Source: Puniceicoccaceae bacterium (GTDB taxonomy: Bacteria > Verrucomicrobiota > Verrucomicrobiia > Opitutales > Oceanipulchritudinaceae). From it: a DNA stretch of 61,486 nucleotides. Positions 1 through 61,486 of this stretch are shown here, piece after piece. The stretch covers positions 1 to 61,486 of the forward strand of contig JBFOMH010000022.1 in assembly GCA_040830765.1 (NCBI GenBank). Direction: 5' to 3'. How positions within the stretch are numbered: position 1 is the first letter of the stretch; every line of letters begins with the position of its first letter. Both the position numbers and the translations under genes were made by a program. Under the pieces are notes generated by a model. The model had not been told where the DNA came from. It made no database searches and saw only the letters and a list, made by a program, of their open reading frames with translations.

Positions 1-727
1 CCGTGGTCAATTTCTGCTTTTTGGGCGTTTCCGGGGAAACTTTTCCAGCCGCAGGGCTGGAAGGCTGCTCATCAATCGGAGGCTCTGGCTCAGTGACAAG
101 GGACTTGGAGGGTGTTTGGCCGGGTGGGGGAGGCCTGTCCTCAGCGCCAATGCCCGCTGGGGAAAGGGTTGGACCGGCCGGCCCGGCAGGTGCTTTTTTG
201 GCGGCCTCCTCGGGCTTGCTATCAGATACTTCCTTCTCCGCCGGTTGGTTCTCCGGCTTGCTGCCGGATTCGATGGGCTTCAATGGTGCCAGGGAAGGCT
301 TTTGCTCAGAGCCTGCCTTTGACTGGCCTGTTGCGGAAGAAAGATCCGTCTTCAGGGCCTCCTCAGGGGCCATCGGGTTGACTTTCCAGAGCAGACCGGA
401 TTCCCAGGTAAACTCCTTTTGCCTCAACAAACTGAAGCCGCCACCTCTGGCATGGTAGTGGTCGAGGCGAACCTTTTTGGGTGGGGTTTGCCACTTTGGG
501 GCCTGTTTGGTCCACTCCCCCTGAAATTCCCAGTCGCCCTCCCACTGGGCGGCCATGAGGTGCAAATGGTCCGGATGGTCACTCCGGGTGATGTACTCCA
601 TCAGGTGGTCGAGGGAGAACTTGTTTTCATCCGCGTACGTTTCCGCCGCTTCCCACGAATTGAAGACGCCTTGAGCGCTGCCCTTGTCAACAAGGACAAA
701 AACGCGCTGCCGCCCCGATGGGCCCAT
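1..727 (-). CDS. Hypothetical protein, partial (runs off the left edge); Trp-rich N-terminal domain followed by a Pro/Ser/Glu/Lys-rich linker
   Basis: Not in the ORF track because no stop falls inside the window. Manual translation from ATG at 727 (MGPSGRQRVFVLVDKGSAQGVFNSWEAAETYADENKF...) stays open to position 1. It starts 2 nt after the stop of 730..1071. Confidence 0.7.
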   Translation of the reverse strand, partial: MGPSGRQRVFVLVDKGSAQGVFNSWEAAETYADENKFSLDHLMEYITRSDHPDHLHLMAAQWEGDWEFQGEWTKQAPKWQTPPKKVRLDHYHARGGGFSLLRQKEFTWESGLLWKVNPMAPEEALKTDLSSATGQSKAGSEQKPSLAPLKPIESGSKPENQPAEKEVSDSKPEEAAKKAPAGPAGPTLSPAGIGAEDRPPPPGQTPSKSLVTEPEPPIDEQPSSPAAGKVSPETPKKQKLTT

Positions 728-729
728 GC

Positions 730-1071
730 CTAGGGAGCCCGCCATGCCAGTCCCCCCTCCGACAATACGAGTCGCCCGGTATGCAAATGTCCGTCATCTA
801 CCTGCTGATCCAGCTTGACGGCATCCTCAAGTGAGGCGCAGCGGACCCAGCCTGAGGAAAACGATTTCTGGTCAATGGGCTGCCAAGGCTCAATCCACTG
901 CTGCTCCTCCAGGGATTGCTGCAAGGCCCGCTCCGTCTGCCCAACCCAGCCCATGTCCGGCCAGAAGTAAGCCACCCCTGAGGGGATAGCCAGCCCGGCC
1001 AGTGCCAGGAGCCACAGCTTGACGTAGACAGAAAGAGGAGGATCAACGACGTGAATGTGCTCAGAAGCCAT
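730..1071 (-). CDS. Small hypothetical membrane protein
   Basis: 113-aa ORF with one hydrophobic helix (VYVKLWLLALAGLAIPSGVAYFW). It overlaps the PilX-like gene end by 11 nt, consistent with operon coupling. Confidence 0.6.
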   Translation of the reverse strand: MASEHIHVVDPPLSVYVKLWLLALAGLAIPSGVAYFWPDMGWVGQTERALQQSLEEQQWIEPWQPIDQKSFSSGWVRCASLEDAVKLDQQVDDGHLHTGRLVLSEGGLAWRAP

Positions 1072-2506
1072 GCTTTAGGATGGACGCCATCTTCTGGCGC
1101 TCCCCGGCATCTGTCAACTCTACCCAACGAGTAACTTTCTTGGCGTCCTCATCCTCGAGATCGGCCAGGTCCTCGTCATAGTGGAACTGGTAACCACCCC
1201 CGAAGGTGATCGTGTTACCGACAACGGCACCAAACATCTCGCCGCCCTTACCGGAACCATCGAGGGAAATCTCCGCATTCGGGGCATAAACCGCACCCGA
1301 GAAGGAACCATTGCCATGAAGCGTGAAGTCCACGCTGTCGGTTGCCGTGGGCGTGCCAAAGCTGGTCAGAAGGACATTCACCGGCTCCCCTGGAGACGTG
1401 TCGCTGCGGACCAGGAGCTCCGAGTCAACTGCTCCACCATTGAGGAACGCTGCCGCCGGGCCACCGAGGACAAAGTCATCCCCGACGTTGATTTCCAGAG
1501 TGGCATCCCGTGTGACAACCGAACCATCAGGAAGGACGTCTCCCTTCTTGGCCAATAGCACTGTTCCGTTGATATCGATATCATTTTCCACGTTGAGGAC
1601 AACGTCCCCATAAACGATCAGTGCCTCCTTGGACTTGATTTCGAAGTCTTGGTAATTGTAGGTATCCACCGAACTGTCGTCAGTCCCGAGGCTGTAGACA
1701 TCGTATTTGCCTGTCGCTGAAGCGGTGGAGGAGGGCATGGCGTCGAAAGTGCTGAAGGTAATGACTTCCGGATCCGGCAGGGCAGCATAGAAATCGAGGG
1801 CGATGCGGTTAAGGTCGACCCGCACCCCGGCCGGTGTGTCCTTACCCCGTACCGAACCGTTCTTGAGGATGGTGACTTCGCTCTTTATGCTACCCCCGGT
1901 GGCGGCCGTTCCCCAGATGTCCGCATTGCCGAGGTTAAGATCGTCCTCAATGAGCGACAGGCTGGCAACGGATCCATTGTCGTTCCGGTTGAGGGTGGTA
2001 TCGTAGGCCCCTAAACTGGACCGGTAGCTGTCGACGGCAATATTCTGACCGTTGAACTTGATGGTTTGCTTGGCCAGGACGCCATTGGCGAAAAGGCTCC
2101 GGTTGCCCAGCTCGATGTAAATCTGCTTGTTGATGACGATGCCGTTACGGTTGGCAATCTGGCCCTCGGCGATGGCCCGAGGCGGGCTGTGATTGGGCTC
2201 GACATAGACCTTGGCCGAACGGCGTTCGTTGCGGTAGACAATATCAATCCGCGGGAAGGCGCTGCGGTATTTGCCGCTGCTACGGTCTGTCCAGCCAGAC
2301 CAGTCACCGGACTTGACCGAATAGATGGCATATTCAAGACCGGCCTCGGCAATATTGACGGCCTGGAAAGCCATCCGGGAGCGGTAGGAATTCCGTGCTT
2401 CAGCGGTTATTGTGCTCAGGAAGAGCCCGACCAGTGAACCCGTGACAAGGGTCACGATCAGGGCGGCTATCATAATGGAACCATTGCTATTTTTATTCAC
2501 CAACAT
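1061..2506 (-). CDS. PilX-like minor pilin / pilus-assembly protein with a large C-terminal beta-rich domain
   Basis: N-terminal G-S-I-M-I-A-A-L hydrophobic segment lacking Glu5 and AVNIAEAGLEYA (PilX N-terminal pattern). C-terminal GAVYAPNA...GAVVGNTI repeats. Lies downstream of two prepilin genes. Confidence 0.75.
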   Translation of the reverse strand: MLVNKNSNGSIMIAALIVTLVTGSLVGLFLSTITAEARNSYRSRMAFQAVNIAEAGLEYAIYSVKSGDWSGWTDRSSGKYRSAFPRIDIVYRNERRSAKVYVEPNHSPPRAIAEGQIANRNGIVINKQIYIELGNRSLFANGVLAKQTIKFNGQNIAVDSYRSSLGAYDTTLNRNDNGSVASLSLIEDDLNLGNADIWGTAATGGSIKSEVTILKNGSVRGKDTPAGVRVDLNRIALDFYAALPDPEVITFSTFDAMPSSTASATGKYDVYSLGTDDSSVDTYNYQDFEIKSKEALIVYGDVVLNVENDIDINGTVLLAKKGDVLPDGSVVTRDATLEINVGDDFVLGGPAAAFLNGGAVDSELLVRSDTSPGEPVNVLLTSFGTPTATDSVDFTLHGNGSFSGAVYAPNAEISLDGSGKGGEMFGAVVGNTITFGGGYQFHYDEDLADLEDEDAKKVTRWVELTDAGERQKMASILKHGF

Positions 2507-3125
2507 CTTTATTCCTCATCATGAAGCGGGCAGAGAGAATGTAGTTCGTATTGTCCAGGTTGAGTACCGTCCGCTTCAGTTTAGCTTCCAACTGGACGTG
2601 TTTTACCTCTAGTCGGGTCCGGGCAATCGGGTCGTAATTGGGTATTTCCGGATCGACCAGGCGGTAATAAAAGAAATTCATTTGCTCGACATCGTAGAGG
2701 AGGGTCTCCCGATCCTTGGCTATTTCACCCACAGGATAATAAGGAGGCGCGACAGGCGTTGTCCAAACAGACCGGACAAAGGTACCGGCTTCCGGCACAT
2801 GCTGGTAAATGATGTACCGCTTCTCATACTTGCCTGATTTGGAATCCCAGACTTCCCGCAGGATGGAGACCTTGTTGGTCGTAAACTCGTAAACGTTCTC
2901 TGACATCCGGGCATCGCGGGCAAACAACTCGAGAGCTTTCCGGGTCTGTGTGTTCATCTCCGTGAAGTTGATCATGCTCTCGGAACCCTTGGCCAGGCTA
3001 ATGATAGTGGCGTAGGAAGAGGCGAGAATGAACACGGAAATCACCATGGCCACCAGTACTTCGACCAGGGAGAAACCCGACTTTGAATTTCGCTGCTTAT
3101 TCATCATGGTATTCAAGGGTTTCAT
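2493..3125 (-). CDS. Prepilin-type N-terminal cleavage/methylation protein (PilW/PulJ-like minor pilin)
   Basis: Class III signal KSG|FSLVEVLVAMVISVFIL. Confidence 0.85.
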   Translation of the reverse strand: MKPLNTMMNKQRNSKSGFSLVEVLVAMVISVFILASSYATIISLAKGSESMINFTEMNTQTRKALELFARDARMSENVYEFTTNKVSILREVWDSKSGKYEKRYIIYQHVPEAGTFVRSVWTTPVAPPYYPVGEIAKDRETLLYDVEQMNFFYYRLVDPEIPNYDPIARTRLEVKHVQLEAKLKRTVLNLDNTNYILSARFMMRNKDVGE

Positions 3126-3587
3126 TTAAATATCCCGATAGTAGTAATCGTTGAGACCGTCCTGAGTGAAAACGGTCGTGAAAAGCTGGTAGACCAGAAC
3201 ATTGCGGGAGTTGGTCCAGCGGACCACTACGACCACCCAGTACATGGGCTTGCTGTCCGGATGCTTTTGGACAATGCGGTAGGCGGTATAGTCCTTGGCG
3301 TACTGCTTGACGAAGGTACCCTGGGGCTCGAAAAACTCGACCGGATTGTTGTTGTACATATCCGTCAACTGGGCCCAGTTCTTGGTCCGTAATCGCTCCA
3401 GCTCACTTTGGATGATTTGTGAGGCCCGGACTTCCTCCCGGGCATCCTGGATAATCCGCATCCCGAGGAAGTAGGATCCAAAGGCTGCCGTGAAGACAAT
3501 GGCCATCAGGACCATGCCGATCATGACCTCGACCAGTGTGAATCCGGCCTTCCCTGAAGGGTCTGTATGTTTCTGTAATCCCCGCAT
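3126..3587 (-). CDS. Prepilin-type N-terminal cleavage/methylation protein (PilV/PulI-like minor pilin)
   Basis: KAG|FTLVEVMIGMVLMAIVF. Start placed at ATG 3587 rather than the upstream TTG at 3641. Confidence 0.85.
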   Translation of the reverse strand: MRGLQKHTDPSGKAGFTLVEVMIGMVLMAIVFTAAFGSYFLGMRIIQDAREEVRASQIIQSELERLRTKNWAQLTDMYNNNPVEFFEPQGTFVKQYAKDYTAYRIVQKHPDSKPMYWVVVVVRWTNSRNVLVYQLFTTVFTQDGLNDYYYRDI

Positions 3588-3697
3588 AATATGCTGCTCC
3601 TTTGTAAATGGCAGAATGCGGGAATTGGAACCTTCTCTCAAGAGAATTTAGGTCCGAGGTGTTTATTTAATTTTTTTTAACACGCTACTTTACGCCC

Positions 3698-4903
3698 CTA
3701 ATCCGCCAGCATGCTGGAGAAATAGCCGGAGTAGATGCTGTAGCTGAGCAGGGCCATGATGGGGACCATGAAACCTCCCAGGCCGGGAACCAGCTGCAGG
3801 GTAATCAGGAGCAGGAAGACCAGTTTGACCAGCCACCTGAGGACAAAGCCCCGGCCACTTGGGATATAGGCCCTAAACGGGGCCACCAGCTGGATCCGGT
3901 AATAGATAATTCCCGGGATGAGGCCGATGATCGGTATCAGGCTGAGAACAAAGGTCACTCCCAGGACCTTGGGCAGGCGATTGCGGACACGCGCGATATA
4001 GGCGGCTTGGTCTTCCGGTTTGCCCAAAATTGTGTTCCGGCAGGCCGGGCAGGCTTGTGGCAGCTTGCGTTCCGTGACCCGGGTGGCACACTTGGGGCAG
4101 CGGCGCCTGCTGATAAGCCGCAGCTCATGCTGAGGAAGCTCCTGGGCCGGCCGGTCGACGGTCTGTCCGAAAAATCCGACATCCTTGAGGTCGGTCTGCT
4201 CGGTATGGCAATTGGGGCAGGTCTGGGCACAGGCGAAAACCAGGTTGTCACAAGTGGGGCAGTCTCGCTTGGAGCGGGCTTCCCGGTATTCGGCAATCTT
4301 CCGCATCAGGAAAAGGAACCCGAGGACGATCCCGACGAGCGTCAAAATAGCTAGTGGATAGAGGAACAGGAACCAAATCCCGACTGCCGCCCAGATGTCC
4401 TCAAACCAGCTGATCAGGGTACGAAAGCTCAAGTCGTCATCCGGATCAGCAATGAACAGCAATTCCATGAACCCTGACCGGAGGGTATTGAAGAAGAAGA
4501 CGAGTCCTCCAAAGACGGCTGAGAAGACCATGTCAAAGACTCCGGCCTGGCTGATGGTCTGCTCGATAAAGCTCAGGTCACGGGTGTTCAGGACACCGAG
4601 GGCGGTAATGGCGGCCAGGCCAGTCTTGGTATATTTATGCAGTTCATCCAGGGCTTCTTGGGCTTCCGGGATCTTCGTAGCACCTACCTCCAGGAGGGAG
4701 AGAACGCCGAGAAAGAGAATGGTGAAGTTGCTGGTAAACCAGGTTGGCTCGGAGCCGGTGGCCTGAATGAATTCAACATTGCCGAGCCACGGAAAGTGGT
4801 GCCCATAGCGCAGAAAGACGGAAGTCAGAAACGCAGGGATGAAAGCACGGGAGGTGAAGAACCCGCTGGCGCCGGTCATGTAGATTAGCGATGAAATATC
4901 CAT
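3698..4903 (-). CDS. Multi-pass membrane protein (DUF4126-like N-terminus) with central zinc-ribbon CxxC motifs
   Basis: Several hydrophobic helices; SRAFIP and LEVGATKIP resemble DUF4126; cysteine pairs CPTC, CPNC, CPKC, CPAC. Confidence 0.65.
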   Translation of the reverse strand: MDISSLIYMTGASGFFTSRAFIPAFLTSVFLRYGHHFPWLGNVEFIQATGSEPTWFTSNFTILFLGVLSLLEVGATKIPEAQEALDELHKYTKTGLAAITALGVLNTRDLSFIEQTISQAGVFDMVFSAVFGGLVFFFNTLRSGFMELLFIADPDDDLSFRTLISWFEDIWAAVGIWFLFLYPLAILTLVGIVLGFLFLMRKIAEYREARSKRDCPTCDNLVFACAQTCPNCHTEQTDLKDVGFFGQTVDRPAQELPQHELRLISRRRCPKCATRVTERKLPQACPACRNTILGKPEDQAAYIARVRNRLPKVLGVTFVLSLIPIIGLIPGIIYYRIQLVAPFRAYIPSGRGFVLRWLVKLVFLLLITLQLVPGLGGFMVPIMALLSYSIYSGYFSSMLAD

Positions 4904-4981
4904 GTTGGTGTGGCTTTAATTGGCGGTGAATTTGACAAATGATTCCACGATGGACGAGGTAAAATTCCCTTTCTAGGGGAT

Positions 4982-6367
4982 TCAACCCCCCAGTTCATCG
5001 ACAATATCCTCAAGGGGATAGCTCCAGATTTCGGACAGGGTGGGGTGGTACCAGTGGACCTTCAGGAGGTCCTTAACGTAGGCACCCATGGAAACACCCA
5101 CGGCCATGGCATGGATCAGCTCACCGGCGTCCTTGCCGACGCATTCGGCCCCGATCAAGCGGCCATCCGCCCGGTTGGCCCATGCCTTTACATAACCATA
5201 TTTGGCTTCCATAAGGATGGATTTGCCATGGTCGTCGAAGGGGTAATCCGCCACCACCAGGTCCATTCCCTGGTTGCGGGCTTCCTCTACCGGCAATCCG
5301 GCCGAGGCCACCTGGGGATCCGTGAAGACAACACTGGTCCGGGTGTCGAGGTTGACTGGTTCCGTTGACCGGCCGGTAGCATGGCGGGCAGCGACTTCCC
5401 CTTGCATGATGGCGATGTGGACTATCTCGTAGGGCCCGCAGACATCACCCGCGGCGTAGACATTGGGATTGCTGGTCTGCTGGTTGGCATCCGTGGCAAT
5501 TTGTCCGTTCGGCTTGAGGGAGATGCCCGCTGCCTCGAGGTCCAGCCCCGCAATAGCCGGGACCCTTCCGAGGGCATTGACAAGGTGCCTGGCTGACGCT
5601 GCAAAGGCCCCGTCGCCCTCCTCGAAGTGGACCGTGAAGCCGTCCGCATTCTGTTCAATCTCCCGCAGCCGGGTTCCGGTGTAGAGTTTGATGCCCTCGT
5701 CCCGGAAGGCCTGCATGACCACCCCGGCCGCTTCGGGGGAAGTTTCCTTGAGGATGATCGGGCTACGCTGGATCTGGGTCACCTTGCTCCCGACCCGGTG
5801 AAGGAACTGGGCCAGCTCGCAGGCGACAACGCCCCCGCCGAGGACAATGACCGACTCTGGCAACTCGGCGAGGTCAAGCACATCATCGCTGGTCCAGATG
5901 TCCTCGCTGTCGAGTCCAGGTATGGCCGGGAAGTTGACCACGGAACCGGTGGCAATGATGAAGGTCCCCGCCTTGATTTCCGTGCCGGATGTTTCCAGCC
6001 GGACGGTATCCGGTCCTGTAAACCGGGCCTTTTCGCGGATCAGGGTAAAGCGGTCCGACTGCAACTGCTCCTGCCGGTAGCTCTTGAAATCGTCAATCAT
6101 GCGCACCTTGCGCCGGTGCAGTTCCGGCATGTCGACCCGGGCGGAGGGGATGTCCAGCCCGAAGAGTTTTCCCTCCCGGGCGAGGTGGAGAACCTCGGCA
6201 GAATAGATGAGGGTCTTCGAGGGCATGCAACCGCGGAGAATACAGAGCCCTCCCAGTTCGGCTGAATTGTCGATAATGGCGACTTTATCCGTGGTTTCCC
6301 TCGCGGTCCGGGCGGCTGCGTAACCGGCTGATCCGCCCCCGATGATGACGACGTCAAATGACTCCAT
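4982..6367 (-). CDS. Pyridine nucleotide-disulfide oxidoreductase, class I (dihydrolipoamide dehydrogenase family)
   Basis: GGGSAG FAD motif, redox pair GGLCILRGCMPSK, GGGVVACE NAD motif, YAAGD, C-terminal HPTLSE. Confidence 0.9.
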   Translation of the reverse strand: MESFDVVIIGGGSAGYAAARTARETTDKVAIIDNSAELGGLCILRGCMPSKTLIYSAEVLHLAREGKLFGLDIPSARVDMPELHRRKVRMIDDFKSYRQEQLQSDRFTLIREKARFTGPDTVRLETSGTEIKAGTFIIATGSVVNFPAIPGLDSEDIWTSDDVLDLAELPESVIVLGGGVVACELAQFLHRVGSKVTQIQRSPIILKETSPEAAGVVMQAFRDEGIKLYTGTRLREIEQNADGFTVHFEEGDGAFAASARHLVNALGRVPAIAGLDLEAAGISLKPNGQIATDANQQTSNPNVYAAGDVCGPYEIVHIAIMQGEVAARHATGRSTEPVNLDTRTSVVFTDPQVASAGLPVEEARNQGMDLVVADYPFDDHGKSILMEAKYGYVKAWANRADGRLIGAECVGKDAGELIHAMAVGVSMGAYVKDLLKVHWYHPTLSEIWSYPLEDIVDELGG

Positions 6368-6499
6368 GGGGAGAAGTTAGGGCTTCTGCACCCCGCGGGC
6401 AAGTCCGGGGCGGGAAAAGTCCGGTCCCTAGGGCAAGATACTGGAAGAAGGGATTGCCAAGCGGACTTTCGTTTATCTACGCTACGCGGCTTTGCATCC

Positions 6500-8098
6500 A
6501 TGAAAATCCTAATAGCTGACAAGATTTCAGAGAGCGGAGTTCAGTATCTCCGGGAACAGGAAGGTGTCGAGGTCGTCGAGGCCTACGGCTCCAGTCCCGA
6601 AGCGTTAAAGGAAATGGCCTCAGATGTTGAGGCCATTATTGTTCGTTCCGCCTCCAGCGTGACCCGCGAAATCATCGAGGCCGCCCCGCGCCTCAAGGCC
6701 GTTGGCCGGGCCGGAGTGGGAGTCGACAATATTGATGTCGAGGCCGCTAGCGACCGGGGCATCATCGTCATGAACACCCCCGGGGGCAATACCATCGCCA
6801 CCGCGGAACTGACCTTTACCCATATCCTCTGTTCCGCCCGGCCCATCCCGCAGGCCAATGCCTCGATGAAGGCGGGCAAGTGGGACAAGAAGGCTTTCCA
6901 GGGAAGCGAACTTTACCAGAAGACCATCGGGATCCTCGGCCTGGGCCGTATTGGATCCGAGGTGGCCAAGCGGGCCAAGGCCTTCGGGATGACCGTCCTG
7001 GCCCATGATCCGTACCTGACAACCGCCCGTGCGGAGCAATTGGAGGTACAAAAGGTGGACTTGGAGACCGTCTTCCAGAACGCCGACTACATCACGGTCC
7101 ACATGCCGAAGACGGAAGCGACGGCCAACCTGCTCAATGCCAAGGCCTTTGCGCAGATGAAGGACGGGGTCCGCATCATCAATTGTGCCCGCGGAGGCCT
7201 CGTCGACGAGGTGGCCCTCGGGGAGGCGATCGCGAGCGGCAAGGTGGCGGCAGCCGGCCTTGATGTCTTTGTCGACGAGCCGCTGGCTGATGACAGTCCC
7301 TTGCGGGAACTGGACAAGCTGGTCATGACGCCGCACCTCGGCGCCTCGACCACCGAGGCCCAGGAGAATGTCGGGCTCGAGGTGGCTGAGTGCATCCATG
7401 AGGCCCTGACCGGTGGCTGGATCCGCAACGCCATCAATGCGCCGTCCATCGATCCGAAGCAGCTTCAGGTTTTGCGGCCCTACATCAATCTTGCCTACAA
7501 GCTGGGAACGGTCATTCAGCAACTGACCCCGGAGGAGATCGACCGCATTCGTATCACCTATTCCGGCAAGCTGGTCCACAGTACCGTCAAGCCGATCAAC
7601 CGGGCCTTCCAGCGTGGTTACCTCCGCCGCATCACCACCGATGTCAACGATGTCAACGCGCCCCGGATTATGGAGCGCCTTGGGATCGGCGGGGAGATAG
7701 TCCAGGACAACCTCGAACGGGACTACACCGAGCTGATCCGGATTGAAGCCTATGACGCCACGGGCCAGGCTTATTCAATCGAAGGAACATTGATTGGAAA
7801 GTCTCACAGTCCACGCCTGACCCTGGTCAACGAGCGCAACATCGAGAGCCCGCTGGATGAAAAATATTTGCTGGTGCTCGAGAACGAGGACATTCCGGGT
7901 ATTGTCGGCATGGTCGGGACGGTCCTGGCCAAGCATAACCTGAACATTTCCAACATGTCCCTGAGCCGGAACACCGTGGGCGGTATCGCGCTCAATATCT
8001 GTGGACTGGACAGTGAACCTTCCGAGGAAGTCCTCGGGGAAATCAAGGCCGACCCGGCCATCAAGGAATTGCGGGTGGTCAATTTGAATGGAGCCTGA
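6500..8098 (+). CDS. serA: D-3-phosphoglycerate dehydrogenase (type I, with ACT domain)
   Basis: GRAGVGVDNID, GLGRIG, INCARGG, TPHLGAST and a C-terminal ACT domain. Confidence 0.95.
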   Translation: MKILIADKISESGVQYLREQEGVEVVEAYGSSPEALKEMASDVEAIIVRSASSVTREIIEAAPRLKAVGRAGVGVDNIDVEAASDRGIIVMNTPGGNTIATAELTFTHILCSARPIPQANASMKAGKWDKKAFQGSELYQKTIGILGLGRIGSEVAKRAKAFGMTVLAHDPYLTTARAEQLEVQKVDLETVFQNADYITVHMPKTEATANLLNAKAFAQMKDGVRIINCARGGLVDEVALGEAIASGKVAAAGLDVFVDEPLADDSPLRELDKLVMTPHLGASTTEAQENVGLEVAECIHEALTGGWIRNAINAPSIDPKQLQVLRPYINLAYKLGTVIQQLTPEEIDRIRITYSGKLVHSTVKPINRAFQRGYLRRITTDVNDVNAPRIMERLGIGGEIVQDNLERDYTELIRIEAYDATGQAYSIEGTLIGKSHSPRLTLVNERNIESPLDEKYLLVLENEDIPGIVGMVGTVLAKHNLNISNMSLSRNTVGGIALNICGLDSEPSEEVLGEIKADPAIKELRVVNLNGA

Positions 8099-8717
8099 GG
8101 TGAGTGCCTGGATTGCCTATGTCATTGTCATAAGTGCCGGCTACCTCGTCGGCTCGGTTTCCTTTGCGGTCCTTCTCTGCAAGGCCAAGGGGATCGACAT
8201 CTTTACAATTGGCAGTGGTAACCCGGGCGCAACCAATGTCCTTCGCGCACTTGGCAAGCCCTACGGCTATGCCTGTTTTGCCCTCGACGCCCTCAAGGGA
8301 GTGGCATCTGTCCTGATCGGATATGGAGTAGCCAGCCAGGTTGGACTGGCAGCCCAGCCACTCGGCATCGCGGGCCTTTTCGCGGCCATTCTCGGACACA
8401 GCTTTTCCGTCTTCCTGAGATTCAGGGGAGGAAAAGGGGTGGCAACCACCATCGGCGGACTTTTTGCGCTCATGCCGGAGGTGATAATTGTTGGTGCGGT
8501 CGTCTGGGTGATTGTCTTTTTCATCTGGCGTTACGTGTCCTTGGCTAGCATCGTACTTGCCGGCAGCCTGCCATTGGCTGCATGGTATTTTAACTATGAC
8601 CGCCTCGGCCTGGCCCTGTGCAGTGTTTTAGCGGTCTTGATCATTGTCCGGCATCGTTCGAATATCCAGCGCCTCATTGCTGGTACCGAGAACCGGGCCG
8701 GAGGGAAAAAGGAATGA
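8088..8717 (+). CDS. plsY: Glycerol-3-phosphate acyltransferase PlsY
   Basis: GSGNPGATN, DALKG, GHSFSVFLRFRGGKGVAT, HRSNIQRL. Confidence 0.95.
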   Translation: MEPEVSAWIAYVIVISAGYLVGSVSFAVLLCKAKGIDIFTIGSGNPGATNVLRALGKPYGYACFALDALKGVASVLIGYGVASQVGLAAQPLGIAGLFAAILGHSFSVFLRFRGGKGVATTIGGLFALMPEVIIVGAVVWVIVFFIWRYVSLASIVLAGSLPLAAWYFNYDRLGLALCSVLAVLIIVRHRSNIQRLIAGTENRAGGKKE

Positions 8718-10030
8718 CGAAAAATCCGGGAATTCGAATAGGCGTGGCCGGTCTGGGAACGGTCGGCCAGGGAGTATGGAAGCACCTGCGTTCGCGCAAG
8801 GCGGAACTGGAAGCAACCATGGGGACCTCCTTTTCGCTGAAAAAGGCGGCTGTCCGCAGCCTCAGGAAGAAGCGATCTGTGCGGGTTCCAGCGCGGTCCT
8901 TGACCGATGATGCGATGTCCCTTGCCACGGATCCCGAGATCGATGTCCTTTGCGAGCTCATGGGCGGGACCGATGAGGCCCTTGAGGTGACCAAGGCCGC
9001 CCTCAGTGCGGGCAAGACGGTGGTCACGGCGAACAAGGCCCTCCTGTGCCACCATGGGGAAAAGCTCTTCCGCCTGGCCAAGAAGCACGATGCGCACATC
9101 TACTTTGAAGCCAGCGTGGCTGGCGGTATTCCAATCATCAAGGCCCTGCGCGAGGGTCTGGTGGTCAACCACTTCCCCCTCATTTACGGAATCCTCAACG
9201 GGACCTGTAATTACATCCTGACGCGGATGGAGCGGGAAGGGCAGTCCTTTGACGCCATCCTTGAGGATGCCCGCCGCCTCGGTTATGTGGAAGCCGACGA
9301 AAGTCTCGATCTCGACGGCTGGGATGCCGCCCACAAGGCCGCCATTATCGCCTACCTGGCGCACGGGAAATGGATTCCGCTCAAGAAAATGCCGGTCGAG
9401 GGCATCCGGGACATTACCCTTGAGGATATCCAGTGGGCCCAGCGTCTCGGCTTCAAGATCAAGCTTCTCGGGCTGGTCATGCGGGACTTCAAGAAGGGCC
9501 ACGTTTATGCCAGCGTGCGGCCGGCCCTGGTGCCGAAGGACATGGTCCTGGCCAATGTCGATGGCGTCTTCAATGCCATTTCGGTCACCGGTGACATTGT
9601 CGGCGAAAGTGTCTACATAGGCCGGGGGGCCGGTCAGGACGCGACCGCCAGTGCTGTCATCAGCGACGTTGTCGATGCGGGGACTGCCATTGCGCATGGA
9701 ATCATGCCGGAAGAACCTCTTAACCGACATGACCTCAAGCTGGCCAAGCCGGAGGAGGTCTACCGTTCCTTCTACATCCGCCTGGCGGTGAAGGACCAGC
9801 CGGGCGTGCTGGCCGAGGTGGCCAGTATGCTCGCCGAACAAGGCGTCAGTATCGAGAGTGTCCTCCAGCGCCCGAACGGGAAAAAGGGTTCCGCCAACCT
9901 CATCCTGACCACCCATCTCTGTTCCGAGGCCGCCATGTCAGCGGCAACCCGGCAGCTGAAGCGCCACAAGTCGCTGCTCAAGAAGCCCTTCCTGCTGAGA
10001 ATCGCTGATTTTGCCCAACGGCTCGGCTAA
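8714..10030 (+). CDS. hom: Homoserine dehydrogenase with ACT domain
   Basis: GLGTVG, VVTANKA, FEASVAGGIPII, GILNGTCNYIL, GRGAG. ATG at 8714 overlaps the plsY stop (ATGA). Confidence 0.95.
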   Translation: MTKNPGIRIGVAGLGTVGQGVWKHLRSRKAELEATMGTSFSLKKAAVRSLRKKRSVRVPARSLTDDAMSLATDPEIDVLCELMGGTDEALEVTKAALSAGKTVVTANKALLCHHGEKLFRLAKKHDAHIYFEASVAGGIPIIKALREGLVVNHFPLIYGILNGTCNYILTRMEREGQSFDAILEDARRLGYVEADESLDLDGWDAAHKAAIIAYLAHGKWIPLKKMPVEGIRDITLEDIQWAQRLGFKIKLLGLVMRDFKKGHVYASVRPALVPKDMVLANVDGVFNAISVTGDIVGESVYIGRGAGQDATASAVISDVVDAGTAIAHGIMPEEPLNRHDLKLAKPEEVYRSFYIRLAVKDQPGVLAEVASMLAEQGVSIESVLQRPNGKKGSANLILTTHLCSEAAMSAATRQLKRHKSLLKKPFLLRIADFAQRLG

Positions 10031-10041
10031 TTAATTTCGCT

Positions 10042-11256
10042 ATGGCTCTGATTGTACAGAAATACGGAGGAACATCGGTCAAGGACTTGGATCGCATTCG
10101 CGCGGTAGCCAAGCGGATCAAGGAAACCTGCGATGAAGGAAACAAGGTGGTCGTGGTGGTCTCCGCCCGGGGCGGGGTGACCAATCGACTCGTTGCCGAT
10201 GCCAAGGCCCTGCACCCGGAGCCGGATAACCGCGAGATGGACATGCTCCTTTCCGTTGGTGAGCAGGAAACCATCGCCCTGACGACGATCGCCCTGCACG
10301 CATTGGGCCAGGCGGCCGTCTCCCGCACGGGAGCCCAGGCCGGCATGATCACGGACAACGTCCATACCAAGGCCCGGCTCATCAATATTCACGGGGGTGA
10401 CATTCCGCAGCAGCTGGAGATGGGCAAGGTGGTCATTGTGGCCGGATTCCAGGGCGTCAATAATGAAGGACAAATCACCACCCTTGGCCGGGGCGGTTCC
10501 GACTTGTCTGCCATTGCCCTTGCCGCCGCCCTCAAGGCGGACTACTGCGAAATCCTCACCGATGTGGACGGGGTCTACACCGCTGACCCGCGGGTTGTCG
10601 CGGATGCCCGCAAGCTGCCCGAGCTGGCCTATGAGGAAATGCTCGAGCTGGCCAGCATGGGGTCCAAGGTGATGCAGTCGCGGGCGGTCGAATTTGCCAA
10701 CAAACACAATGTGCCATTTGTGGTGCGCAACAGTTATAACAAGAATCCAGGAACGATGGTGAAAGCAGATACCACTCTTGAAGATGTCGTTGTCCGCGGG
10801 GTTGCCTGCGACAAGAACCAGACCAAAGTTGTGGTCAGTGAATTGCCGGACCAACCAGGTGCCGCCTCGCTGGTCTTCCAGTCCCTCGCCGATGCCAAGG
10901 TCAACGTCGACATGATCGTGCAGAATGTCGGCCGTGACGGGGTTGCCAACCTGACCTTTACCGTGGCAACCGATGAGGTCACGATGGCCGAGAAGGCCGT
11001 CAATGCCTGCCTTGAGAAAATGGGGCAGGGGGAGGTTGTCCTGGCCGAGGCCATGGCCAAGATTTCTGTGGTCGGCATTGGCATGCGGAGCCACTCCGGC
11101 GTTGCCTCGACAATGTTCAGCGCCCTTGCCAGCAACGGGATCAATATCCAGTTGATCAGCACCAGTGAAATCAAGATCTCCGTCGCCATTGAGCAGGAAA
11201 AGGCGGACGAGGCAGTGCGGGTTGTCCATGCCGCCTTTGAACTGGAAAAGGAATAG
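10042..11256 (+). CDS. lysC: Aspartate kinase
   Basis: VQKYGGTSV, TTLGRGGSDLSA, TDVDGVYTADP and two ACT domains ending STSEIKIS. Confidence 0.95.
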   Translation: MALIVQKYGGTSVKDLDRIRAVAKRIKETCDEGNKVVVVVSARGGVTNRLVADAKALHPEPDNREMDMLLSVGEQETIALTTIALHALGQAAVSRTGAQAGMITDNVHTKARLINIHGGDIPQQLEMGKVVIVAGFQGVNNEGQITTLGRGGSDLSAIALAAALKADYCEILTDVDGVYTADPRVVADARKLPELAYEEMLELASMGSKVMQSRAVEFANKHNVPFVVRNSYNKNPGTMVKADTTLEDVVVRGVACDKNQTKVVVSELPDQPGAASLVFQSLADAKVNVDMIVQNVGRDGVANLTFTVATDEVTMAEKAVNACLEKMGQGEVVLAEAMAKISVVGIGMRSHSGVASTMFSALASNGINIQLISTSEIKISVAIEQEKADEAVRVVHAAFELEKE

Positions 11257-11261
11257 GCTTC

Positions 11262-12617
11262 ATGCGCTACATTTCCACCCGCGGTCAAAGTGAGGCACTC
11301 TCCTTCACGGAGGCCGTGGCAACAGGGCTTGCCCCGGACGGGGGTCTCTACGTCCCCGAAAGCCTGCCCGATATCCGGTCCTTCCTCAAGGAATGGGAAT
11401 CGCTATCCTACGCGGAGCTCTGCTACCGCTTCTTTGAGCTCTTTGCCACTGACCTCGATCCGGCCATTCTCAAGTCCTGTGTTGATGATGCCTATTCGCG
11501 CTTTGACGATGAGCGCATCGCCCCTTTGCGGGAGCTGGAGCCGGGCTTGCATGTGCTGGAGCTGTTCCATGGTCCGACCCTGGCCTTCAAGGACTTTGCC
11601 CTGCAGTTGCTGGGCAACCTCTATGAGGCCCAGATCGAACGGACCGGACAGCCGATTACCGTCCTCGGGGCAACTTCGGGCGATACCGGTGCTGCGGCTA
11701 TCCATGGGCTCTTGGGCAAGAAGGGCGTCAATATCTTCATCCTCTATCCCCAAGGCGGAGTTTCTGCGCTGCAGGAGCGGCAAATGACCTGCACCGGGTC
11801 CGGCAATGTCTATGCTATCGGCATCGACGGGACCTTTGATGATGCCCAGACCACCCTCAAGGATGTCTTCGGGGACATGGAATTCCGGAGGTCCGTCAAT
11901 CTTAGCGCGGTTAACTCGATCAATCTCGCCCGGGTCCTTGCCCAGTGTGTCTACTACATCTATGCCTGGTTCCAGTTGTCTCAGGCTGAACGGGAGAACG
12001 TCACCTTTGTCGTCCCGACGGGCAATTTCGGCAATGTGCTGGCTGGCTGGTGGGCCCAGAAGATGGGATTGCCGATCAGTGGATTCCGGATTGCCACGAA
12101 CCAGAATGACATCCTCTACCGGCTCTTCACCACCGGCCGCTACCTCATCGATTCAGTCCGCCCCAGCCATGCGCCCTCGATGGATATCCAGATCGCCAGC
12201 AATTTCGAGCGCTTCCTTTATTTCCATGAAAAGGGCGATGCGGAGGCCGTCCGTGAAATCATGGCCCGCTTCAAGGAAAGCGGTGATTACCGCTTTGACG
12301 AATTTGACCGTGATACCTTCAGCGCCTCCCGGGCAGACGATGCCGATATCCGGGAATTGACCCAGCAAGTGTACCAGAAATACGGCTACACCGTGGATCC
12401 GCACACGGCCTGTGGGTTTCAGGATCTTCCCGAGGAGGGCACCCGCATCATCCTCGGCACGGCCCATCCGGCCAAGTTCCCGGATGTCATCGAGTCAGCT
12501 ATCGGGCTCCATCCGGTCTCGCCGGTCCTCGAGGCCCTCAAGGAAAAAACGCCGTCTGCGTATAGTCTTGAGCCGCAACCTGAGGCGGTTAAGGTTTTTA
12601 TCCGGAGTCACTTGTAG
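11262..12617 (+). CDS. thrC: Threonine synthase
   Basis: MRYISTRG, LELFHGPTLAFKD (PLP lysine), ATSGDTG, VPTGNFGN, TAHPAKF. Confidence 0.95.
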   Translation: MRYISTRGQSEALSFTEAVATGLAPDGGLYVPESLPDIRSFLKEWESLSYAELCYRFFELFATDLDPAILKSCVDDAYSRFDDERIAPLRELEPGLHVLELFHGPTLAFKDFALQLLGNLYEAQIERTGQPITVLGATSGDTGAAAIHGLLGKKGVNIFILYPQGGVSALQERQMTCTGSGNVYAIGIDGTFDDAQTTLKDVFGDMEFRRSVNLSAVNSINLARVLAQCVYYIYAWFQLSQAERENVTFVVPTGNFGNVLAGWWAQKMGLPISGFRIATNQNDILYRLFTTGRYLIDSVRPSHAPSMDIQIASNFERFLYFHEKGDAEAVREIMARFKESGDYRFDEFDRDTFSASRADDADIRELTQQVYQKYGYTVDPHTACGFQDLPEEGTRIILGTAHPAKFPDVIESAIGLHPVSPVLEALKEKTPSAYSLEPQPEAVKVFIRSHL

Positions 12618-12640
12618 ATTCATCAAAAGACCCTTCACCC

Positions 12641-13648
12641 ATGAATATTTGTATCCTGCCAGCCGGCGCCTGGGGAACAGCGCTGGCCATCCACCTTTCC
12701 CGCCGCGGGCATAGCGTCACCCTGGTACCGCATACCCTGGAAGAAGCCATGGACATGGGCGCTACCCGGGAGAACCGGCGCTTTTTCCCGGGACATCCAC
12801 TGCCCGCTGACCTGCAGATCGGGTTTGAAATCAAGCCCGCCCTGATGGAGGCCGAGGTCTGCATCCTCGCCTGCCCCTCGAAGTTTCTCCGTTCAGTTTG
12901 CCGGAATGTCCGCTCCCAACTGGATGAGGCCCAGTCCCTGAAACTCTTTGTCACTATTTGCAAGGGACTCGAGGAGGGCAGTAACGAGATTCCCAGTACG
13001 ATTCTGGAAACGGAACTTCCTGGTTATTTCCACGGTGTGCTCAGCGGGCCGACTTTTGCCAGTCAGGTTGCCGAGGGCCAGCCCTCCGCGATTGTCCTCG
13101 CCACGAATGCGCCCGAGGAAATCATGCGCAAGCTCCAGCAGGCAGTCAGTGGAGAGAACCTGCGGGTCTATACCAGCGATGACATGGTCGGTGTCGAATT
13201 GGGGGGATGCCTGAAGAATGTCTATGCCATGGCCGCGGGCATGTGCGATGGACTGGGCCTGCGGGACAACAGCAAGGCAGCCCTCCTGACACGGGCCCTG
13301 CACGAGCTGGTCCGCGTGGGGACCGCACTGGGCGGCCGGCCGGAGACATTCTACGGCCTGACCGGATTTGGTGACCTGGTCCTGACCTGCAACGGGCAGG
13401 AGAGCCGTAATCGCACATTCGGGGAGTTGTTTGCCAAGGGAACCTCGGTCAAGACGCTGATCGAAGAGAAGCAAATGACCGTTGAGGGCTACCGGACCTC
13501 CCATTGCTTCCACCACATCTGCCAGGAAAAAGGCATTGAAGCCCCGATTCTGGAGCAAATCTATGGCATTCTCTACGATGGACAGACGGCCGATAAGGCC
13601 ATCAGGGCCCTCATGGGGCGCGAATTGAAGTCGGAATTACAACGTTAA
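12641..13648 (+). CDS. gpsA: NAD(P)H-dependent glycerol-3-phosphate dehydrogenase
   Basis: AGAWGTALA, LSGPTFA, GVELGGCLKNV, GDLVLTC...SRN. Confidence 0.95.
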   Translation: MNICILPAGAWGTALAIHLSRRGHSVTLVPHTLEEAMDMGATRENRRFFPGHPLPADLQIGFEIKPALMEAEVCILACPSKFLRSVCRNVRSQLDEAQSLKLFVTICKGLEEGSNEIPSTILETELPGYFHGVLSGPTFASQVAEGQPSAIVLATNAPEEIMRKLQQAVSGENLRVYTSDDMVGVELGGCLKNVYAMAAGMCDGLGLRDNSKAALLTRALHELVRVGTALGGRPETFYGLTGFGDLVLTCNGQESRNRTFGELFAKGTSVKTLIEEKQMTVEGYRTSHCFHHICQEKGIEAPILEQIYGILYDGQTADKAIRALMGRELKSELQR

Positions 13649-13718
13649 TAAAGCGTCAAGAAAGCTTCCTGACCATTTTTCCTTTCCAACCTACCATTAA
13701 TTACACTATCAAGACTCC

Positions 13719-14213
13719 ATGAAATTGCGGAGTTTACGCGGCTTAACGCTTGTGGAGCTGATGATTGTGGTGGCAATTATCGGCATTATGGCCGCGTTGG
13801 CGATTCCCCTCTTCAAGATTCTCGTCAAGAAATCCCGGTTTTCCACATTGGCCAATGACCTCCGGACCCACAGTGGGGCCATTCATCAATACGCCATGCA
13901 GAACGGGAATTACCCGGACACCTTTACCGCAGCCGGGGTCCTGATTCCTGACATGGACGGCCTGCTCAGCAATAGCTGGACGGAGCCTTCACCGGTCGGT
14001 GGTGTCTACACCTGGATTTATGTCAAGACCGGCAAGCCAACGACCCGAAGCGCCTATATCCAGATTGTCGAGACAGGGTCCTCTCCATTTGCCATGGGCT
14101 TGTCGGATGTCGTGGCATTGGACAAGCGGATCGATGACGGCAACCTGGCGACTGGTTACCTGCAGGTGGCTGGGAACCGCATTCGCTATTACCTAAAGCT
14201 GCCGACCGAATAG
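13719..14213 (+). CDS. Type IV pilin-like protein
   Basis: Class III signal RG|LTLVELMIVVAIIGIMAALAIP; 164 aa; DKRIDDG motif near the C-terminus. Confidence 0.85.
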   Translation: MKLRSLRGLTLVELMIVVAIIGIMAALAIPLFKILVKKSRFSTLANDLRTHSGAIHQYAMQNGNYPDTFTAAGVLIPDMDGLLSNSWTEPSPVGGVYTWIYVKTGKPTTRSAYIQIVETGSSPFAMGLSDVVALDKRIDDGNLATGYLQVAGNRIRYYLKLPTE

Positions 14214-14220
14214 GCTCGAG

Positions 14221-15540
14221 TCAGCTTGGGTTTGAATCGACCGGTTTTGGCAGAAGCAGCGAAAACAGGGCTGCGAGAAAAAGCAGGGCGGCTCCAGTGA
14301 GGTAGGAGACCTGCGAACCAAGGGCCCAGAATATCACGGCTCCAAAAATCGGCCCGACGGCCCGGCCAAGGGCACCCGTGGAACGGAAGGCTCCCAATTC
14401 AGCTCCCTGGCTGCTGGCTGGCGAGTAGAGGGAAACGAGGGCTGAAAGGGACGGGCTGGCACAGCCCACGCCGATGCCGAGAAAAGCCAGGCCGATGTAG
14501 AAAAGTCCACTGTCCCGGCTAACCGAGAGGCAAATCATGGCCACGACCCCGGAGAGGAGTCCGAGGGTGGTAAAGTTGCGCTCCCCGAAGCGGTGTCCGT
14601 AGCGGCGGATGGCGAAACCCTGCGTAAAGGCCAGGACCAGCCCGATGAAGACAAACATCAGGGACATCTGGTGGGGTTCGTAAAAGAGTCGCTCCAAGGC
14701 GAGGAAGGTGAGGGTGAACTCCATTCCGGAGAAGGCGAAGATAAACAGGAAGTATACCTTGAGGGCCCGGCTGACGTCCGGGATGCGGGACCCAAACCGC
14801 AACAAGGGCCGCTTTTCCGCCTTGGCCGCCTCGCGTGCCGTTTCCGGGTGAGTTTCCGGAAAGGCCCGCCAGACCCAGAGGATGTTGATCAAGGCGAGGA
14901 TAAAGGCCAGCAGCGCCGGGAAGGAGAAGGGTGTCAGGCCGAAGGTGGCCATGCTGAATGGGTCGACCCCGAGATCCACCAGGGAGCCAAAACCGCCAAT
15001 TGCCGGCCCGAGGATAAATCCGAGCCCGAAGGCCACCCCGATCAGGGCCATGCCCTTGGAGCGTGTCCGGGTGTCGGTCAGGTCGGCGATGGCCGCTGTC
15101 GCGACAGCGATGTTGCCGGCCATGATCCCGGCAAGGACTCGGGCCACGATGAGGACCCAGAAGGCGCCGGAGAAAATCCAGATCAGGTAAGAGAGGGCGG
15201 TACCGGTGGTCGTGATGAGAAGAATCGGCCGACGGCCATGCTTGTCGGAGAGCCGGCCCCAAATCGGCGAGGCAAAGAACTGCAGCAGGCTGTAGAGGGA
15301 ACCGAGGATTCCCCCGAAGAGGACCGCTACGAGGAAGGACTGGTTGCCGCCCTGGGTCAGCTCCATGAGAAACTGGATGAGGCGGTCCAGCAGCGAGCCG
15401 TCTGCTTCCCGGGGCAGATACCACTCCAGCATCGCCGGGAAAATCGGGAAGATGATGGAAAAGCCAACAAGGTCGATAAAGACCGTCAGCCAGACAATAC
15501 CGGCGGTACGCCTGTTAGTGGGGGAATCTGCCGAACCCAT
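14221..15540 (-). CDS. MFS transporter, TetA/DHA1-like
   Basis: Motif A (GRLSDKHGRRPIL), DLVGFSIIFP, motif C (GLGFILGPAIGG) and about 12 TM helices. Confidence 0.9.
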   Translation of the reverse strand: MGSADSPTNRRTAGIVWLTVFIDLVGFSIIFPIFPAMLEWYLPREADGSLLDRLIQFLMELTQGGNQSFLVAVLFGGILGSLYSLLQFFASPIWGRLSDKHGRRPILLITTTGTALSYLIWIFSGAFWVLIVARVLAGIMAGNIAVATAAIADLTDTRTRSKGMALIGVAFGLGFILGPAIGGFGSLVDLGVDPFSMATFGLTPFSFPALLAFILALINILWVWRAFPETHPETAREAAKAEKRPLLRFGSRIPDVSRALKVYFLFIFAFSGMEFTLTFLALERLFYEPHQMSLMFVFIGLVLAFTQGFAIRRYGHRFGERNFTTLGLLSGVVAMICLSVSRDSGLFYIGLAFLGIGVGCASPSLSALVSLYSPASSQGAELGAFRSTGALGRAVGPIFGAVIFWALGSQVSYLTGAALLFLAALFSLLLPKPVDSNPS

Positions 15541-15547
15541 ATCCTCC

Positions 15548-16033
15548 TCAGTCGTGATTGAATTTCCGCTTCAGGGCAGCTGCCACGTTGAGCGGGACAA
15601 ACTTGGAAATCCGCTCCGGATCGTACATCGAGACCTGTTTCATGAGGGTTGAGCTGGTAAAGAAATACCGGGCCGAGGGCATCAGGAAAATGGTCTCCAC
15701 CTCGTCGGCGAGGTCGCGGTTCATCTGGGTCATCTGGAACTCAAACTCAAAGTCGGAGACCGCCCGCAGGCCGCGGATGAGGACGGTGGCATTCTGCTCG
15801 CGGGCAAAGTCCACCACCAGGCCGTCAAAGCTCGTCACCTCGACGGTTGTCAGGTCCTGGATGTTTGAAGCAATGAGGTCAATCCGCTCCTGCTTGCTGA
15901 AAAGGGGCTCTTTCTGGGAATTGTGGGCCACGGCCACGATTACCTTGTCGAAGATGTGACAAGCCCGCCTGAGAATGTCCAGGTGACCACTGGTCACTGG
16001 ATCGAAGGAACCTGGGTAAATAGCCGTTGCCAT
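15548..16033 (-). CDS. coaD: Pantetheine-phosphate adenylyltransferase
   Basis: [27 protein letters not shown]. Confidence 0.95.
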
Positions 16034-16168
16034 AAGAAAGAAGTATCATGAAGGCATTGAGCGCCTCAGGTTAAGCCAAAAACGCAGCAATCGCCATTTT
16101 AGGCATATCTTGCTCCGCTTTATCCTTGGAAAGCCGCAACGGAATGCCCATAGATTTGGAGGATTGCC

Positions 16169-16810
16169 ATGCGTCACGTTCCGAACCTTATCACCTTTTC
16201 CCGCATCGGGGTATTGATTGCCCTTGTCTGGCTGGTCCTGCAATCGTGGACCGGGGCCGCCACCCTGGCGTTCTTCTGTATCCTCTACGGCTCCATTTCC
16301 GACTTCCTGGACGGCTATATTGCCCGCAAGTACAACCTGATTACCAACTTTGGGAAAATCATGGACGCGCTGGTCGACAAGGTGATGACGCTGGGAGCGT
16401 TCATCCTGCTGGTCTGGCTGGGACAGGTGAGGGCCGGGGAGATTGGATACTTGCGCCCGGTCGAGCTGACCTCGGTTATTGTCGCCCTGATGGCCATCCG
16501 GGAAATCGGGATTACCCTGATGCGCTTTGTGGCGGCCCGGAGGAACGTTGTCCTGGCGGCGGAAAAGGCGGGTAAACGCAAGACCATCTGGCAGGTCACG
16601 GGGATTTGCGTCCTTTTTGCGGTCCCGATGTTCGGACGCGACTTTGAGGCTTGGCTCGGTGCCGACCTGCAGACTTTCGCCCTTTATGTCTGGATCAACG
16701 GGTACATGTACTTCCTGCTCTCCGCCTGGCTGACCATTTCTTCCGGATACAAATATTTCCGCCAGTACGGGCCGCTCGTCTTTGGCAAAAACACGACCAA
16801 TGTGGCCTAA
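16169..16810 (+). CDS. pgsA: CDP-diacylglycerol--glycerol-3-phosphate 3-phosphatidyltransferase
   Basis: PNLITFSR and the CDP-alcohol motif DFLDGYIARKYNLITNFGKIMDALVDK; GKRKT. Confidence 0.9.
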   Translation: MRHVPNLITFSRIGVLIALVWLVLQSWTGAATLAFFCILYGSISDFLDGYIARKYNLITNFGKIMDALVDKVMTLGAFILLVWLGQVRAGEIGYLRPVELTSVIVALMAIREIGITLMRFVAARRNVVLAAEKAGKRKTIWQVTGICVLFAVPMFGRDFEAWLGADLQTFALYVWINGYMYFLLSAWLTISSGYKYFRQYGPLVFGKNTTNVA

Positions 16811-17354
16811 GGTACAGAAAGTCCTCGGGTTTTTGCCGACCAAACTGGTGACCGGGCTTGCTACCTGTGGCCCGGTTGGCAAATGGGGCATTGCCCCGGG
16901 GACCAATGGCAGCGTGGTCGGGGTGCTGCTCTACACCGCCATTTTCTTCAACCTCTCCATCGGTCAGGAAATCCTCGTCATCCTTATCATGGCCGGCATG
17001 GCCATCCTCCTCTGCGATGAAGCGGAGCGCCGCCTGCAAAAGCGGGATCCGGGCGAGGTCGTCCTCGATGAGATTGTCGCCGTTCCCCTCTGCTTTCTCG
17101 GAATGAAGGGGCAAATGATTGATTCCGGGTATGTCTGGCTCTACCTGCTGGCCGGATTTTTTATCTTCCGGGTGTTTGACGTCGTAAAGCCATTCGGTAT
17201 CAACCGCTTACAGAAATATCCGGGAGGATTAGGGGTTGTTCTCGACGACCTCGCGGCCGCAGTGGCGACCAACATCACCCTGTGGGTGCTGGCCTTCGCG
17301 GCCTCCCACGGAAACTGGTCGAGTGTTATTTCAGGCTTAACAGGTAGTCCATAG
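16800..17354 (+). CDS. pgpA: Phosphatidylglycerophosphatase A
   Basis: APGTNGS, DPGEVVLDEI, FRVFDVVKP, GVVLDD. Start is either ATG 16800 or TTG 16782; overlaps pgsA. Confidence 0.9.
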   Translation: MWPKVQKVLGFLPTKLVTGLATCGPVGKWGIAPGTNGSVVGVLLYTAIFFNLSIGQEILVILIMAGMAILLCDEAERRLQKRDPGEVVLDEIVAVPLCFLGMKGQMIDSGYVWLYLLAGFFIFRVFDVVKPFGINRLQKYPGGLGVVLDDLAAAVATNITLWVLAFAASHGNWSSVISGLTGSP

Positions 17355-17760
17355 CCACCTGGTAGCCCATGGCTCCCATACCGGAGACCTGGGCCACGCA
17401 GGCAGGAGCGGTCACTGAATTGTGACGAAACTCCTCGCGCTGGTAGATATGGCTCAGGTGAACCTCGACAAAGCGGATGGGGCTCGCGGAAAGGGCATCC
17501 CGGAGGGCGACACTGGTGTGCGTGAAGCCGGCAGGATTGATGATCCCGAGGGTGATGCCTTCGTCGGACCACGTGTGGATCTGCTCAATCAGGTCCCCTT
17601 CGTGGTTGCTCTGGTAATGTACAATCTCCGCCCCCTTGTCCGCCGCATGGGCGGCAAGGGAGGCGAGGATGTCCTCAAGTGTCTGGTTGCCGTAGACATC
17701 CGGCTCGCGCTTGCCCAAGCGGTGCAGGTTGGGGCCGTTTAATATGGCTATCCTGTTCAT
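17326..17760 (-). CDS. aroQ: Type II 3-dehydroquinate dehydratase
   Basis: LNGPNLHRLGKREPDVYG, QSNHEG, INPAGFTHTS, EVHLS, REEFRH. Confidence 0.95.
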   Translation of the reverse strand: MNRIAILNGPNLHRLGKREPDVYGNQTLEDILASLAAHAADKGAEIVHYQSNHEGDLIEQIHTWSDEGITLGIINPAGFTHTSVALRDALSASPIRFVEVHLSHIYQREEFRHNSVTAPACVAQVSGMGAMGYQVAMDYLLSLK

Positions 17761-17799
17761 GATCAGTGCGTTCCGGTTGTCTGGGCGTGCCGGCACCCC

Positions 17800-18123
17800 T
17801 TAAAGGGATGCCGCCTTGCCTTGGAGGTCTGCCTTGGACATCAGGCCGACGGCCTGGTCCTTGAGTTCACCATCCTTGAAGAAGAGGATGGTCGGGATGG
17901 CGCGGACGCCATACTTCTGGGCGAGGCCCTGGTTTTCGTCGACATTGACCTTGGTCACCTTGACGGCGTCGCCCATTTCGGTGGCCAGCTCCTCCAGGAT
18001 CGGGGCAATGGTCCGGCAGGGGCCACACCAGGGAGCCCAGAAATCCACGATGACGGGCTGGGTGGCGGACGAGATGGTCTCGTCGAAAGTTGATTCGCTC
18101 AGGTTGATGATGTTTTCTGACAT
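17800..18123 (-). CDS. trxA: Thioredoxin
   Basis: WAPWCGPC; 107 aa. Confidence 0.95.
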   Translation of the reverse strand: MSENIINLSESTFDETISSATQPVIVDFWAPWCGPCRTIAPILEELATEMGDAVKVTKVNVDENQGLAQKYGVRAIPTILFFKDGELKDQAVGLMSKADLQGKAASL

Positions 18124-18161
18124 AGTGCTAATATTTGTTTTCGATTGAATGATGTTGCAAC

Positions 18162-18398
18162 CTATTGGGGCGTATTGCGGTGGATGAGCTCGCTGAGCTC
18201 CTCCTTGTCCGTATCCTCCAGCTCCTTCCCCTTGTCCTTCAAATCCTCGAAGGTCTTGATGAGGGTTTCCGTCATGCGCTCGTGTGTTTCCTCGGAGCCA
18301 CCAACAACGGAAAACTTCTCGGCCTGAGTCAGGCGCTTGTGGCCGTCCTCATTGTCGAGTCCCAATCCAAGAAGATGAGCTTTGCTGTTCGGTTTCAT
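18162..18398 (-). CDS. Small hypothetical protein
   Basis: 78-aa ORF, co-oriented between scpA and trxA; ordered-looking sequence (LLGLGLDNEDGHKRLT...GGSEETHERM). Confidence 0.7.
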   Translation of the reverse strand: MKPNSKAHLLGLGLDNEDGHKRLTQAEKFSVVGGSEETHERMTETLIKTFEDLKDKGKELEDTDKEELSELIHRNTPQ

Positions 18399-18447
18399 GC
18401 AGTATCTACCTGTAAGGTTGTCGAGGTATGAGTTTTTTCAAGCCAGA

Positions 18448-19218
18448 TTATTCCTTGTGGGCGGTACAGATGATGTCGGTAAAGGCGCCGTCTTGCTCCA
18501 GGTTGATTTTCCGCAGCCGGGTCAGTTCGAGCAGGGCAAGAAATGTCGAGACGGCATAGTGGACGGAAACGGGTCCCTTGATTAATTCGGAAAAGCGGAA
18601 GGTGGAGCGGGATTTGAGTTCGACGATGATGTCTTCCATCCGTTCGGCCACGGTAATGACCTCGTCATGGATCTGGCCGATGATGATCTTTTCCGAGAGC
18701 CGGCGGAGGACTTGGTTGAAGACATTCCAGATGGCAATTGGGTCGCTGGGATGAAGCGGCCGCTGGGGCTTTTCCTCGGCCTTGAGGAAGTATTCCCGGA
18801 AAAGGATGTTCTGGGCCTCTTCCATGAGGTCGGAGAGGGAACCAGCTGCGTCCTTGAACTTCTTGTACTCGATGAGCTGCTGGACCAGTTCCCAGCGCGG
18901 ATCGACTTCCTCTTCTTCATCATCGTCCATGCCGGGTAACTGCTCATCCTTGGGCAGGAGCAGGCGGCTCTTGTTCTGCATCAGGGTGGCCGCCATGACA
19001 AAGAATTCCCCGGCTACTTCGAGGCGCTGGTGCTCCATGTTGCGGAGAATATCCAGGTACTGGTGGGTAATGTGCTCGATGGGGATGTCGTAGATATCAA
19101 TTTCGCTCTTCCGGATGAGGAAGAGGAGCAAATCGAGCGGACCCTCGAAGATGGGCAGCGAGACCGAGTGGTCAAAGCCACGGATCAGGGGTTTTTCGTT
19201 GGCGGGTGCGTCGGGCAT
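18448..19218 (-). CDS. scpA: Segregation and condensation protein A (kleisin)
   Basis: FEGPLDLLLFLIRK, FFVMAATL...KSRLLLP, FLALLEL. Confidence 0.93.
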   Translation of the reverse strand: MPDAPANEKPLIRGFDHSVSLPIFEGPLDLLLFLIRKSEIDIYDIPIEHITHQYLDILRNMEHQRLEVAGEFFVMAATLMQNKSRLLLPKDEQLPGMDDDEEEEVDPRWELVQQLIEYKKFKDAAGSLSDLMEEAQNILFREYFLKAEEKPQRPLHPSDPIAIWNVFNQVLRRLSEKIIIGQIHDEVITVAERMEDIIVELKSRSTFRFSELIKGPVSVHYAVSTFLALLELTRLRKINLEQDGAFTDIICTAHKE

Positions 19219-19229
19219 GGATGGTTGCC

Positions 19230-21404
19230 TCAGAAGGAAAGCCAGACGAGCCGCATGCCAACACTGAAATCATCCTCGCGGGCATTTTCCTCGTTGAAGG
19301 CGACGTAGACCTCCATTTGCCAGACATTGCCAAAGCGCCGGCTGAAGCCATACTGCTGGCGTGTCCAGGTGCTTAGGCGGGCGTCATAGAGCCAGTACCC
19401 AAGGAGCCCGAGATTCTCTGTCAGGCGGTAGTGGCCGGCGACCTCGTATTGCTCGATGGCATTGCGGAGGTATTCGGCCTGGAAGCGAAGTGTCCAGAGG
19501 TCGGCGCTGCGGAGGGTGGCGCTGACATAATTGGCTTCGGCCTGCATGTTCTCGGTGCGGAACTTCTGGCGCCACTTCACTCCCAGCCAAGGGAAGGGAT
19601 TGAAGTCCGCTTCGGCATAGAGGGCGTCCCAGTTGTCCTCACCCTCGTCGGCTGAGAAGAGGAGATCCTGGTAGAGGTTGAAGGAAAGGAAGTCGCGGTA
19701 GGCCCCGTCCTCACCGGCGACACGGAGGAGATTCTCCCATCCAAAGCGGGCAACGGACCATTCCCGGAGGCCGTCGGTATGGTTAAGGTCGGCAAGGTCA
19801 AGGACGGGCCGCCGGCCATTGTAGCTAAAGCGGTCATAGGCAGGGAGCTCGGAAAGGGAATCGTCGCCACCGGGATGCCAGCGGTATTGGAGGCTGAGCC
19901 GGGAGACGTGACGCAGCTTTTCCATGTTCCAGTCCGGCCGGTCGATGGTGTAGGTCCGGGCGACGGACTTGGAGAGGTCGGCCCCGAGCTCGCCGACGAG
20001 GCGGTCCTCGGAGATTTCCGGAAGGCTACCTGCGGCATCGCGATCATAGCTGGTCCAGCGGCCTCCCGCGCGGAGGACAAGGTTGGTCCCGCCGGGCAGG
20101 GCAATGGGACGGGTGAGGGTCACGGAACCATCAAGGCGGTCGGTGTAGGGGCTGTTGATGAGTTCCGGGTCATCAAATCCAGGGTACATGGGCATCCCGG
20201 GCAGGCCGAGGGGATTGTCCGGGAAGAAGACAGAAAGGAGGGAGGGAATGACATCCACCGACCGGTAGCGCAGGGCGGCGGCATTGGCTTGGAGGATGAG
20301 GCTGGTTTCGCCGAGCTCATGCGGGAGCCACTCCGCGCGGAGCTCCGGCAGGCGCTCAATCATGCCGTAGTAGTCGTTGATCTGGCGGCGGCCGAAGACG
20401 TTGACCAGGAAATCATACTGTTGGAGGGTGAAATCGACGTAGCTGTCCGGCTGGTAATTGCGGAAATAATCTTCCCGGCGAAAGTCGCGGAGGATTTCCG
20501 AGTCGCTGACATAGGTTGTCTTGAGGTTCATCTGCATCCGGCCGGTCTCATCGCGGGTCTGGATGCCGAACTTGCCGAAGCCGCGGTTCTGGTCGATCCG
20601 CTCGCCCATGATGTCGCTGCCCCGCTCGTCGGAGTTGTGGTCATGAATCCAGCCGGTGTCAGCAGTGATGCGGACCAGGCCGTCCTCACGGCGCCAGTCA
20701 ACCGCGGGCCCGATGAGGATGCCGCGGCTGGTGAAGAAGTCGAAGTTGCCCCCTGCGGCCATTTCCCGGCTGAAGGGGTAGAGGACTTTGAAGCGGCCAT
20801 AGGCACCGAGGTTGTTCTCAAACCCAAGACGGACGTCGACATCGGCGGTGGGGGCCCCGAAGGCATATTCAAAGCCCGGGAGCGGAATGCCAATGCCGCC
20901 GAGGGCCTCAAGCTTCAGGCCCTTGCCGGAGACGGAATCCCCGGAGACCCAGGTACCATTGGCCACCTGCAGTCTTGGAGCATCCTCGACAGGTTCCCGG
21001 AAGTAGATGGTGACATTGGTGAAATCAATTTCATCGAGGGTTCCGGAGAAGGACTCGCCCTCGATGTAGAGTGGGGGATAGCCGGCCCGGAAATAGCCCG
21101 AGGAGAGGGACTTGGTCCGGGCGTCGTAGGTCATGGCGGCGGTCAGGAGCCGCAGGCCCTCGCGCGTGACGCGGACATTGCCGGTGGCCTCAATCTGCTC
21201 GAGGTTGCGGTTGTAGCGGATCTCGTCGGCCTCGACCGTGGTGTTTTCATCGCGGTAGACGGCGTTGCCGGTGGCGATGAGGAGACCGTCCTCAGCCGTG
21301 TAGGCAATCGGCTCGTCGGCACTTAACTCAGGTGCCTGGGCCGTCAGGAGGGCGGGAAGAAAAAGGACTGGAATGAGAAGGAGAAATGTGTAGGTCGGCT
21401 TCAC
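19230..21404 (-). CDS. lptD: LPS-assembly protein LptD (OstA-like N-terminal domain plus beta-barrel)
   Basis: Signal peptide after GTG 21404, ATGNAV/ATGNVRV jellyroll repeats, ERLPE motif, terminal Phe. Confidence 0.8.
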   Translation of the reverse strand: MKPTYTFLLLIPVLFLPALLTAQAPELSADEPIAYTAEDGLLIATGNAVYRDENTTVEADEIRYNRNLEQIEATGNVRVTREGLRLLTAAMTYDARTKSLSSGYFRAGYPPLYIEGESFSGTLDEIDFTNVTIYFREPVEDAPRLQVANGTWVSGDSVSGKGLKLEALGGIGIPLPGFEYAFGAPTADVDVRLGFENNLGAYGRFKVLYPFSREMAAGGNFDFFTSRGILIGPAVDWRREDGLVRITADTGWIHDHNSDERGSDIMGERIDQNRGFGKFGIQTRDETGRMQMNLKTTYVSDSEILRDFRREDYFRNYQPDSYVDFTLQQYDFLVNVFGRRQINDYYGMIERLPELRAEWLPHELGETSLILQANAAALRYRSVDVIPSLLSVFFPDNPLGLPGMPMYPGFDDPELINSPYTDRLDGSVTLTRPIALPGGTNLVLRAGGRWTSYDRDAAGSLPEISEDRLVGELGADLSKSVARTYTIDRPDWNMEKLRHVSRLSLQYRWHPGGDDSLSELPAYDRFSYNGRRPVLDLADLNHTDGLREWSVARFGWENLLRVAGEDGAYRDFLSFNLYQDLLFSADEGEDNWDALYAEADFNPFPWLGVKWRQKFRTENMQAEANYVSATLRSADLWTLRFQAEYLRNAIEQYEVAGHYRLTENLGLLGYWLYDARLSTWTRQQYGFSRRFGNVWQMEVYVAFNEENAREDDFSVGMRLVWLSF

Positions 21405-21552
21405 TTGTGATCCAAGGATGGGCCTCTGGAATATCGGCTCAAGCGTTAATTTTCCCAGCTGAGCGATGGGCACCCGATTGCCGGAAATCGCTTGCATCGC
21501 AGCCCGCTAAATGCAATTCCTCGCTCTTTATAACCCTTAGAAATTCCTAGTC

Positions 21553-23757
<2,205 letters not shown>

Positions 23758-23815
23758 GAAGGCTCTCCAGCCTGCGTATTTGACAATTCCGCTCCGCGGA
23801 CAAACCTTATTGGCA

Positions 23816-24244
23816 ATGTCACTGGAGGAAAAACGCAACCGCATCGTCGAGGACATGAGCTTCCTGCCGGACCGCTTTGAACGGTTCACTTACATCGTGG
23901 ACTACGGGCGGAACAGCGAGGATATTCCGGATACCATGCGAACCGATACCTTCCGGGTGGAAGGCTGCCAGTCCCAGCTTTGGCTGGTTCCGGAATTCCG
24001 GGATGGCAAATGCTACTTCCTTGCCGAATCGGACTCCTCCATCGTCAAGGGAATCGCCTCCCTGATTTGCGACTACTACAGCGACGAGACCCCGGAGACA
24101 ATTCTCGGTGGGGACGTCAAGTTCCTCGAGGAAGTCGGGGTCGATCAGCACCTCTCCAGTAACCGGCGCAACGGCCTCGGCAAGGTTGACGAACGGATCA
24201 AGCGGTTTGCCACCTCCTGCCTGGAGGTCGGTAAATCCTCATGA
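23816..24244 (+). CDS. sufE: SufE family Fe-S/sulfur-acceptor protein
   Basis: VEGCQSQLWL, SDSSIVKG, LSSNRRNGL. Confidence 0.9.
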   Translation: MSLEEKRNRIVEDMSFLPDRFERFTYIVDYGRNSEDIPDTMRTDTFRVEGCQSQLWLVPEFRDGKCYFLAESDSSIVKGIASLICDYYSDETPETILGGDVKFLEEVGVDQHLSSNRRNGLGKVDERIKRFATSCLEVGKSS

Positions 24245-25050
24245 AGCAACCGTCAGCAGGCTACCACGACGCCCACCTGCATCTGCAGGACGCGGGCCTA
24301 CTGGAAGCAATGGGAAAGGCAGGGCTGGAATGTTATCAGGCGGCTGTTGTTGCTTGCATCACCAATGGCACCCATCCGGATGACTGGCCGGCCGTGGAGG
24401 CCATTGCCGGCGATCGCGTAAAGGCTGCCTACGGGGTGCATCCATGGAAAGTCGATGTCCTTCCCGCCGACTGGGAGGAGCAGTTGCGCGGTTACTTGTC
24501 GCGGGGTGCGGTCAGCGTCGGGGAAATCGGTCTCGATAACTGGATTGAGCCACGGAATGAAGCGCTGCAGCGGGAGGTCTTTGAGAAGCAGCTCCACCTG
24601 GCGGCGGAATACAATCTCGCTCCGACGATCCATTGCCTGCGGGCATGGGGGATGCTGGTGGATTGCCTCCGTTCCGGGCCCGACCTGCCGAAGGGCTTTC
24701 TCGTCCATGGCTTTGGGGGCTCGCGGGAAACCTTGTTTGAACTCCTCGACCTCGGTGGGCATGTTTCCTTTTCCGCCTATGCGGCGGATCCCGGCCGGAA
24801 GCGGATGCGCGATGCCGCCCGGGCCTGCCCGGCGGACAGGATCCTCGTCGAGACGGATGCCCCGGACATGGTCCCGCCGGCAGATGTCTGTCGTCACCAA
24901 TTGCAGGCCGCCTGTGGGAGCCGGCTCCATCATCCTTCGGATATCGAGACGGCCTATGCATTTCTCGCCGAGTGGCGAGGGGAGGAGCTGGAGAGCTTTG
25001 CGGAGCAGGTATCGCAAACCTTCCAGCGCCTCTTTGGTCCGGTGAATTGA
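24241..25050 (+). CDS. TatD family metal-dependent hydrolase/DNase
   Basis: DAHLH, GVHPW, GEIGLD, IHC, VHGF, ETDAP. ATGA overlap with sufE. Confidence 0.9.
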   Translation: MKQPSAGYHDAHLHLQDAGLLEAMGKAGLECYQAAVVACITNGTHPDDWPAVEAIAGDRVKAAYGVHPWKVDVLPADWEEQLRGYLSRGAVSVGEIGLDNWIEPRNEALQREVFEKQLHLAAEYNLAPTIHCLRAWGMLVDCLRSGPDLPKGFLVHGFGGSRETLFELLDLGGHVSFSAYAADPGRKRMRDAARACPADRILVETDAPDMVPPADVCRHQLQAACGSRLHHPSDIETAYAFLAEWRGEELESFAEQVSQTFQRLFGPVN

Positions 25051-25080
25051 GTTGCCCAGCAAGGGCCAATTCGCCATGGA

Positions 25081-26430
25081 ATGGGTATGGAATGGCTCCT
25101 TGCGATAGTCCGTGGCTTGTTTGGAATTGCCTGCCTGACAGGCATTTGCTGGCTCCTCAGCCGCAACCGAAAGGCGATTGACTGGCGCCTCGTCATTGGC
25201 GGACTGCTCTTTCAACTGGTCCTGGCAGTGGTCATTTTAAAGATCCCCCATGCCGACAAACCGATCGAGTGGGTCTCCGGATTCTTTGTCACCCTGCTGG
25301 GCTTTACGGACAGCGGGACACAGTTTGTCTTTGGCTTTCTTGGGGCCGGTCCGGACTTCTGGGATCGGGTCAATGCGGGTATCGGCACGGATGGATTCAC
25401 CGGGTTCGGCCTCATCTTCGCCTTCAAGGTCCTGCCGACGGTGATTTTCTTTTCTGCCCTGACGTCGGTGCTTTACTACCTCGGCTGGCTCCAGGTATTG
25501 GTGAAGGGGTTTGCCTGGATGCTGCAGAAGTCGATGCGCCTCTCGGGGACGGAGAGCCTCGCCGCGGCGGCGAATGTCTTTGTTGGACAGACGGAAGCGC
25601 CCCTGATGGTGAAGCCGTACATCGCCGACATGAACAAGTCGGAGCTGATGTGTCTCATGACCGGTGGTATGGCGACCATCGCCGGTGGCGTCTTCGGGGC
25701 CTATGTCTGGATTCTCGGCGGATCGGATCCGGTCGCCCAGTCGCTCTATGCCAAGCACCTCCTGACGGCCTCCCTCTTGTCCGCGCCGGCGGCCATTGTG
25801 GCGGCGAAGATCCTTTTCCCGCAGACCGAGCCGGTGGAACACGAATTGAAGGTGAGCAAAGAGAAGATGGGGGAGAATGCCTTTGACGCGGTTTGCCAGG
25901 GAACGACCCAGGGACTGATGCTAGCGCTAAACATCGGGGCCATGCTGATTACCTTCCTGGCCTTCATTGCGCTCTTTAATTATCTGATTGGATTGGCCGG
26001 TTCGGTCACCGGGCTCGACGGGGTCGTGGCGGAGGCCACCGGCGGGGCCTATGACGGGCTGTCGCTGGAATTTCTCTTCGGGATCGTCTTTGCCCCCATT
26101 GCCTGGATGATCGGGACCTCGGCCGGCGAGCTGCTGGCCATGGGCGAGCTGTTGGGTATCAAGCTGGTGGCCAATGAGTTTGTCGCTTACGAACGCCTTG
26201 GGCAGATGCTGCAGGAAGGAGGCGTGCTGACCCAGCGTTCGGTCATCATCGCCACCTATGCCCTCTGTGGATTTGCCAATTTCAGTTCGATGGGCATCCA
26301 GATCGGCGGAATCGCCGTCCTTGCCCCCTCGCAGCGGGGCAACCTCTCCCGCCTCGCCCTCCTGGCGGTAGTCGGCGGCACGGCCGCCTGCCTCTACACG
26401 GCTGCGGTGGCGGGGATGTTTTTGGGGTAA
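25081..26430 (+). CDS. Concentrative nucleoside transporter (NupC/CNT family)
   Basis: FKVLPTVIFFS, NVFVGQTEAP, GGMATIAG, KLVANEFVAY, ALCGFANFSS. Confidence 0.93.
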   Translation: MGMEWLLAIVRGLFGIACLTGICWLLSRNRKAIDWRLVIGGLLFQLVLAVVILKIPHADKPIEWVSGFFVTLLGFTDSGTQFVFGFLGAGPDFWDRVNAGIGTDGFTGFGLIFAFKVLPTVIFFSALTSVLYYLGWLQVLVKGFAWMLQKSMRLSGTESLAAAANVFVGQTEAPLMVKPYIADMNKSELMCLMTGGMATIAGGVFGAYVWILGGSDPVAQSLYAKHLLTASLLSAPAAIVAAKILFPQTEPVEHELKVSKEKMGENAFDAVCQGTTQGLMLALNIGAMLITFLAFIALFNYLIGLAGSVTGLDGVVAEATGGAYDGLSLEFLFGIVFAPIAWMIGTSAGELLAMGELLGIKLVANEFVAYERLGQMLQEGGVLTQRSVIIATYALCGFANFSSMGIQIGGIAVLAPSQRGNLSRLALLAVVGGTAACLYTAAVAGMFLG

Positions 26431-26434
26431 AATC

Positions 26435-26777
26435 GGCCCGTAGGGCCATTAATATGTTAGCCGTGGGCGAAGCCCACGGATTTGGGTGATTGTAAGATCC
26501 CCCAGCCGCGTAGCGGCGACACCATTCGTGCCGGCGCTCCGCGCCTACCACGTATGTGTTGTGCCGGATTCCGTGGTCTGCGCCCACGGCTAACATCGTG
26601 CCGGCGCTCCGCGCCTGGGGGGGTGCATGGTGCTCCGTACCGTGGTCTGCGCCCACGGCTAACATCTGGACGGCGCTCCGCGCCTGGGGTCTTGGCCCGT
26701 AGGGCCAGAAATATGCTAGCCGTGGGCGAAGCCCACGGATTGCTGGGATTACAATATTCTCCAGCCGCGTAGCGGCG
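26435..26777. repeat. REP/BIME-like mosaic of palindromic units between convergent genes
   Basis: GGCCCGTAGGGCC...ATATG(T/C)TAGCCGTGGGCGAAGCCCACGG at 26435-26479 and 26694-26738, each followed by CCAGCCGCGTAGCGGCG (26502, 26761). Two related units in opposite orientation (CCGTGGTCTGCGCCCACGGCTAACATC...CGGCGCTCCGCGCCT) lie at about 26571-26616 and 26640-26685. Confidence 0.85.
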
Positions 26778-26793
26778 GCCCGAATGGGCGTAT

Positions 26794-28986
26794 TCACGCC
26801 CCAACCGTCTCCAACTGCCTCGGCAGCCCGGTGTACCGGCCGGCCTGCTCGGTATTGCGGACGGCCATGGCCCATGCCGCCGGGTCCCCGACGATGAAGA
26901 CCTTCTTTCGTCCGCGGGTGATGGCGGTGTAGAGGAGGTTGCGCTGCAGAAGAAGGAAATGCTGCTTCAGCAGCGGCAATACAACAATCGGGAACTCGCT
27001 GCCCTGCGACTTGTGGACGGTAATGGCGTAGGCCAGTTCGAGGTCGACCAGCTCCATGCGCTCGAGGTCGATCTCCCGGCCATCAAAGTCGACCGCGAGG
27101 GTCCCGGCATCCGGCTGCACGGCGGAGACAATTCCCATGTCGCCGTTGAAGATGTTCTTGTCGTAGTTGTTGCGGGTCTGGATGACCCGGTCGCCGACGG
27201 AGTAGACGGTATCCCCGAAGACAACCCCCTTGGCGCCGGGATTGAGGCGCTTCTGGAGAACTGTATTGATTTGTCGGCTACCGGCGGTCCCGCGGTGCAT
27301 CGGCGCCAGTACCTGGACATCACGGATGGGGTCGAAGGTCCGCAAGCGCTGCGGGAGCCACTTTGCGATCAGGTCCTCGACAATCCCCACGCACTGTTCC
27401 GGATCGGTCGCCGGGACAAACTGCAAATCCCAGCGGGGATCGAGTTCGTTGAGGTTGGATGCCATGCGGGGCGGGGCGGCGTGCCCGCCAAGGACCCCGT
27501 GGGCGGTGGTGACAATGTTACTGGTCTCCTTTTGCCGGAAGACCTGTTCCAGACGCACCACCGGGGCACCGGAATGTTGTATCAAATCATTCAATACATT
27601 CCCCGGGCCGACACTCGGCAACTGGTTGACATCCCCGACTAGCAACAGGTGCGCATCCGCCGGGATGGCCCGCAACATGGCGGCGGTGAGTCCGGTATCG
27701 AGCATGCTCGCCTCGTCGACGACAAGGTATTGGCAATTGAGCGGATGTTCCTCGTTGTAGGTGAATCCGCCCTTGGCGGGATCAAATTTGAGCAGCCGGT
27801 GCAGGGTGGAGGCGTGATGCAGCGTCGACTCCGAGAGCCGCTGGGCGGCGCGACCGGTGGGCGAGGCGAGGGCAATCTTGACCTTCTTGGCCTTGAGGAT
27901 TTCCACGAGGCTGCGGAGGATGGTTGTCTTGCCGGTCCCGGGTCCGCCGGTAAGGATGCAGGCCTTGGAATGGAGGGCATGGCGGAGGGCTTCCGCCTGT
28001 TCGGGGGCAAACTCGATATGGCTGCGTTGCTGGGCCCAGTCGATGGCCACTTCCACCTTGATCGCCGGGAGGCAGCTGGCGGTGTGGAGGATGCGGTCGA
28101 TCTGGCGGGCAATGGCCTGTTCGCGCATCCGGTTGAGGGGCAGCTGCAGGTAGTCGGTCCCCTCGGCAATGGTGACATACTGGTTCTCGACCAGTGTCCC
28201 GAGGTGCGGCTCGACATCGGTCAGCTCAACTTCCAGCAAGCGCTGGGATTCCTCGAGCAGGAAGTCACGGGGGAGGGCCGTGTGTCCTTCCGACTCCTTG
28301 TCCTTGAGGATGTGCAGGAGTCCGGCCTCGATGCGTTCCCGGGAGGCAAATCCAAACCCGAGGTTACGGGCGATCTGATCGGCAGTCTTGAATCCGATGC
28401 CGTCAATCTCCCGGGCCACGAGGTAGGGATCCTCCATGAGGATAGCCTTGGCCTGGGAACCGTACTTCTTGACCAGGCGGAGGCAGTTGCGCACGGTGAC
28501 CCCGTAGGTCTGGAGGAAAAGCATGATTTCCCGGCTGGCCCGCTGGGTATCCCATGCCTCCTTGATCTGGCGCGCCCGCTTGGGTCCGATGCCCTCGACC
28601 TCCCGGAGGCGGGCGGAGTGGTTTTCAATGACCTCAAAGGTCTCCTTCCCGAAGGTCTCGACGATCTTCCCGGCGTAGGTCTTGCCAATCCCGGGAACGA
28701 GTCCGCTGCCGAGGTATTTGCGGATCCCATACACCGAGGCGGGGAGGGTGGAGGTGCAGGAAGTGACCTTGAACTGGCGCCCATGCTGGCGGTGGGTCTC
28801 CCAGTTGCCCTCCAGTTCGAGGGTTTCCCCGCACTGGACGTTGGGCATGATCCCGGTGACGGTCCGGGTGTTGTTGTCATCATCCCGCAGCTCGCCGACG
28901 CAGAAGTGGTTTTCCGGGTTGCTGTAGATGATGCGCTCAAGGACGCCGGAAAGCTTCTCGTTGGGACTGTTGGCGGCGGGGGCCAT
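26794..28986 (-). CDS. recD2: ATP-dependent RecD-like DNA helicase (RecD2)
   Basis: HGRQF, HhH repeats (GIGKTYA, GIGPKRA, GIGFKTAD), TGGPGTGKTT, VDEASM, GDVNQLPSVG, YAITVHKSQGSE, LYTAITRG. Start placed at ATG 28986. Confidence 0.93.
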   Translation of the reverse strand: MAPAANSPNEKLSGVLERIIYSNPENHFCVGELRDDDNNTRTVTGIMPNVQCGETLELEGNWETHRQHGRQFKVTSCTSTLPASVYGIRKYLGSGLVPGIGKTYAGKIVETFGKETFEVIENHSARLREVEGIGPKRARQIKEAWDTQRASREIMLFLQTYGVTVRNCLRLVKKYGSQAKAILMEDPYLVAREIDGIGFKTADQIARNLGFGFASRERIEAGLLHILKDKESEGHTALPRDFLLEESQRLLEVELTDVEPHLGTLVENQYVTIAEGTDYLQLPLNRMREQAIARQIDRILHTASCLPAIKVEVAIDWAQQRSHIEFAPEQAEALRHALHSKACILTGGPGTGKTTILRSLVEILKAKKVKIALASPTGRAAQRLSESTLHHASTLHRLLKFDPAKGGFTYNEEHPLNCQYLVVDEASMLDTGLTAAMLRAIPADAHLLLVGDVNQLPSVGPGNVLNDLIQHSGAPVVRLEQVFRQKETSNIVTTAHGVLGGHAAPPRMASNLNELDPRWDLQFVPATDPEQCVGIVEDLIAKWLPQRLRTFDPIRDVQVLAPMHRGTAGSRQINTVLQKRLNPGAKGVVFGDTVYSVGDRVIQTRNNYDKNIFNGDMGIVSAVQPDAGTLAVDFDGREIDLERMELVDLELAYAITVHKSQGSEFPIVVLPLLKQHFLLLQRNLLYTAITRGRKKVFIVGDPAAWAMAVRNTEQAGRYTGLPRQLETVGA

Positions 28987-28987
28987 G

Positions 28988-29668
28988 TCAGGTGGCGGAC
29001 AATTCGGGAGGGGTGAGGTTGAAGACGGCCTGGCCCAGTTCGTAGAGGTTGGCATAGACGCCGGCGGACTGGGTCTCGGTCTGCAATTGTTGAATGGTGT
29101 GGGAGCCGGTGGCAACGGTATAACAGGGCATGTCGGCCACGGCGGCGGCATCCACGTCGTAGGGGGAATCGCCAATCATGCAGGCATGGGCGGGGTCCGC
29201 GCCCATTTCCTGAAGGACGTGGTGGGTGAATTCCGGTTCGGGCTTTTTCCATGGGGTGTCGAGGGTCCCGTAGATGCCGTCGAGGTGGCTTGCCATGCCG
29301 ATGTAGTTGAGGATGCGGCGGGCCCGGTCGCCCTCCTTGTTGGTAAAGACACAGAGCTTCAGGCCGCGGGCATGGAGCTCCTTGAGGAGCCACTCCGCCC
29401 CGGTGAGGACCTCGATATCGTCGTGCCAGATGCGGTCGAATTCCTCCCGGAAGTGGACCACAGCCTCGTCGACCCGGTCCTGCGGGATGAGCTTGCCGAA
29501 GGTAATGACAATCGACCCGCCGACGGAGGCCTTGACCTTTTCATAGCTGACCGGAGGCAGCCCGAGGTGCTCGAGGGCATACTGGTAGCAGCGGTAGATG
29601 ACCCGGAAGTGATCGATGAGCGTTCCGTCGAGGTCGAAGAGGACGGCCTTGTAGTTGTCGCTGTTCAT
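28988..29668 (-). CDS. HAD-family hydrolase (phosphoglycolate phosphatase-like)
   Basis: FDLDGTLID, TNK, KPEP, MIGDSPYD. Confidence 0.9.
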   Translation of the reverse strand: MNSDNYKAVLFDLDGTLIDHFRVIYRCYQYALEHLGLPPVSYEKVKASVGGSIVITFGKLIPQDRVDEAVVHFREEFDRIWHDDIEVLTGAEWLLKELHARGLKLCVFTNKEGDRARRILNYIGMASHLDGIYGTLDTPWKKPEPEFTHHVLQEMGADPAHACMIGDSPYDVDAAAVADMPCYTVATGSHTIQQLQTETQSAGVYANLYELGQAVFNLTPPELSAT

Positions 29669-29792
29669 GGCTTGCACCCCTCCATTGGAGGTCCGGGCGC
29701 TTGGGCTTGTCAATGCCCTTCAGGGACTGAATTGGGGTAAAATCTTTTTCGATGTTAATGAATTTATTTTGCCATTGCGACGAAGTCCCTAA

Positions 29793-30959
29793 ATGACGGA
29801 TGCCATGCAATCGCGTTTTGATTTTGAAAGCATTCCCGACCGCAAGGGAACGGGCAGCCTCAAGTGGGACAAGTACAAGGATTCCGACATCCTCCCGATG
29901 TGGGTGGCCGATATGGACTTTCCGTCCCCGCCGGAAGTGAAGGAGGCCCTCATGAAGCGGGTCGAGCACGGGGTCTATGGCTACACGGTCCCGTATACGA
30001 GTGTTGAGGATGCGGTCATTGAGTACATGGCCCGGACCCACCAGCTCAAGGTGGAGCGGGAATGGATTGTCTGGATGCCGGGCCTGGTCCCGGCGCTGAA
30101 CACCGCCTCGCGGGCCTATGAAAAGCCGGGGGACGCGGTCATGACCAACACGCCCGTCTATCCGCCCTTCCTGACCGCCCCGGAGTGGCAGGACAAGATC
30201 CTCCAATCGGTCCCGCTGGTCATTGAGGGGGACCGCTATGTCTTTGACTTCCCGGCCATGGAGGCCGCGGTCACCGAGAAGACCAAGCTCTTCATCCTCT
30301 GCAATCCGCATAATCCGGTCGGCCGGGCATGGTCGCGCGAGGAGCTGGAGGACGTCGTCGACTTCTGTCGCCGGCACGAGCTGATCCTCATTTCCGATGA
30401 GATCCACTGCGACCTCATCCTCTATGATGACATCCCGCACCATACCATCCTCAACGTCGACGACTGGGCCTTTGACCATACGCTGACCCTGATGGCGCCA
30501 AGCAAGACCTTCAACGTCCCGGGGCTTTCCTGCAGTTTCATCCTCATCCCCAATCCGGCCCTGCGGCTGCGCTTCCAGCGGGCCTCCCGGGGGATGATTA
30601 CGGAAATCAACTGCCTTGGCTACGTCGGCTGCGAGGCCGCCTACCGCCATGGCGGGCCCTGGCTCAAGGAGGTCCGCAAGGTCATCCGGGGCAACTACGA
30701 GCACGCGGCGGCCTACATCAAGGAGCACATGCCGCGCATCCGCCTGTTCCCTATGGAGGCGACCTACCTTGCCTGGCTCGATGTCCGCGACCTCGGGCTC
30801 GATCGCCCGGAGCAGTATTTCGAGGAACACGGGGTCGGGCTCAGCAACGGGGCCTACTTCGGTTCCCAGGGCTTTCTCCGCCTCAATATCGGCTGTCCCC
30901 GGAAAATGCTCGATATAGCCCTTGAACGCATGACCACCGCCTACAATAATCTACCTTAG
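29793..30959 (+). CDS. PLP-dependent C-S lyase, MalY/PatB family
   Basis: PMWVADMDF, LCNPHNPVGR, SDEIHCD, APSKTFNVPG. Confidence 0.92.
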   Translation: MTDAMQSRFDFESIPDRKGTGSLKWDKYKDSDILPMWVADMDFPSPPEVKEALMKRVEHGVYGYTVPYTSVEDAVIEYMARTHQLKVEREWIVWMPGLVPALNTASRAYEKPGDAVMTNTPVYPPFLTAPEWQDKILQSVPLVIEGDRYVFDFPAMEAAVTEKTKLFILCNPHNPVGRAWSREELEDVVDFCRRHELILISDEIHCDLILYDDIPHHTILNVDDWAFDHTLTLMAPSKTFNVPGLSCSFILIPNPALRLRFQRASRGMITEINCLGYVGCEAAYRHGGPWLKEVRKVIRGNYEHAAAYIKEHMPRIRLFPMEATYLAWLDVRDLGLDRPEQYFEEHGVGLSNGAYFGSQGFLRLNIGCPRKMLDIALERMTTAYNNLP

Positions 30960-31030
30960 TCCTTAGTCCTTAGTCCTTAGTCCTTAGTCCTTAGTCTTTG
31001 GTCTTTCGTCCTTAGTCCTTCGTCCTTAGT
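30954..31030 (+). repeat. Heptamer tandem repeat (CCTTAGT)x11
   Basis: Eight perfect units plus CTTTGGT, CTTTCGT and CCTTCGT. The array starts at the patB stop codon and ends 2 nt before the lptF ATG. Confidence 0.95.
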
Positions 31031-31032
31031 CC

Positions 31033-32184
31033 ATGCTCATCTTAAGCAGCTACATTTCCCGCCTGGTGACCATCACCAGCCTGTCGGGTATCCTGCTGTT
31101 TGTCTTTATCCTCATTACCGGCAATGCCATGCGGGACATCATTGGCCTGCTGGCCAACGGGACGATCCCGTTCTCGCTCTTCCTCGAGCTGCTCTGGCTG
31201 CTGGTCCCCTATGCGTTCTCTTTCGCCATGCCGCTGGGGGTGCTCATTGGGATTCTGCTGACCATGGGACGGATGTCCGCCAACCAGGAGCTGACGGCCC
31301 TCAAGGCGGCCGGGGTCTCCCTCTATGCGGTCGCCGCGCCGGTCCTCTTTGTCGCGCTCTGCGGCAGCCTGCTGGCCATCTACATCAACACCATCCACGC
31401 CCCGCAGGCCCGGGCCTCCTACAAGGCCATCCTCAATGACCTCGTGCGGACGGATCCCCTGCGTTTCATTGTCCCGCGGACTTTTATCCACGACTTCCCT
31501 GGCTACGTGCTCTACGTCGGGGAAAAGGACGAGGGCCGGATGAAGGAGTTCTGGCTCTGGGAACTCGATGAACAGAAGCGGGCGGTACGCCTCCTGCGGG
31601 CGGAGGAGGGGAGTTTCGCCTTTGATGAAGCGACGGACTCCCTCATCCTGACGCTGGCGGAGGGCTTTACCGAGCTGCGCAGCAAGTCCAACCCGGACGA
31701 CCTCCAGGCCATCCAGCCGACCCTTTCCTTCCGCGATGCCCGCATCCGGCTCCCCCTGGCCAGTCTCCTCGGGGCGGCCAACCAGCCAAAGCGGCTGAGC
31801 AACTACAAGATGGATGAGCTCCTGCAGCGCAAGGACGAGGCAGAGGCGCTGGTCGCCGCCAGTTCCTCGCCCGATGCGGTGGCGGCCGCCCGGGCCGATG
31901 AACTCCGCGTGCAGTACCACATTTCCCGACGCTTCGCCATGGCCGCGAGCGTCTTCTCCCTCGCCCTCTTTGCCGTCCCGCTGGGAATACGCGTCAGCCG
32001 GACAGAGACCCACGCCAACTTTGCCGTCGCCCTGGCCATCGCCATGACCTACTACATCGTCCTCGTGGTCATTGGCTGGCTCGAGAATTCCCCCCACCTG
32101 CGGCCGGATATCCTCGTCTGGATGCCCAACATGGTCGCCCAAGCCCTCGGGTTCTGGCTCCTCATCCGCGCGGCACAGCATTAA
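31033..32184 (+). CDS. LptF/LptG family LPS export permease
   Basis: MPLGVLIGILLTMGRMSANQELTALKAAGVS, a periplasmic jellyroll region, AVPLG, and W-x-PN near the C-terminus. Confidence 0.9.
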   Translation: MLILSSYISRLVTITSLSGILLFVFILITGNAMRDIIGLLANGTIPFSLFLELLWLLVPYAFSFAMPLGVLIGILLTMGRMSANQELTALKAAGVSLYAVAAPVLFVALCGSLLAIYINTIHAPQARASYKAILNDLVRTDPLRFIVPRTFIHDFPGYVLYVGEKDEGRMKEFWLWELDEQKRAVRLLRAEEGSFAFDEATDSLILTLAEGFTELRSKSNPDDLQAIQPTLSFRDARIRLPLASLLGAANQPKRLSNYKMDELLQRKDEAEALVAASSSPDAVAAARADELRVQYHISRRFAMAASVFSLALFAVPLGIRVSRTETHANFAVALAIAMTYYIVLVVIGWLENSPHLRPDILVWMPNMVAQALGFWLLIRAAQH

Positions 32185-32236
32185 AAAAGATTTGCTTCCC
32201 CCCGCGAAGGTGGATTCCTTTCTCTCTTTCTTAAAT

Positions 32237-32321
<85 letters not shown>

Positions 32322-32385
32322 CTCGACAAGCATGTGGCAGGCCAAGCGAGAGATTGGACTAACACGTGTGCGGGCGAGTGCCCTG

Positions 32386-32425
32386 CCGAAGGGCCTGAGT
32401 TTACCGAAGGGAGCTTGCCGAAGGG
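32386..32425 (+). repeat. Three short CCGAAGGG-core repeats (REP-like) downstream of the tRNA
   Basis: CCGAAGGG at 32386, 32404 and 32418, within CCTGAGTTTACCGAAGGG and AGCTTGCCGAAGGG. Confidence 0.55.
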
Positions 32426-32505
32426 CGACAAAACGAGGCCAGGCAAACGCGGGGTGAATACGTGCACAGGTTCGAATCCTGAACCCCATAGAGTCTCCAG
32501 GGTGA

Positions 32506-33414
32506 TTAGTTTAACAATCGCTGTTCGCGCCACTCGAGCGCTGCCTTGATCGGATGATACAAGCGCGAATTTGGAGTGAGGACACTCCGATTGTCTAACC
32601 TAATCAATTCAGATTGACCGTCCACACGGTCATCGAGACGGGATGAAACCCTCCATTTTCCATTCGGGCACGGTGCTATAAGATGCCTGTCCATCGCATA
32701 GTGATGGTTGCGGCAAAGAGCTATTCCATTTCGGGGATTGTCATTGTGAGACTCAGAATAAGGGATCAGGTGTGCCGCTTCAACCAGAGAGATATTATCG
32801 ATTCGAATTCGTAATCCGCATGCTGCGCAGCGGTGATCATAAACTTCCATAACAACCTTACGGAAGCCGGCATCGCGACCCGGTGGAGGTTCTTTAACTG
32901 CTTGGGTATCCTCCTTATCTTCAGTTGAGGTATTTAGATTGCAGACATGCCTAATGGCTTCACGGTGTTCCGAAAAATAACGGCTAACGATCGCCTCTCT
33001 AAGGAGTTCGCGGTTAACCGGATTAGCCATATGGGCGAATAATACTGGATCGATTACGGCGAATTGCACTTGATCGATCAACTTACTCCAAGATGGAGCA
33101 TGCTTCGGTTGCCCTGGAGCATAGATGGGTGCGCATTCAGGTTTCATGCAGAGTTTCCAAAATGACTCTCCAGACATAAAATAGAATGGATTTTGTGGGG
33201 TTTCCTTGTCATCCTCTTTACGCACTACTTGGAAATATGAGTGGAATAACGCCTTTAATTTCTCACTCGGAGGTACTTGTCCAAACTTAACAAGCTTCAA
33301 TTCGACGAGATCCATGATCGCCAATAGCATTACTGGCTTATGAGGTCGTTCATGCTTCCCCTGCTTGTCTCGGCGGAGTGAATATAATTCAATTACGACT
33401 TCTTCTAGTGTCAT
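32506..33414 (-). CDS. HNH endonuclease with SBD-like N-terminal domain (putative modification-dependent type IV restriction enzyme)
   Basis: N-terminal RPHKPVMLLA and PQNPFYFMSGESFW. C-terminal RDAGFRKVV, CAACG, EAAHLIP, NGIALCRNHHYAMD. Confidence 0.8.
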   Translation of the reverse strand: MTLEEVVIELYSLRRDKQGKHERPHKPVMLLAIMDLVELKLVKFGQVPPSEKLKALFHSYFQVVRKEDDKETPQNPFYFMSGESFWKLCMKPECAPIYAPGQPKHAPSWSKLIDQVQFAVIDPVLFAHMANPVNRELLREAIVSRYFSEHREAIRHVCNLNTSTEDKEDTQAVKEPPPGRDAGFRKVVMEVYDHRCAACGLRIRIDNISLVEAAHLIPYSESHNDNPRNGIALCRNHHYAMDRHLIAPCPNGKWRVSSRLDDRVDGQSELIRLDNRSVLTPNSRLYHPIKAALEWREQRLLN

Positions 33415-33417
33415 TCC

Positions 33418-35514
33418 TTAATTAATCACAGGGATTCCAAGTCCCATAAGATATGCGTAGGTCGAATCGTAAAATTCAGGATTACGAGTTGGGTCTTCCG
33501 GATCACCCTGGGGTACAAAAATCACCATTCCTTGTCGCGCTCTAGTTAACAGAACACGGTACGCATTCAGCAGGTACTTCTGATTATCCTTTTTTCTGAC
33601 ATTATTCCATTTAGTACCTTTGAAATCATGGTAACTCCAACTATTTGAAACGAACCGTAAGTCTGCATCCCAGCTTACACATGCCCAATCAACTTCGAGT
33701 CCTTGGACTTGGAATTCGGTCGCGGCATCTTCTAAATAGTAGCTTGAGCGGGTATCATCCTTACCATTGAGAAACCAATGTATAGGATTGATCGAAGCCC
33801 TGATGTCGATTGCATGAGGTTTAAGGCGCATGGCTTTTGAGGATGCCAATATACCTGACCGTTCTGAGCCCCGAGCTTTGCCACGAATCCAACTCTTAGC
33901 ACAGGCAAGTGAACGAGTTAGCGCAATAGGATATCGCTCAACCAATCCCAGTAAGTGGTTTCTTGCTAACTCTTGATCCTTATCTAGTACCGCTTTAACA
34001 AAGTCTGAGACATTTTCTGCTCTAAAAGAGCGCATCGAAACGGATAAGTGAAGTTCTTCTGAGGTTTCTACTCTCGCCTTGTTTTCAATTAATTGAATTG
34101 CGTTTCCTGCAGCGTACTCTCGATCTTTCAGCGAGTTACTGATAAATATCTTCCAGTCAGGAAATGAACAATTTACTGCTTCTAGCCATGCTCCAATCCC
34201 TGCCTCGCCTGTATGAATTTCTTGACCACCTCCCACTAGACAAACAATAAGAGCCCAATCTTGATGTCTATTTAAGTACGAAATCAGGAACTCTGGCTCC
34301 GATTTATCAAAACCAGTTATACCTTTTCTCCGTTTCATGAAATCTGATGTTTTTTCAAGATTCCATGCACGTTGAGCTTCATCGAAAATGACTATGTGAT
34401 CGGCCGGAGCCTTATTATCAATAAGACCTTCATCACGAAAGTGATGAACCTTTTGGATAAACGCTCTCACTCGAGTTTTGATATCTCCCTTGCGAACTTT
34501 CTCCCCAGCGATCTTTCTTCGATCGAATTCATCTCTGGTTAATGCCTCTACTAGAACTTCAACCAGCGGATCATTTCCTGAAAGAAATACAGCATGGGTC
34601 GGGCTCCCTGGATCACTCTTCCTCGTTGCTACATTTAATCCTACAAGAGTTTTTCCTGCTCCTGGAACACCAGTCACAAAACAAATTATTTTTTGTTTAT
34701 TTTGTTTTGCTTTGTCTACCAGTTCTTCAATGAACGACGATGTTGATGCAAGATTCTTAGCCCCTGCATCGCTCCTAGCAATGGCCTCAACTGAATGGCG
34801 AGAATACAGGTTCCGGGCGGCTTCAACAATTGTCGGAGTAGGTTGATATCCAGATTCTAACCAATTCTTTTGATCCAGTAGCTCAGATGGGTGTCGAACA
34901 AACGCCAACTTCATTACATTCTTTAATTCATTACTGCCAATACTAACTGGCTTATAAACGCTATCTTTCGCTATTACAAAGGAGACAGGAGGGGAACTCC
35001 TTGCGCCAGTGGCTATCAAAATGGGAAGAATAGGTATATTGTGACTCCCTTCATGAAAGTTTTTCAAATCTAGAGCATAATCCCATGCCTGATCAATAGC
35101 TGTGCCTTCAAATGAGCTTTCTCCTACCTTAAACTCTAAAATGAAAATTAATGAACTTGTTAGAACTACGGCATCAATTCGACTTCCCATTCTTGGAATC
35201 GAGTACTCTAATAGGATTGAGCCATTGAATTCTCTAAGTTGTGATTTGAGTTCGGCGATTTGTCCTAGCCATGCATCCCTTTGATTTAGGTCAACGGAGA
35301 AAGTACTATTTTTGGTTAGTTCGCCCAATACTTCAAATGGCTTAGCCACAATGAAATCCGAAATGGAACTGCTAAACCATGCTCTAGATAAGTGCGTGGA
35401 ATTGTTTTGGTTGGGCTCGCTGTGGTTTGACTCAGAATTTAACGGCATTTCAATCTCTGAAGCTACACGTGAGGTAATGCTTGGAAATTTAATGGTCAAG
35501 GTTTGTATGTTCAC
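33418..35514 (-). CDS. DUF2075-family (Schlafen group 3-like) helicase with N-terminal PD-(D/E)xK-like nuclease domain
   Basis: RIDAVV...ILEFKVG...QAWDY; Walker A GVPGAGKT; DEAQR; QGLEVDW; YRVLLTRARQG. AT-rich. The exact start is uncertain. Confidence 0.8.
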   Translation of the reverse strand: MNIQTLTIKFPSITSRVASEIEMPLNSESNHSEPNQNNSTHLSRAWFSSSISDFIVAKPFEVLGELTKNSTFSVDLNQRDAWLGQIAELKSQLREFNGSILLEYSIPRMGSRIDAVVLTSSLIFILEFKVGESSFEGTAIDQAWDYALDLKNFHEGSHNIPILPILIATGARSSPPVSFVIAKDSVYKPVSIGSNELKNVMKLAFVRHPSELLDQKNWLESGYQPTPTIVEAARNLYSRHSVEAIARSDAGAKNLASTSSFIEELVDKAKQNKQKIICFVTGVPGAGKTLVGLNVATRKSDPGSPTHAVFLSGNDPLVEVLVEALTRDEFDRRKIAGEKVRKGDIKTRVRAFIQKVHHFRDEGLIDNKAPADHIVIFDEAQRAWNLEKTSDFMKRRKGITGFDKSEPEFLISYLNRHQDWALIVCLVGGGQEIHTGEAGIGAWLEAVNCSFPDWKIFISNSLKDREYAAGNAIQLIENKARVETSEELHLSVSMRSFRAENVSDFVKAVLDKDQELARNHLLGLVERYPIALTRSLACAKSWIRGKARGSERSGILASSKAMRLKPHAIDIRASINPIHWFLNGKDDTRSSYYLEDAATEFQVQGLEVDWACVSWDADLRFVSNSWSYHDFKGTKWNNVRKKDNQKYLLNAYRVLLTRARQGMVIFVPQGDPEDPTRNPEFYDSTYAYLMGLGIPVIN

Positions 35515-38500
35515 TGCACTCCATACGGCCCAGCCTCCTCAGCCACCATCGCGGCTGGCTCCGTCTTCTCTCGCCAGACAACTTCCACGATTGGGATCTC
35601 CCAGGAGTCGCACCGGACTGTCATTCCGCTTGGAATTTCTGAATCCTCTTTGTAGCGGCGGACAATCGCCTTGGTGAAAACCGACTGGATGTGGTCAAGA
35701 CGGTCTGCCCATTTGGTGCCTCCCTTAGCTGATAGGCTAGCAACCGCGACTCGGTTGGCCGTTCTTATCTCAATTTTCTCTCCATTACGATGGAGGAATA
35801 AGGGCGTGCCAGTTGAGATGGCGGAAAGCTCCTTATGGATTCTGGCTTGTGCATCCCGCAATCCGGCGAAGCTGATAAAGATCTCATCTAAGCCGATGAT
35901 GTCGTATCTTAAATCACAGATCGAATCAACGCGCTCTCGATGATTGGGTGGTGGTTCCCATGTTCTCTGGAGAATGGCACTTCCGTGCAGGCACTCCAAC
36001 CATTTTACCAACTGTGGACTTTTGAAAAGTGTGAGAGTCTGCTCGGCGCGGGTCATGGCGACATAATACAACCGACGTTCCTCTTCTACCTCTGTTATCG
36101 TGCCTATCGTCATCCAATGAGGTGATAGGATAAAAACATGGGGAAACTCAAGGCCCTTGGCCCGGTGGGCATTTGTCAGGATGACACCTGTATGGTTGTG
36201 CTTTTCCCTTTTATGCTCCTGAAGGGCTTCTGTGTAGAAATCCCTAAGGAAGCGGACTGGAAAGTCTCCATCGCCGCAATCAGCCTTCCACTCCTCTGAG
36301 ATTTGGTAAAGCAGTTGGCACCACTCATTATTACCGTACTTCTCCGTATGCTCAGTGAGCAAATTGGTGAGATTTTCCGGTGTCCACGTTTCTGAATCAG
36401 CGGCTTGCAGGCGCAACAGCCACTGGTGGATCTCGCGGATGCGAAACGGTGAAGGCAAGGACTCTGTGTCAGCACGCCAGTCTACCGGAATATCGGCCGC
36501 TTCGAGCACAGCCCGCATTGGATTGAGATCTGCCTTGTTTCGCGAAAGAATAGCGAATTGGTTCCATGTTGTATCTGGATTCAGTTCGCGAATCTTCTGC
36601 ATTTCCCGAAGAACCAATGCAGCATCATAGAGCGGTTCATTGCTCTCAATGACTTGCACACGCCCTTTACGAAATGCATCCAACTTTTCATAATCACCAC
36701 CTGGCGGATGGCTTTTCCGACCCTCATTCACGCGGATCTCATGATCCGTTTTCATACGGTCCTTATTGAGACGGATCAATTGGTTGGCGGAATGAATGAT
36801 GTTGGATGTTGAGCGGTAGTTCTGTACGAGGTAATGAATCTCGGCTTGGTAATCTTCCTTGAATTTCTGGATGAACGTGATGTTTGCATCCCGGAAGCCA
36901 TAGATGCTCTGGTCATCATCGCCCACTGAGAGAATGGACAACTTCTGATCGGAGTCATTCAAGGTGCGCCCGGCAATCTCAGATAGAAAATCATACTCTC
37001 TTTGTGAGATATCCTGATACTCATCGACGAGGATATGTTGGTAACCGCGTAGGACACGCGAGCGTAAGGTGTCCTCCTGTTCCTCAGTATCATCCGAGGG
37101 TGATCTGAGGTATTCGGTCGCATCCGTAATCAGTGAATCGAAGTCGATGGTCTCTGGCGGAGATTTTGCACCCTCATCAGCAAATGTCCGACCCAACAGG
37201 CTCAAGGCGAGGCCATGGTACGTCTGGATGGTGACTCCCCGGGCATCGTCGCCGACGAGCTGATAGATGCGTCTGCGCAGGGTCAGGCATGCATGCCGGT
37301 TAAAGCATACTACCAAAATACTCCTCGGCCGTACGCGTCGTACCCGTAAGAGATAGGCACAACGATGCGAGACTACCCGTGTCTTGCCGGATCCTGGTCC
37401 TGCGAGGACAAGCATGTTCTGTCTCTCGGGTGCAGCGACAATGGCCTGTTGGTCCTTGTTGCCCAGGCTCTCGACAATTTGGAGATAGGACTCCATGCCG
37501 GTGGCCAACTCCAGTTCCTTTGATCTGCCGGCGAAGTAGCGATTCGCGAATTCAGCATTTCCAAGCTCAAAATAATCGCTGATCAATTTCAAATGAGCGG
37601 TCAAGGAGTCCATCCCAAGCTTGGCGTATTCCGCCATTACGTGGATTTGGAAATTCTTTTCCTGATAATAGATCTCCAGTCGATCGAAATGAGCTTTGCC
37701 GAATCGCTTTGTGTATTTACCGTCCGCATCCTTCTTCAGTGTTATTTGCATGCTCTGGGTAAAGAGCGCTTTGCCTTTCTTTAGAACGATGACTCCCTGG
37801 TCATGCAGCGATACCAATACGAAACGGATGATATCGGACAAGGATCGTGAAGTGCTTCCTGCGAACATTATGTCCTCTTTTAACAGGTCCAGCAGCTCTG
37901 ATTCAGAGAACTCTATCTCATGCCGGCCTTTACCGAACTGCTCCCGTGCCAATCGGAGAATATATTCGAGGAGCAGGGCACCGGCATTCTGTCTTAAATC
38001 GACGGAATTGACAATCGGGTCCCAACCATCCGGCAATTCAACTAAATAGCCAGTTCCATGCTTCTTGGAGATAAATGCGCTTGCCCCTCCATCGATCCTA
38101 GGGCGATCGCGCTTCCAGAGCTCCATTATCTTTGGAATTTCTTCCACCAATGTCTTTTCGCCGAGTTGGTTTGAGAGGCTGGTATTGAGTCTTTTGAGAC
38201 TCAGTGGAACAGCTCCCTCTGGATTAGGATCCTTTTCCCGCAAAGCATTCAGCATCTGGTTTTCCACATGAATCCATCTTTTCCGGGTCAGGTCGGAGGA
38301 AGCCGCAATGTCTACCTTCACGATAGCACTAATGAGCAGATCCTTTTTGATGAGTCCGGCATCCGCCATGTCATTCAATGTACCGAATATTGGGCGGTAG
38401 CGGTTCCAAAAGCGGCCGTGCTTTTCCTTCTCTATCTCGTAAATGCGGGCCATCGCCGGTACTTCGGCAAAGCGCTCAACAGCGTCCGGCGCATCCTCCG

Positions 38501-40793
38501 GCAGATTGATGAACACCCGCATGAACTGTCTCCAGAGTTCGGCGATATTGGCGGGTAAGTCTGCTTGTTTGATGTAATTCTCCACCTCATCCAGGTCTTC
38601 GACGAGTGGACGCCCTTGAAACACGCGGGTCAGGTTGTCATTCCGGGCGAGAAATGCTCCCTCCTCGAGGACGGATATGGCCGTCTTGACCTTGGTATCG
38701 ATGAGACCCTCAGGATCGTCCTCAATGGTGGTACCCCCCCGGCAGCCCAAGAGGATCTCCCTTGTTGAAACAGATATGCTGTCATCGCGCCCGCTGCGCC
38801 GCTCAGCTGTTCTTAGTGCTGACAGGATTTTCCGGATATCTGACTCATAGATTCTTGAAAAGGCGCCCATGCTGAACTGCCGTTCGAGATCCTTGGCGCT
38901 GTAAAGGAGAACACACTCCGCCGGCTTCCGGTCACGACCGGCTCGTCCGGCTTCCTGCAAGTAATTCTCCAATGACCCCGGGACATCCGCATGGATGACT
39001 AAGCGGATGTCTTCCTTGTCGATACCCATCCCAAAAGCGTTGGTCGCACAAATGACCTGGATTTCATTGGCAATGAACCGGTCAAGGATGTCCTTCTTTT
39101 CATCCGGATCCAGACCGGCGTGGAAGAACTCGGCCTTCCACTTGAGCCCTTGAAGAATAAGGGCAGTTTGCTCTGCATGTTTTCTTGTTGCGACGAAGAC
39201 AACAGCCGCACCATTTATCCCTTCCAATCGATCCTTCAGTATTTCGTGAATCCTTACAGCTTTTTGTGTGCTTTCAACCGGCTCCACCCGGTAGGCGAGA
39301 TTCGTCCGCTCGGCCCCACCATCCAATACCAGCAAATCCTGTCCAAGCTGATCTCTGAAGTGCTGGGATATCTCATCCTTTACATCCTCCTTGGCTGTAG
39401 CCGTCAGGCAAACGACCGGAGCAATCTCTTCAATGTGGGTAAATTCCGCCAGCTCACGAATGAATCGTGCAATGTACAAGTAGTCGGGACGAAAATCATG
39501 TCCCCATTTTGATATGCAGTGGACCTCATCACATACCCAGTAGGCGATATCCCGGGAAGCGATAGCGCTGCGGAAGGATGGATTGCGGAGTTGTTCGGGC
39601 GAGACATAGATGATCCCGATACCGCCCAGACTGAGCTCTTCCAGCAGCTCGCCTCGTTCGGGCGGGGTGAGCAGGCCATACAAGGCTCCAATGCAACGCA
39701 CTCCTGTCTTCTTGGCCAGGCCATCAACCTGATCTTTCATCAAGGCCTGGAGAGGTGAGATGACGACAGTTAGCGACCCATCCCGGTAATACCGTTGCAG
39801 AGCCGGAAGTTGGAAACAGAGCGATTTCCCCCCGCCAGTTGGTAAAATGGCCATTATGGGTCTTCCCCCGATCGTCTGCCGGACGATTTCCTCCTGTAGG
39901 CTGCGTGCTGGATCAGTTGGTAAGCTGGGTTCCGGCCTAAACGAATCGTAATTGAAGAACTTCTTGAGTTGCCGGACCGGATCATGCGTTTCCGAACAAT
40001 ATGTACAGGATGCATCACCGCAGGGTACGGATCTCAACTCATGCATCACATCGTAAACGCCCGGGAACTGGCGCTTGACCCACGGGGGAACTATCGAGTC
40101 GGTTCCGGCTACCCGGATCCATGCCGACACGTAGGCCAACGAAATCCACATTGGGGGATCCGTTGTATCGCTTACCAGTCGACTCAGGCCTGCATGGCAA
40201 AATCGTTCGGGATAGCGTTCTTTGAAGAGCCGGAGCGCCTCAATTGGATCTACTACATCCGCCTCCAATAAATTGGAAATCAGGCCTAATCCGGCTTTAA
40301 CCTGCCCGGGCAGATTACCAGAGGAGAGCAGTGCCTGGAGAATTGACCAGTCGGCTAGCTGGTAGTCACCCAGTGCTTGCAGGGCATCCTCCGCTATCTG
40401 TCGACTGGCCTCCGCGTCATTAAGCGGATTGCTCTTCGATGCGGTCACCAGCTTATCGTTCTTGATCAGTCGGTGATAGGGTTTCTGCGGAAAGGCGAGG
40501 GGAGAGAGGAGCAGCGTGTCAAGGACCGGAAGCTCTAAGAGATTGGGACACGACTTTGTGTCAGCAATGACGGGCAGGTCATGCCAGAGAATGTTGTGCC
40601 CGCCAACAAACCTTGCCTGGCCCGCAATCTCCCCAAGGCGGGAGAAAACCTGCTTCCTTTCTTTAGTGGACTTTCCAATCTGCCGCTCGTCCCCATAACA
40701 GTAGCCGACTTCACGGATTTTCCCGTCCAGCGTCGTCTCGAGGTCGATGAATACCCCCTCTAAACAGAATGAATTTACTGATTTGTCGGCCAT
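35511..40793 (-). CDS. Exonuclease-like / RecQ (SF2) / UvrD (SF1) multi-domain helicase fusion
   Basis: N-terminal IDLET...GHNILWHD...DTL...NPLNDA. RecQ motifs PTGGGKS, DEVHCISKWGHDFRPDY, TATA, AFGMGIDK, QEAGRAGRD. UvrD motifs AGPGSGKT, VDEYQD, GDDDQSIYGFR, NYRS, HRAKGLEF, EERRLYYVAMTRA. Start is either 40793 or 40826. Confidence 0.88.
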   Translation of the reverse strand: MADKSVNSFCLEGVFIDLETTLDGKIREVGYCYGDERQIGKSTKERKQVFSRLGEIAGQARFVGGHNILWHDLPVIADTKSCPNLLELPVLDTLLLSPLAFPQKPYHRLIKNDKLVTASKSNPLNDAEASRQIAEDALQALGDYQLADWSILQALLSSGNLPGQVKAGLGLISNLLEADVVDPIEALRLFKERYPERFCHAGLSRLVSDTTDPPMWISLAYVSAWIRVAGTDSIVPPWVKRQFPGVYDVMHELRSVPCGDASCTYCSETHDPVRQLKKFFNYDSFRPEPSLPTDPARSLQEEIVRQTIGGRPIMAILPTGGGKSLCFQLPALQRYYRDGSLTVVISPLQALMKDQVDGLAKKTGVRCIGALYGLLTPPERGELLEELSLGGIGIIYVSPEQLRNPSFRSAIASRDIAYWVCDEVHCISKWGHDFRPDYLYIARFIRELAEFTHIEEIAPVVCLTATAKEDVKDEISQHFRDQLGQDLLVLDGGAERTNLAYRVEPVESTQKAVRIHEILKDRLEGINGAAVVFVATRKHAEQTALILQGLKWKAEFFHAGLDPDEKKDILDRFIANEIQVICATNAFGMGIDKEDIRLVIHADVPGSLENYLQEAGRAGRDRKPAECVLLYSAKDLERQFSMGAFSRIYESDIRKILSALRTAERRSGRDDSISVSTREILLGCRGGTTIEDDPEGLIDTKVKTAISVLEEGAFLARNDNLTRVFQGRPLVEDLDEVENYIKQADLPANIAELWRQFMRVFINLPEDAPDAVERFAEVPAMARIYEIEKEKHGRFWNRYRPIFGTLNDMADAGLIKKDLLISAIVKVDIAASSDLTRKRWIHVENQMLNALREKDPNPEGAVPLSLKRLNTSLSNQLGEKTLVEEIPKIMELWKRDRPRIDGGASAFISKKHGTGYLVELPDGWDPIVNSVDLRQNAGALLLEYILRLAREQFGKGRHEIEFSESELLDLLKEDIMFAGSTSRSLSDIIRFVLVSLHDQGVIVLKKGKALFTQSMQITLKKDADGKYTKRFGKAHFDRLEIYYQEKNFQIHVMAEYAKLGMDSLTAHLKLISDYFELGNAEFANRYFAGRSKELELATGMESYLQIVESLGNKDQQAIVAAPERQNMLVLAGPGSGKTRVVSHRCAYLLRVRRVRPRSILVVCFNRHACLTLRRRIYQLVGDDARGVTIQTYHGLALSLLGRTFADEGAKSPPETIDFDSLITDATEYLRSPSDDTEEQEDTLRSRVLRGYQHILVDEYQDISQREYDFLSEIAGRTLNDSDQKLSILSVGDDDQSIYGFRDANITFIQKFKEDYQAEIHYLVQNYRSTSNIIHSANQLIRLNKDRMKTDHEIRVNEGRKSHPPGGDYEKLDAFRKGRVQVIESNEPLYDAALVLREMQKIRELNPDTTWNQFAILSRNKADLNPMRAVLEAADIPVDWRADTESLPSPFRIREIHQWLLRLQAADSETWTPENLTNLLTEHTEKYGNNEWCQLLYQISEEWKADCGDGDFPVRFLRDFYTEALQEHKREKHNHTGVILTNAHRAKGLEFPHVFILSPHWMTIGTITEVEEERRLYYVAMTRAEQTLTLFKSPQLVKWLECLHGSAILQRTWEPPPNHRERVDSICDLRYDIIGLDEIFISFAGLRDAQARIHKELSAISTGTPLFLHRNGEKIEIRTANRVAVASLSAKGGTKWADRLDHIQSVFTKAIVRRYKEDSEIPSGMTVRCDSWEIPIVEVVWREKTEPAAMVAEEAGPYGVQ

Positions 40794-40856
40794 ATACGAT
40801 CCCAGTGATGCCACGTGTCTAGGCATTTGGGATCAATTGGTCAACTCTGGGGAGCT

Positions 40857-41453
40857 TCAGCGAGTGGTTGAGCTATCAGCGGCTTGTTGGGCCTTAATGT
40901 GAGGTTCCCACGGTAATTCAAATGATCCAACAAACCCTCCAACACCTTTCCTTGTATACTTAGATTCCATTATTGTAAGAAGTCGCTCCAATGTCTTTTC
41001 CGAGGATCGTTGCCTATTAAGACTAAAAGCATCCCACTCTCCGCTTTCAAAGTGATTCTTAGAATTCTGTATATGAACTCGATTACGAAGTTTCCTCAGT
41101 TCATCAAGTGCATCGTATATTGATGGATCTTCTCCTAGTAAATTTTTGCTTTTTGCGTTGGTAATATATTTTGCAAATTCATCTATAGTTTTAGTCCTAA
41201 TCTCTTCAATTACGCTTTCTGGAATATTTGGTACTCCTTCGAGTACGTAAGAGTTTATTCTCAGATAAAGATCATATAACACTGCTTCGGCGATCGAACC
41301 AATCGTGACAATGATCGGTTTTCTTAAAAATTTCCGAACTTCGTAACTACCATTGTTCTGAACCTCGTAAAGAACCTTAAGGGTTCCAAGATTATGGACA
41401 ATATTATCCCCCAAGCGAAAGCTACCCATAAAGTCGCTACATATTGTTTTCAT
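40857..41453 (-). CDS. Hypothetical protein, HEPN-like (putative RNase)
   Basis: Helical, AT-rich 198-aa ORF with GSIAEAVL and LRKLRNRVH, matching the E...R-x-H arrangement of HEPN domains. Confidence 0.55.
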   Translation of the reverse strand: MKTICSDFMGSFRLGDNIVHNLGTLKVLYEVQNNGSYEVRKFLRKPIIVTIGSIAEAVLYDLYLRINSYVLEGVPNIPESVIEEIRTKTIDEFAKYITNAKSKNLLGEDPSIYDALDELRKLRNRVHIQNSKNHFESGEWDAFSLNRQRSSEKTLERLLTIMESKYTRKGVGGFVGSFELPWEPHIKAQQAADSSTTR

Positions 41454-41714
41454 AAAATTGCAAAACAGTTAGTTGAATGACAAGCTGTGCGAATTGTTGG
41501 ATCACGGATACTTCTAGAATTTGGCGAAGGCAACGAATTTCCAATCAGTGATGCCTGCCAATGCCATCGCTACTGGGCGAACTCTCCGCGCTACATGTCC
41601 AACAGCCGATCCTCCCCTCTCTCAACGTAGCTCCAATAATATCCCCCTCCCAACCTTGTCCCCGGAATAAAGTGCTTTGAATTCGAGTCGGGATTTTATA
41701 AATAGAGGGCCTTG

Positions 41715-42524
41715 ATGGTATTTGCCCGCACACGAACGGCCTGGAAACGGGTCTTCCTTGCTCTGGTCGTCCCGCTGACCGGGGTAGCCCAGTTGGCTCC
41801 CGAACGGGACATTCTCGCGGAGCTGCTGGCGGCGAATGGGGACTGGCTGGCGAGTGACCAGGACTTCCGGGAATTCCGGGAAGCGGAGTCGCCGGACGAG
41901 TGGGAGATCCAGGACTATGCGGAGTTTGTGGCCGGATTGAAGCGGAGGGTGATTATCCTCTGCCAGGAGGCCCGGGAGGCGGGCGAATCCCCCGAGGACG
42001 TGGGGGTGGACTGCGAGGAGCTGAGTCAGCAGGCGGAGGATGCGAGCAACCTGGCGGAAGCCGCAGTCCCGGACCGTCCCATGTCCGCGGAGGAGCAGGA
42101 AGCGGAGTTGCTGGCGAAGATGGAACGAATTGAGTCGGAATTCGACGAGCTGCTGATGTCGGAACAGGAGATGGTCTATCGTGAGGAGAGCGGAGGCGCA
42201 GCGGGTGGCGGTTCCGGAGGCGGTGGCGGTGGCCAATCCGGTGGCGGTGGCGGTGGCTCCGGTGGGGATCCGGGAGGCGAGGAAGAACCGGCCGGGGCGA
42301 GTGGTCCCGGTGGCGGGGTTGCTGCCCAGGGAGGTAATGAAGGTGGTACCGGACCGGGAATTCCGAAGGAGGGTGACACGCAGACCCAGCCCGAGCTGCC
42401 CCCGGCGGCGGATGATGACATTGTTGCGCGTCAGTTACGGGAAGCGGCTGAGAACGAGACGGATCCGTATTTAAAGGAACAGTTATGGAAAGAGTATTGG
42501 AAGTACAAGAACTCGAGGAAGTGA
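41715..42524 (+). CDS. Secreted acidic hypothetical protein with poly-Gly linker; first gene of the envelope operon
   Basis: Signal-like N-terminus, Gly-rich tract at about 42190-42350, C-terminal DDDIVARQLREAAENETDPYLKEQLWKEY. Confidence 0.7.
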   Translation: MVFARTRTAWKRVFLALVVPLTGVAQLAPERDILAELLAANGDWLASDQDFREFREAESPDEWEIQDYAEFVAGLKRRVIILCQEAREAGESPEDVGVDCEELSQQAEDASNLAEAAVPDRPMSAEEQEAELLAKMERIESEFDELLMSEQEMVYREESGGAAGGGSGGGGGGQSGGGGGGSGGDPGGEEEPAGASGPGGGVAAQGGNEGGTGPGIPKEGDTQTQPELPPAADDDIVARQLREAAENETDPYLKEQLWKEYWKYKNSRK

Positions 42525-43762
42525 ACGGCCGGTGGCGGGCGATCGGTGTGCTGGCCCTGGTGGGCCTTGTCCTCGGACTCGGGGGCTGTACCTCGACCTA
42601 TCCGACCGTGGAGGTTGAGGAGGAGGTGGTCCCGCTGCAGGCAGCCCAGGTGGACCTGCCGGAGCAGGAGCTGCTCGACGTGCGCATTGCGGTCCTGGAT
42701 CCCGGGGAGCTGCCGCGCTCTGAGGACCAGGCCCGCGGGCTGAGCGACGACATCCGGGAGGCGGAATCCCGTTACATGGCGGTGGAGCTGAGAAACGCGA
42801 TGGAGCAGTCTGGTTACTGGGGGGCGGTGCGCGTTGTGCCCGATGCCTCCCCGGGGGATGAAGTGCTCATTACCGGCGAGATCATCGAATCGAACGGCGA
42901 GGAGCTCACGCTGCAGATCAGTGCCACCGACGCGACCGGGGAGAAGTGGTTTACGGACGAGTTTGATGGAGCGGTCGACATCGACATGTACGATGAGGCC
43001 CGGGCCGAGCAGCGACCAGTCTTCGGGAACGTTTACAACGACATCGCCAACCGCATTACCCAGCACCGCAACAAACTGACCCCGGCGGAGATTGCCCGGA
43101 TCCGGGCGACGGCGGAACTGCGCTTTGCCGAGGATATTGCCCCGGACACCTTCGAGGGCTACGTCATTAACAATCCCAGAAAAGGGACTTACCAGCTGGA
43201 TCGTCTCCCGGCCAAGGACGATGAGATGCTAATGCGGGTGCAGCGCATTCGGGGCCGGGATGCCATGCTGGTCGACCGGCTCGACGCCCATTACACGGGC
43301 CTCTACCGGGAGATGAAGGACGACGAATATTTCTCGTGGAGGAAATCGCGGCTCCAGGAGATGAACATGATCCGCGAAGTCGACAAGGAGAAGAACCAGC
43401 AAATGGCCCAGGGTGTCGCCCTGATCCTCGCGGGGGCCGCCATGGCGGCTGCCGGAGCCAATACCTCGGATGAATCCTTGTCCGCCGCCATGGACACGAT
43501 GGCGGTTTCCACGGCCGCCATTGGCGTGGTCGGGGTGGTCAATGCCCAGCAGATTTCACAGCAGGCCGATATCAACAAGGCCGCCCTTGAGGAGCTCGGG
43601 GAATCCTTCAGCGGCGATGCCGCCGCCATGGTGATGGAAGTTGAGGGAGAAACGGTGGAATTAACCGGATCGGCCGAAGAACAGTATGCCCAGTGGCGCG
43701 AAGTCCTCAAGGACCTGCACCGGGTCAAGACAACGGGAGAGAACGGGGATCCCGCACCCTGA
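42521..43762 (+). CDS. Lipoprotein of unknown function
   Basis: GTG start overlapping the upstream TGA; lipobox LGG|C; Gly/Ala-rich hydrophobic hairpin near the C-terminus. Confidence 0.75.
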   Translation: MNGRWRAIGVLALVGLVLGLGGCTSTYPTVEVEEEVVPLQAAQVDLPEQELLDVRIAVLDPGELPRSEDQARGLSDDIREAESRYMAVELRNAMEQSGYWGAVRVVPDASPGDEVLITGEIIESNGEELTLQISATDATGEKWFTDEFDGAVDIDMYDEARAEQRPVFGNVYNDIANRITQHRNKLTPAEIARIRATAELRFAEDIAPDTFEGYVINNPRKGTYQLDRLPAKDDEMLMRVQRIRGRDAMLVDRLDAHYTGLYREMKDDEYFSWRKSRLQEMNMIREVDKEKNQQMAQGVALILAGAAMAAAGANTSDESLSAAMDTMAVSTAAIGVVGVVNAQQISQQADINKAALEELGESFSGDAAAMVMEVEGETVELTGSAEEQYAQWREVLKDLHRVKTTGENGDPAP

Positions 43763-43776
43763 ACGACTGATCTGTT

Positions 43777-45234
43777 ATGGGACAGGATCCTGAAACACCC
43801 CTGCCGATCCGGCGCGTCAAGGACAACAACGCGCTCAGCCCGACCGCTGTCGCCGTCACGGCGGCTGTCTTTGTCATCCTCGTCTCCTGTTGCATCCTCG
43901 TCATCTTCATCCTGCCGGCAAAGAGCGGGACCGATCCGGCCCAGGCTGCGCTCGACGGTACGGCGGAGTCCGTAGCGCTGCAGGGAGCGATCGATCCCGA
44001 ACTGAAAAACAAGACGGACCAGGCCCGCCAACACGCGCTGGCCCTGCAGGCGCGGCTGGAGAGCGAGGGCGTCGAGGTATGGGGACTGGACACCCTCCAG
44101 ACGAATTACACCGAGGCGGAGGCAGCCCTGTCGAGCGCCCAGGAGGCTTATGCGGATGGTGTCTACCAGGAGGCATTGACGGCCTACACCACAGCCATAG
44201 GACTGCTTGAGACGCTGGACGCCAGTCGCCCGGAACGGATTGAAAAGGCCCTCGCGGCTGGGGAGTCGGCCCTGCAGGCCGGGGATGCAACCGAGGCGAA
44301 ACGAAACTTTGAAATTGTCCTCTCCCTCGACCCGGCCAATGCAACAGCTCTCGACGGCCTGGAAGCGGCGAAGCTGCAACCGGCGATGCGCAAACTAATC
44401 GGGGAGGCGGAGTTGGCGGAGTCATCCGGTGACCTGTTGGGCGCCCTTGGACTCTACCAGCAGATCCTGGCCATGGATACCGATCGTCCGGAGAGTCTGG
44501 CCGAGGTCGCTCGCCTGCAAGCGGCGATCGAGGAAAAGGCCTACCAGCGGGCGATCAACGCAGCCGTGCAGGCACTCCAGGCAGGCAAGCTCGATGAGGC
44601 ACAGCTGGCTCTTGCCGCGGCCCGTGCCATTCGGCCGGAGGGGGCACTCCTCAAGGAACTGGAGGGTGAGCTTAATGAACAGCGCCTGCTGGACGACATC
44701 AGCCAAATGAGGCAGCAAGCGCTCAGCGCGGAGGCCACGGGCGACTGGCACACGGCCGTCGATGCCTATACTGCCATCCTAAAAATCGACTCAACGATTG
44801 CCTTCGCCCAGACAGGGATCGTGCAGGCCGAGAAGCTCGCCCGCTTAAAGGATGACCTGCAGATGTATTTGTCCGATAAGGACCTCCTCTTGTCACCGGG
44901 CAATGTGGCCCATGCCCGCGAGCTGGGGACCCTCGTCGTGGAGGCGCGTCCAGCAGGCACCCTCCTGCACAGCATGGCGACCGAGCTGCTCGATACCCTG
45001 GTGGCCTACGAGACGCCAGCGCTGGTGCGGATCACTTCCGACGGCAAGACGCAGGTCCGGATCTTCCGGGTCGGCCTGCTGGGCACCTTCACCTCGGTCG
45101 AAAAGGAACTGCTGCCCGGCCGCTATGAAATCCAGGGAACCCGGTCGGGCTACCGGGATGTATCCTTTACCTTCACGGTCCCGCCCGGGGCCGCCGATTA
45201 TGCCATCACCGTCACATGCAAGGAGAAGATTTGA
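43777..45234 (+). CDS. Membrane-anchored TPR-like helical protein with C-terminal PEGA-like domain
   Basis: One TM helix, Ala/Leu/Glu-rich helical repeats (AKRNFEIVLSLDPANATALDGL), C-terminal LLPGRYEIQGTRSGYRDV. Confidence 0.75.
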   Translation: MGQDPETPLPIRRVKDNNALSPTAVAVTAAVFVILVSCCILVIFILPAKSGTDPAQAALDGTAESVALQGAIDPELKNKTDQARQHALALQARLESEGVEVWGLDTLQTNYTEAEAALSSAQEAYADGVYQEALTAYTTAIGLLETLDASRPERIEKALAAGESALQAGDATEAKRNFEIVLSLDPANATALDGLEAAKLQPAMRKLIGEAELAESSGDLLGALGLYQQILAMDTDRPESLAEVARLQAAIEEKAYQRAINAAVQALQAGKLDEAQLALAAARAIRPEGALLKELEGELNEQRLLDDISQMRQQALSAEATGDWHTAVDAYTAILKIDSTIAFAQTGIVQAEKLARLKDDLQMYLSDKDLLLSPGNVAHARELGTLVVEARPAGTLLHSMATELLDTLVAYETPALVRITSDGKTQVRIFRVGLLGTFTSVEKELLPGRYEIQGTRSGYRDVSFTFTVPPGAADYAITVTCKEKI

Positions 45235-47714
45235 ACCCCGCGCTCCGTATCGATTCATCCGGTACCTCGCATGATCTGCATGCGGGTGACCTGCCGCTGG
45301 TCCTCTCCCTGGCCGGCGGGAAGCTCGTACTCGCGAGCGATCCAGCACAGGCCGACGCGGAGGCTTGGCTGGAGGCCGAGGGGGACGGGATCCACTTCCG
45401 GGCGGCACCGGAGGCAACGGTCCCGATCAAGTACAACAACGCGCCGACCGGGGCAGATTCCGTCCTGCTAAAGGAGGGCGATTCCGTGCAGGTGGCGGAT
45501 GTCATTTTCAGGGTCTCAGTCACGGAGGGGACCACGCTCCTCCGGCATGATGCCCATTCCGGCGAGACGACACTGCAGTTTTCCAAACCCAAGGATGCGG
45601 AGGTGCCCGTTGCGCCCGTGCAACCGGCCAAGCCCGTGGTCGCGGAGCCGAATCCGGCGGACCAACCCGCCCCGGACGTCAGCCCACAAATCCGTCCCAT
45701 CGAGCAGAAGCAAGCCAACTGGACGATGCGCCTCATCCTCATGGCGGTGTTCCTGCCCCTGATTGTCGGGCTGGTCTTTGTCCTCATCGTGGCCTCCGTC
45801 GAGGTGGAGATAAATCCCGCGCCTGACGAAGTTGCGGTGGGGCGCTTTCCGTTTGCCATCAAAATGGGCGAGCGCTTCATGGCCATTCCGGGAACCCACC
45901 GGGTCCAGGCGGAGAAGGCCGGCTACCATGACTTGAACGAACGCGTCGCCGTCGGCTACGGGGATGATCCGACCTTCACATTCACGATGAACAAGCTGCC
46001 GGGCCAGATTGTCCTGCGCACGGAGCCTGTGGAGGGGGCGGAGGTCTACGTGGACGGGGAACTCGTCGGAACCACCCCGCTGACGGCCGAGGTGGAGGCA
46101 GGCAGCCGTCAGTTCCGCTTTCTGGCCGAGCGCTACCTGCCGCATGAGGAGCTGCTCGAGGTCGAGGGCATGGGGATCGAGCAATCGATTGACGTCGTTC
46201 TAAAACCCGGCTGGGGAACCCTGCAGGTAACGAGTGTCCCCGAGGGGGCGGAGGTCCGGCTGAACGGGGATTCCGCCGGCGCAACACCCTTGGAAATTCT
46301 GCCCATGGCAGGTAATTACACGGTTTCCTTTCACCTCGACGAATACCAGGAAGCCAGCCGGGAAGTTGAGATCCAGCCCGGAGAAGTGGTCTCCCTGGAA
46401 ACGGTTGTTCTGGTGCCTCTCGAGGGACGGCTCACCATCCAGGCGGATCCGGAAGGGACGAACATCATGCTCAACGGGGAATTCCTCGGAACCGCGCCCG
46501 GGGAGTTTGTTGTCCCGGCGATGAAGGCACTGGAGCTGCAATTCCTCAAGGGCGGGTATAAGCCGCAGGAGCAAGTCATCGAGCTGGAACCGGACGCGAC
46601 GGAGTCGATCCGCATCAAACTGGAGCCCGAGTTCGGAACCGTCTTCGTGACGAGTAATCCGGCGGACGCGGAACTCTATGTGGACGGCGTGCAGCAATCC
46701 TCCGCCTCCAAACGACTCCGTCTGAGCACGCTCCCGCACGTCATTGAGATCAAGAAGGATGGGTACGAGACCCGGACCCTTGAGGTGACGCCCAATCCAG
46801 GCGTGGCAAAGAAGCTCGATATCCAACTGGAGACCTTGAGGGAGGTCCGCAGCAAGCAGCCGGTTGCGGAAATAAAGACCGGTGGCGGACAGGTCCTGCG
46901 GGAGATCCGCATCCTCGATCCAATCACGATTGACATGGGGGCCTCGCGGCGGGAGGCCGGCCGCCAGAGCAATGAGCTGCAGTATCAAGTCACCCTGACG
47001 CGTAGTTTCTTTATCAGTACACATGAGGTGACCAATGCGGAGTTTGCCCGCTTCAATCCGGAACATGATTCCGGTAGCTTTTCGGGCCATCGACTGGACC
47101 GGCCGGACCAGCCGGTGGTCAGTGTGAGCTGGGATGCTGCTGCCCGTTACCTCAACTGGTTGAGTGAACAGGACGGCCTCCAGCCGGCCTATGTCGAGAC
47201 GGGTGGGGCGATGGCGCCCGTGGTTCCGGTGACCAATGGCTACCGCATGCCTACGGAGGCTGAATGGGCCTTTGTTGCCCGCTACGGGGGCGATGCCCGG
47301 CCGGGCGTCCAGCCCATCAAGTATCCCTGGGGGAACGAACGGACTCCGCCCGCGGAGAGTGGCAACTATGCCGGCACGGAATCGGTCAACGGCATCCCCC
47401 TCGTCATCCAGTCGTACAAGGACGACTTTCCTGCCTCCGCGCCTGTTGGGGAGTTCGCCCCGAACGGCGCTGGCATTGCCGACCTCGGTGGCAACGTTTC
47501 CGAGTGGTGTCATGACTACTACGATCTTCGCCTGATGATGGACAACACAGTCCTTGTGGATCCGACCGGTCCCTCATCGGGCCGTTTCCATGTCATCCGC
47601 GGCTCCAGTTGGCGCCATGGCGGAATCAAGGAATTACGATTAACCTACCGGGATTACGCCGAGGAGGGGCGTAACGACCTCGGCTTCCGGATTGTCAGGT
47701 ATGCTGATGAATAG
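45231..47714 (+). CDS. FHA-like / TM / multiple PEGA / FGE-sulfatase (SUMF1-fold) protein
   Basis: TTG start with AGGAG upstream, overlapping the previous TGA. PEGA repeats (TEPVEGAEVYVDG, SVPEGAEVRLNG, ADPEGTNIMLNG, SNPADAELYVDG). FGE-fold motifs HEVTNAEF, PVVSVSW, YRMPTEAEW, DLGGNVSEW, GFRIVR. Confidence 0.85.
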   Translation: MNPALRIDSSGTSHDLHAGDLPLVLSLAGGKLVLASDPAQADAEAWLEAEGDGIHFRAAPEATVPIKYNNAPTGADSVLLKEGDSVQVADVIFRVSVTEGTTLLRHDAHSGETTLQFSKPKDAEVPVAPVQPAKPVVAEPNPADQPAPDVSPQIRPIEQKQANWTMRLILMAVFLPLIVGLVFVLIVASVEVEINPAPDEVAVGRFPFAIKMGERFMAIPGTHRVQAEKAGYHDLNERVAVGYGDDPTFTFTMNKLPGQIVLRTEPVEGAEVYVDGELVGTTPLTAEVEAGSRQFRFLAERYLPHEELLEVEGMGIEQSIDVVLKPGWGTLQVTSVPEGAEVRLNGDSAGATPLEILPMAGNYTVSFHLDEYQEASREVEIQPGEVVSLETVVLVPLEGRLTIQADPEGTNIMLNGEFLGTAPGEFVVPAMKALELQFLKGGYKPQEQVIELEPDATESIRIKLEPEFGTVFVTSNPADAELYVDGVQQSSASKRLRLSTLPHVIEIKKDGYETRTLEVTPNPGVAKKLDIQLETLREVRSKQPVAEIKTGGGQVLREIRILDPITIDMGASRREAGRQSNELQYQVTLTRSFFISTHEVTNAEFARFNPEHDSGSFSGHRLDRPDQPVVSVSWDAAARYLNWLSEQDGLQPAYVETGGAMAPVVPVTNGYRMPTEAEWAFVARYGGDARPGVQPIKYPWGNERTPPAESGNYAGTESVNGIPLVIQSYKDDFPASAPVGEFAPNGAGIADLGGNVSEWCHDYYDLRLMMDNTVLVDPTGPSSGRFHVIRGSSWRHGGIKELRLTYRDYAEEGRNDLGFRIVRYADE

Positions 47715-47943
47715 ATCGAAACGCACATGGTGCTTTATCGGCATCTCTCTGGTCCTGTTCCTGTCCGCCGTGCTGCTCCCGGCCCAGGCCGTTGAGGAGG
47801 AGCCTCAGGAGCCTGTCACGGATGAGGAAGCAACTCCCCCGGAAGACACCGAACAAGAACCAACCCCATCCACTACGGAAACTTTCAACCCGACCGAGGA
47901 AATTCCGGCCGACCAGGCGGTCGATTTCCCGTCAGACATCTAA
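47707..47943 (+). CDS. Small secreted acidic protein
   Basis: Signal peptide ending AQA, acidic linker, C-terminal FNPTEEIPADQAVDFPSDI. Overlaps the upstream stop. Confidence 0.7.
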   Translation: MNRSKRTWCFIGISLVLFLSAVLLPAQAVEEEPQEPVTDEEATPPEDTEQEPTPSTTETFNPTEEIPADQAVDFPSDI

Positions 47944-47952
47944 GAGAAACCT

Positions 47953-48741
47953 ATGAAAAATTCATTCGAGTTCATCTTCTCCCTCTTCGCGCTTCTGCTC
48001 TCCTTCATCATCGTCCATGCGGCTTACGTGGGACTGATCCGGCCGAAGGCGGAGGCCTTCATGAACGAGCAGGACGCAATGATGGAAGTGAATCCCGACT
48101 ACGTCCCGGAGCGCTCCATATTTGTCGTCATCCAGGACTTCGAACAGGAGGCGTGCTTCATCCTCATGTTCTGGGCGCTGGCGATCCTCGGATTCAAGTA
48201 CTGGGATGCGAATAACCAGAAGAAGTTGCTGGAGCTGGATTTCATCGGCCTCCCGGAGGACACGCCGGTGACCCCGGCCATTTCACCGAAGATTATCAAG
48301 AACATTGAGACCATTCCCCCAAGGCAGCAGGAGTTCCTGCTGCCCCGCTTGCTGACAGGTTCCCTTGGGCGCTTTGTCTCCACGAAAAACGTCCAAGATG
48401 CGGCGACGGAGATCAACAGCCTCTGCGACCAGGAATCCGACCGCCTCGATTCCGAGATGTCGATCATCCGCTACATCGCCTGGGCCATTCCCTCCTTCGG
48501 ATTCATCGGCACGGTGCGGGGGATCGGGGAAGCGCTCTCGCAGGCCCACCGGGCCGTCGAGGGAGACATCACCGGTGTCACGCGCCACCTCGGGGTGGCC
48601 TTTAATTCCACCTTCATCGCCCTCGCCATCAGTATCGTTCTGATGTTCATCATCCACCAGGTGCAGCTGTACCAGGACCGCCTCGTCCACAAGTCCGGAC
48701 AGTACTGCTCGGAACGCCTCATCAACCGCCTGAGTCCCTAA
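47953..48741 (+). CDS. MotA/TolQ/ExbB family ion-channel protein
   Basis: Four TM helices; AIPSFGFIGTVRGI and LGVAFNSTFIAL signature helices. Confidence 0.9.
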   Translation: MKNSFEFIFSLFALLLSFIIVHAAYVGLIRPKAEAFMNEQDAMMEVNPDYVPERSIFVVIQDFEQEACFILMFWALAILGFKYWDANNQKKLLELDFIGLPEDTPVTPAISPKIIKNIETIPPRQQEFLLPRLLTGSLGRFVSTKNVQDAATEINSLCDQESDRLDSEMSIIRYIAWAIPSFGFIGTVRGIGEALSQAHRAVEGDITGVTRHLGVAFNSTFIALAISIVLMFIIHQVQLYQDRLVHKSGQYCSERLINRLSP

Positions 48742-48753
48742 GCCCGATCCATT

Positions 48754-49842
48754 ATGCGCAAGCGCCGGGAGACAAGCGCCTTCAGCCTTTCCTTCCTCGA
48801 TGTCATGTGTTGTGGCTTCGGGGCGGCCATCCTGCTTGTCATGATCCTAAACGGCAAGACGCTCCAGAAACGGACGGAAAAGCAGGCGGACCTCCAGACC
48901 GAGATTGAGCGGCAGGAAATCCTCATGGAGCACGCCGAGGCGCACTTGCGTACTTTGCAGGCAGCGGTCGAGGAGACCGAGCTCACGGAGGGACAGCTGC
49001 GCAACCGTATCCAGACCATCGAGCAGGCAATCCAGGCGGAGCTGCAGGCCCGTACAGAGACCGAGGAGGAGATCTTCAGCCGGGAAGGGGAGATCGATCG
49101 CCTGACCCGCGAGATCCAGTCCTTGCAAGCGAGTCGCGAGGAGCTGGCTGCGGGCGATGCGGAGTCGAGGACCTCCAACCTGATCGGATTCGACGGGGAG
49201 GGCCGGCGTCAATACCTCACCGGCCTCAAGCTCGGGGGTGAGAATACACTCATCCTGCTCGACATGTCGGCCAGTATGCTGGACGAGACGATCGTCAACA
49301 TCGTCCGGCGCAAGCTCATGCCGGATGCCGTCAAGCGCCGCTCCCCGAAGTGGCAACGCGTGGTCAAGTCCTACCGCTGGATCCTTGCCAACATTCAACC
49401 GGGCAAGCGCTTCCAGACCTATGCCTTCAGTACGTCACCGGTACCGCTGGTCGAGGGGACGGGCGGGACCTGGTTGGACTCCGGCAACGAGGAGCATCTA
49501 CGCGCCTCGCTCGACAGTGTCATGAATTTATCACCACAGGGAGGGACCAATCTTGAGCGGGCTTTCGAGGCGATCAAGTCGATGTCCCCAAGGCCCGACA
49601 GTGTGATCCTGATTACCGACGGCTTACCCACGCAGGGGAGCGGGGTGAAGCAGCGCGGATCGATCTCTGGGGAGGACCGGCTCAAGCTCTTTGAAAATGC
49701 GGTCGAGGACCTGAGCACCCGTATCCCGATCAACATCCTTCTTTTCCCAATTGAGGGGGATCCCGCCGCCGCGGCTGCATACTGGCAGCTTGCCGTTTTA
49801 ACGGACGGCTCATTCATCACTCCAGCGAGGGACTGGCCATGA
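48754..49842 (+). CDS. TM(Asp) / coiled-coil / vWA domain protein
   Basis: N-terminal FSLSFLDVMCCGFGAAILL, a heptad-rich stalk, and MIDAS elements DMSAS, GGTN, ITDG. Confidence 0.85.
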   Translation: MRKRRETSAFSLSFLDVMCCGFGAAILLVMILNGKTLQKRTEKQADLQTEIERQEILMEHAEAHLRTLQAAVEETELTEGQLRNRIQTIEQAIQAELQARTETEEEIFSREGEIDRLTREIQSLQASREELAAGDAESRTSNLIGFDGEGRRQYLTGLKLGGENTLILLDMSASMLDETIVNIVRRKLMPDAVKRRSPKWQRVVKSYRWILANIQPGKRFQTYAFSTSPVPLVEGTGGTWLDSGNEEHLRASLDSVMNLSPQGGTNLERAFEAIKSMSPRPDSVILITDGLPTQGSGVKQRGSISGEDRLKLFENAVEDLSTRIPINILLFPIEGDPAAAAAYWQLAVLTDGSFITPARDWP

Positions 49843-50846
49843 GGAAGAAAGGCAAGAAGCCCATCGAAGTCTTCAGTCTCTCCTTCCTGGACGTGATATC
49901 CTGCGGGTTTGGTGCGGTCATCCTCCTGCTCGTGCTCTCCCTTGCGCTGGAACCCACCACCCGGGAAAAGATGGCGACGGACCTGGCCGTCACGGCACAG
50001 GAGATTGAGGCGGAACGGGAGGACCTCGATTCCCTCAGTCGGCGGCTGCGTATCGAACTGAGGGAAAAGGAAGCGGTGCTGGCAAAGGTGCAGAGCGAAG
50101 TGGAATCCCTCGAGTCCACGCTAGATACGCTGCAGGATGAAAAGCTGGAGGACCAGGCCTCCATTGCGGCCAAGAAGCAGGTCGAGGAACGTCTGCAAAT
50201 CGTCTTCCAGACCCTCGATGAAGAGATGCGCAATCTCCTGCGGCGATCAACCGCCGACCTCGATGACCGCGAGGCGGCGATTGGGGGTATCCCGGTCGAC
50301 AGCGAGTATATCATTTTTATCATCGATACCTCCGGCAGCATGCTGCAACTGGCCTGGCCCATGGTGGTCAAGAAACTGGAGGAAGTCCTTTCCGTTTATC
50401 CCGAGGTGAAGGGCCTGCAGATCATGAACGACATGGGCGTCTACATGTTCCCCGCCTATGCCGGACAGTGGATTCCCGATACACCGTCACGGCGCACGGA
50501 AGTCATCCGGCAGCTCCGCGGCTGGCAGAGCTTCAGCAACAGCAGCCCCGTCGAAGGCATTCAGCAGGCCATCCGCACCTACCTGCGCAAGGACCAGCGC
50601 GTCAGCCTCTATGTCTTCGGGGATGACTTCTCCAGCGGGAATATCAACGCCGTCCTCAACGAGGTGGAACGCATCAACCGCCGCAACGTGTCCGGTGAGA
50701 CCAACGTCCGCATCCATGCATTCGGATTCCCCGTCCTCTTCAGTCATCCGGAATATACCATCAATAGCGTCCGCTTCAGCCACCTCATGCGCCTCCTCGC
50801 CGAACAAAACAACGGCAGCTTCGTCGGATTGACGAGGCTGGAGTAG
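49839..50846 (+). CDS. Second TM(Asp) / coiled-coil / vWA domain protein
   Basis: FSLSFLDVISCGFGAVILL, coiled coil, DTSGS, FGDD. ATGA overlap with the previous gene. Confidence 0.85.
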   Translation: MRKKGKKPIEVFSLSFLDVISCGFGAVILLLVLSLALEPTTREKMATDLAVTAQEIEAEREDLDSLSRRLRIELREKEAVLAKVQSEVESLESTLDTLQDEKLEDQASIAAKKQVEERLQIVFQTLDEEMRNLLRRSTADLDDREAAIGGIPVDSEYIIFIIDTSGSMLQLAWPMVVKKLEEVLSVYPEVKGLQIMNDMGVYMFPAYAGQWIPDTPSRRTEVIRQLRGWQSFSNSSPVEGIQQAIRTYLRKDQRVSLYVFGDDFSSGNINAVLNEVERINRRNVSGETNVRIHAFGFPVLFSHPEYTINSVRFSHLMRLLAEQNNGSFVGLTRLE

Positions 50847-50900
50847 GGCGGTGGCCTGAGCACCCCCGGAGGGAAATTCAACTTGGTAAGCCGACGATCG

Positions 50901-53900
50901 TCACCTTTCCTGCACCCGGTACCGCAGTAGGATTTCCGGCATGTCGAACTCGAAGACGGCCTCGACATTGTGCGTACCATCCTGGAGTTCCTCGATGAAG
51001 TTCATCTGGACGGGCACGATCGGAGTCCAGTTGATGAAGTCGGTCGAGAATTCAAACCAGGTCTCGATCCCATGTGTAGCCAGGTCCCGCGTGAAGACGT
51101 AGGATAGGGTCTGATCCGGATTCATGCTGCCGAGCGGTTCATCAGCGGAGGTGGCTGTGAAGGGGTCCATCCCCATGCCGAAGGCGAGGAGATTGGGGAG
51201 CCAGGCTGGTCCGACGATGTCGTTGGGTCCGGAATGCTCCGGTGGAATGCCCATGGCAGTCACCCAATCGGCATAGGTCTGCATGCCTCCCTTCTGCGGG
51301 TCGTAGAGAACTGCAGTAGCGATCGCCAAGGTATCAATGACGGTCCGGTCCCCTGAACCATCGGCGATATCGAGGAAGTTGTACCGTAGGTCGAGTGAGT
51401 CCAGGCCCGTGAGGCCGACCAAAGGCGAAATCTCCGTCAGGTCATTGTTGTCCAATGTCAGCGTGAACAGGTTTGCGGCCCATTGAATTCCCTCAAGATC
51501 CGCAATATTGCGATTGCTGGCATCGAGGGATGTCAGCATTTCCAGGCTGGTCAGGTTGATGGGCATGCCCGGATAGATATCGAGGGCATCTTCGACTGCC
51601 GCCCGCAGGTTGGAGTCACGGAACTGGACAGTAGTCAGGTCTTCTTCCGTTACCCGGATCAGGTTGAGGGGGGAGGGGAACGACGCGTCCGGCGGCCCGA
51701 ACTGGCCGGTCAGGAGCAGGTCGCCCGAGGGGAGGGGATGTCCCCGGCTGATCACTTCCTCTGTGTCATAGTCCTTGTATTCCAGGTTGACCGAGAATCG
51801 CGGATCCAACCGGAGGGAGTTTTCGAACAAACGGGCAATGCCGTCAACCTGGGCACCATCGTAGAAGTCAAAGTTGCCCAGGATATAGAGGAATCCGTTC
51901 ATCGGAACAATGTCGTGGACGGCCAAAGTGGTCGGATCCATATCCGGATCGAGCGCCAGCACAGGAGCGGGGTGTGCCGGATCCACCCAGCCATGCTTGT
52001 CGACAACAATGAGAGGGGAATTCTCCTGGACGATGGAACGTCTTGAAGGCGGTTCCGCATTGGCCTGGGAGAGGAATTCCGGGCAACTGTGGACGGCCTC
52101 AAACCGGCCCCCGATCGCATAGCCGCCATTGGGCAATGGGATGACCGCATGAATGGCTGCTGTGGATTCATTGGTTTCAATAGTTCCCGGGGGATAATAT
52201 ACGTCTATGGAGAATGTCGAAACCTCACCGGAGTTGGTGAATGCCAGTGGGGTGAATGTACCGTCGATGGATCCGTCCGCATTGTAGCGAGCGAGAACGG
52301 GGTAACCGTTTGCGTCCGGGATCGAGACGAGCAGGCGATTCAAAGGATCGATGTGCCAGAGTTGCTTATGCCCCTCCCCGATGGTCCCTTCGTCGATACC
52401 GGTGTAGAAAACAGGCCGGGCGATTTCAGTGTGCTGAGGAACAGCACCGTCGAGGGTCCACCATATTTCGACAGGAACGTAATCGCCATCGAAAAGGTCC
52501 AGCGATGAGGAACCGATCACGCGCGTTCCCACAATGGCCAGTTGATCGTTCTTTAGGAAAATCGCATTGTCTTCTATTTCCGAGACGGTGGGCATGGCGA
52601 ACCGTTCCCCGGTATAGCTCGAACCTGTGAATCCAGCGAGGACCATTGTCGGAATGGTGTCCCGCTGTTCCTCGTATAAGGCATACCAACCATCCTGAGT
52701 TCCCGCAAAATCAAGCCAGCCACTGAAGATCGGCCCGACCGGGAGCTGACTCAATGGATCGAACGCTTCGAAGGAACCTGACTGGAGATCAATCGCAATC
52801 GGGCTTTCAACCTCAAGGGATCCCATGCGGTCATAGGGCTCGACTGCTCCGTGGAGCAGAATGGTATCCGCTGCCATGGGAATGACCGACTCAGGGAAAC
52901 TCATCATGAAGGGCCGGGGTGGTGCAAAGGACGGCAGAAAATTACCGTTCAAGTCCACTTTCATGGCACCGTAGAAAGGACTCTGCCCGACATAGGAAAC
53001 GTAGTCATAGCCAGCGCTGACCACCGTGCCCGATATGACGTATCCGTCTGATAGTTCATCAATGAAAAAGTGGTAATCGGTCAGGGAGAAATCCTCTTGA
53101 ATCGTTACCTCAGCGGTAGCAAATGTGCGTGTTGTATCCAACGTACCATCTGGCAGGAAGGCATGTGTTCCCCCGGATCCGGTGACGATGTAGGAGTCAT
53201 CCAGGAGGACAATCATATCCCGTGGATCCCGATCACGCATGACGGATACAGCGGCATCCCGATTGAATGACCAGTCGAAGCTGCCATTGTGGTTCAGTCG
53301 GACGATCGGATAGTAATCGGGAAGCTCCCCAAAGGAGTCGGTGAGTTGCGGACCAATAAGCAATTTCCCATCGGATTGCAGGCCGATTGACCGGACATAA
53401 TAATTGTTCACTCGCTGGATTTCCGGATTAAACGAATAGTCGACGCTGCCGCTCGAATACAGGCGGATCAGTCCTGGTTCGGGGAACCCGTTCACATGGT
53501 CGAAGCTTCCAGCCACGTAAATGAATCCTTCATCATCCTCAAGAAAGCGACCCCAGACAGCGGGCCCATAGCGACCCGGGTCGGCTCTTTCTTCCAGGGT
53601 GGTTGTGTACCAATTTGGATTCGGCATGCCGTTTGGAAACAGGTTAACAATGTAGCCGATCTCTGCATCGGTGTTCGGTTCCCGGACTTCACCCACGACA
53701 ATGGATCCGTCGGACAGCACCTTGGCCATGCGCACAAGATCGACCGGATATGGCTGGAAGACCGGGTCCAGTTCACCGGTCGGAAGGATCTTCAAAATTG
53801 ACTGTTTCTGCCCGAGACCCTTGCCGGCAACGACCAGTGCCGATCCATCCTCGAACGTATCCAGGATCAAAGCTGATGCTAACTCCGCTTGAAGGGAGAA

Positions 53901-56900
53901 CCCCGGATCCGGCAAGCCGGTGACTGGATCTGCCCGCAGGAGGGGGCCCGTCAGCTCATCCCCAAATCCACTGTCTATGACAAATCCCGAAGATAACCAG
54001 ACACTGCCGTCCGGACCCGTCATGGCGCGATAGAACGCACCCACAAGGTTGGGGAGAAGGTCAGAAAGCAATGGGTCCACATTCCCAACAGAATCCGTCG
54101 GCACGGTCGTCACCTCGAGCGTTGCGGATGCACCTTCCACAAGGCTAATCCGCTGGTCCGCAATGGGGGTGTATCCAAGGGTGTCCGTGAACTCCACGAT
54201 GATTTCCCCAGCGGGGACCCTGACAGCTTGTCCAACGTCCTGCCATTGGCCGCCTTCAACGCGCCATTGGAATTCGGGACTCCCGGTTGTGTTGAGGTTC
54301 ACCGTCAGTTCGGCGAATTGAATGTTTGGCTGAACCTGCAGGTAAAATCCCTGGCGATCGTCCAGGTCCCAGAGCGTGGATATGGAGCCATAGGCCAGTC
54401 CTTTAGCAGGATCGGCATAGGTTAATCTGGGGGTCCAATCCGTTCCAAAATCGATCCCGAAGGTTTCCCAGAGCCACTCATCGACACGCACAATACCATT
54501 CACCTCATCCCACATCATTCCTTCCCAATGCAATCCGGCCGATTGATAGGCGGTAAAGACAACAGTTCTGGATTCACGATTTAAGAAACGGCTCTGATCC
54601 ACACTCCCGTAATCCGGTGAAAGTGATACTAGCTGCTGCTGATATGCATTAAGGTCGCCGCTCCATGTCCAGATCATGAGTCCGGAATTGTCGCCAGTCC
54701 GGTAGCTCCCCACAATCATTGTTCCGTCTGCGGAAATGGCCGTTGCTTCACAGCTTTCGGTCCCTTCCGGTATCGGTAGAGCGCTCAAAAGGTTATCTTT
54801 CCAATACAATGGGCGCTGTGATGGGTTGTGGTATTCATCGTATAGGAAGACAAACCCCGCAGCCACGGACCCGTCTTCTGATACATCATACAGCCAAACG
54901 TCTGGAAGTCTGAATGAACCGGCATTGTCCCATTCCCCGACACCCGTCAAAACAGGCATGTTCCAGCTGGCTGTTTGGGCATTCCATGTCCAGATTGCTC
55001 CCTCCCGCAGAACGGTGCCACAAATGATCGTGCCCGCTTCATTAACGGCGATTGCCCGGCCGAGGGTCCGACCCGAGTAGATGTTTGGATCGGCATTGGG
55101 TGGCAGAGGTAGATAAACAGGGGTGTAGGCATCCCCTTCCTTGTACCAGACGATGGGGAGAAGGTTTCCCGTTTCATCAAATCCACGCCCGACAACTATC
55201 GACCCTTCCGCTGTCGCGTCCTGGGTTGTGACAAACGTACCGGAGGGACTGGCATCGGGCAAGGTAGGAGCCGGTTGCAAACCATCATCCGGGGTCCAGA
55301 TGGTGGGGGTCCAATATCGTTCATGGAAATTACCCGTCACGACTGAGCCGTCGCTCGAACCACCGCGAACTTCGGTCCTTATGTCCATACCCCCGGAAAG
55401 TAACTCGAGGTCGCCAGCAACCAACCGGTAGTCCGGGTCGGTGACATAGGCCGCGTCGTAAATATTTTCTCCCGGCATCAGGTAAAACTCTACTTTTGGA
55501 GTCCAGAACCCGGGAAGGTGCTGAAACTCAATCTCGGCAATGTACATCCGGTTGTTCAGTCTTCGCTCGGTATATCCGCTATACCGCCAGGCATCGTGGT
55601 CCGCCCATGCTTTCCAGGCGCCCAGCCCGTCCCGTATGTTGACCGTGAGGGTTTTCTCCGGATCGATGGTGACATCAAAGCTGTGTTCAATCGAGGCATT
55701 GGCATCGGTGATGACCACCTTGTAGGTCCCTGCATCGGACAATTGAATTTCGCTCAGGACAAGGGTGTCCTCCCCTTCGCCTTCAAGCAGACTCTCACCA
55801 AAATACCAGGCATAGGTGAGGTCCGTGAAGCTGACGGCATCCACCGAAAGGACCACTTCGTCCCCTTCAATGATCTCGGGTAGCTCTGAGTAGGAAACCA
55901 GGGTTGGTGTATCGACCGGGTATTGCGGCTCGGAAACGATAGTGGCCGACGGATTGGAGTTTTCCAGGCTGGCAAGCGCTGCGGCCTGAGTGGGATCCCC
56001 GCTGAAGTCGATAAAGTTTTCCTGCAGGTCAAGAGCCTCAATGCCGGTCCAGTTGGCGACATTGGATATGTCGGTAATTCGATTGGACTGAACGTAGACG
56101 TGGGTAAGGTTATTCATTTCTGTCAAGGGTGACAGGTCTGAAATGAAATTGTCCCGTAAGTAAATCCATTGAAGTTCCGTGAAGAGGGAAACCAGACTCA
56201 GGTCGCTGATACCGTTTCCCACGAGGGCGATACTTTTTAAGTGGGTGAAGTCCAGGAGATCAGCAAACTTTAGACCCGTTTCCGCGAGATATAGTGATTC
56301 CAATCTGGAAAGGCTGAGCAGGGGTGCCAGATCCGATACCGGATTCTCCGAAATGTCCAAAAGCGATAGATCGGTATAAGTAACAATAGGAGTCAGATTT
56401 GAAATTCCATTATTTCGGATCCAAAGGCTGTTTAGAGATGGAATGGATGCCAGTAGCGAGTATTGGCTGAAGCCCGTGCCGGAGAGATCCAATTGGCTCA
56501 CTGAACTGAGAACGGAAAGGAAGGAGAAGTCGGTCAGCGGCAGGTTGCGAAGATAGAGATTTCGTATAATGGGAAAACAGGCGAGATCGGGGATTTCTGA
56601 GATGGGATTTTCGTTGAGGTTCAGTGTCGCCAAATTGGGCAAATCAGCCAACGGGGCGATGCTTTGAATTTCATTGTTCTGCAGCTGAAGGGTGACAAGA
56701 GAGCTAATGGAAGCTAACGAGCTGACATTTAATATATTGTTATCATTCAAAGTCAGCGTCCTCAGGGTGCTGCTCATGTCATGATTGATGCCTGTGAGGT
56801 ACCGGATTTGATTCCACCCCAGATACAAGGATCTAAGTGATGTCAGAAGAGTAAGTGGTTCTATACTCGTTATTTCATTCTCCCGCAGGTCTAAATATGT

Positions 56901-57941
56901 CAACTGAGTGAGATTTGAGACAGCGGTAAGATCTGCGATGTGGTTGTTGCGTAATCTTAGGTTCCTTAATTGTGTCAATCCCGTGAGAGGGGCAATGTCC
57001 GTCAGGTCATTGTCGACCAAGTGTAGCGTCCGCAATGCGGTCAGGTTTTGCAAAGGTGACAAGTCATCGATTGCGGTTCGGGATAAGTACAGACTTGTCA
57101 GATCCCTCAGATTATCGAGGATCGAAAAGTCGCTGATTTGGTTCCCTGACAGGTTGAGCCGGGTCAGATTGGGCATGTATTCGGCAACAAGTGAGATGTC
57201 GGTCAATTGGTTGTCAGCCAGGTACAAAGCTGACAGGTTCGCGATATAGACGAGAATGCCCAAGTCGGTAAGGCCGCAATTGTTGAGCCGAAGACTGTCC
57301 AATTTGGTCAAGTTCAATAAATGGTAGAGGTCTCCAACCGGATTATCCGACAGATCGAGATAGGTAAGGTCGAAAAGGTTTGCGAGGGCGCCCGTATCTG
57401 TAAGTCCCAATCCGGCAACGTAGAGATATGTCAAGTTGGACATCTCCAACAAGTACCCCGGATTTGCAACGTCCGTATAGGAGATATTGAGATTGGTCAG
57501 GGATGTGAGCGCTGGAAGGGCGGAGATGTCGCTCAGGGGGTTATTAGCAAGGTCCAGTGTGTCGAGGACAGGCAAGTTGATGATGGGCTCCAGATCACTA
57601 ATCTGATTGTGATCTAAATCGAGGAATGTGAGGTTTTGGAGATTACCGATGGGGGAGAGGTCCATCACATTATTATAGGAAAGATGTATTCGGGTCAGGT
57701 TCGTGGCGGCTTCCAGGCCAACCAGACTATCAATATTTTCATACACCGCGACGAGGGTTTCCAACTGGAGCATATCAGTCTCGGTGATGGGTCCATCGGC
57801 AATGCCCAGGGTGTCGCGGACACGATCTTCAAGGGCAGGATCCTCAAAGATTACCTGCGCAAGGCTGGCCTGCAGGCCGGCAACTAACAAAACGAGAAAG
57901 GCAAGCAGTCGCTTGTTTTGCAAAACGGGGAGAGCATTCAT
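50901..57941 (-). CDS. Giant secreted protein with internalin-like LRRs, Ig domain, HAF-like and delta-60-like beta-propeller repeats, second LRR block and C-terminal tail
   Basis: 2346 aa; signal peptide ending SLA; more than 20 LxxLxLxxNxIxDLxPL repeats; SSDGSVVTG/SADGTMIVG repeats; LQSDGKLLI and RLNHNGSFDWSF repeats. Confidence 0.88.
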   Translation of the reverse strand: MNALPVLQNKRLLAFLVLLVAGLQASLAQVIFEDPALEDRVRDTLGIADGPITETDMLQLETLVAVYENIDSLVGLEAATNLTRIHLSYNNVMDLSPIGNLQNLTFLDLDHNQISDLEPIINLPVLDTLDLANNPLSDISALPALTSLTNLNISYTDVANPGYLLEMSNLTYLYVAGLGLTDTGALANLFDLTYLDLSDNPVGDLYHLLNLTKLDSLRLNNCGLTDLGILVYIANLSALYLADNQLTDISLVAEYMPNLTRLNLSGNQISDFSILDNLRDLTSLYLSRTAIDDLSPLQNLTALRTLHLVDNDLTDIAPLTGLTQLRNLRLRNNHIADLTAVSNLTQLTYLDLRENEITSIEPLTLLTSLRSLYLGWNQIRYLTGINHDMSSTLRTLTLNDNNILNVSSLASISSLVTLQLQNNEIQSIAPLADLPNLATLNLNENPISEIPDLACFPIIRNLYLRNLPLTDFSFLSVLSSVSQLDLSGTGFSQYSLLASIPSLNSLWIRNNGISNLTPIVTYTDLSLLDISENPVSDLAPLLSLSRLESLYLAETGLKFADLLDFTHLKSIALVGNGISDLSLVSLFTELQWIYLRDNFISDLSPLTEMNNLTHVYVQSNRITDISNVANWTGIEALDLQENFIDFSGDPTQAAALASLENSNPSATIVSEPQYPVDTPTLVSYSELPEIIEGDEVVLSVDAVSFTDLTYAWYFGESLLEGEGEDTLVLSEIQLSDAGTYKVVITDANASIEHSFDVTIDPEKTLTVNIRDGLGAWKAWADHDAWRYSGYTERRLNNRMYIAEIEFQHLPGFWTPKVEFYLMPGENIYDAAYVTDPDYRLVAGDLELLSGGMDIRTEVRGGSSDGSVVTGNFHERYWTPTIWTPDDGLQPAPTLPDASPSGTFVTTQDATAEGSIVVGRGFDETGNLLPIVWYKEGDAYTPVYLPLPPNADPNIYSGRTLGRAIAVNEAGTIICGTVLREGAIWTWNAQTASWNMPVLTGVGEWDNAGSFRLPDVWLYDVSEDGSVAAGFVFLYDEYHNPSQRPLYWKDNLLSALPIPEGTESCEATAISADGTMIVGSYRTGDNSGLMIWTWSGDLNAYQQQLVSLSPDYGSVDQSRFLNRESRTVVFTAYQSAGLHWEGMMWDEVNGIVRVDEWLWETFGIDFGTDWTPRLTYADPAKGLAYGSISTLWDLDDRQGFYLQVQPNIQFAELTVNLNTTGSPEFQWRVEGGQWQDVGQAVRVPAGEIIVEFTDTLGYTPIADQRISLVEGASATLEVTTVPTDSVGNVDPLLSDLLPNLVGAFYRAMTGPDGSVWLSSGFVIDSGFGDELTGPLLRADPVTGLPDPGFSLQAELASALILDTFEDGSALVVAGKGLGQKQSILKILPTGELDPVFQPYPVDLVRMAKVLSDGSIVVGEVREPNTDAEIGYIVNLFPNGMPNPNWYTTTLEERADPGRYGPAVWGRFLEDDEGFIYVAGSFDHVNGFPEPGLIRLYSSGSVDYSFNPEIQRVNNYYVRSIGLQSDGKLLIGPQLTDSFGELPDYYPIVRLNHNGSFDWSFNRDAAVSVMRDRDPRDMIVLLDDSYIVTGSGGTHAFLPDGTLDTTRTFATAEVTIQEDFSLTDYHFFIDELSDGYVISGTVVSAGYDYVSYVGQSPFYGAMKVDLNGNFLPSFAPPRPFMMSFPESVIPMAADTILLHGAVEPYDRMGSLEVESPIAIDLQSGSFEAFDPLSQLPVGPIFSGWLDFAGTQDGWYALYEEQRDTIPTMVLAGFTGSSYTGERFAMPTVSEIEDNAIFLKNDQLAIVGTRVIGSSSLDLFDGDYVPVEIWWTLDGAVPQHTEIARPVFYTGIDEGTIGEGHKQLWHIDPLNRLLVSIPDANGYPVLARYNADGSIDGTFTPLAFTNSGEVSTFSIDVYYPPGTIETNESTAAIHAVIPLPNGGYAIGGRFEAVHSCPEFLSQANAEPPSRRSIVQENSPLIVVDKHGWVDPAHPAPVLALDPDMDPTTLAVHDIVPMNGFLYILGNFDFYDGAQVDGIARLFENSLRLDPRFSVNLEYKDYDTEEVISRGHPLPSGDLLLTGQFGPPDASFPSPLNLIRVTEEDLTTVQFRDSNLRAAVEDALDIYPGMPINLTSLEMLTSLDASNRNIADLEGIQWAANLFTLTLDNNDLTEISPLVGLTGLDSLDLRYNFLDIADGSGDRTVIDTLAIATAVLYDPQKGGMQTYADWVTAMGIPPEHSGPNDIVGPAWLPNLLAFGMGMDPFTATSADEPLGSMNPDQTLSYVFTRDLATHGIETWFEFSTDFINWTPIVPVQMNFIEELQDGTHNVEAVFEFDMPEILLRYRVQER

Positions 57942-58378
57942 CGGGGCCCCTTTGGTTGGATTGAGAATTAGTCGGCTGGAGGAAATTGAAATAATCTTTT
58001 ACCCGGCAACCGTCAATTTTCATCCTTGGATGAGGGGTTTCCCTGCCTGTGTAGTAGACGACTTGTATCACGTTATTAGTGCGCCTTCTGTTTTTGCATA
58101 ACAACTGCAAAACTCAGGGTCGAAACATCCGCCCGACAAGCAACTCCCAATGAGGATGGTCTTGAGACCCTCATTCACTGTCTTAAGCCCGCGGAGCGGG
58201 AGGCATGGATTGTGAAATAAGGGACCCGATCTGTCGTTCCCTTTGTGAGTTGAGCGACTTGCGGGAAGGGCCGAGCTGTGTAGGATTAAGTTGTGAGCGG
58301 GCAATTGGTTACATCATCGGCACATTACCCCGGCTGGGACATCGCGGGCTGGATCTGTGTCCTGGAGGAGGCGCTGCG

Positions 58379-59128
58379 ATGAAGATTCCCGATCTGGCCA
58401 TGCGCCAATCCATGACCTGTCGACCAGAGGGACGTTCACCGGTCATGTATCAGCGCTGGGCCCATCTCCTCTTTCTTCATTGGAGCGTGGAGCCGGACGT
58501 CATCCAGGCGACATTGCCCCCGGGTCTTCAGGTCGATACCCACGATGGCAAGGCCTGGTTGGGGATTGTCCCGTTTTTCATGCAGGGGCTGCGACCGCGC
58601 TTCCTCCCGGCGGTGCCCGGGCTGTCCAATTTCCCTGAACTGAACCTCCGTACCTACGTCCACGATGAACAAGGCCGGCCCGGGGTGTGGTTCTATTCCC
58701 TTGATGCACACCAGCGGATCGCGGTGGCCATCGCCCGGACATTTTTCTCGCTGCCCTACATCTATTCCCGGATGGAGGCAAAGATCGGGCCTGAGGGCTG
58801 GATTGCATTCAATTCCCTCCGCCCGGGGACGGAGCAACAGGCATTCCGTTATCGGGCGGGTAGGGACCTGCACACCGCTGAGCCGGGCTCGCTGGAGTTC
58901 TTCCTGGTCGAGCGCTATGTCTTATTCTCCTACCGGCCGCGGGACAAGCAGCTCTTCATGGGTCGTATCCATCACCGGCCCTATCCGCTGACCCATCCGG
59001 AGGTGGCGGCAAGCAGTCGGGATCTCTTCAGCTTGAACGGATTCCGCGATCCGGGTCATCCCGCTGAGCACGTCCTGATGTCACCCGGGGTGGATGTCAC
59101 CGTTTATGGGCTGGAAAAGGTGGGCTGA
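58379..59128 (+). CDS. YqjF/DUF2071 family protein
   Basis: MYQRWAHLLFLHW, FPELNLRTYV, PGVWFYSLDA, FLVERY. GGAGGAGG RBS upstream of ATG 58379. Confidence 0.88.
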   Translation: MKIPDLAMRQSMTCRPEGRSPVMYQRWAHLLFLHWSVEPDVIQATLPPGLQVDTHDGKAWLGIVPFFMQGLRPRFLPAVPGLSNFPELNLRTYVHDEQGRPGVWFYSLDAHQRIAVAIARTFFSLPYIYSRMEAKIGPEGWIAFNSLRPGTEQQAFRYRAGRDLHTAEPGSLEFFLVERYVLFSYRPRDKQLFMGRIHHRPYPLTHPEVAASSRDLFSLNGFRDPGHPAEHVLMSPGVDVTVYGLEKVG

Positions 59129-59181
59129 GCAACAGCGGGGTGGTAAGGCCCGTGCCCATGCGGCATGGCGAGAGCCCGACA

Positions 59182-60450
59182 TTACCTCAGGAAATATCCC
59201 CATGCTCCGCTCCCTGCAGAAGATGGCTCATCCATGTAGATCCATCCGCCCAAGCTATACGACCAGATATAGGGTGCCTGGTTAATGTTGATCCACCCGA
59301 TCCAGTTGGCTGTATCAACGTCTCCCAGTCCATTGAAAATTTCGAAGCCACCCCAAAGGTTTGTGGTCTCATTCTTGCGGGCTATGAAGTTTATGGTAGT
59401 GAATCGACCGCCGACTGGATGAATAAAATAGTCCCCGACAATAATGGAACCATCGGGACTCATGGCCCTCACCTGAAACCGAGGTTGGGATCGCAGTTCA
59501 CCATAAGCAGAGACATCGATAGGCTCTTCGACCAAAGTGGGTGTATAGACTCCGGAACTACGATTCCAAATTATAATTGTAGAATCCCTGAATCCGACAA
59601 TTACAGATCCATCTGCTGAGACTTCAGAGGCAAAGGCCCCTTCAATTCCTTCCGGTAGATCCAGAAATTTGGCTGTATCATTTTCCCAGTAAACCTGGTT
59701 TCCAATAATGACGGAACCATCGGCTGAGATTGCTTCTGGGTAGTACACGCTATCATTCGCAGCTCCATCCGGTGCCGGAAGTTGCGAAATGATTCCGTTC
59801 ACCCATTTCACGCCAACGTAAGACGCGAAATCCCCTGCTGTGCCACTTGAGCCTATGATAATTGTTCCATCGCCTGAGACATCCCTTACATCGCTGGAAT
59901 TGTCATCTGGAAGAAAGCCCAGGCCAGTCATGGTTCCCTCTTCCCATCGAAATGCCTCCAGATCACCGGAATCTCCCGATGCGCTGGCTCCCACGATGAC
60001 TGCGCCATCTGTTGAGACAGCCCTTGCCGCGCTTCTACCGTCCCCGCCCGGCAAGGCTCCAAGCCCCGTCATCATTCCGTCTTCCCAGCGAAAGGCTTCA
60101 GCTCCCGCTAAAAAAGAATCGAATTCTAGAAAACTGTAGCCAACAATTATCGAACCGTCCTGCGATATGTCGGTTGGAATACTGTTTCCAGCGCCCCCCT
60201 GCAAATCCCCCAAGTCGATCCGTGAGTCATCTTCCAATCGCAAAGCGGTGAAGCTCGACGATTCCTGGATGTAACCCGCAAGGACGTCACCTGTCCCTGA
60301 TATACCCCAAAAAGAGGAGCTTTGTCGGTCGCCCAATCCCGGAAGCTGGAAGATTTCAAATGTATAGTCAGCTTTAATTGAGGCGGTGAGCAGCGTGATT
60401 ACGCCAAACAGTGCTAATATTCTCAATTTTGTATTCCTCCTTAAATCCAC
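59182..60450 (-). CDS. Secreted HAF-repeat beta-propeller protein with Trp-rich C-terminal tail
   Basis: Repeats such as ISQDGSIIVG, EAFRWEDGMMTGLG, VSTDGAVIVG and ISADGSVIIG. Start is either GTG 60450 or ATG 60483. Confidence 0.8.
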   Translation of the reverse strand: MDLRRNTKLRILALFGVITLLTASIKADYTFEIFQLPGLGDRQSSSFWGISGTGDVLAGYIQESSSFTALRLEDDSRIDLGDLQGGAGNSIPTDISQDGSIIVGYSFLEFDSFLAGAEAFRWEDGMMTGLGALPGGDGRSAARAVSTDGAVIVGASASGDSGDLEAFRWEEGTMTGLGFLPDDNSSDVRDVSGDGTIIIGSSGTAGDFASYVGVKWVNGIISQLPAPDGAANDSVYYPEAISADGSVIIGNQVYWENDTAKFLDLPEGIEGAFASEVSADGSVIVGFRDSTIIIWNRSSGVYTPTLVEEPIDVSAYGELRSQPRFQVRAMSPDGSIIVGDYFIHPVGGRFTTINFIARKNETTNLWGGFEIFNGLGDVDTANWIGWININQAPYIWSYSLGGWIYMDEPSSAGSGAWGYFLR

Positions 60451-60714
60451 ATAATTAGTAAAACTTAATAGTGTCAACAGCATTACTTATAGACGACTGG
60501 ACGGATTGGTGAATGGTCCACCTTGAATTGCTTAACCCAAGACGCCATTACCCTTGAGCCGCAATACATTGAAACGGCCCTGAGGCTGGTTGCGCCCTGA
60601 TTGGTGGAAGGACCACTGCCACTACCAAAAAGATGGGGAGGTTCGACCCCTGTTAATGGAATCACCCATCGCTCTCCGCGCCACACCTGTCGCAGCCGGT
60701 TGACTATAGCACAC

Positions 60715-61486
60715 CTACCGCATGGCCACCCCCGGCTCGCAATAGCAGGAGGAGTTGGGGATGGCATCGGCCTTGGCCCAGGCCTTGTCGATTTTGGGGG
60801 TGAGGGCGTTGGCTTCCTCGGTCTTGTCCTGGGCGAGGAGGGCGGCGCGGAGTCCGGTGAGGCCCCAGCCGTTCTTGCGGTTGCGGATGAGATCCTCGCG
60901 GTAGACGGCTTCGGCCTCCTCGGCGCGTCCTGCCGCCATGAGGAGGGCGCCGAGGGCGTGCCGGACCGGCAGCATCCAACCGGGAGGCTCATCATAGACG
61001 AGGGCATCCTCGGCCTTGGCGCCTTCGCGGAGAATGGCAAATGCCTCGTCCGCTTTGCCTTCGCGCCAGAGGAGTTCGCCCTCGATCATGGCATTGGCGA
61101 TGGGCAGGACCGTGTTGACCTTGTTATTGAAGATATACCAGTCCTCCGGGACAGCTTTCATGGCCTCCCGGAAGGCGAGCATTTCCTCGCGGGCCTGCTC
61201 GGTCCGGCCGAGCGATGAACAGGCAATGGAGCGCGCGTAGAGCCGGACCGCATTGCTGACCAGTCGGTAATCCTTGTAAGCCGGCTCCTCGAGGATCTGT
61301 TCCCATTTGCCGAAGCGGATCATGGTATGGAAATTGGCGGGCATGATGCCGTCGATGAGCCCGGCAAAGGCCTTCAGCGGCTCTTCGGGCATTTCCCGTT
61401 CGAGGTCGCGGGCGGCTGCCATCGCTTCCTCGTAGCGACCCGACATCCTGGCGGCATAGCAGAGGAAGTGCAGGTTGTGGGCGTAG
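60715..61486 (-). CDS. TPR-repeat protein, partial (N-terminus lies beyond the right edge)
   Basis: The frame is open to the window end (YAHNLHFLCYAARMSGR...); TPR-like RHALGALLMAAGRAEEAEAVYREDL; YDEPP; C-terminal SSCYC. Confidence 0.8.
   Translation of the reverse strand, partial: YAHNLHFLCYAARMSGRYEEAMAAARDLEREMPEEPLKAFAGLIDGIMPANFHTMIRFGKWEQILEEPAYKDYRLVSNAVRLYARSIACSSLGRTEQAREEMLAFREAMKAVPEDWYIFNNKVNTVLPIANAMIEGELLWREGKADEAFAILREGAKAEDALVYDEPPGWMLPVRHALGALLMAAGRAEEAEAVYREDLIRNRKNGWGLTGLRAALLAQDKTEEANALTPKIDKAWAKADAIPNSSCYCEPGVAMR

Follow-up and report, generated by a model that had tools for sequence, protein, structure and literature searches.

A conserved eight-gene cell-envelope operon with a MotA/ExbB-type channel and two putative vWA-headed motor subunits

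Introduction

Flagella, the Ton and Tol systems, T9SS and Zorya all run on ion motors of the 5:2 type. In T9SS and gliding, the 5:2 motor is fitted with long periplasmic arms; Zorya is defined by the long cytoplasmic tail of ZorA, an OmpA-type ZorB and effectors. A further set, the TPH-vWA motors, was predicted in section 8 and Fig. 4c-d of PMC12204202 (Mol Biol Evol 2025), where TolQ-like pentamers are combined with heterologous trans-pore-helix vWA pairs; the prediction is computational only. No experiment on this motor family was found in the literature.

We analyzed an operon in a 61,486-nt stretch of DNA (the whole of which is termed the window) whose three-gene core, g6-g8, matches by its sequence features the TPH-vWA motors of that paper. 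A TolQ-like gene, a heterologous vWA pair, a trans-pore Asp and a Thr ring are common to both, as is, going by the section cited, the lack of tolR, exbD or motB nearby. The preliminary description of the window had proposed an uncharacterised machine. The locus indeed fits no characterised system, but its core had not gone unrecorded, as it matches what PMC12204202 predicts computationally. The text of that paper covers the three-gene core only: g1-g5, the MIDAS asymmetry and the dependence on g3 and g5 are absent from it, PEGA and sulfatase return 0 matches in the main and supplementary text, and FHA occurs there only as FhaC. New here are the narrowing down of the needed partner genes, the invariant metal site of g8 and a candidate ligand, the g5 tail. 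What was a one-paragraph prediction is now specific enough for mutants and binding tests, and cultured carriers include Sneathiella litorea DP05.

Results

The operon spans positions 41715-50846 and consists of eight tightly packed ORFs (g1 to g8), all on the + strand. The successive gaps from g1 to g8 are -4, +14, -4, -14, +9, +12 and -4 nt, in agreement with the earlier claim of eight co-oriented genes that overlap or lie at most 14 nt apart. As the gene order is kept in all 20 related loci found, the arrangement is not due to chance, and joint conservation in other genomes, which the preliminary description had put forward as a check, is thereby borne out. The flanking genes of these 20 loci show no conservation. 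We therefore regard a real eight-gene cell-envelope operon, common to distant bacteria, as confirmed; the proposal of a self-contained trans-envelope operon on a MotA/ExbB-type motor is supported. Not all eight genes are obligatory, however, a match to g2 being absent in 10 of the 11 motor-bearing relatives of the same taxonomic order. A promoter and terminator scan of the operon gave a result at chance level. In the four of seven listed expression runs that were examined, short contigs match parts of the operon and its flanks alike at 99% or more; as the flanks are covered too, DNA carry-over is a possible source. Next to the operon lies a block of low GC content that contains HNH and Schlafen/helicase genes.

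The A subunit of the motor is g6 (47953-48741), which matches the Pfam family MotA_ExbB at 49.8 bits (cut-off 22.9). Its residues G183, G186, T187, G190 and T220 are invariant, the lumen Thr pair T187/T220 being kept in 19/19 and 19/19 sequences (38/38). The two Thr are spaced by 33 residues, exactly as T148 and T181 of TolQ, and the whole signature falls in the TolQ register G144/G147/T148/G151/T181 (given in PMC11970459). A g6 profile gave no match among PDB chains at E 0.1, and a single-sequence PDB search returned MotA at no better than E 0.91. Taking into account the Pfam score and the lumen Thr residues, the assignment of g6 to the MotA/TolQ/ExbB channels stands.

Downstream of g6, g7 (48754-49842) and g8 (49839-50846) each encode a trans-pore helix (with Asp16 and Asp18, respectively), a coiled coil (of about 100 residues in g7) and a vWA head. 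Both Asp residues are of the ExbD/TolR type and invariant, each in 19/19 plus 18/18 sequences. Since their N-terminal helices hold this residue, g7 and g8 are, judged from their sequences, the missing B subunits of the motor itself and not accessories. The preliminary description had the architecture of these two TM-coiled-coil-vWA proteins right but overlooked the Asp helix, and with it their role as B subunits. Both subunits are 27% identical over residues 1-176; two vWA-gene matches, i.e. a heterologous pair, occur in each of 12 genomes, and g6, g7 and g8 are adjacent in 20/20 loci. The VWA match of g7 lies above the Pfam cut-off, and the VWA_2 match of g8 below it (21 bits). In g8, the MIDAS-type residues D163, S165, S167, S235 and D262 are invariant in 37/37 sequences. 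The MIDAS of g7, with T265 as its Thr, is intact in the window copy; of 18 further homologues, 15 have a decayed site, as do most homologues from the same taxonomic order. A search of the PDB with a g8 profile returned coiled-coil noise only, and no plasmid match was obtained for g8. The motor very probably has the architecture expected of its family, with five g6 subunits around a g7/g8 heterodimer and an Asp ion path.

The core thus resembles TolQRA-Pal and ExbBD-TonB both in the register of the g6 signature and in having B subunits with an essential Asp, but these subunits bear a coiled coil and a vWA head instead of the ExbD/TolR periplasmic domain (PF02472), for which the g7/g8 locus gave no match. 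ExbD has 0 matches on the contig of the window, the 8 of the genome all lying on other contigs, and the same is true of the 14 genomic TonB_C matches. Also unlike those systems, the window lacks TolA/TonB, a TolB propeller, Pal and a receptor: as had been stated before, none of the TonB, Tol-Pal, TonB-dependent receptor or flagellar families was found by Pfam among its 46 ORFs.

Outside the core, the occurrence of the motor is paralleled by that of g3 (43777-45234). This protein has one TM segment, TPR repeats in the periplasm and, at its C-terminus, a PEGA-like domain. Earlier described as a TM-TPR-PEGA protein, g3 owes the TPR part to Pfam matches below the cut-off and the PEGA part, which has no Pfam match, to a sequence pattern in the alignment. 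Of 60 relatives, g3 picks out the very 11 that are picked out by g6 and by g7/g8, even when g3 is unlinked, and it is found in 0 of the 49 others; two of these 11 had been part of the g3 query alignment. The co-occurrence of g3 with the motor was repeated in 5/5 further cases. We conclude that g3 is the putative core partner of the motor. In 7 of the 20 related loci g3 carries an N-terminal Ser/Thr kinase, which the g3 of the window does not have.

The tiny secreted protein noted previously is g5 (47701-47943), a peptide of 80 aa whose linker is acidic and whose C-terminus bears an invariant P-x-D-I. This ending is present in 19/20 loci, with P77, D79 and I80 invariant in 18/18 aligned sequences, and only 3 of the 54,224 reading frames of the genome have it, g5 among them. 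In 12/13 loci from the same taxonomic order, the gene after g3 encodes a secreted protein that ends in P-[S/T/A]-x-[L/I/F], the remaining locus having no g5-like gene; outside full operons, the Asp position of g5-like tails is D or E in 9 cases, N in 1 and G in 2 (n = 12). We infer that g5 is a candidate ligand of a vWA head or of g3. As the g5-like gene adjoins g3 in the clade of the same taxonomic order, g5 could equally bind the TPR/PEGA part of g3. When g3 (residues 60-485) and the g7 and g8 vWA domains were modelled with g5 (45-80) as partner, the scores were 0.73-0.74; replacing the partner gave 0.00 twice, and replacing g3 gave 0.73, a set of values that counts neither for binding nor against it. 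Relatives of the same taxonomic order keep g3, a g5-like gene, g6, g7 and g8, which make up the minimal set.

The remaining genes are g1, g2 and g4. The secreted acidic protein of the preliminary description corresponds to g1 (41715-42524), which is exported, largely disordered and Gly-rich, with a net charge of -32 and a conserved C-terminal helical hairpin. It has no match in Pfam, NCBIfam or PADLOC, and tblastn finds it in 16/20 related loci. Many g1 orthologues are lipoprotein-like and contain an internal P-x-D-I-P motif, at the position of which the window copy reads PELPP.

The lipoprotein g2 starts at 42521 (GTG) and ends at 43762, its longest ORF beginning at 42485. Its lipobox Cys (Cys23) is found in 104/108 homologues, in accordance with its earlier classification. 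It comprises a folded domain (about residues 40-190) and a long helical hairpin (268-365) with a hydrophobic Gly/Ala-rich tip, the hydrophobic segment being present in 102/108 homologues. The AF2 model of g2 (pLDDT 87, pTM 0.84) gives the N-domain a predicted FlgT/PelC/CsgG/TolB-N-like fold. VIA Z scores were 10.6 for the LPHT ring/FlgT, 10.1 for PelC, 9.5 for TolB and 9.1 for the curli complex; for CsgG/PelC/FlgT-type proteins, Z was 9.1-10.6 and rmsd 2.5-4.6 Å over 101-164 aligned residues. The best Foldseek E was 6.6e-4, a sequence search of the PDB gave nothing meaningful, and the Atlas search returned unnamed clusters only. PelC, CsgG and FlgT form rings, as is also apparent in part from structure entry titles, and the model suggests that g2 may be an outer-membrane ring; because the monomeric TolB-N and LptE share the fold, the ring is a candidate only. 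In relatives without g2, a glycine-zipper lipoprotein gene stands head-to-head with g6 in 8/16 loci, three of the eight having a DUF4136-like lipoprotein (below cut-off) alongside. Homology of g2 with the glycine-zipper lipoproteins was considered and rejected (hhalign 10.7%).

The largest protein, g4, starts at 45231 (TTG; longest ORF from 45216) and ends at 47714. It combines a degenerate cytoplasmic FHA-like domain, a TM helix, five PEGA-like beta-sandwiches and an FGE-sulfatase fold, an architecture that had been read correctly. Pfam recognises four PEGA domains (168.6 bits) and the FGE-sulfatase (126.8 bits). The FHA-like N-terminus has no Pfam match; the ESM Atlas gives 0.91 for it, which is a lead only, and residues 1-105 of the model match many FHA structures (Z 6.8-8.0). 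The segment near the C-terminus of the FGE fold in which the enzymes carry their catalytic Cys pair is without Cys in 18/18 alignment rows, and the FGE region of the model is of low confidence (pLDDT < 50 at 702-822). We infer that g4 is a periplasm-spanning rod.

Discussion

We propose that the operon encodes a 5:2 motor, driven by ion-motive force, that works mechanically on the outer envelope. For the chain as a whole this is a serious possibility that stops somewhat short of probable. By analogy with TolQR/ExbBD and with PMC12204202, five g6 would surround the g7/g8 heterodimer, whose Asp helices would carry the ion path, and the coiled coils, at about 100 residues, would raise the two vWA heads some 15 nm into the periplasm. 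With g3, which co-occurs with the motor and may contact it, as the fixed membrane partner in the place of TolA/TonB, the MIDAS of g8 would grip secreted g5 by the free P-x-x-hydrophobic tail at its C-terminus, much as the heads of ExbD/TolR take hold of a peptide from TonB/TolA, and with rotation the grip would become a pull. That the motor pulls a periplasmic peptide tail so as to act on the outer membrane is likewise quite conceivable, if not quite an even bet. The pull might then pass via g4 and g1 to a ring of g2 lipoproteins with their hydrophobic hairpins in the outer membrane; in the weakest step of the chain, this ring would be gated, or the outer membrane remodelled, for envelope upkeep or repair. 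Taking into account that g2 is missing from 10 of 11 motor-bearing relatives, the outer-membrane ring step would not be universal. In some lineages, the g3 kinase and FHA domains might switch the motor; the window copy keeps a degenerate FHA only. The widest reading, which would add a new class to the trans-envelope machines Mot, Ton, Tol, Gld and Zor, is rather doubtful: it jointly supposes that a rotating vWA head with an integrin-like metal site seizes a secreted peptide by its free C-terminus, and that an alpha-helical outer-membrane lipoprotein pore is thereby opened or remodelled, possibly for secretion or membrane repair, with kinase gating in some lineages.

Among the alternatives, a T9SS/curli-like secretion machine, in which the motor would drive substrates along g4 to g2 as a CsgG-like pore, with P-x-D-I as sorting signal, is unlikely. 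The similarity of g2 to CsgG/PelC (Z 9-10) speaks for it, and so does g4, whose FGE domain matches PorK/GldK structures (E 6e-25) and which reaches 89.5 of 350 bits on the GldK model (24.9 of 458 on that of GldJ), a non-catalytic FGE-fold component being shared with GldLM-GldKN and PorLM-PorKN, as would be a 5:2 motor with long arms in the periplasm. However, FGE enzymes score higher than PorK against g4. The GldK/GldJ parallel drawn earlier holds for the FGE fold and goes no further. Unlike T9SS/gliding, g6 is of the MotA/ExbB type, g4 is anchored in the inner membrane and has PEGA domains, and the operon contains no translocon. A search for GldM, empty in this genome and in the control genomes alike, is uninformative. 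The three P-x-D-I endings of the genome, one of them g5 itself, argue against a substrate family, the genes flanking the operon are not conserved, and most carriers of the same taxonomic order lack g2. A neighbouring LRR gene (2346 aa) lies on the strand opposite to the operon; as g8 has no neighbouring ORF of comparable size in related loci, its product was not taken as a substrate.

A trans-envelope damage sensor or relay, the signal of which the motor would read or reset, is less probable again. TagR has an FGE fold and, according to PMC13713981, binds the lipoprotein TagQ upon membrane damage, and the T6SS sets TagQ/TagR-PpkA-Fha1 and RtkS-PpkA share with the kinase-bearing relatives, to which this parallel applies, a lipoprotein, an FGE fold, a TM kinase with a periplasmic domain and FHA. 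The g3 kinase and a long FHA-bearing g4 occur together in 7/7 loci and are both absent in the 12/12 other complete loci, and one of the PEGA domains of g4 finds a structural match in a chain of 9k1u, the RtkS-PpkA complex (Z 8.0). Three of four glycine-zipper lipoproteins match the TagQ model, but at 14.8-18.9 bits (cut-off 300), which reflects the zipper only; no match to the TagQ, TagR or PpkA models exceeds its cut-off. Unlike the T6SS sensor, moreover, the system is coupled to a motor and has no T6SS: the genome, 97% complete, gave no match for the sheath and none for FHA in Pfam. The window copy has no kinase and a degenerate FHA, and kinase-less operons are the majority (13/20, one of them truncated).

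An uptake energiser, replacing Ton for an outer-membrane transporter or opening g2 as an importer, is decidedly improbable. The motor family is shared with ExbBD, and peptide capture by the B heads would mimic TonB-box pulling, but the window has no receptor gene and the genome already possesses several conventional ExbBD/TonB sets. To a surface motility or adhesion motor we assign an equally small probability. PMC12204202 hints at this function for another vWA family; Agl-Glt likewise pairs a TolQ-like motor with a vWA protein, the adhesin CglB (PMC9946355, PMC11761067), and flagellin was not found in the genome. Against this, the trans-pore helix would hold the vWA heads at the inner membrane, away from the surface, and the operon is not accompanied by a gene for an outer-membrane beta-barrel or an adhesin. 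An anti-phage system akin to Zorya is highly improbable: a MotA-like channel, the patchy distribution, the adjoining low-GC block and a weak ZorA match are in its favour, but PADLOC gave weak matches only (ZorA at 15.8 bits, E 0.0013, over the channel helices; no ZorB), the long cytoplasmic tail, the OmpA-type ZorB and cytoplasmic effectors are missing, and no repeated defence context was seen in the 20 loci, whose neighbours are partly annotated.

The system is present in Gamma- and Alphaproteobacteria and in 15 of 200 genomes of the window's own phylum; with 0 of 12 genomes of the same genus carrying it, this patchiness implies that essential upkeep is not its function. The GC content of the operon (0.616) compared with that of the genome (0.564) or of window positions 1-32200 (0.589) is not diagnostic of transfer. 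In a 40-row g6 tree, 16 sequences of the same taxonomic order group in a clade (100/98) that excludes the window copy. The latter is placed with rows from Gammaproteobacteria, with no starred support, and an AU test did not reject joining it to that clade (p 0.153); for g8, the tree was a quick version only. The data suggest horizontal transfer of the operon.

A Conserved, Uncharacterised Eight-Gene Operon

The operon is real, conserved and uncharacterised. The preliminary description had placed eight genes (g1 to g8) on the + strand at 41715-50846, and they are found as first described, with spacings of -14 to +14 nt when the likely starts GTG 42521 (g2) and TTG 45231 (g4) are used. Pfam assigns four PEGA domains and an FGE-sulfatase domain to g4, MotA_ExbB to g6, and vWA to g7 (above cut-off) and g8 (below cut-off). 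TPR matches in g3 are weak, and nothing useful was obtained for g1, the exported acidic protein, g2, the lipoprotein, or g5, the small secreted peptide. Neither NCBIfam nor PADLOC gave an assignment above cut-off for the operon.

The genes were also expected to occur together in other genomes, and this was borne out. Scanning species genomes with g6 yielded 20 loci from Gamma- and Alphaproteobacteria, one of them (L010) truncated, in which the gene order is always that of the window. By tblastn, g4, g6, g7 and g8 are each present in 20/20 loci, g2 in 19/20, g3 in 18/20 and g1 in 16/20; an ORF resembling g5 and ending P-x-D-I was found in 19/20. Two of the loci showing the operon (L009 and L011) come from records titled Klebsiella, both assembled from metagenomes and perhaps mislabelled. 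Carriers available in culture include Sneathiella litorea DP05, Sneathiella sp. HT1-7 and the Idiomarina of PMC12204202.

Motor Subunits

The N-termini of both g7 and g8 run from basic residues through F-L-D into a hydrophobic helix, and the Asp of this trans-pore helix is invariant for each protein (19/19 aligned and 18/18 further sequences). Five residues are invariant in g6 (G183, G186, T187, G190 and T220), in the same register as G144, G147, T148, G151 and T181 of Acinetobacter TolQ, where the available part of the source describes the Thr pair and TolR Asp27 as essential (PMC11970459). Because of the invariant Asp, the shared register and the fact that none of the genome's ExbD (8) or TonB_C (14) matches lies on the contig of the operon, g7 and g8 are, judging from sequence, the motor's B subunits. 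The operon counts as a variant 5:2 motor; the three-gene core of this kind was predicted in 2025 by AlphaFold 3, no function being given in the accessible portion of that paper (PMC12204202). The same portion does not mention partner genes, a minimal set, head asymmetry or the g2 fold, although Fig. 4c of the paper may show neighbours. No experimental study of the family was found in the literature covered, which largely excludes subscription journals.

Outer Components, vWA Heads and the g5 Tail

The AF2 model of g2 has a pLDDT of 87, and structure comparison of the model shows that its N-domain resembles FlgT, PelC, TolB-N and CsgG (Z 9.1-10.6). A long helical hairpin of g2 ends in a Gly/Ala-rich hydrophobic tip, kept in 102/108 homologues. 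Together these features point to a ring in the outer membrane into which the helices would insert, although the fold also occurs in monomeric proteins. In the g4 model an FHA-like sandwich and a TM helix are followed by five beta-sandwiches, and its FGE fold lacks the catalytic Cys segment; we estimate its modelled length to be sufficient to cross the periplasm. Most of g1 is disordered; the hairpin at its C-terminus is conserved.

The metal-binding MIDAS residues of g7 and g8 were presumptively assigned from the standard DxSxS...T...D pattern. Those of g8 (D163, S165, S167, S235, D262) are invariant in 37/37 sequences. In g7 the 19 full-operon rows keep theirs intact, but 15/18 further rows show changes (T265 to A; D170 to E or R). 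Since the g8 site is invariant and that of g7 often altered, the g8 head is likely the working grip. A free C-terminus with a fixed Pro and a terminal hydrophobic residue, such as that of g5, would be a natural candidate ligand for g8, and as the tail Asp varies, the terminal carboxylate would be a better candidate metal ligand than this Asp. The TPR/PEGA part of g3 is the other candidate binder of the g5 tail.

Kinase and FHA Modules

A Ser/Thr kinase is fused to g3 in 7/20 loci, all of which have a long (~810 aa), FHA-bearing g4; in the remaining 12 complete loci g4 is of 666-697 aa and lacks FHA. The window copy is the exception, keeping an FHA-like domain without the kinase, and it may therefore descend from a kinase-gated form. 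Half of the 20 loci (10) carry an extra gene of ~450 aa with C-terminal FHA between g6 and g7, the product of which may be Hsp70-like; the window operon does not. In L001 (10808-12169), the nine other such loci and also L033, L034, L036, L038-L040 and L066-L068, this gene separates the channel gene from the first vWA gene and encodes a cytoplasmic protein of ~450-500 aa with C-terminal FHA.

Proposed Mechanism and Alternatives

We propose that ion flow would rotate g7/g8 inside g6, with g3 as a brace, that g8 would seize the g5 tail, and that the pull would reach the outer-membrane lipoproteins, the outer membrane thereby being gated or remodelled. The motor itself, with g7/g8 turning within g6, is very probable; the whole chain, from rotation through the grip on g5 to the outer membrane, is put forward tentatively. 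It is unlikely that the operon encodes a secretion machine: the CsgG/PelC-like fold of g2 and the GldK-like fold of g4 agree with one, but substrates are lacking, P-x-D-I ending 3 of the 54,224 reading frames of the genome. Less likely still is a damage sensor similar to TagQR-PpkA. Its parts list, as given in the accessible portions of the sources, agrees with that of the operon (PMC13713981, PMC6082577) and there is a structural match to 9k1u, but the kinase is missing from the window copy, and neither FHA nor the T6SS sheath was matched in the genome. Energising uptake and driving motility are both improbable functions, and phage defence a very improbable one, each having lower support than remodelling, secretion or damage sensing.

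Partners That Travel With the Motor

Strong g6 matches (E at most 3.4e-48) were found in 11/60 same-order relatives, and weak ones in 6 others. These 11 also have the g7/g8 pair. They have g3 as well, often on different contigs, and g3 is present in 0 of the other 49; the g3 query alignment already held 2 of the 11, and related genomes are not independent. Also, g3 is present in 5/5 further carriers, drawn from the phylum genomes with g8 (15/200). A g2 match was obtained in 1/60 same-order relatives only. In the reduced form of these relatives, the gene directly after g3 encodes, in 12/13 loci, a secreted protein that is acidic, of low complexity and has the ending P-[S/T/A]-x-[L/I/F] (at x, 9 have D or E, 1 has N and 2 have G); at two g3 loci of another family no such gene lies directly downstream. 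This co-occurrence and the scarcity of g2 leave g3, g6, g7, g8 and a g5-like tail protein as the minimal set. None of 12 same-genus genomes searched has the system.

A glycine-zipper lipoprotein encoded head-to-head with g6 in 8/16 reduced-form loci, 3 of which also have a DUF4136-like lipoprotein, may substitute for g2; comparison of g2 with the glycine-zipper lipoproteins gave no homology. In the reduced form, a second secreted protein follows the g5-like gene and ends in an amphipathic W-x-x-L-R-R-I-F-G-like helix (L034:3990-4769, L040:14783-15763, L054-L056, L059-L061, L068, L080 and L081). The two of these proteins that were scanned had no Pfam match, and the protein may substitute for g1. 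In two searched genomes, G048 (L033/L064) and G019 (L041/L065), the vWA pair lies on another contig than the channel gene, so a dispersed system can resemble an orphan MotA/ExbB gene. A more distant g6 homologue (G058:C143:6448-7053, E 1.7e-14) belongs to a genome in which neither the vWA pair nor g3 was matched.

Genomic Surroundings

The window is one contig (C22) of a genome of 3.99 Mb that is 97% complete, and the genes on both sides of the operon are in opposite orientation. Upstream, a low-GC block (32506-41453, - strand; GC 0.48 vs 0.56 for the genome) encodes an HNH nuclease, a Schlafen-group-3 helicase, a 1771-aa DEAD/UvrD double-helicase fusion and a 198-aa unknown protein; it resembles a mobile or defence island adjoining the operon. 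Downstream and convergent (50901-57941, - strand) is the gene for a 2346-aa exported LRR protein, in which Pfam finds numerous internalin-type LRRs together with an Ig domain and DUF5122 propeller repeats. At 1061-3641 (-) and 13719-14213 (+), adjoining a DUF7305/adhesive-domain gene, are pilin-like genes that carry N-methyl motifs.
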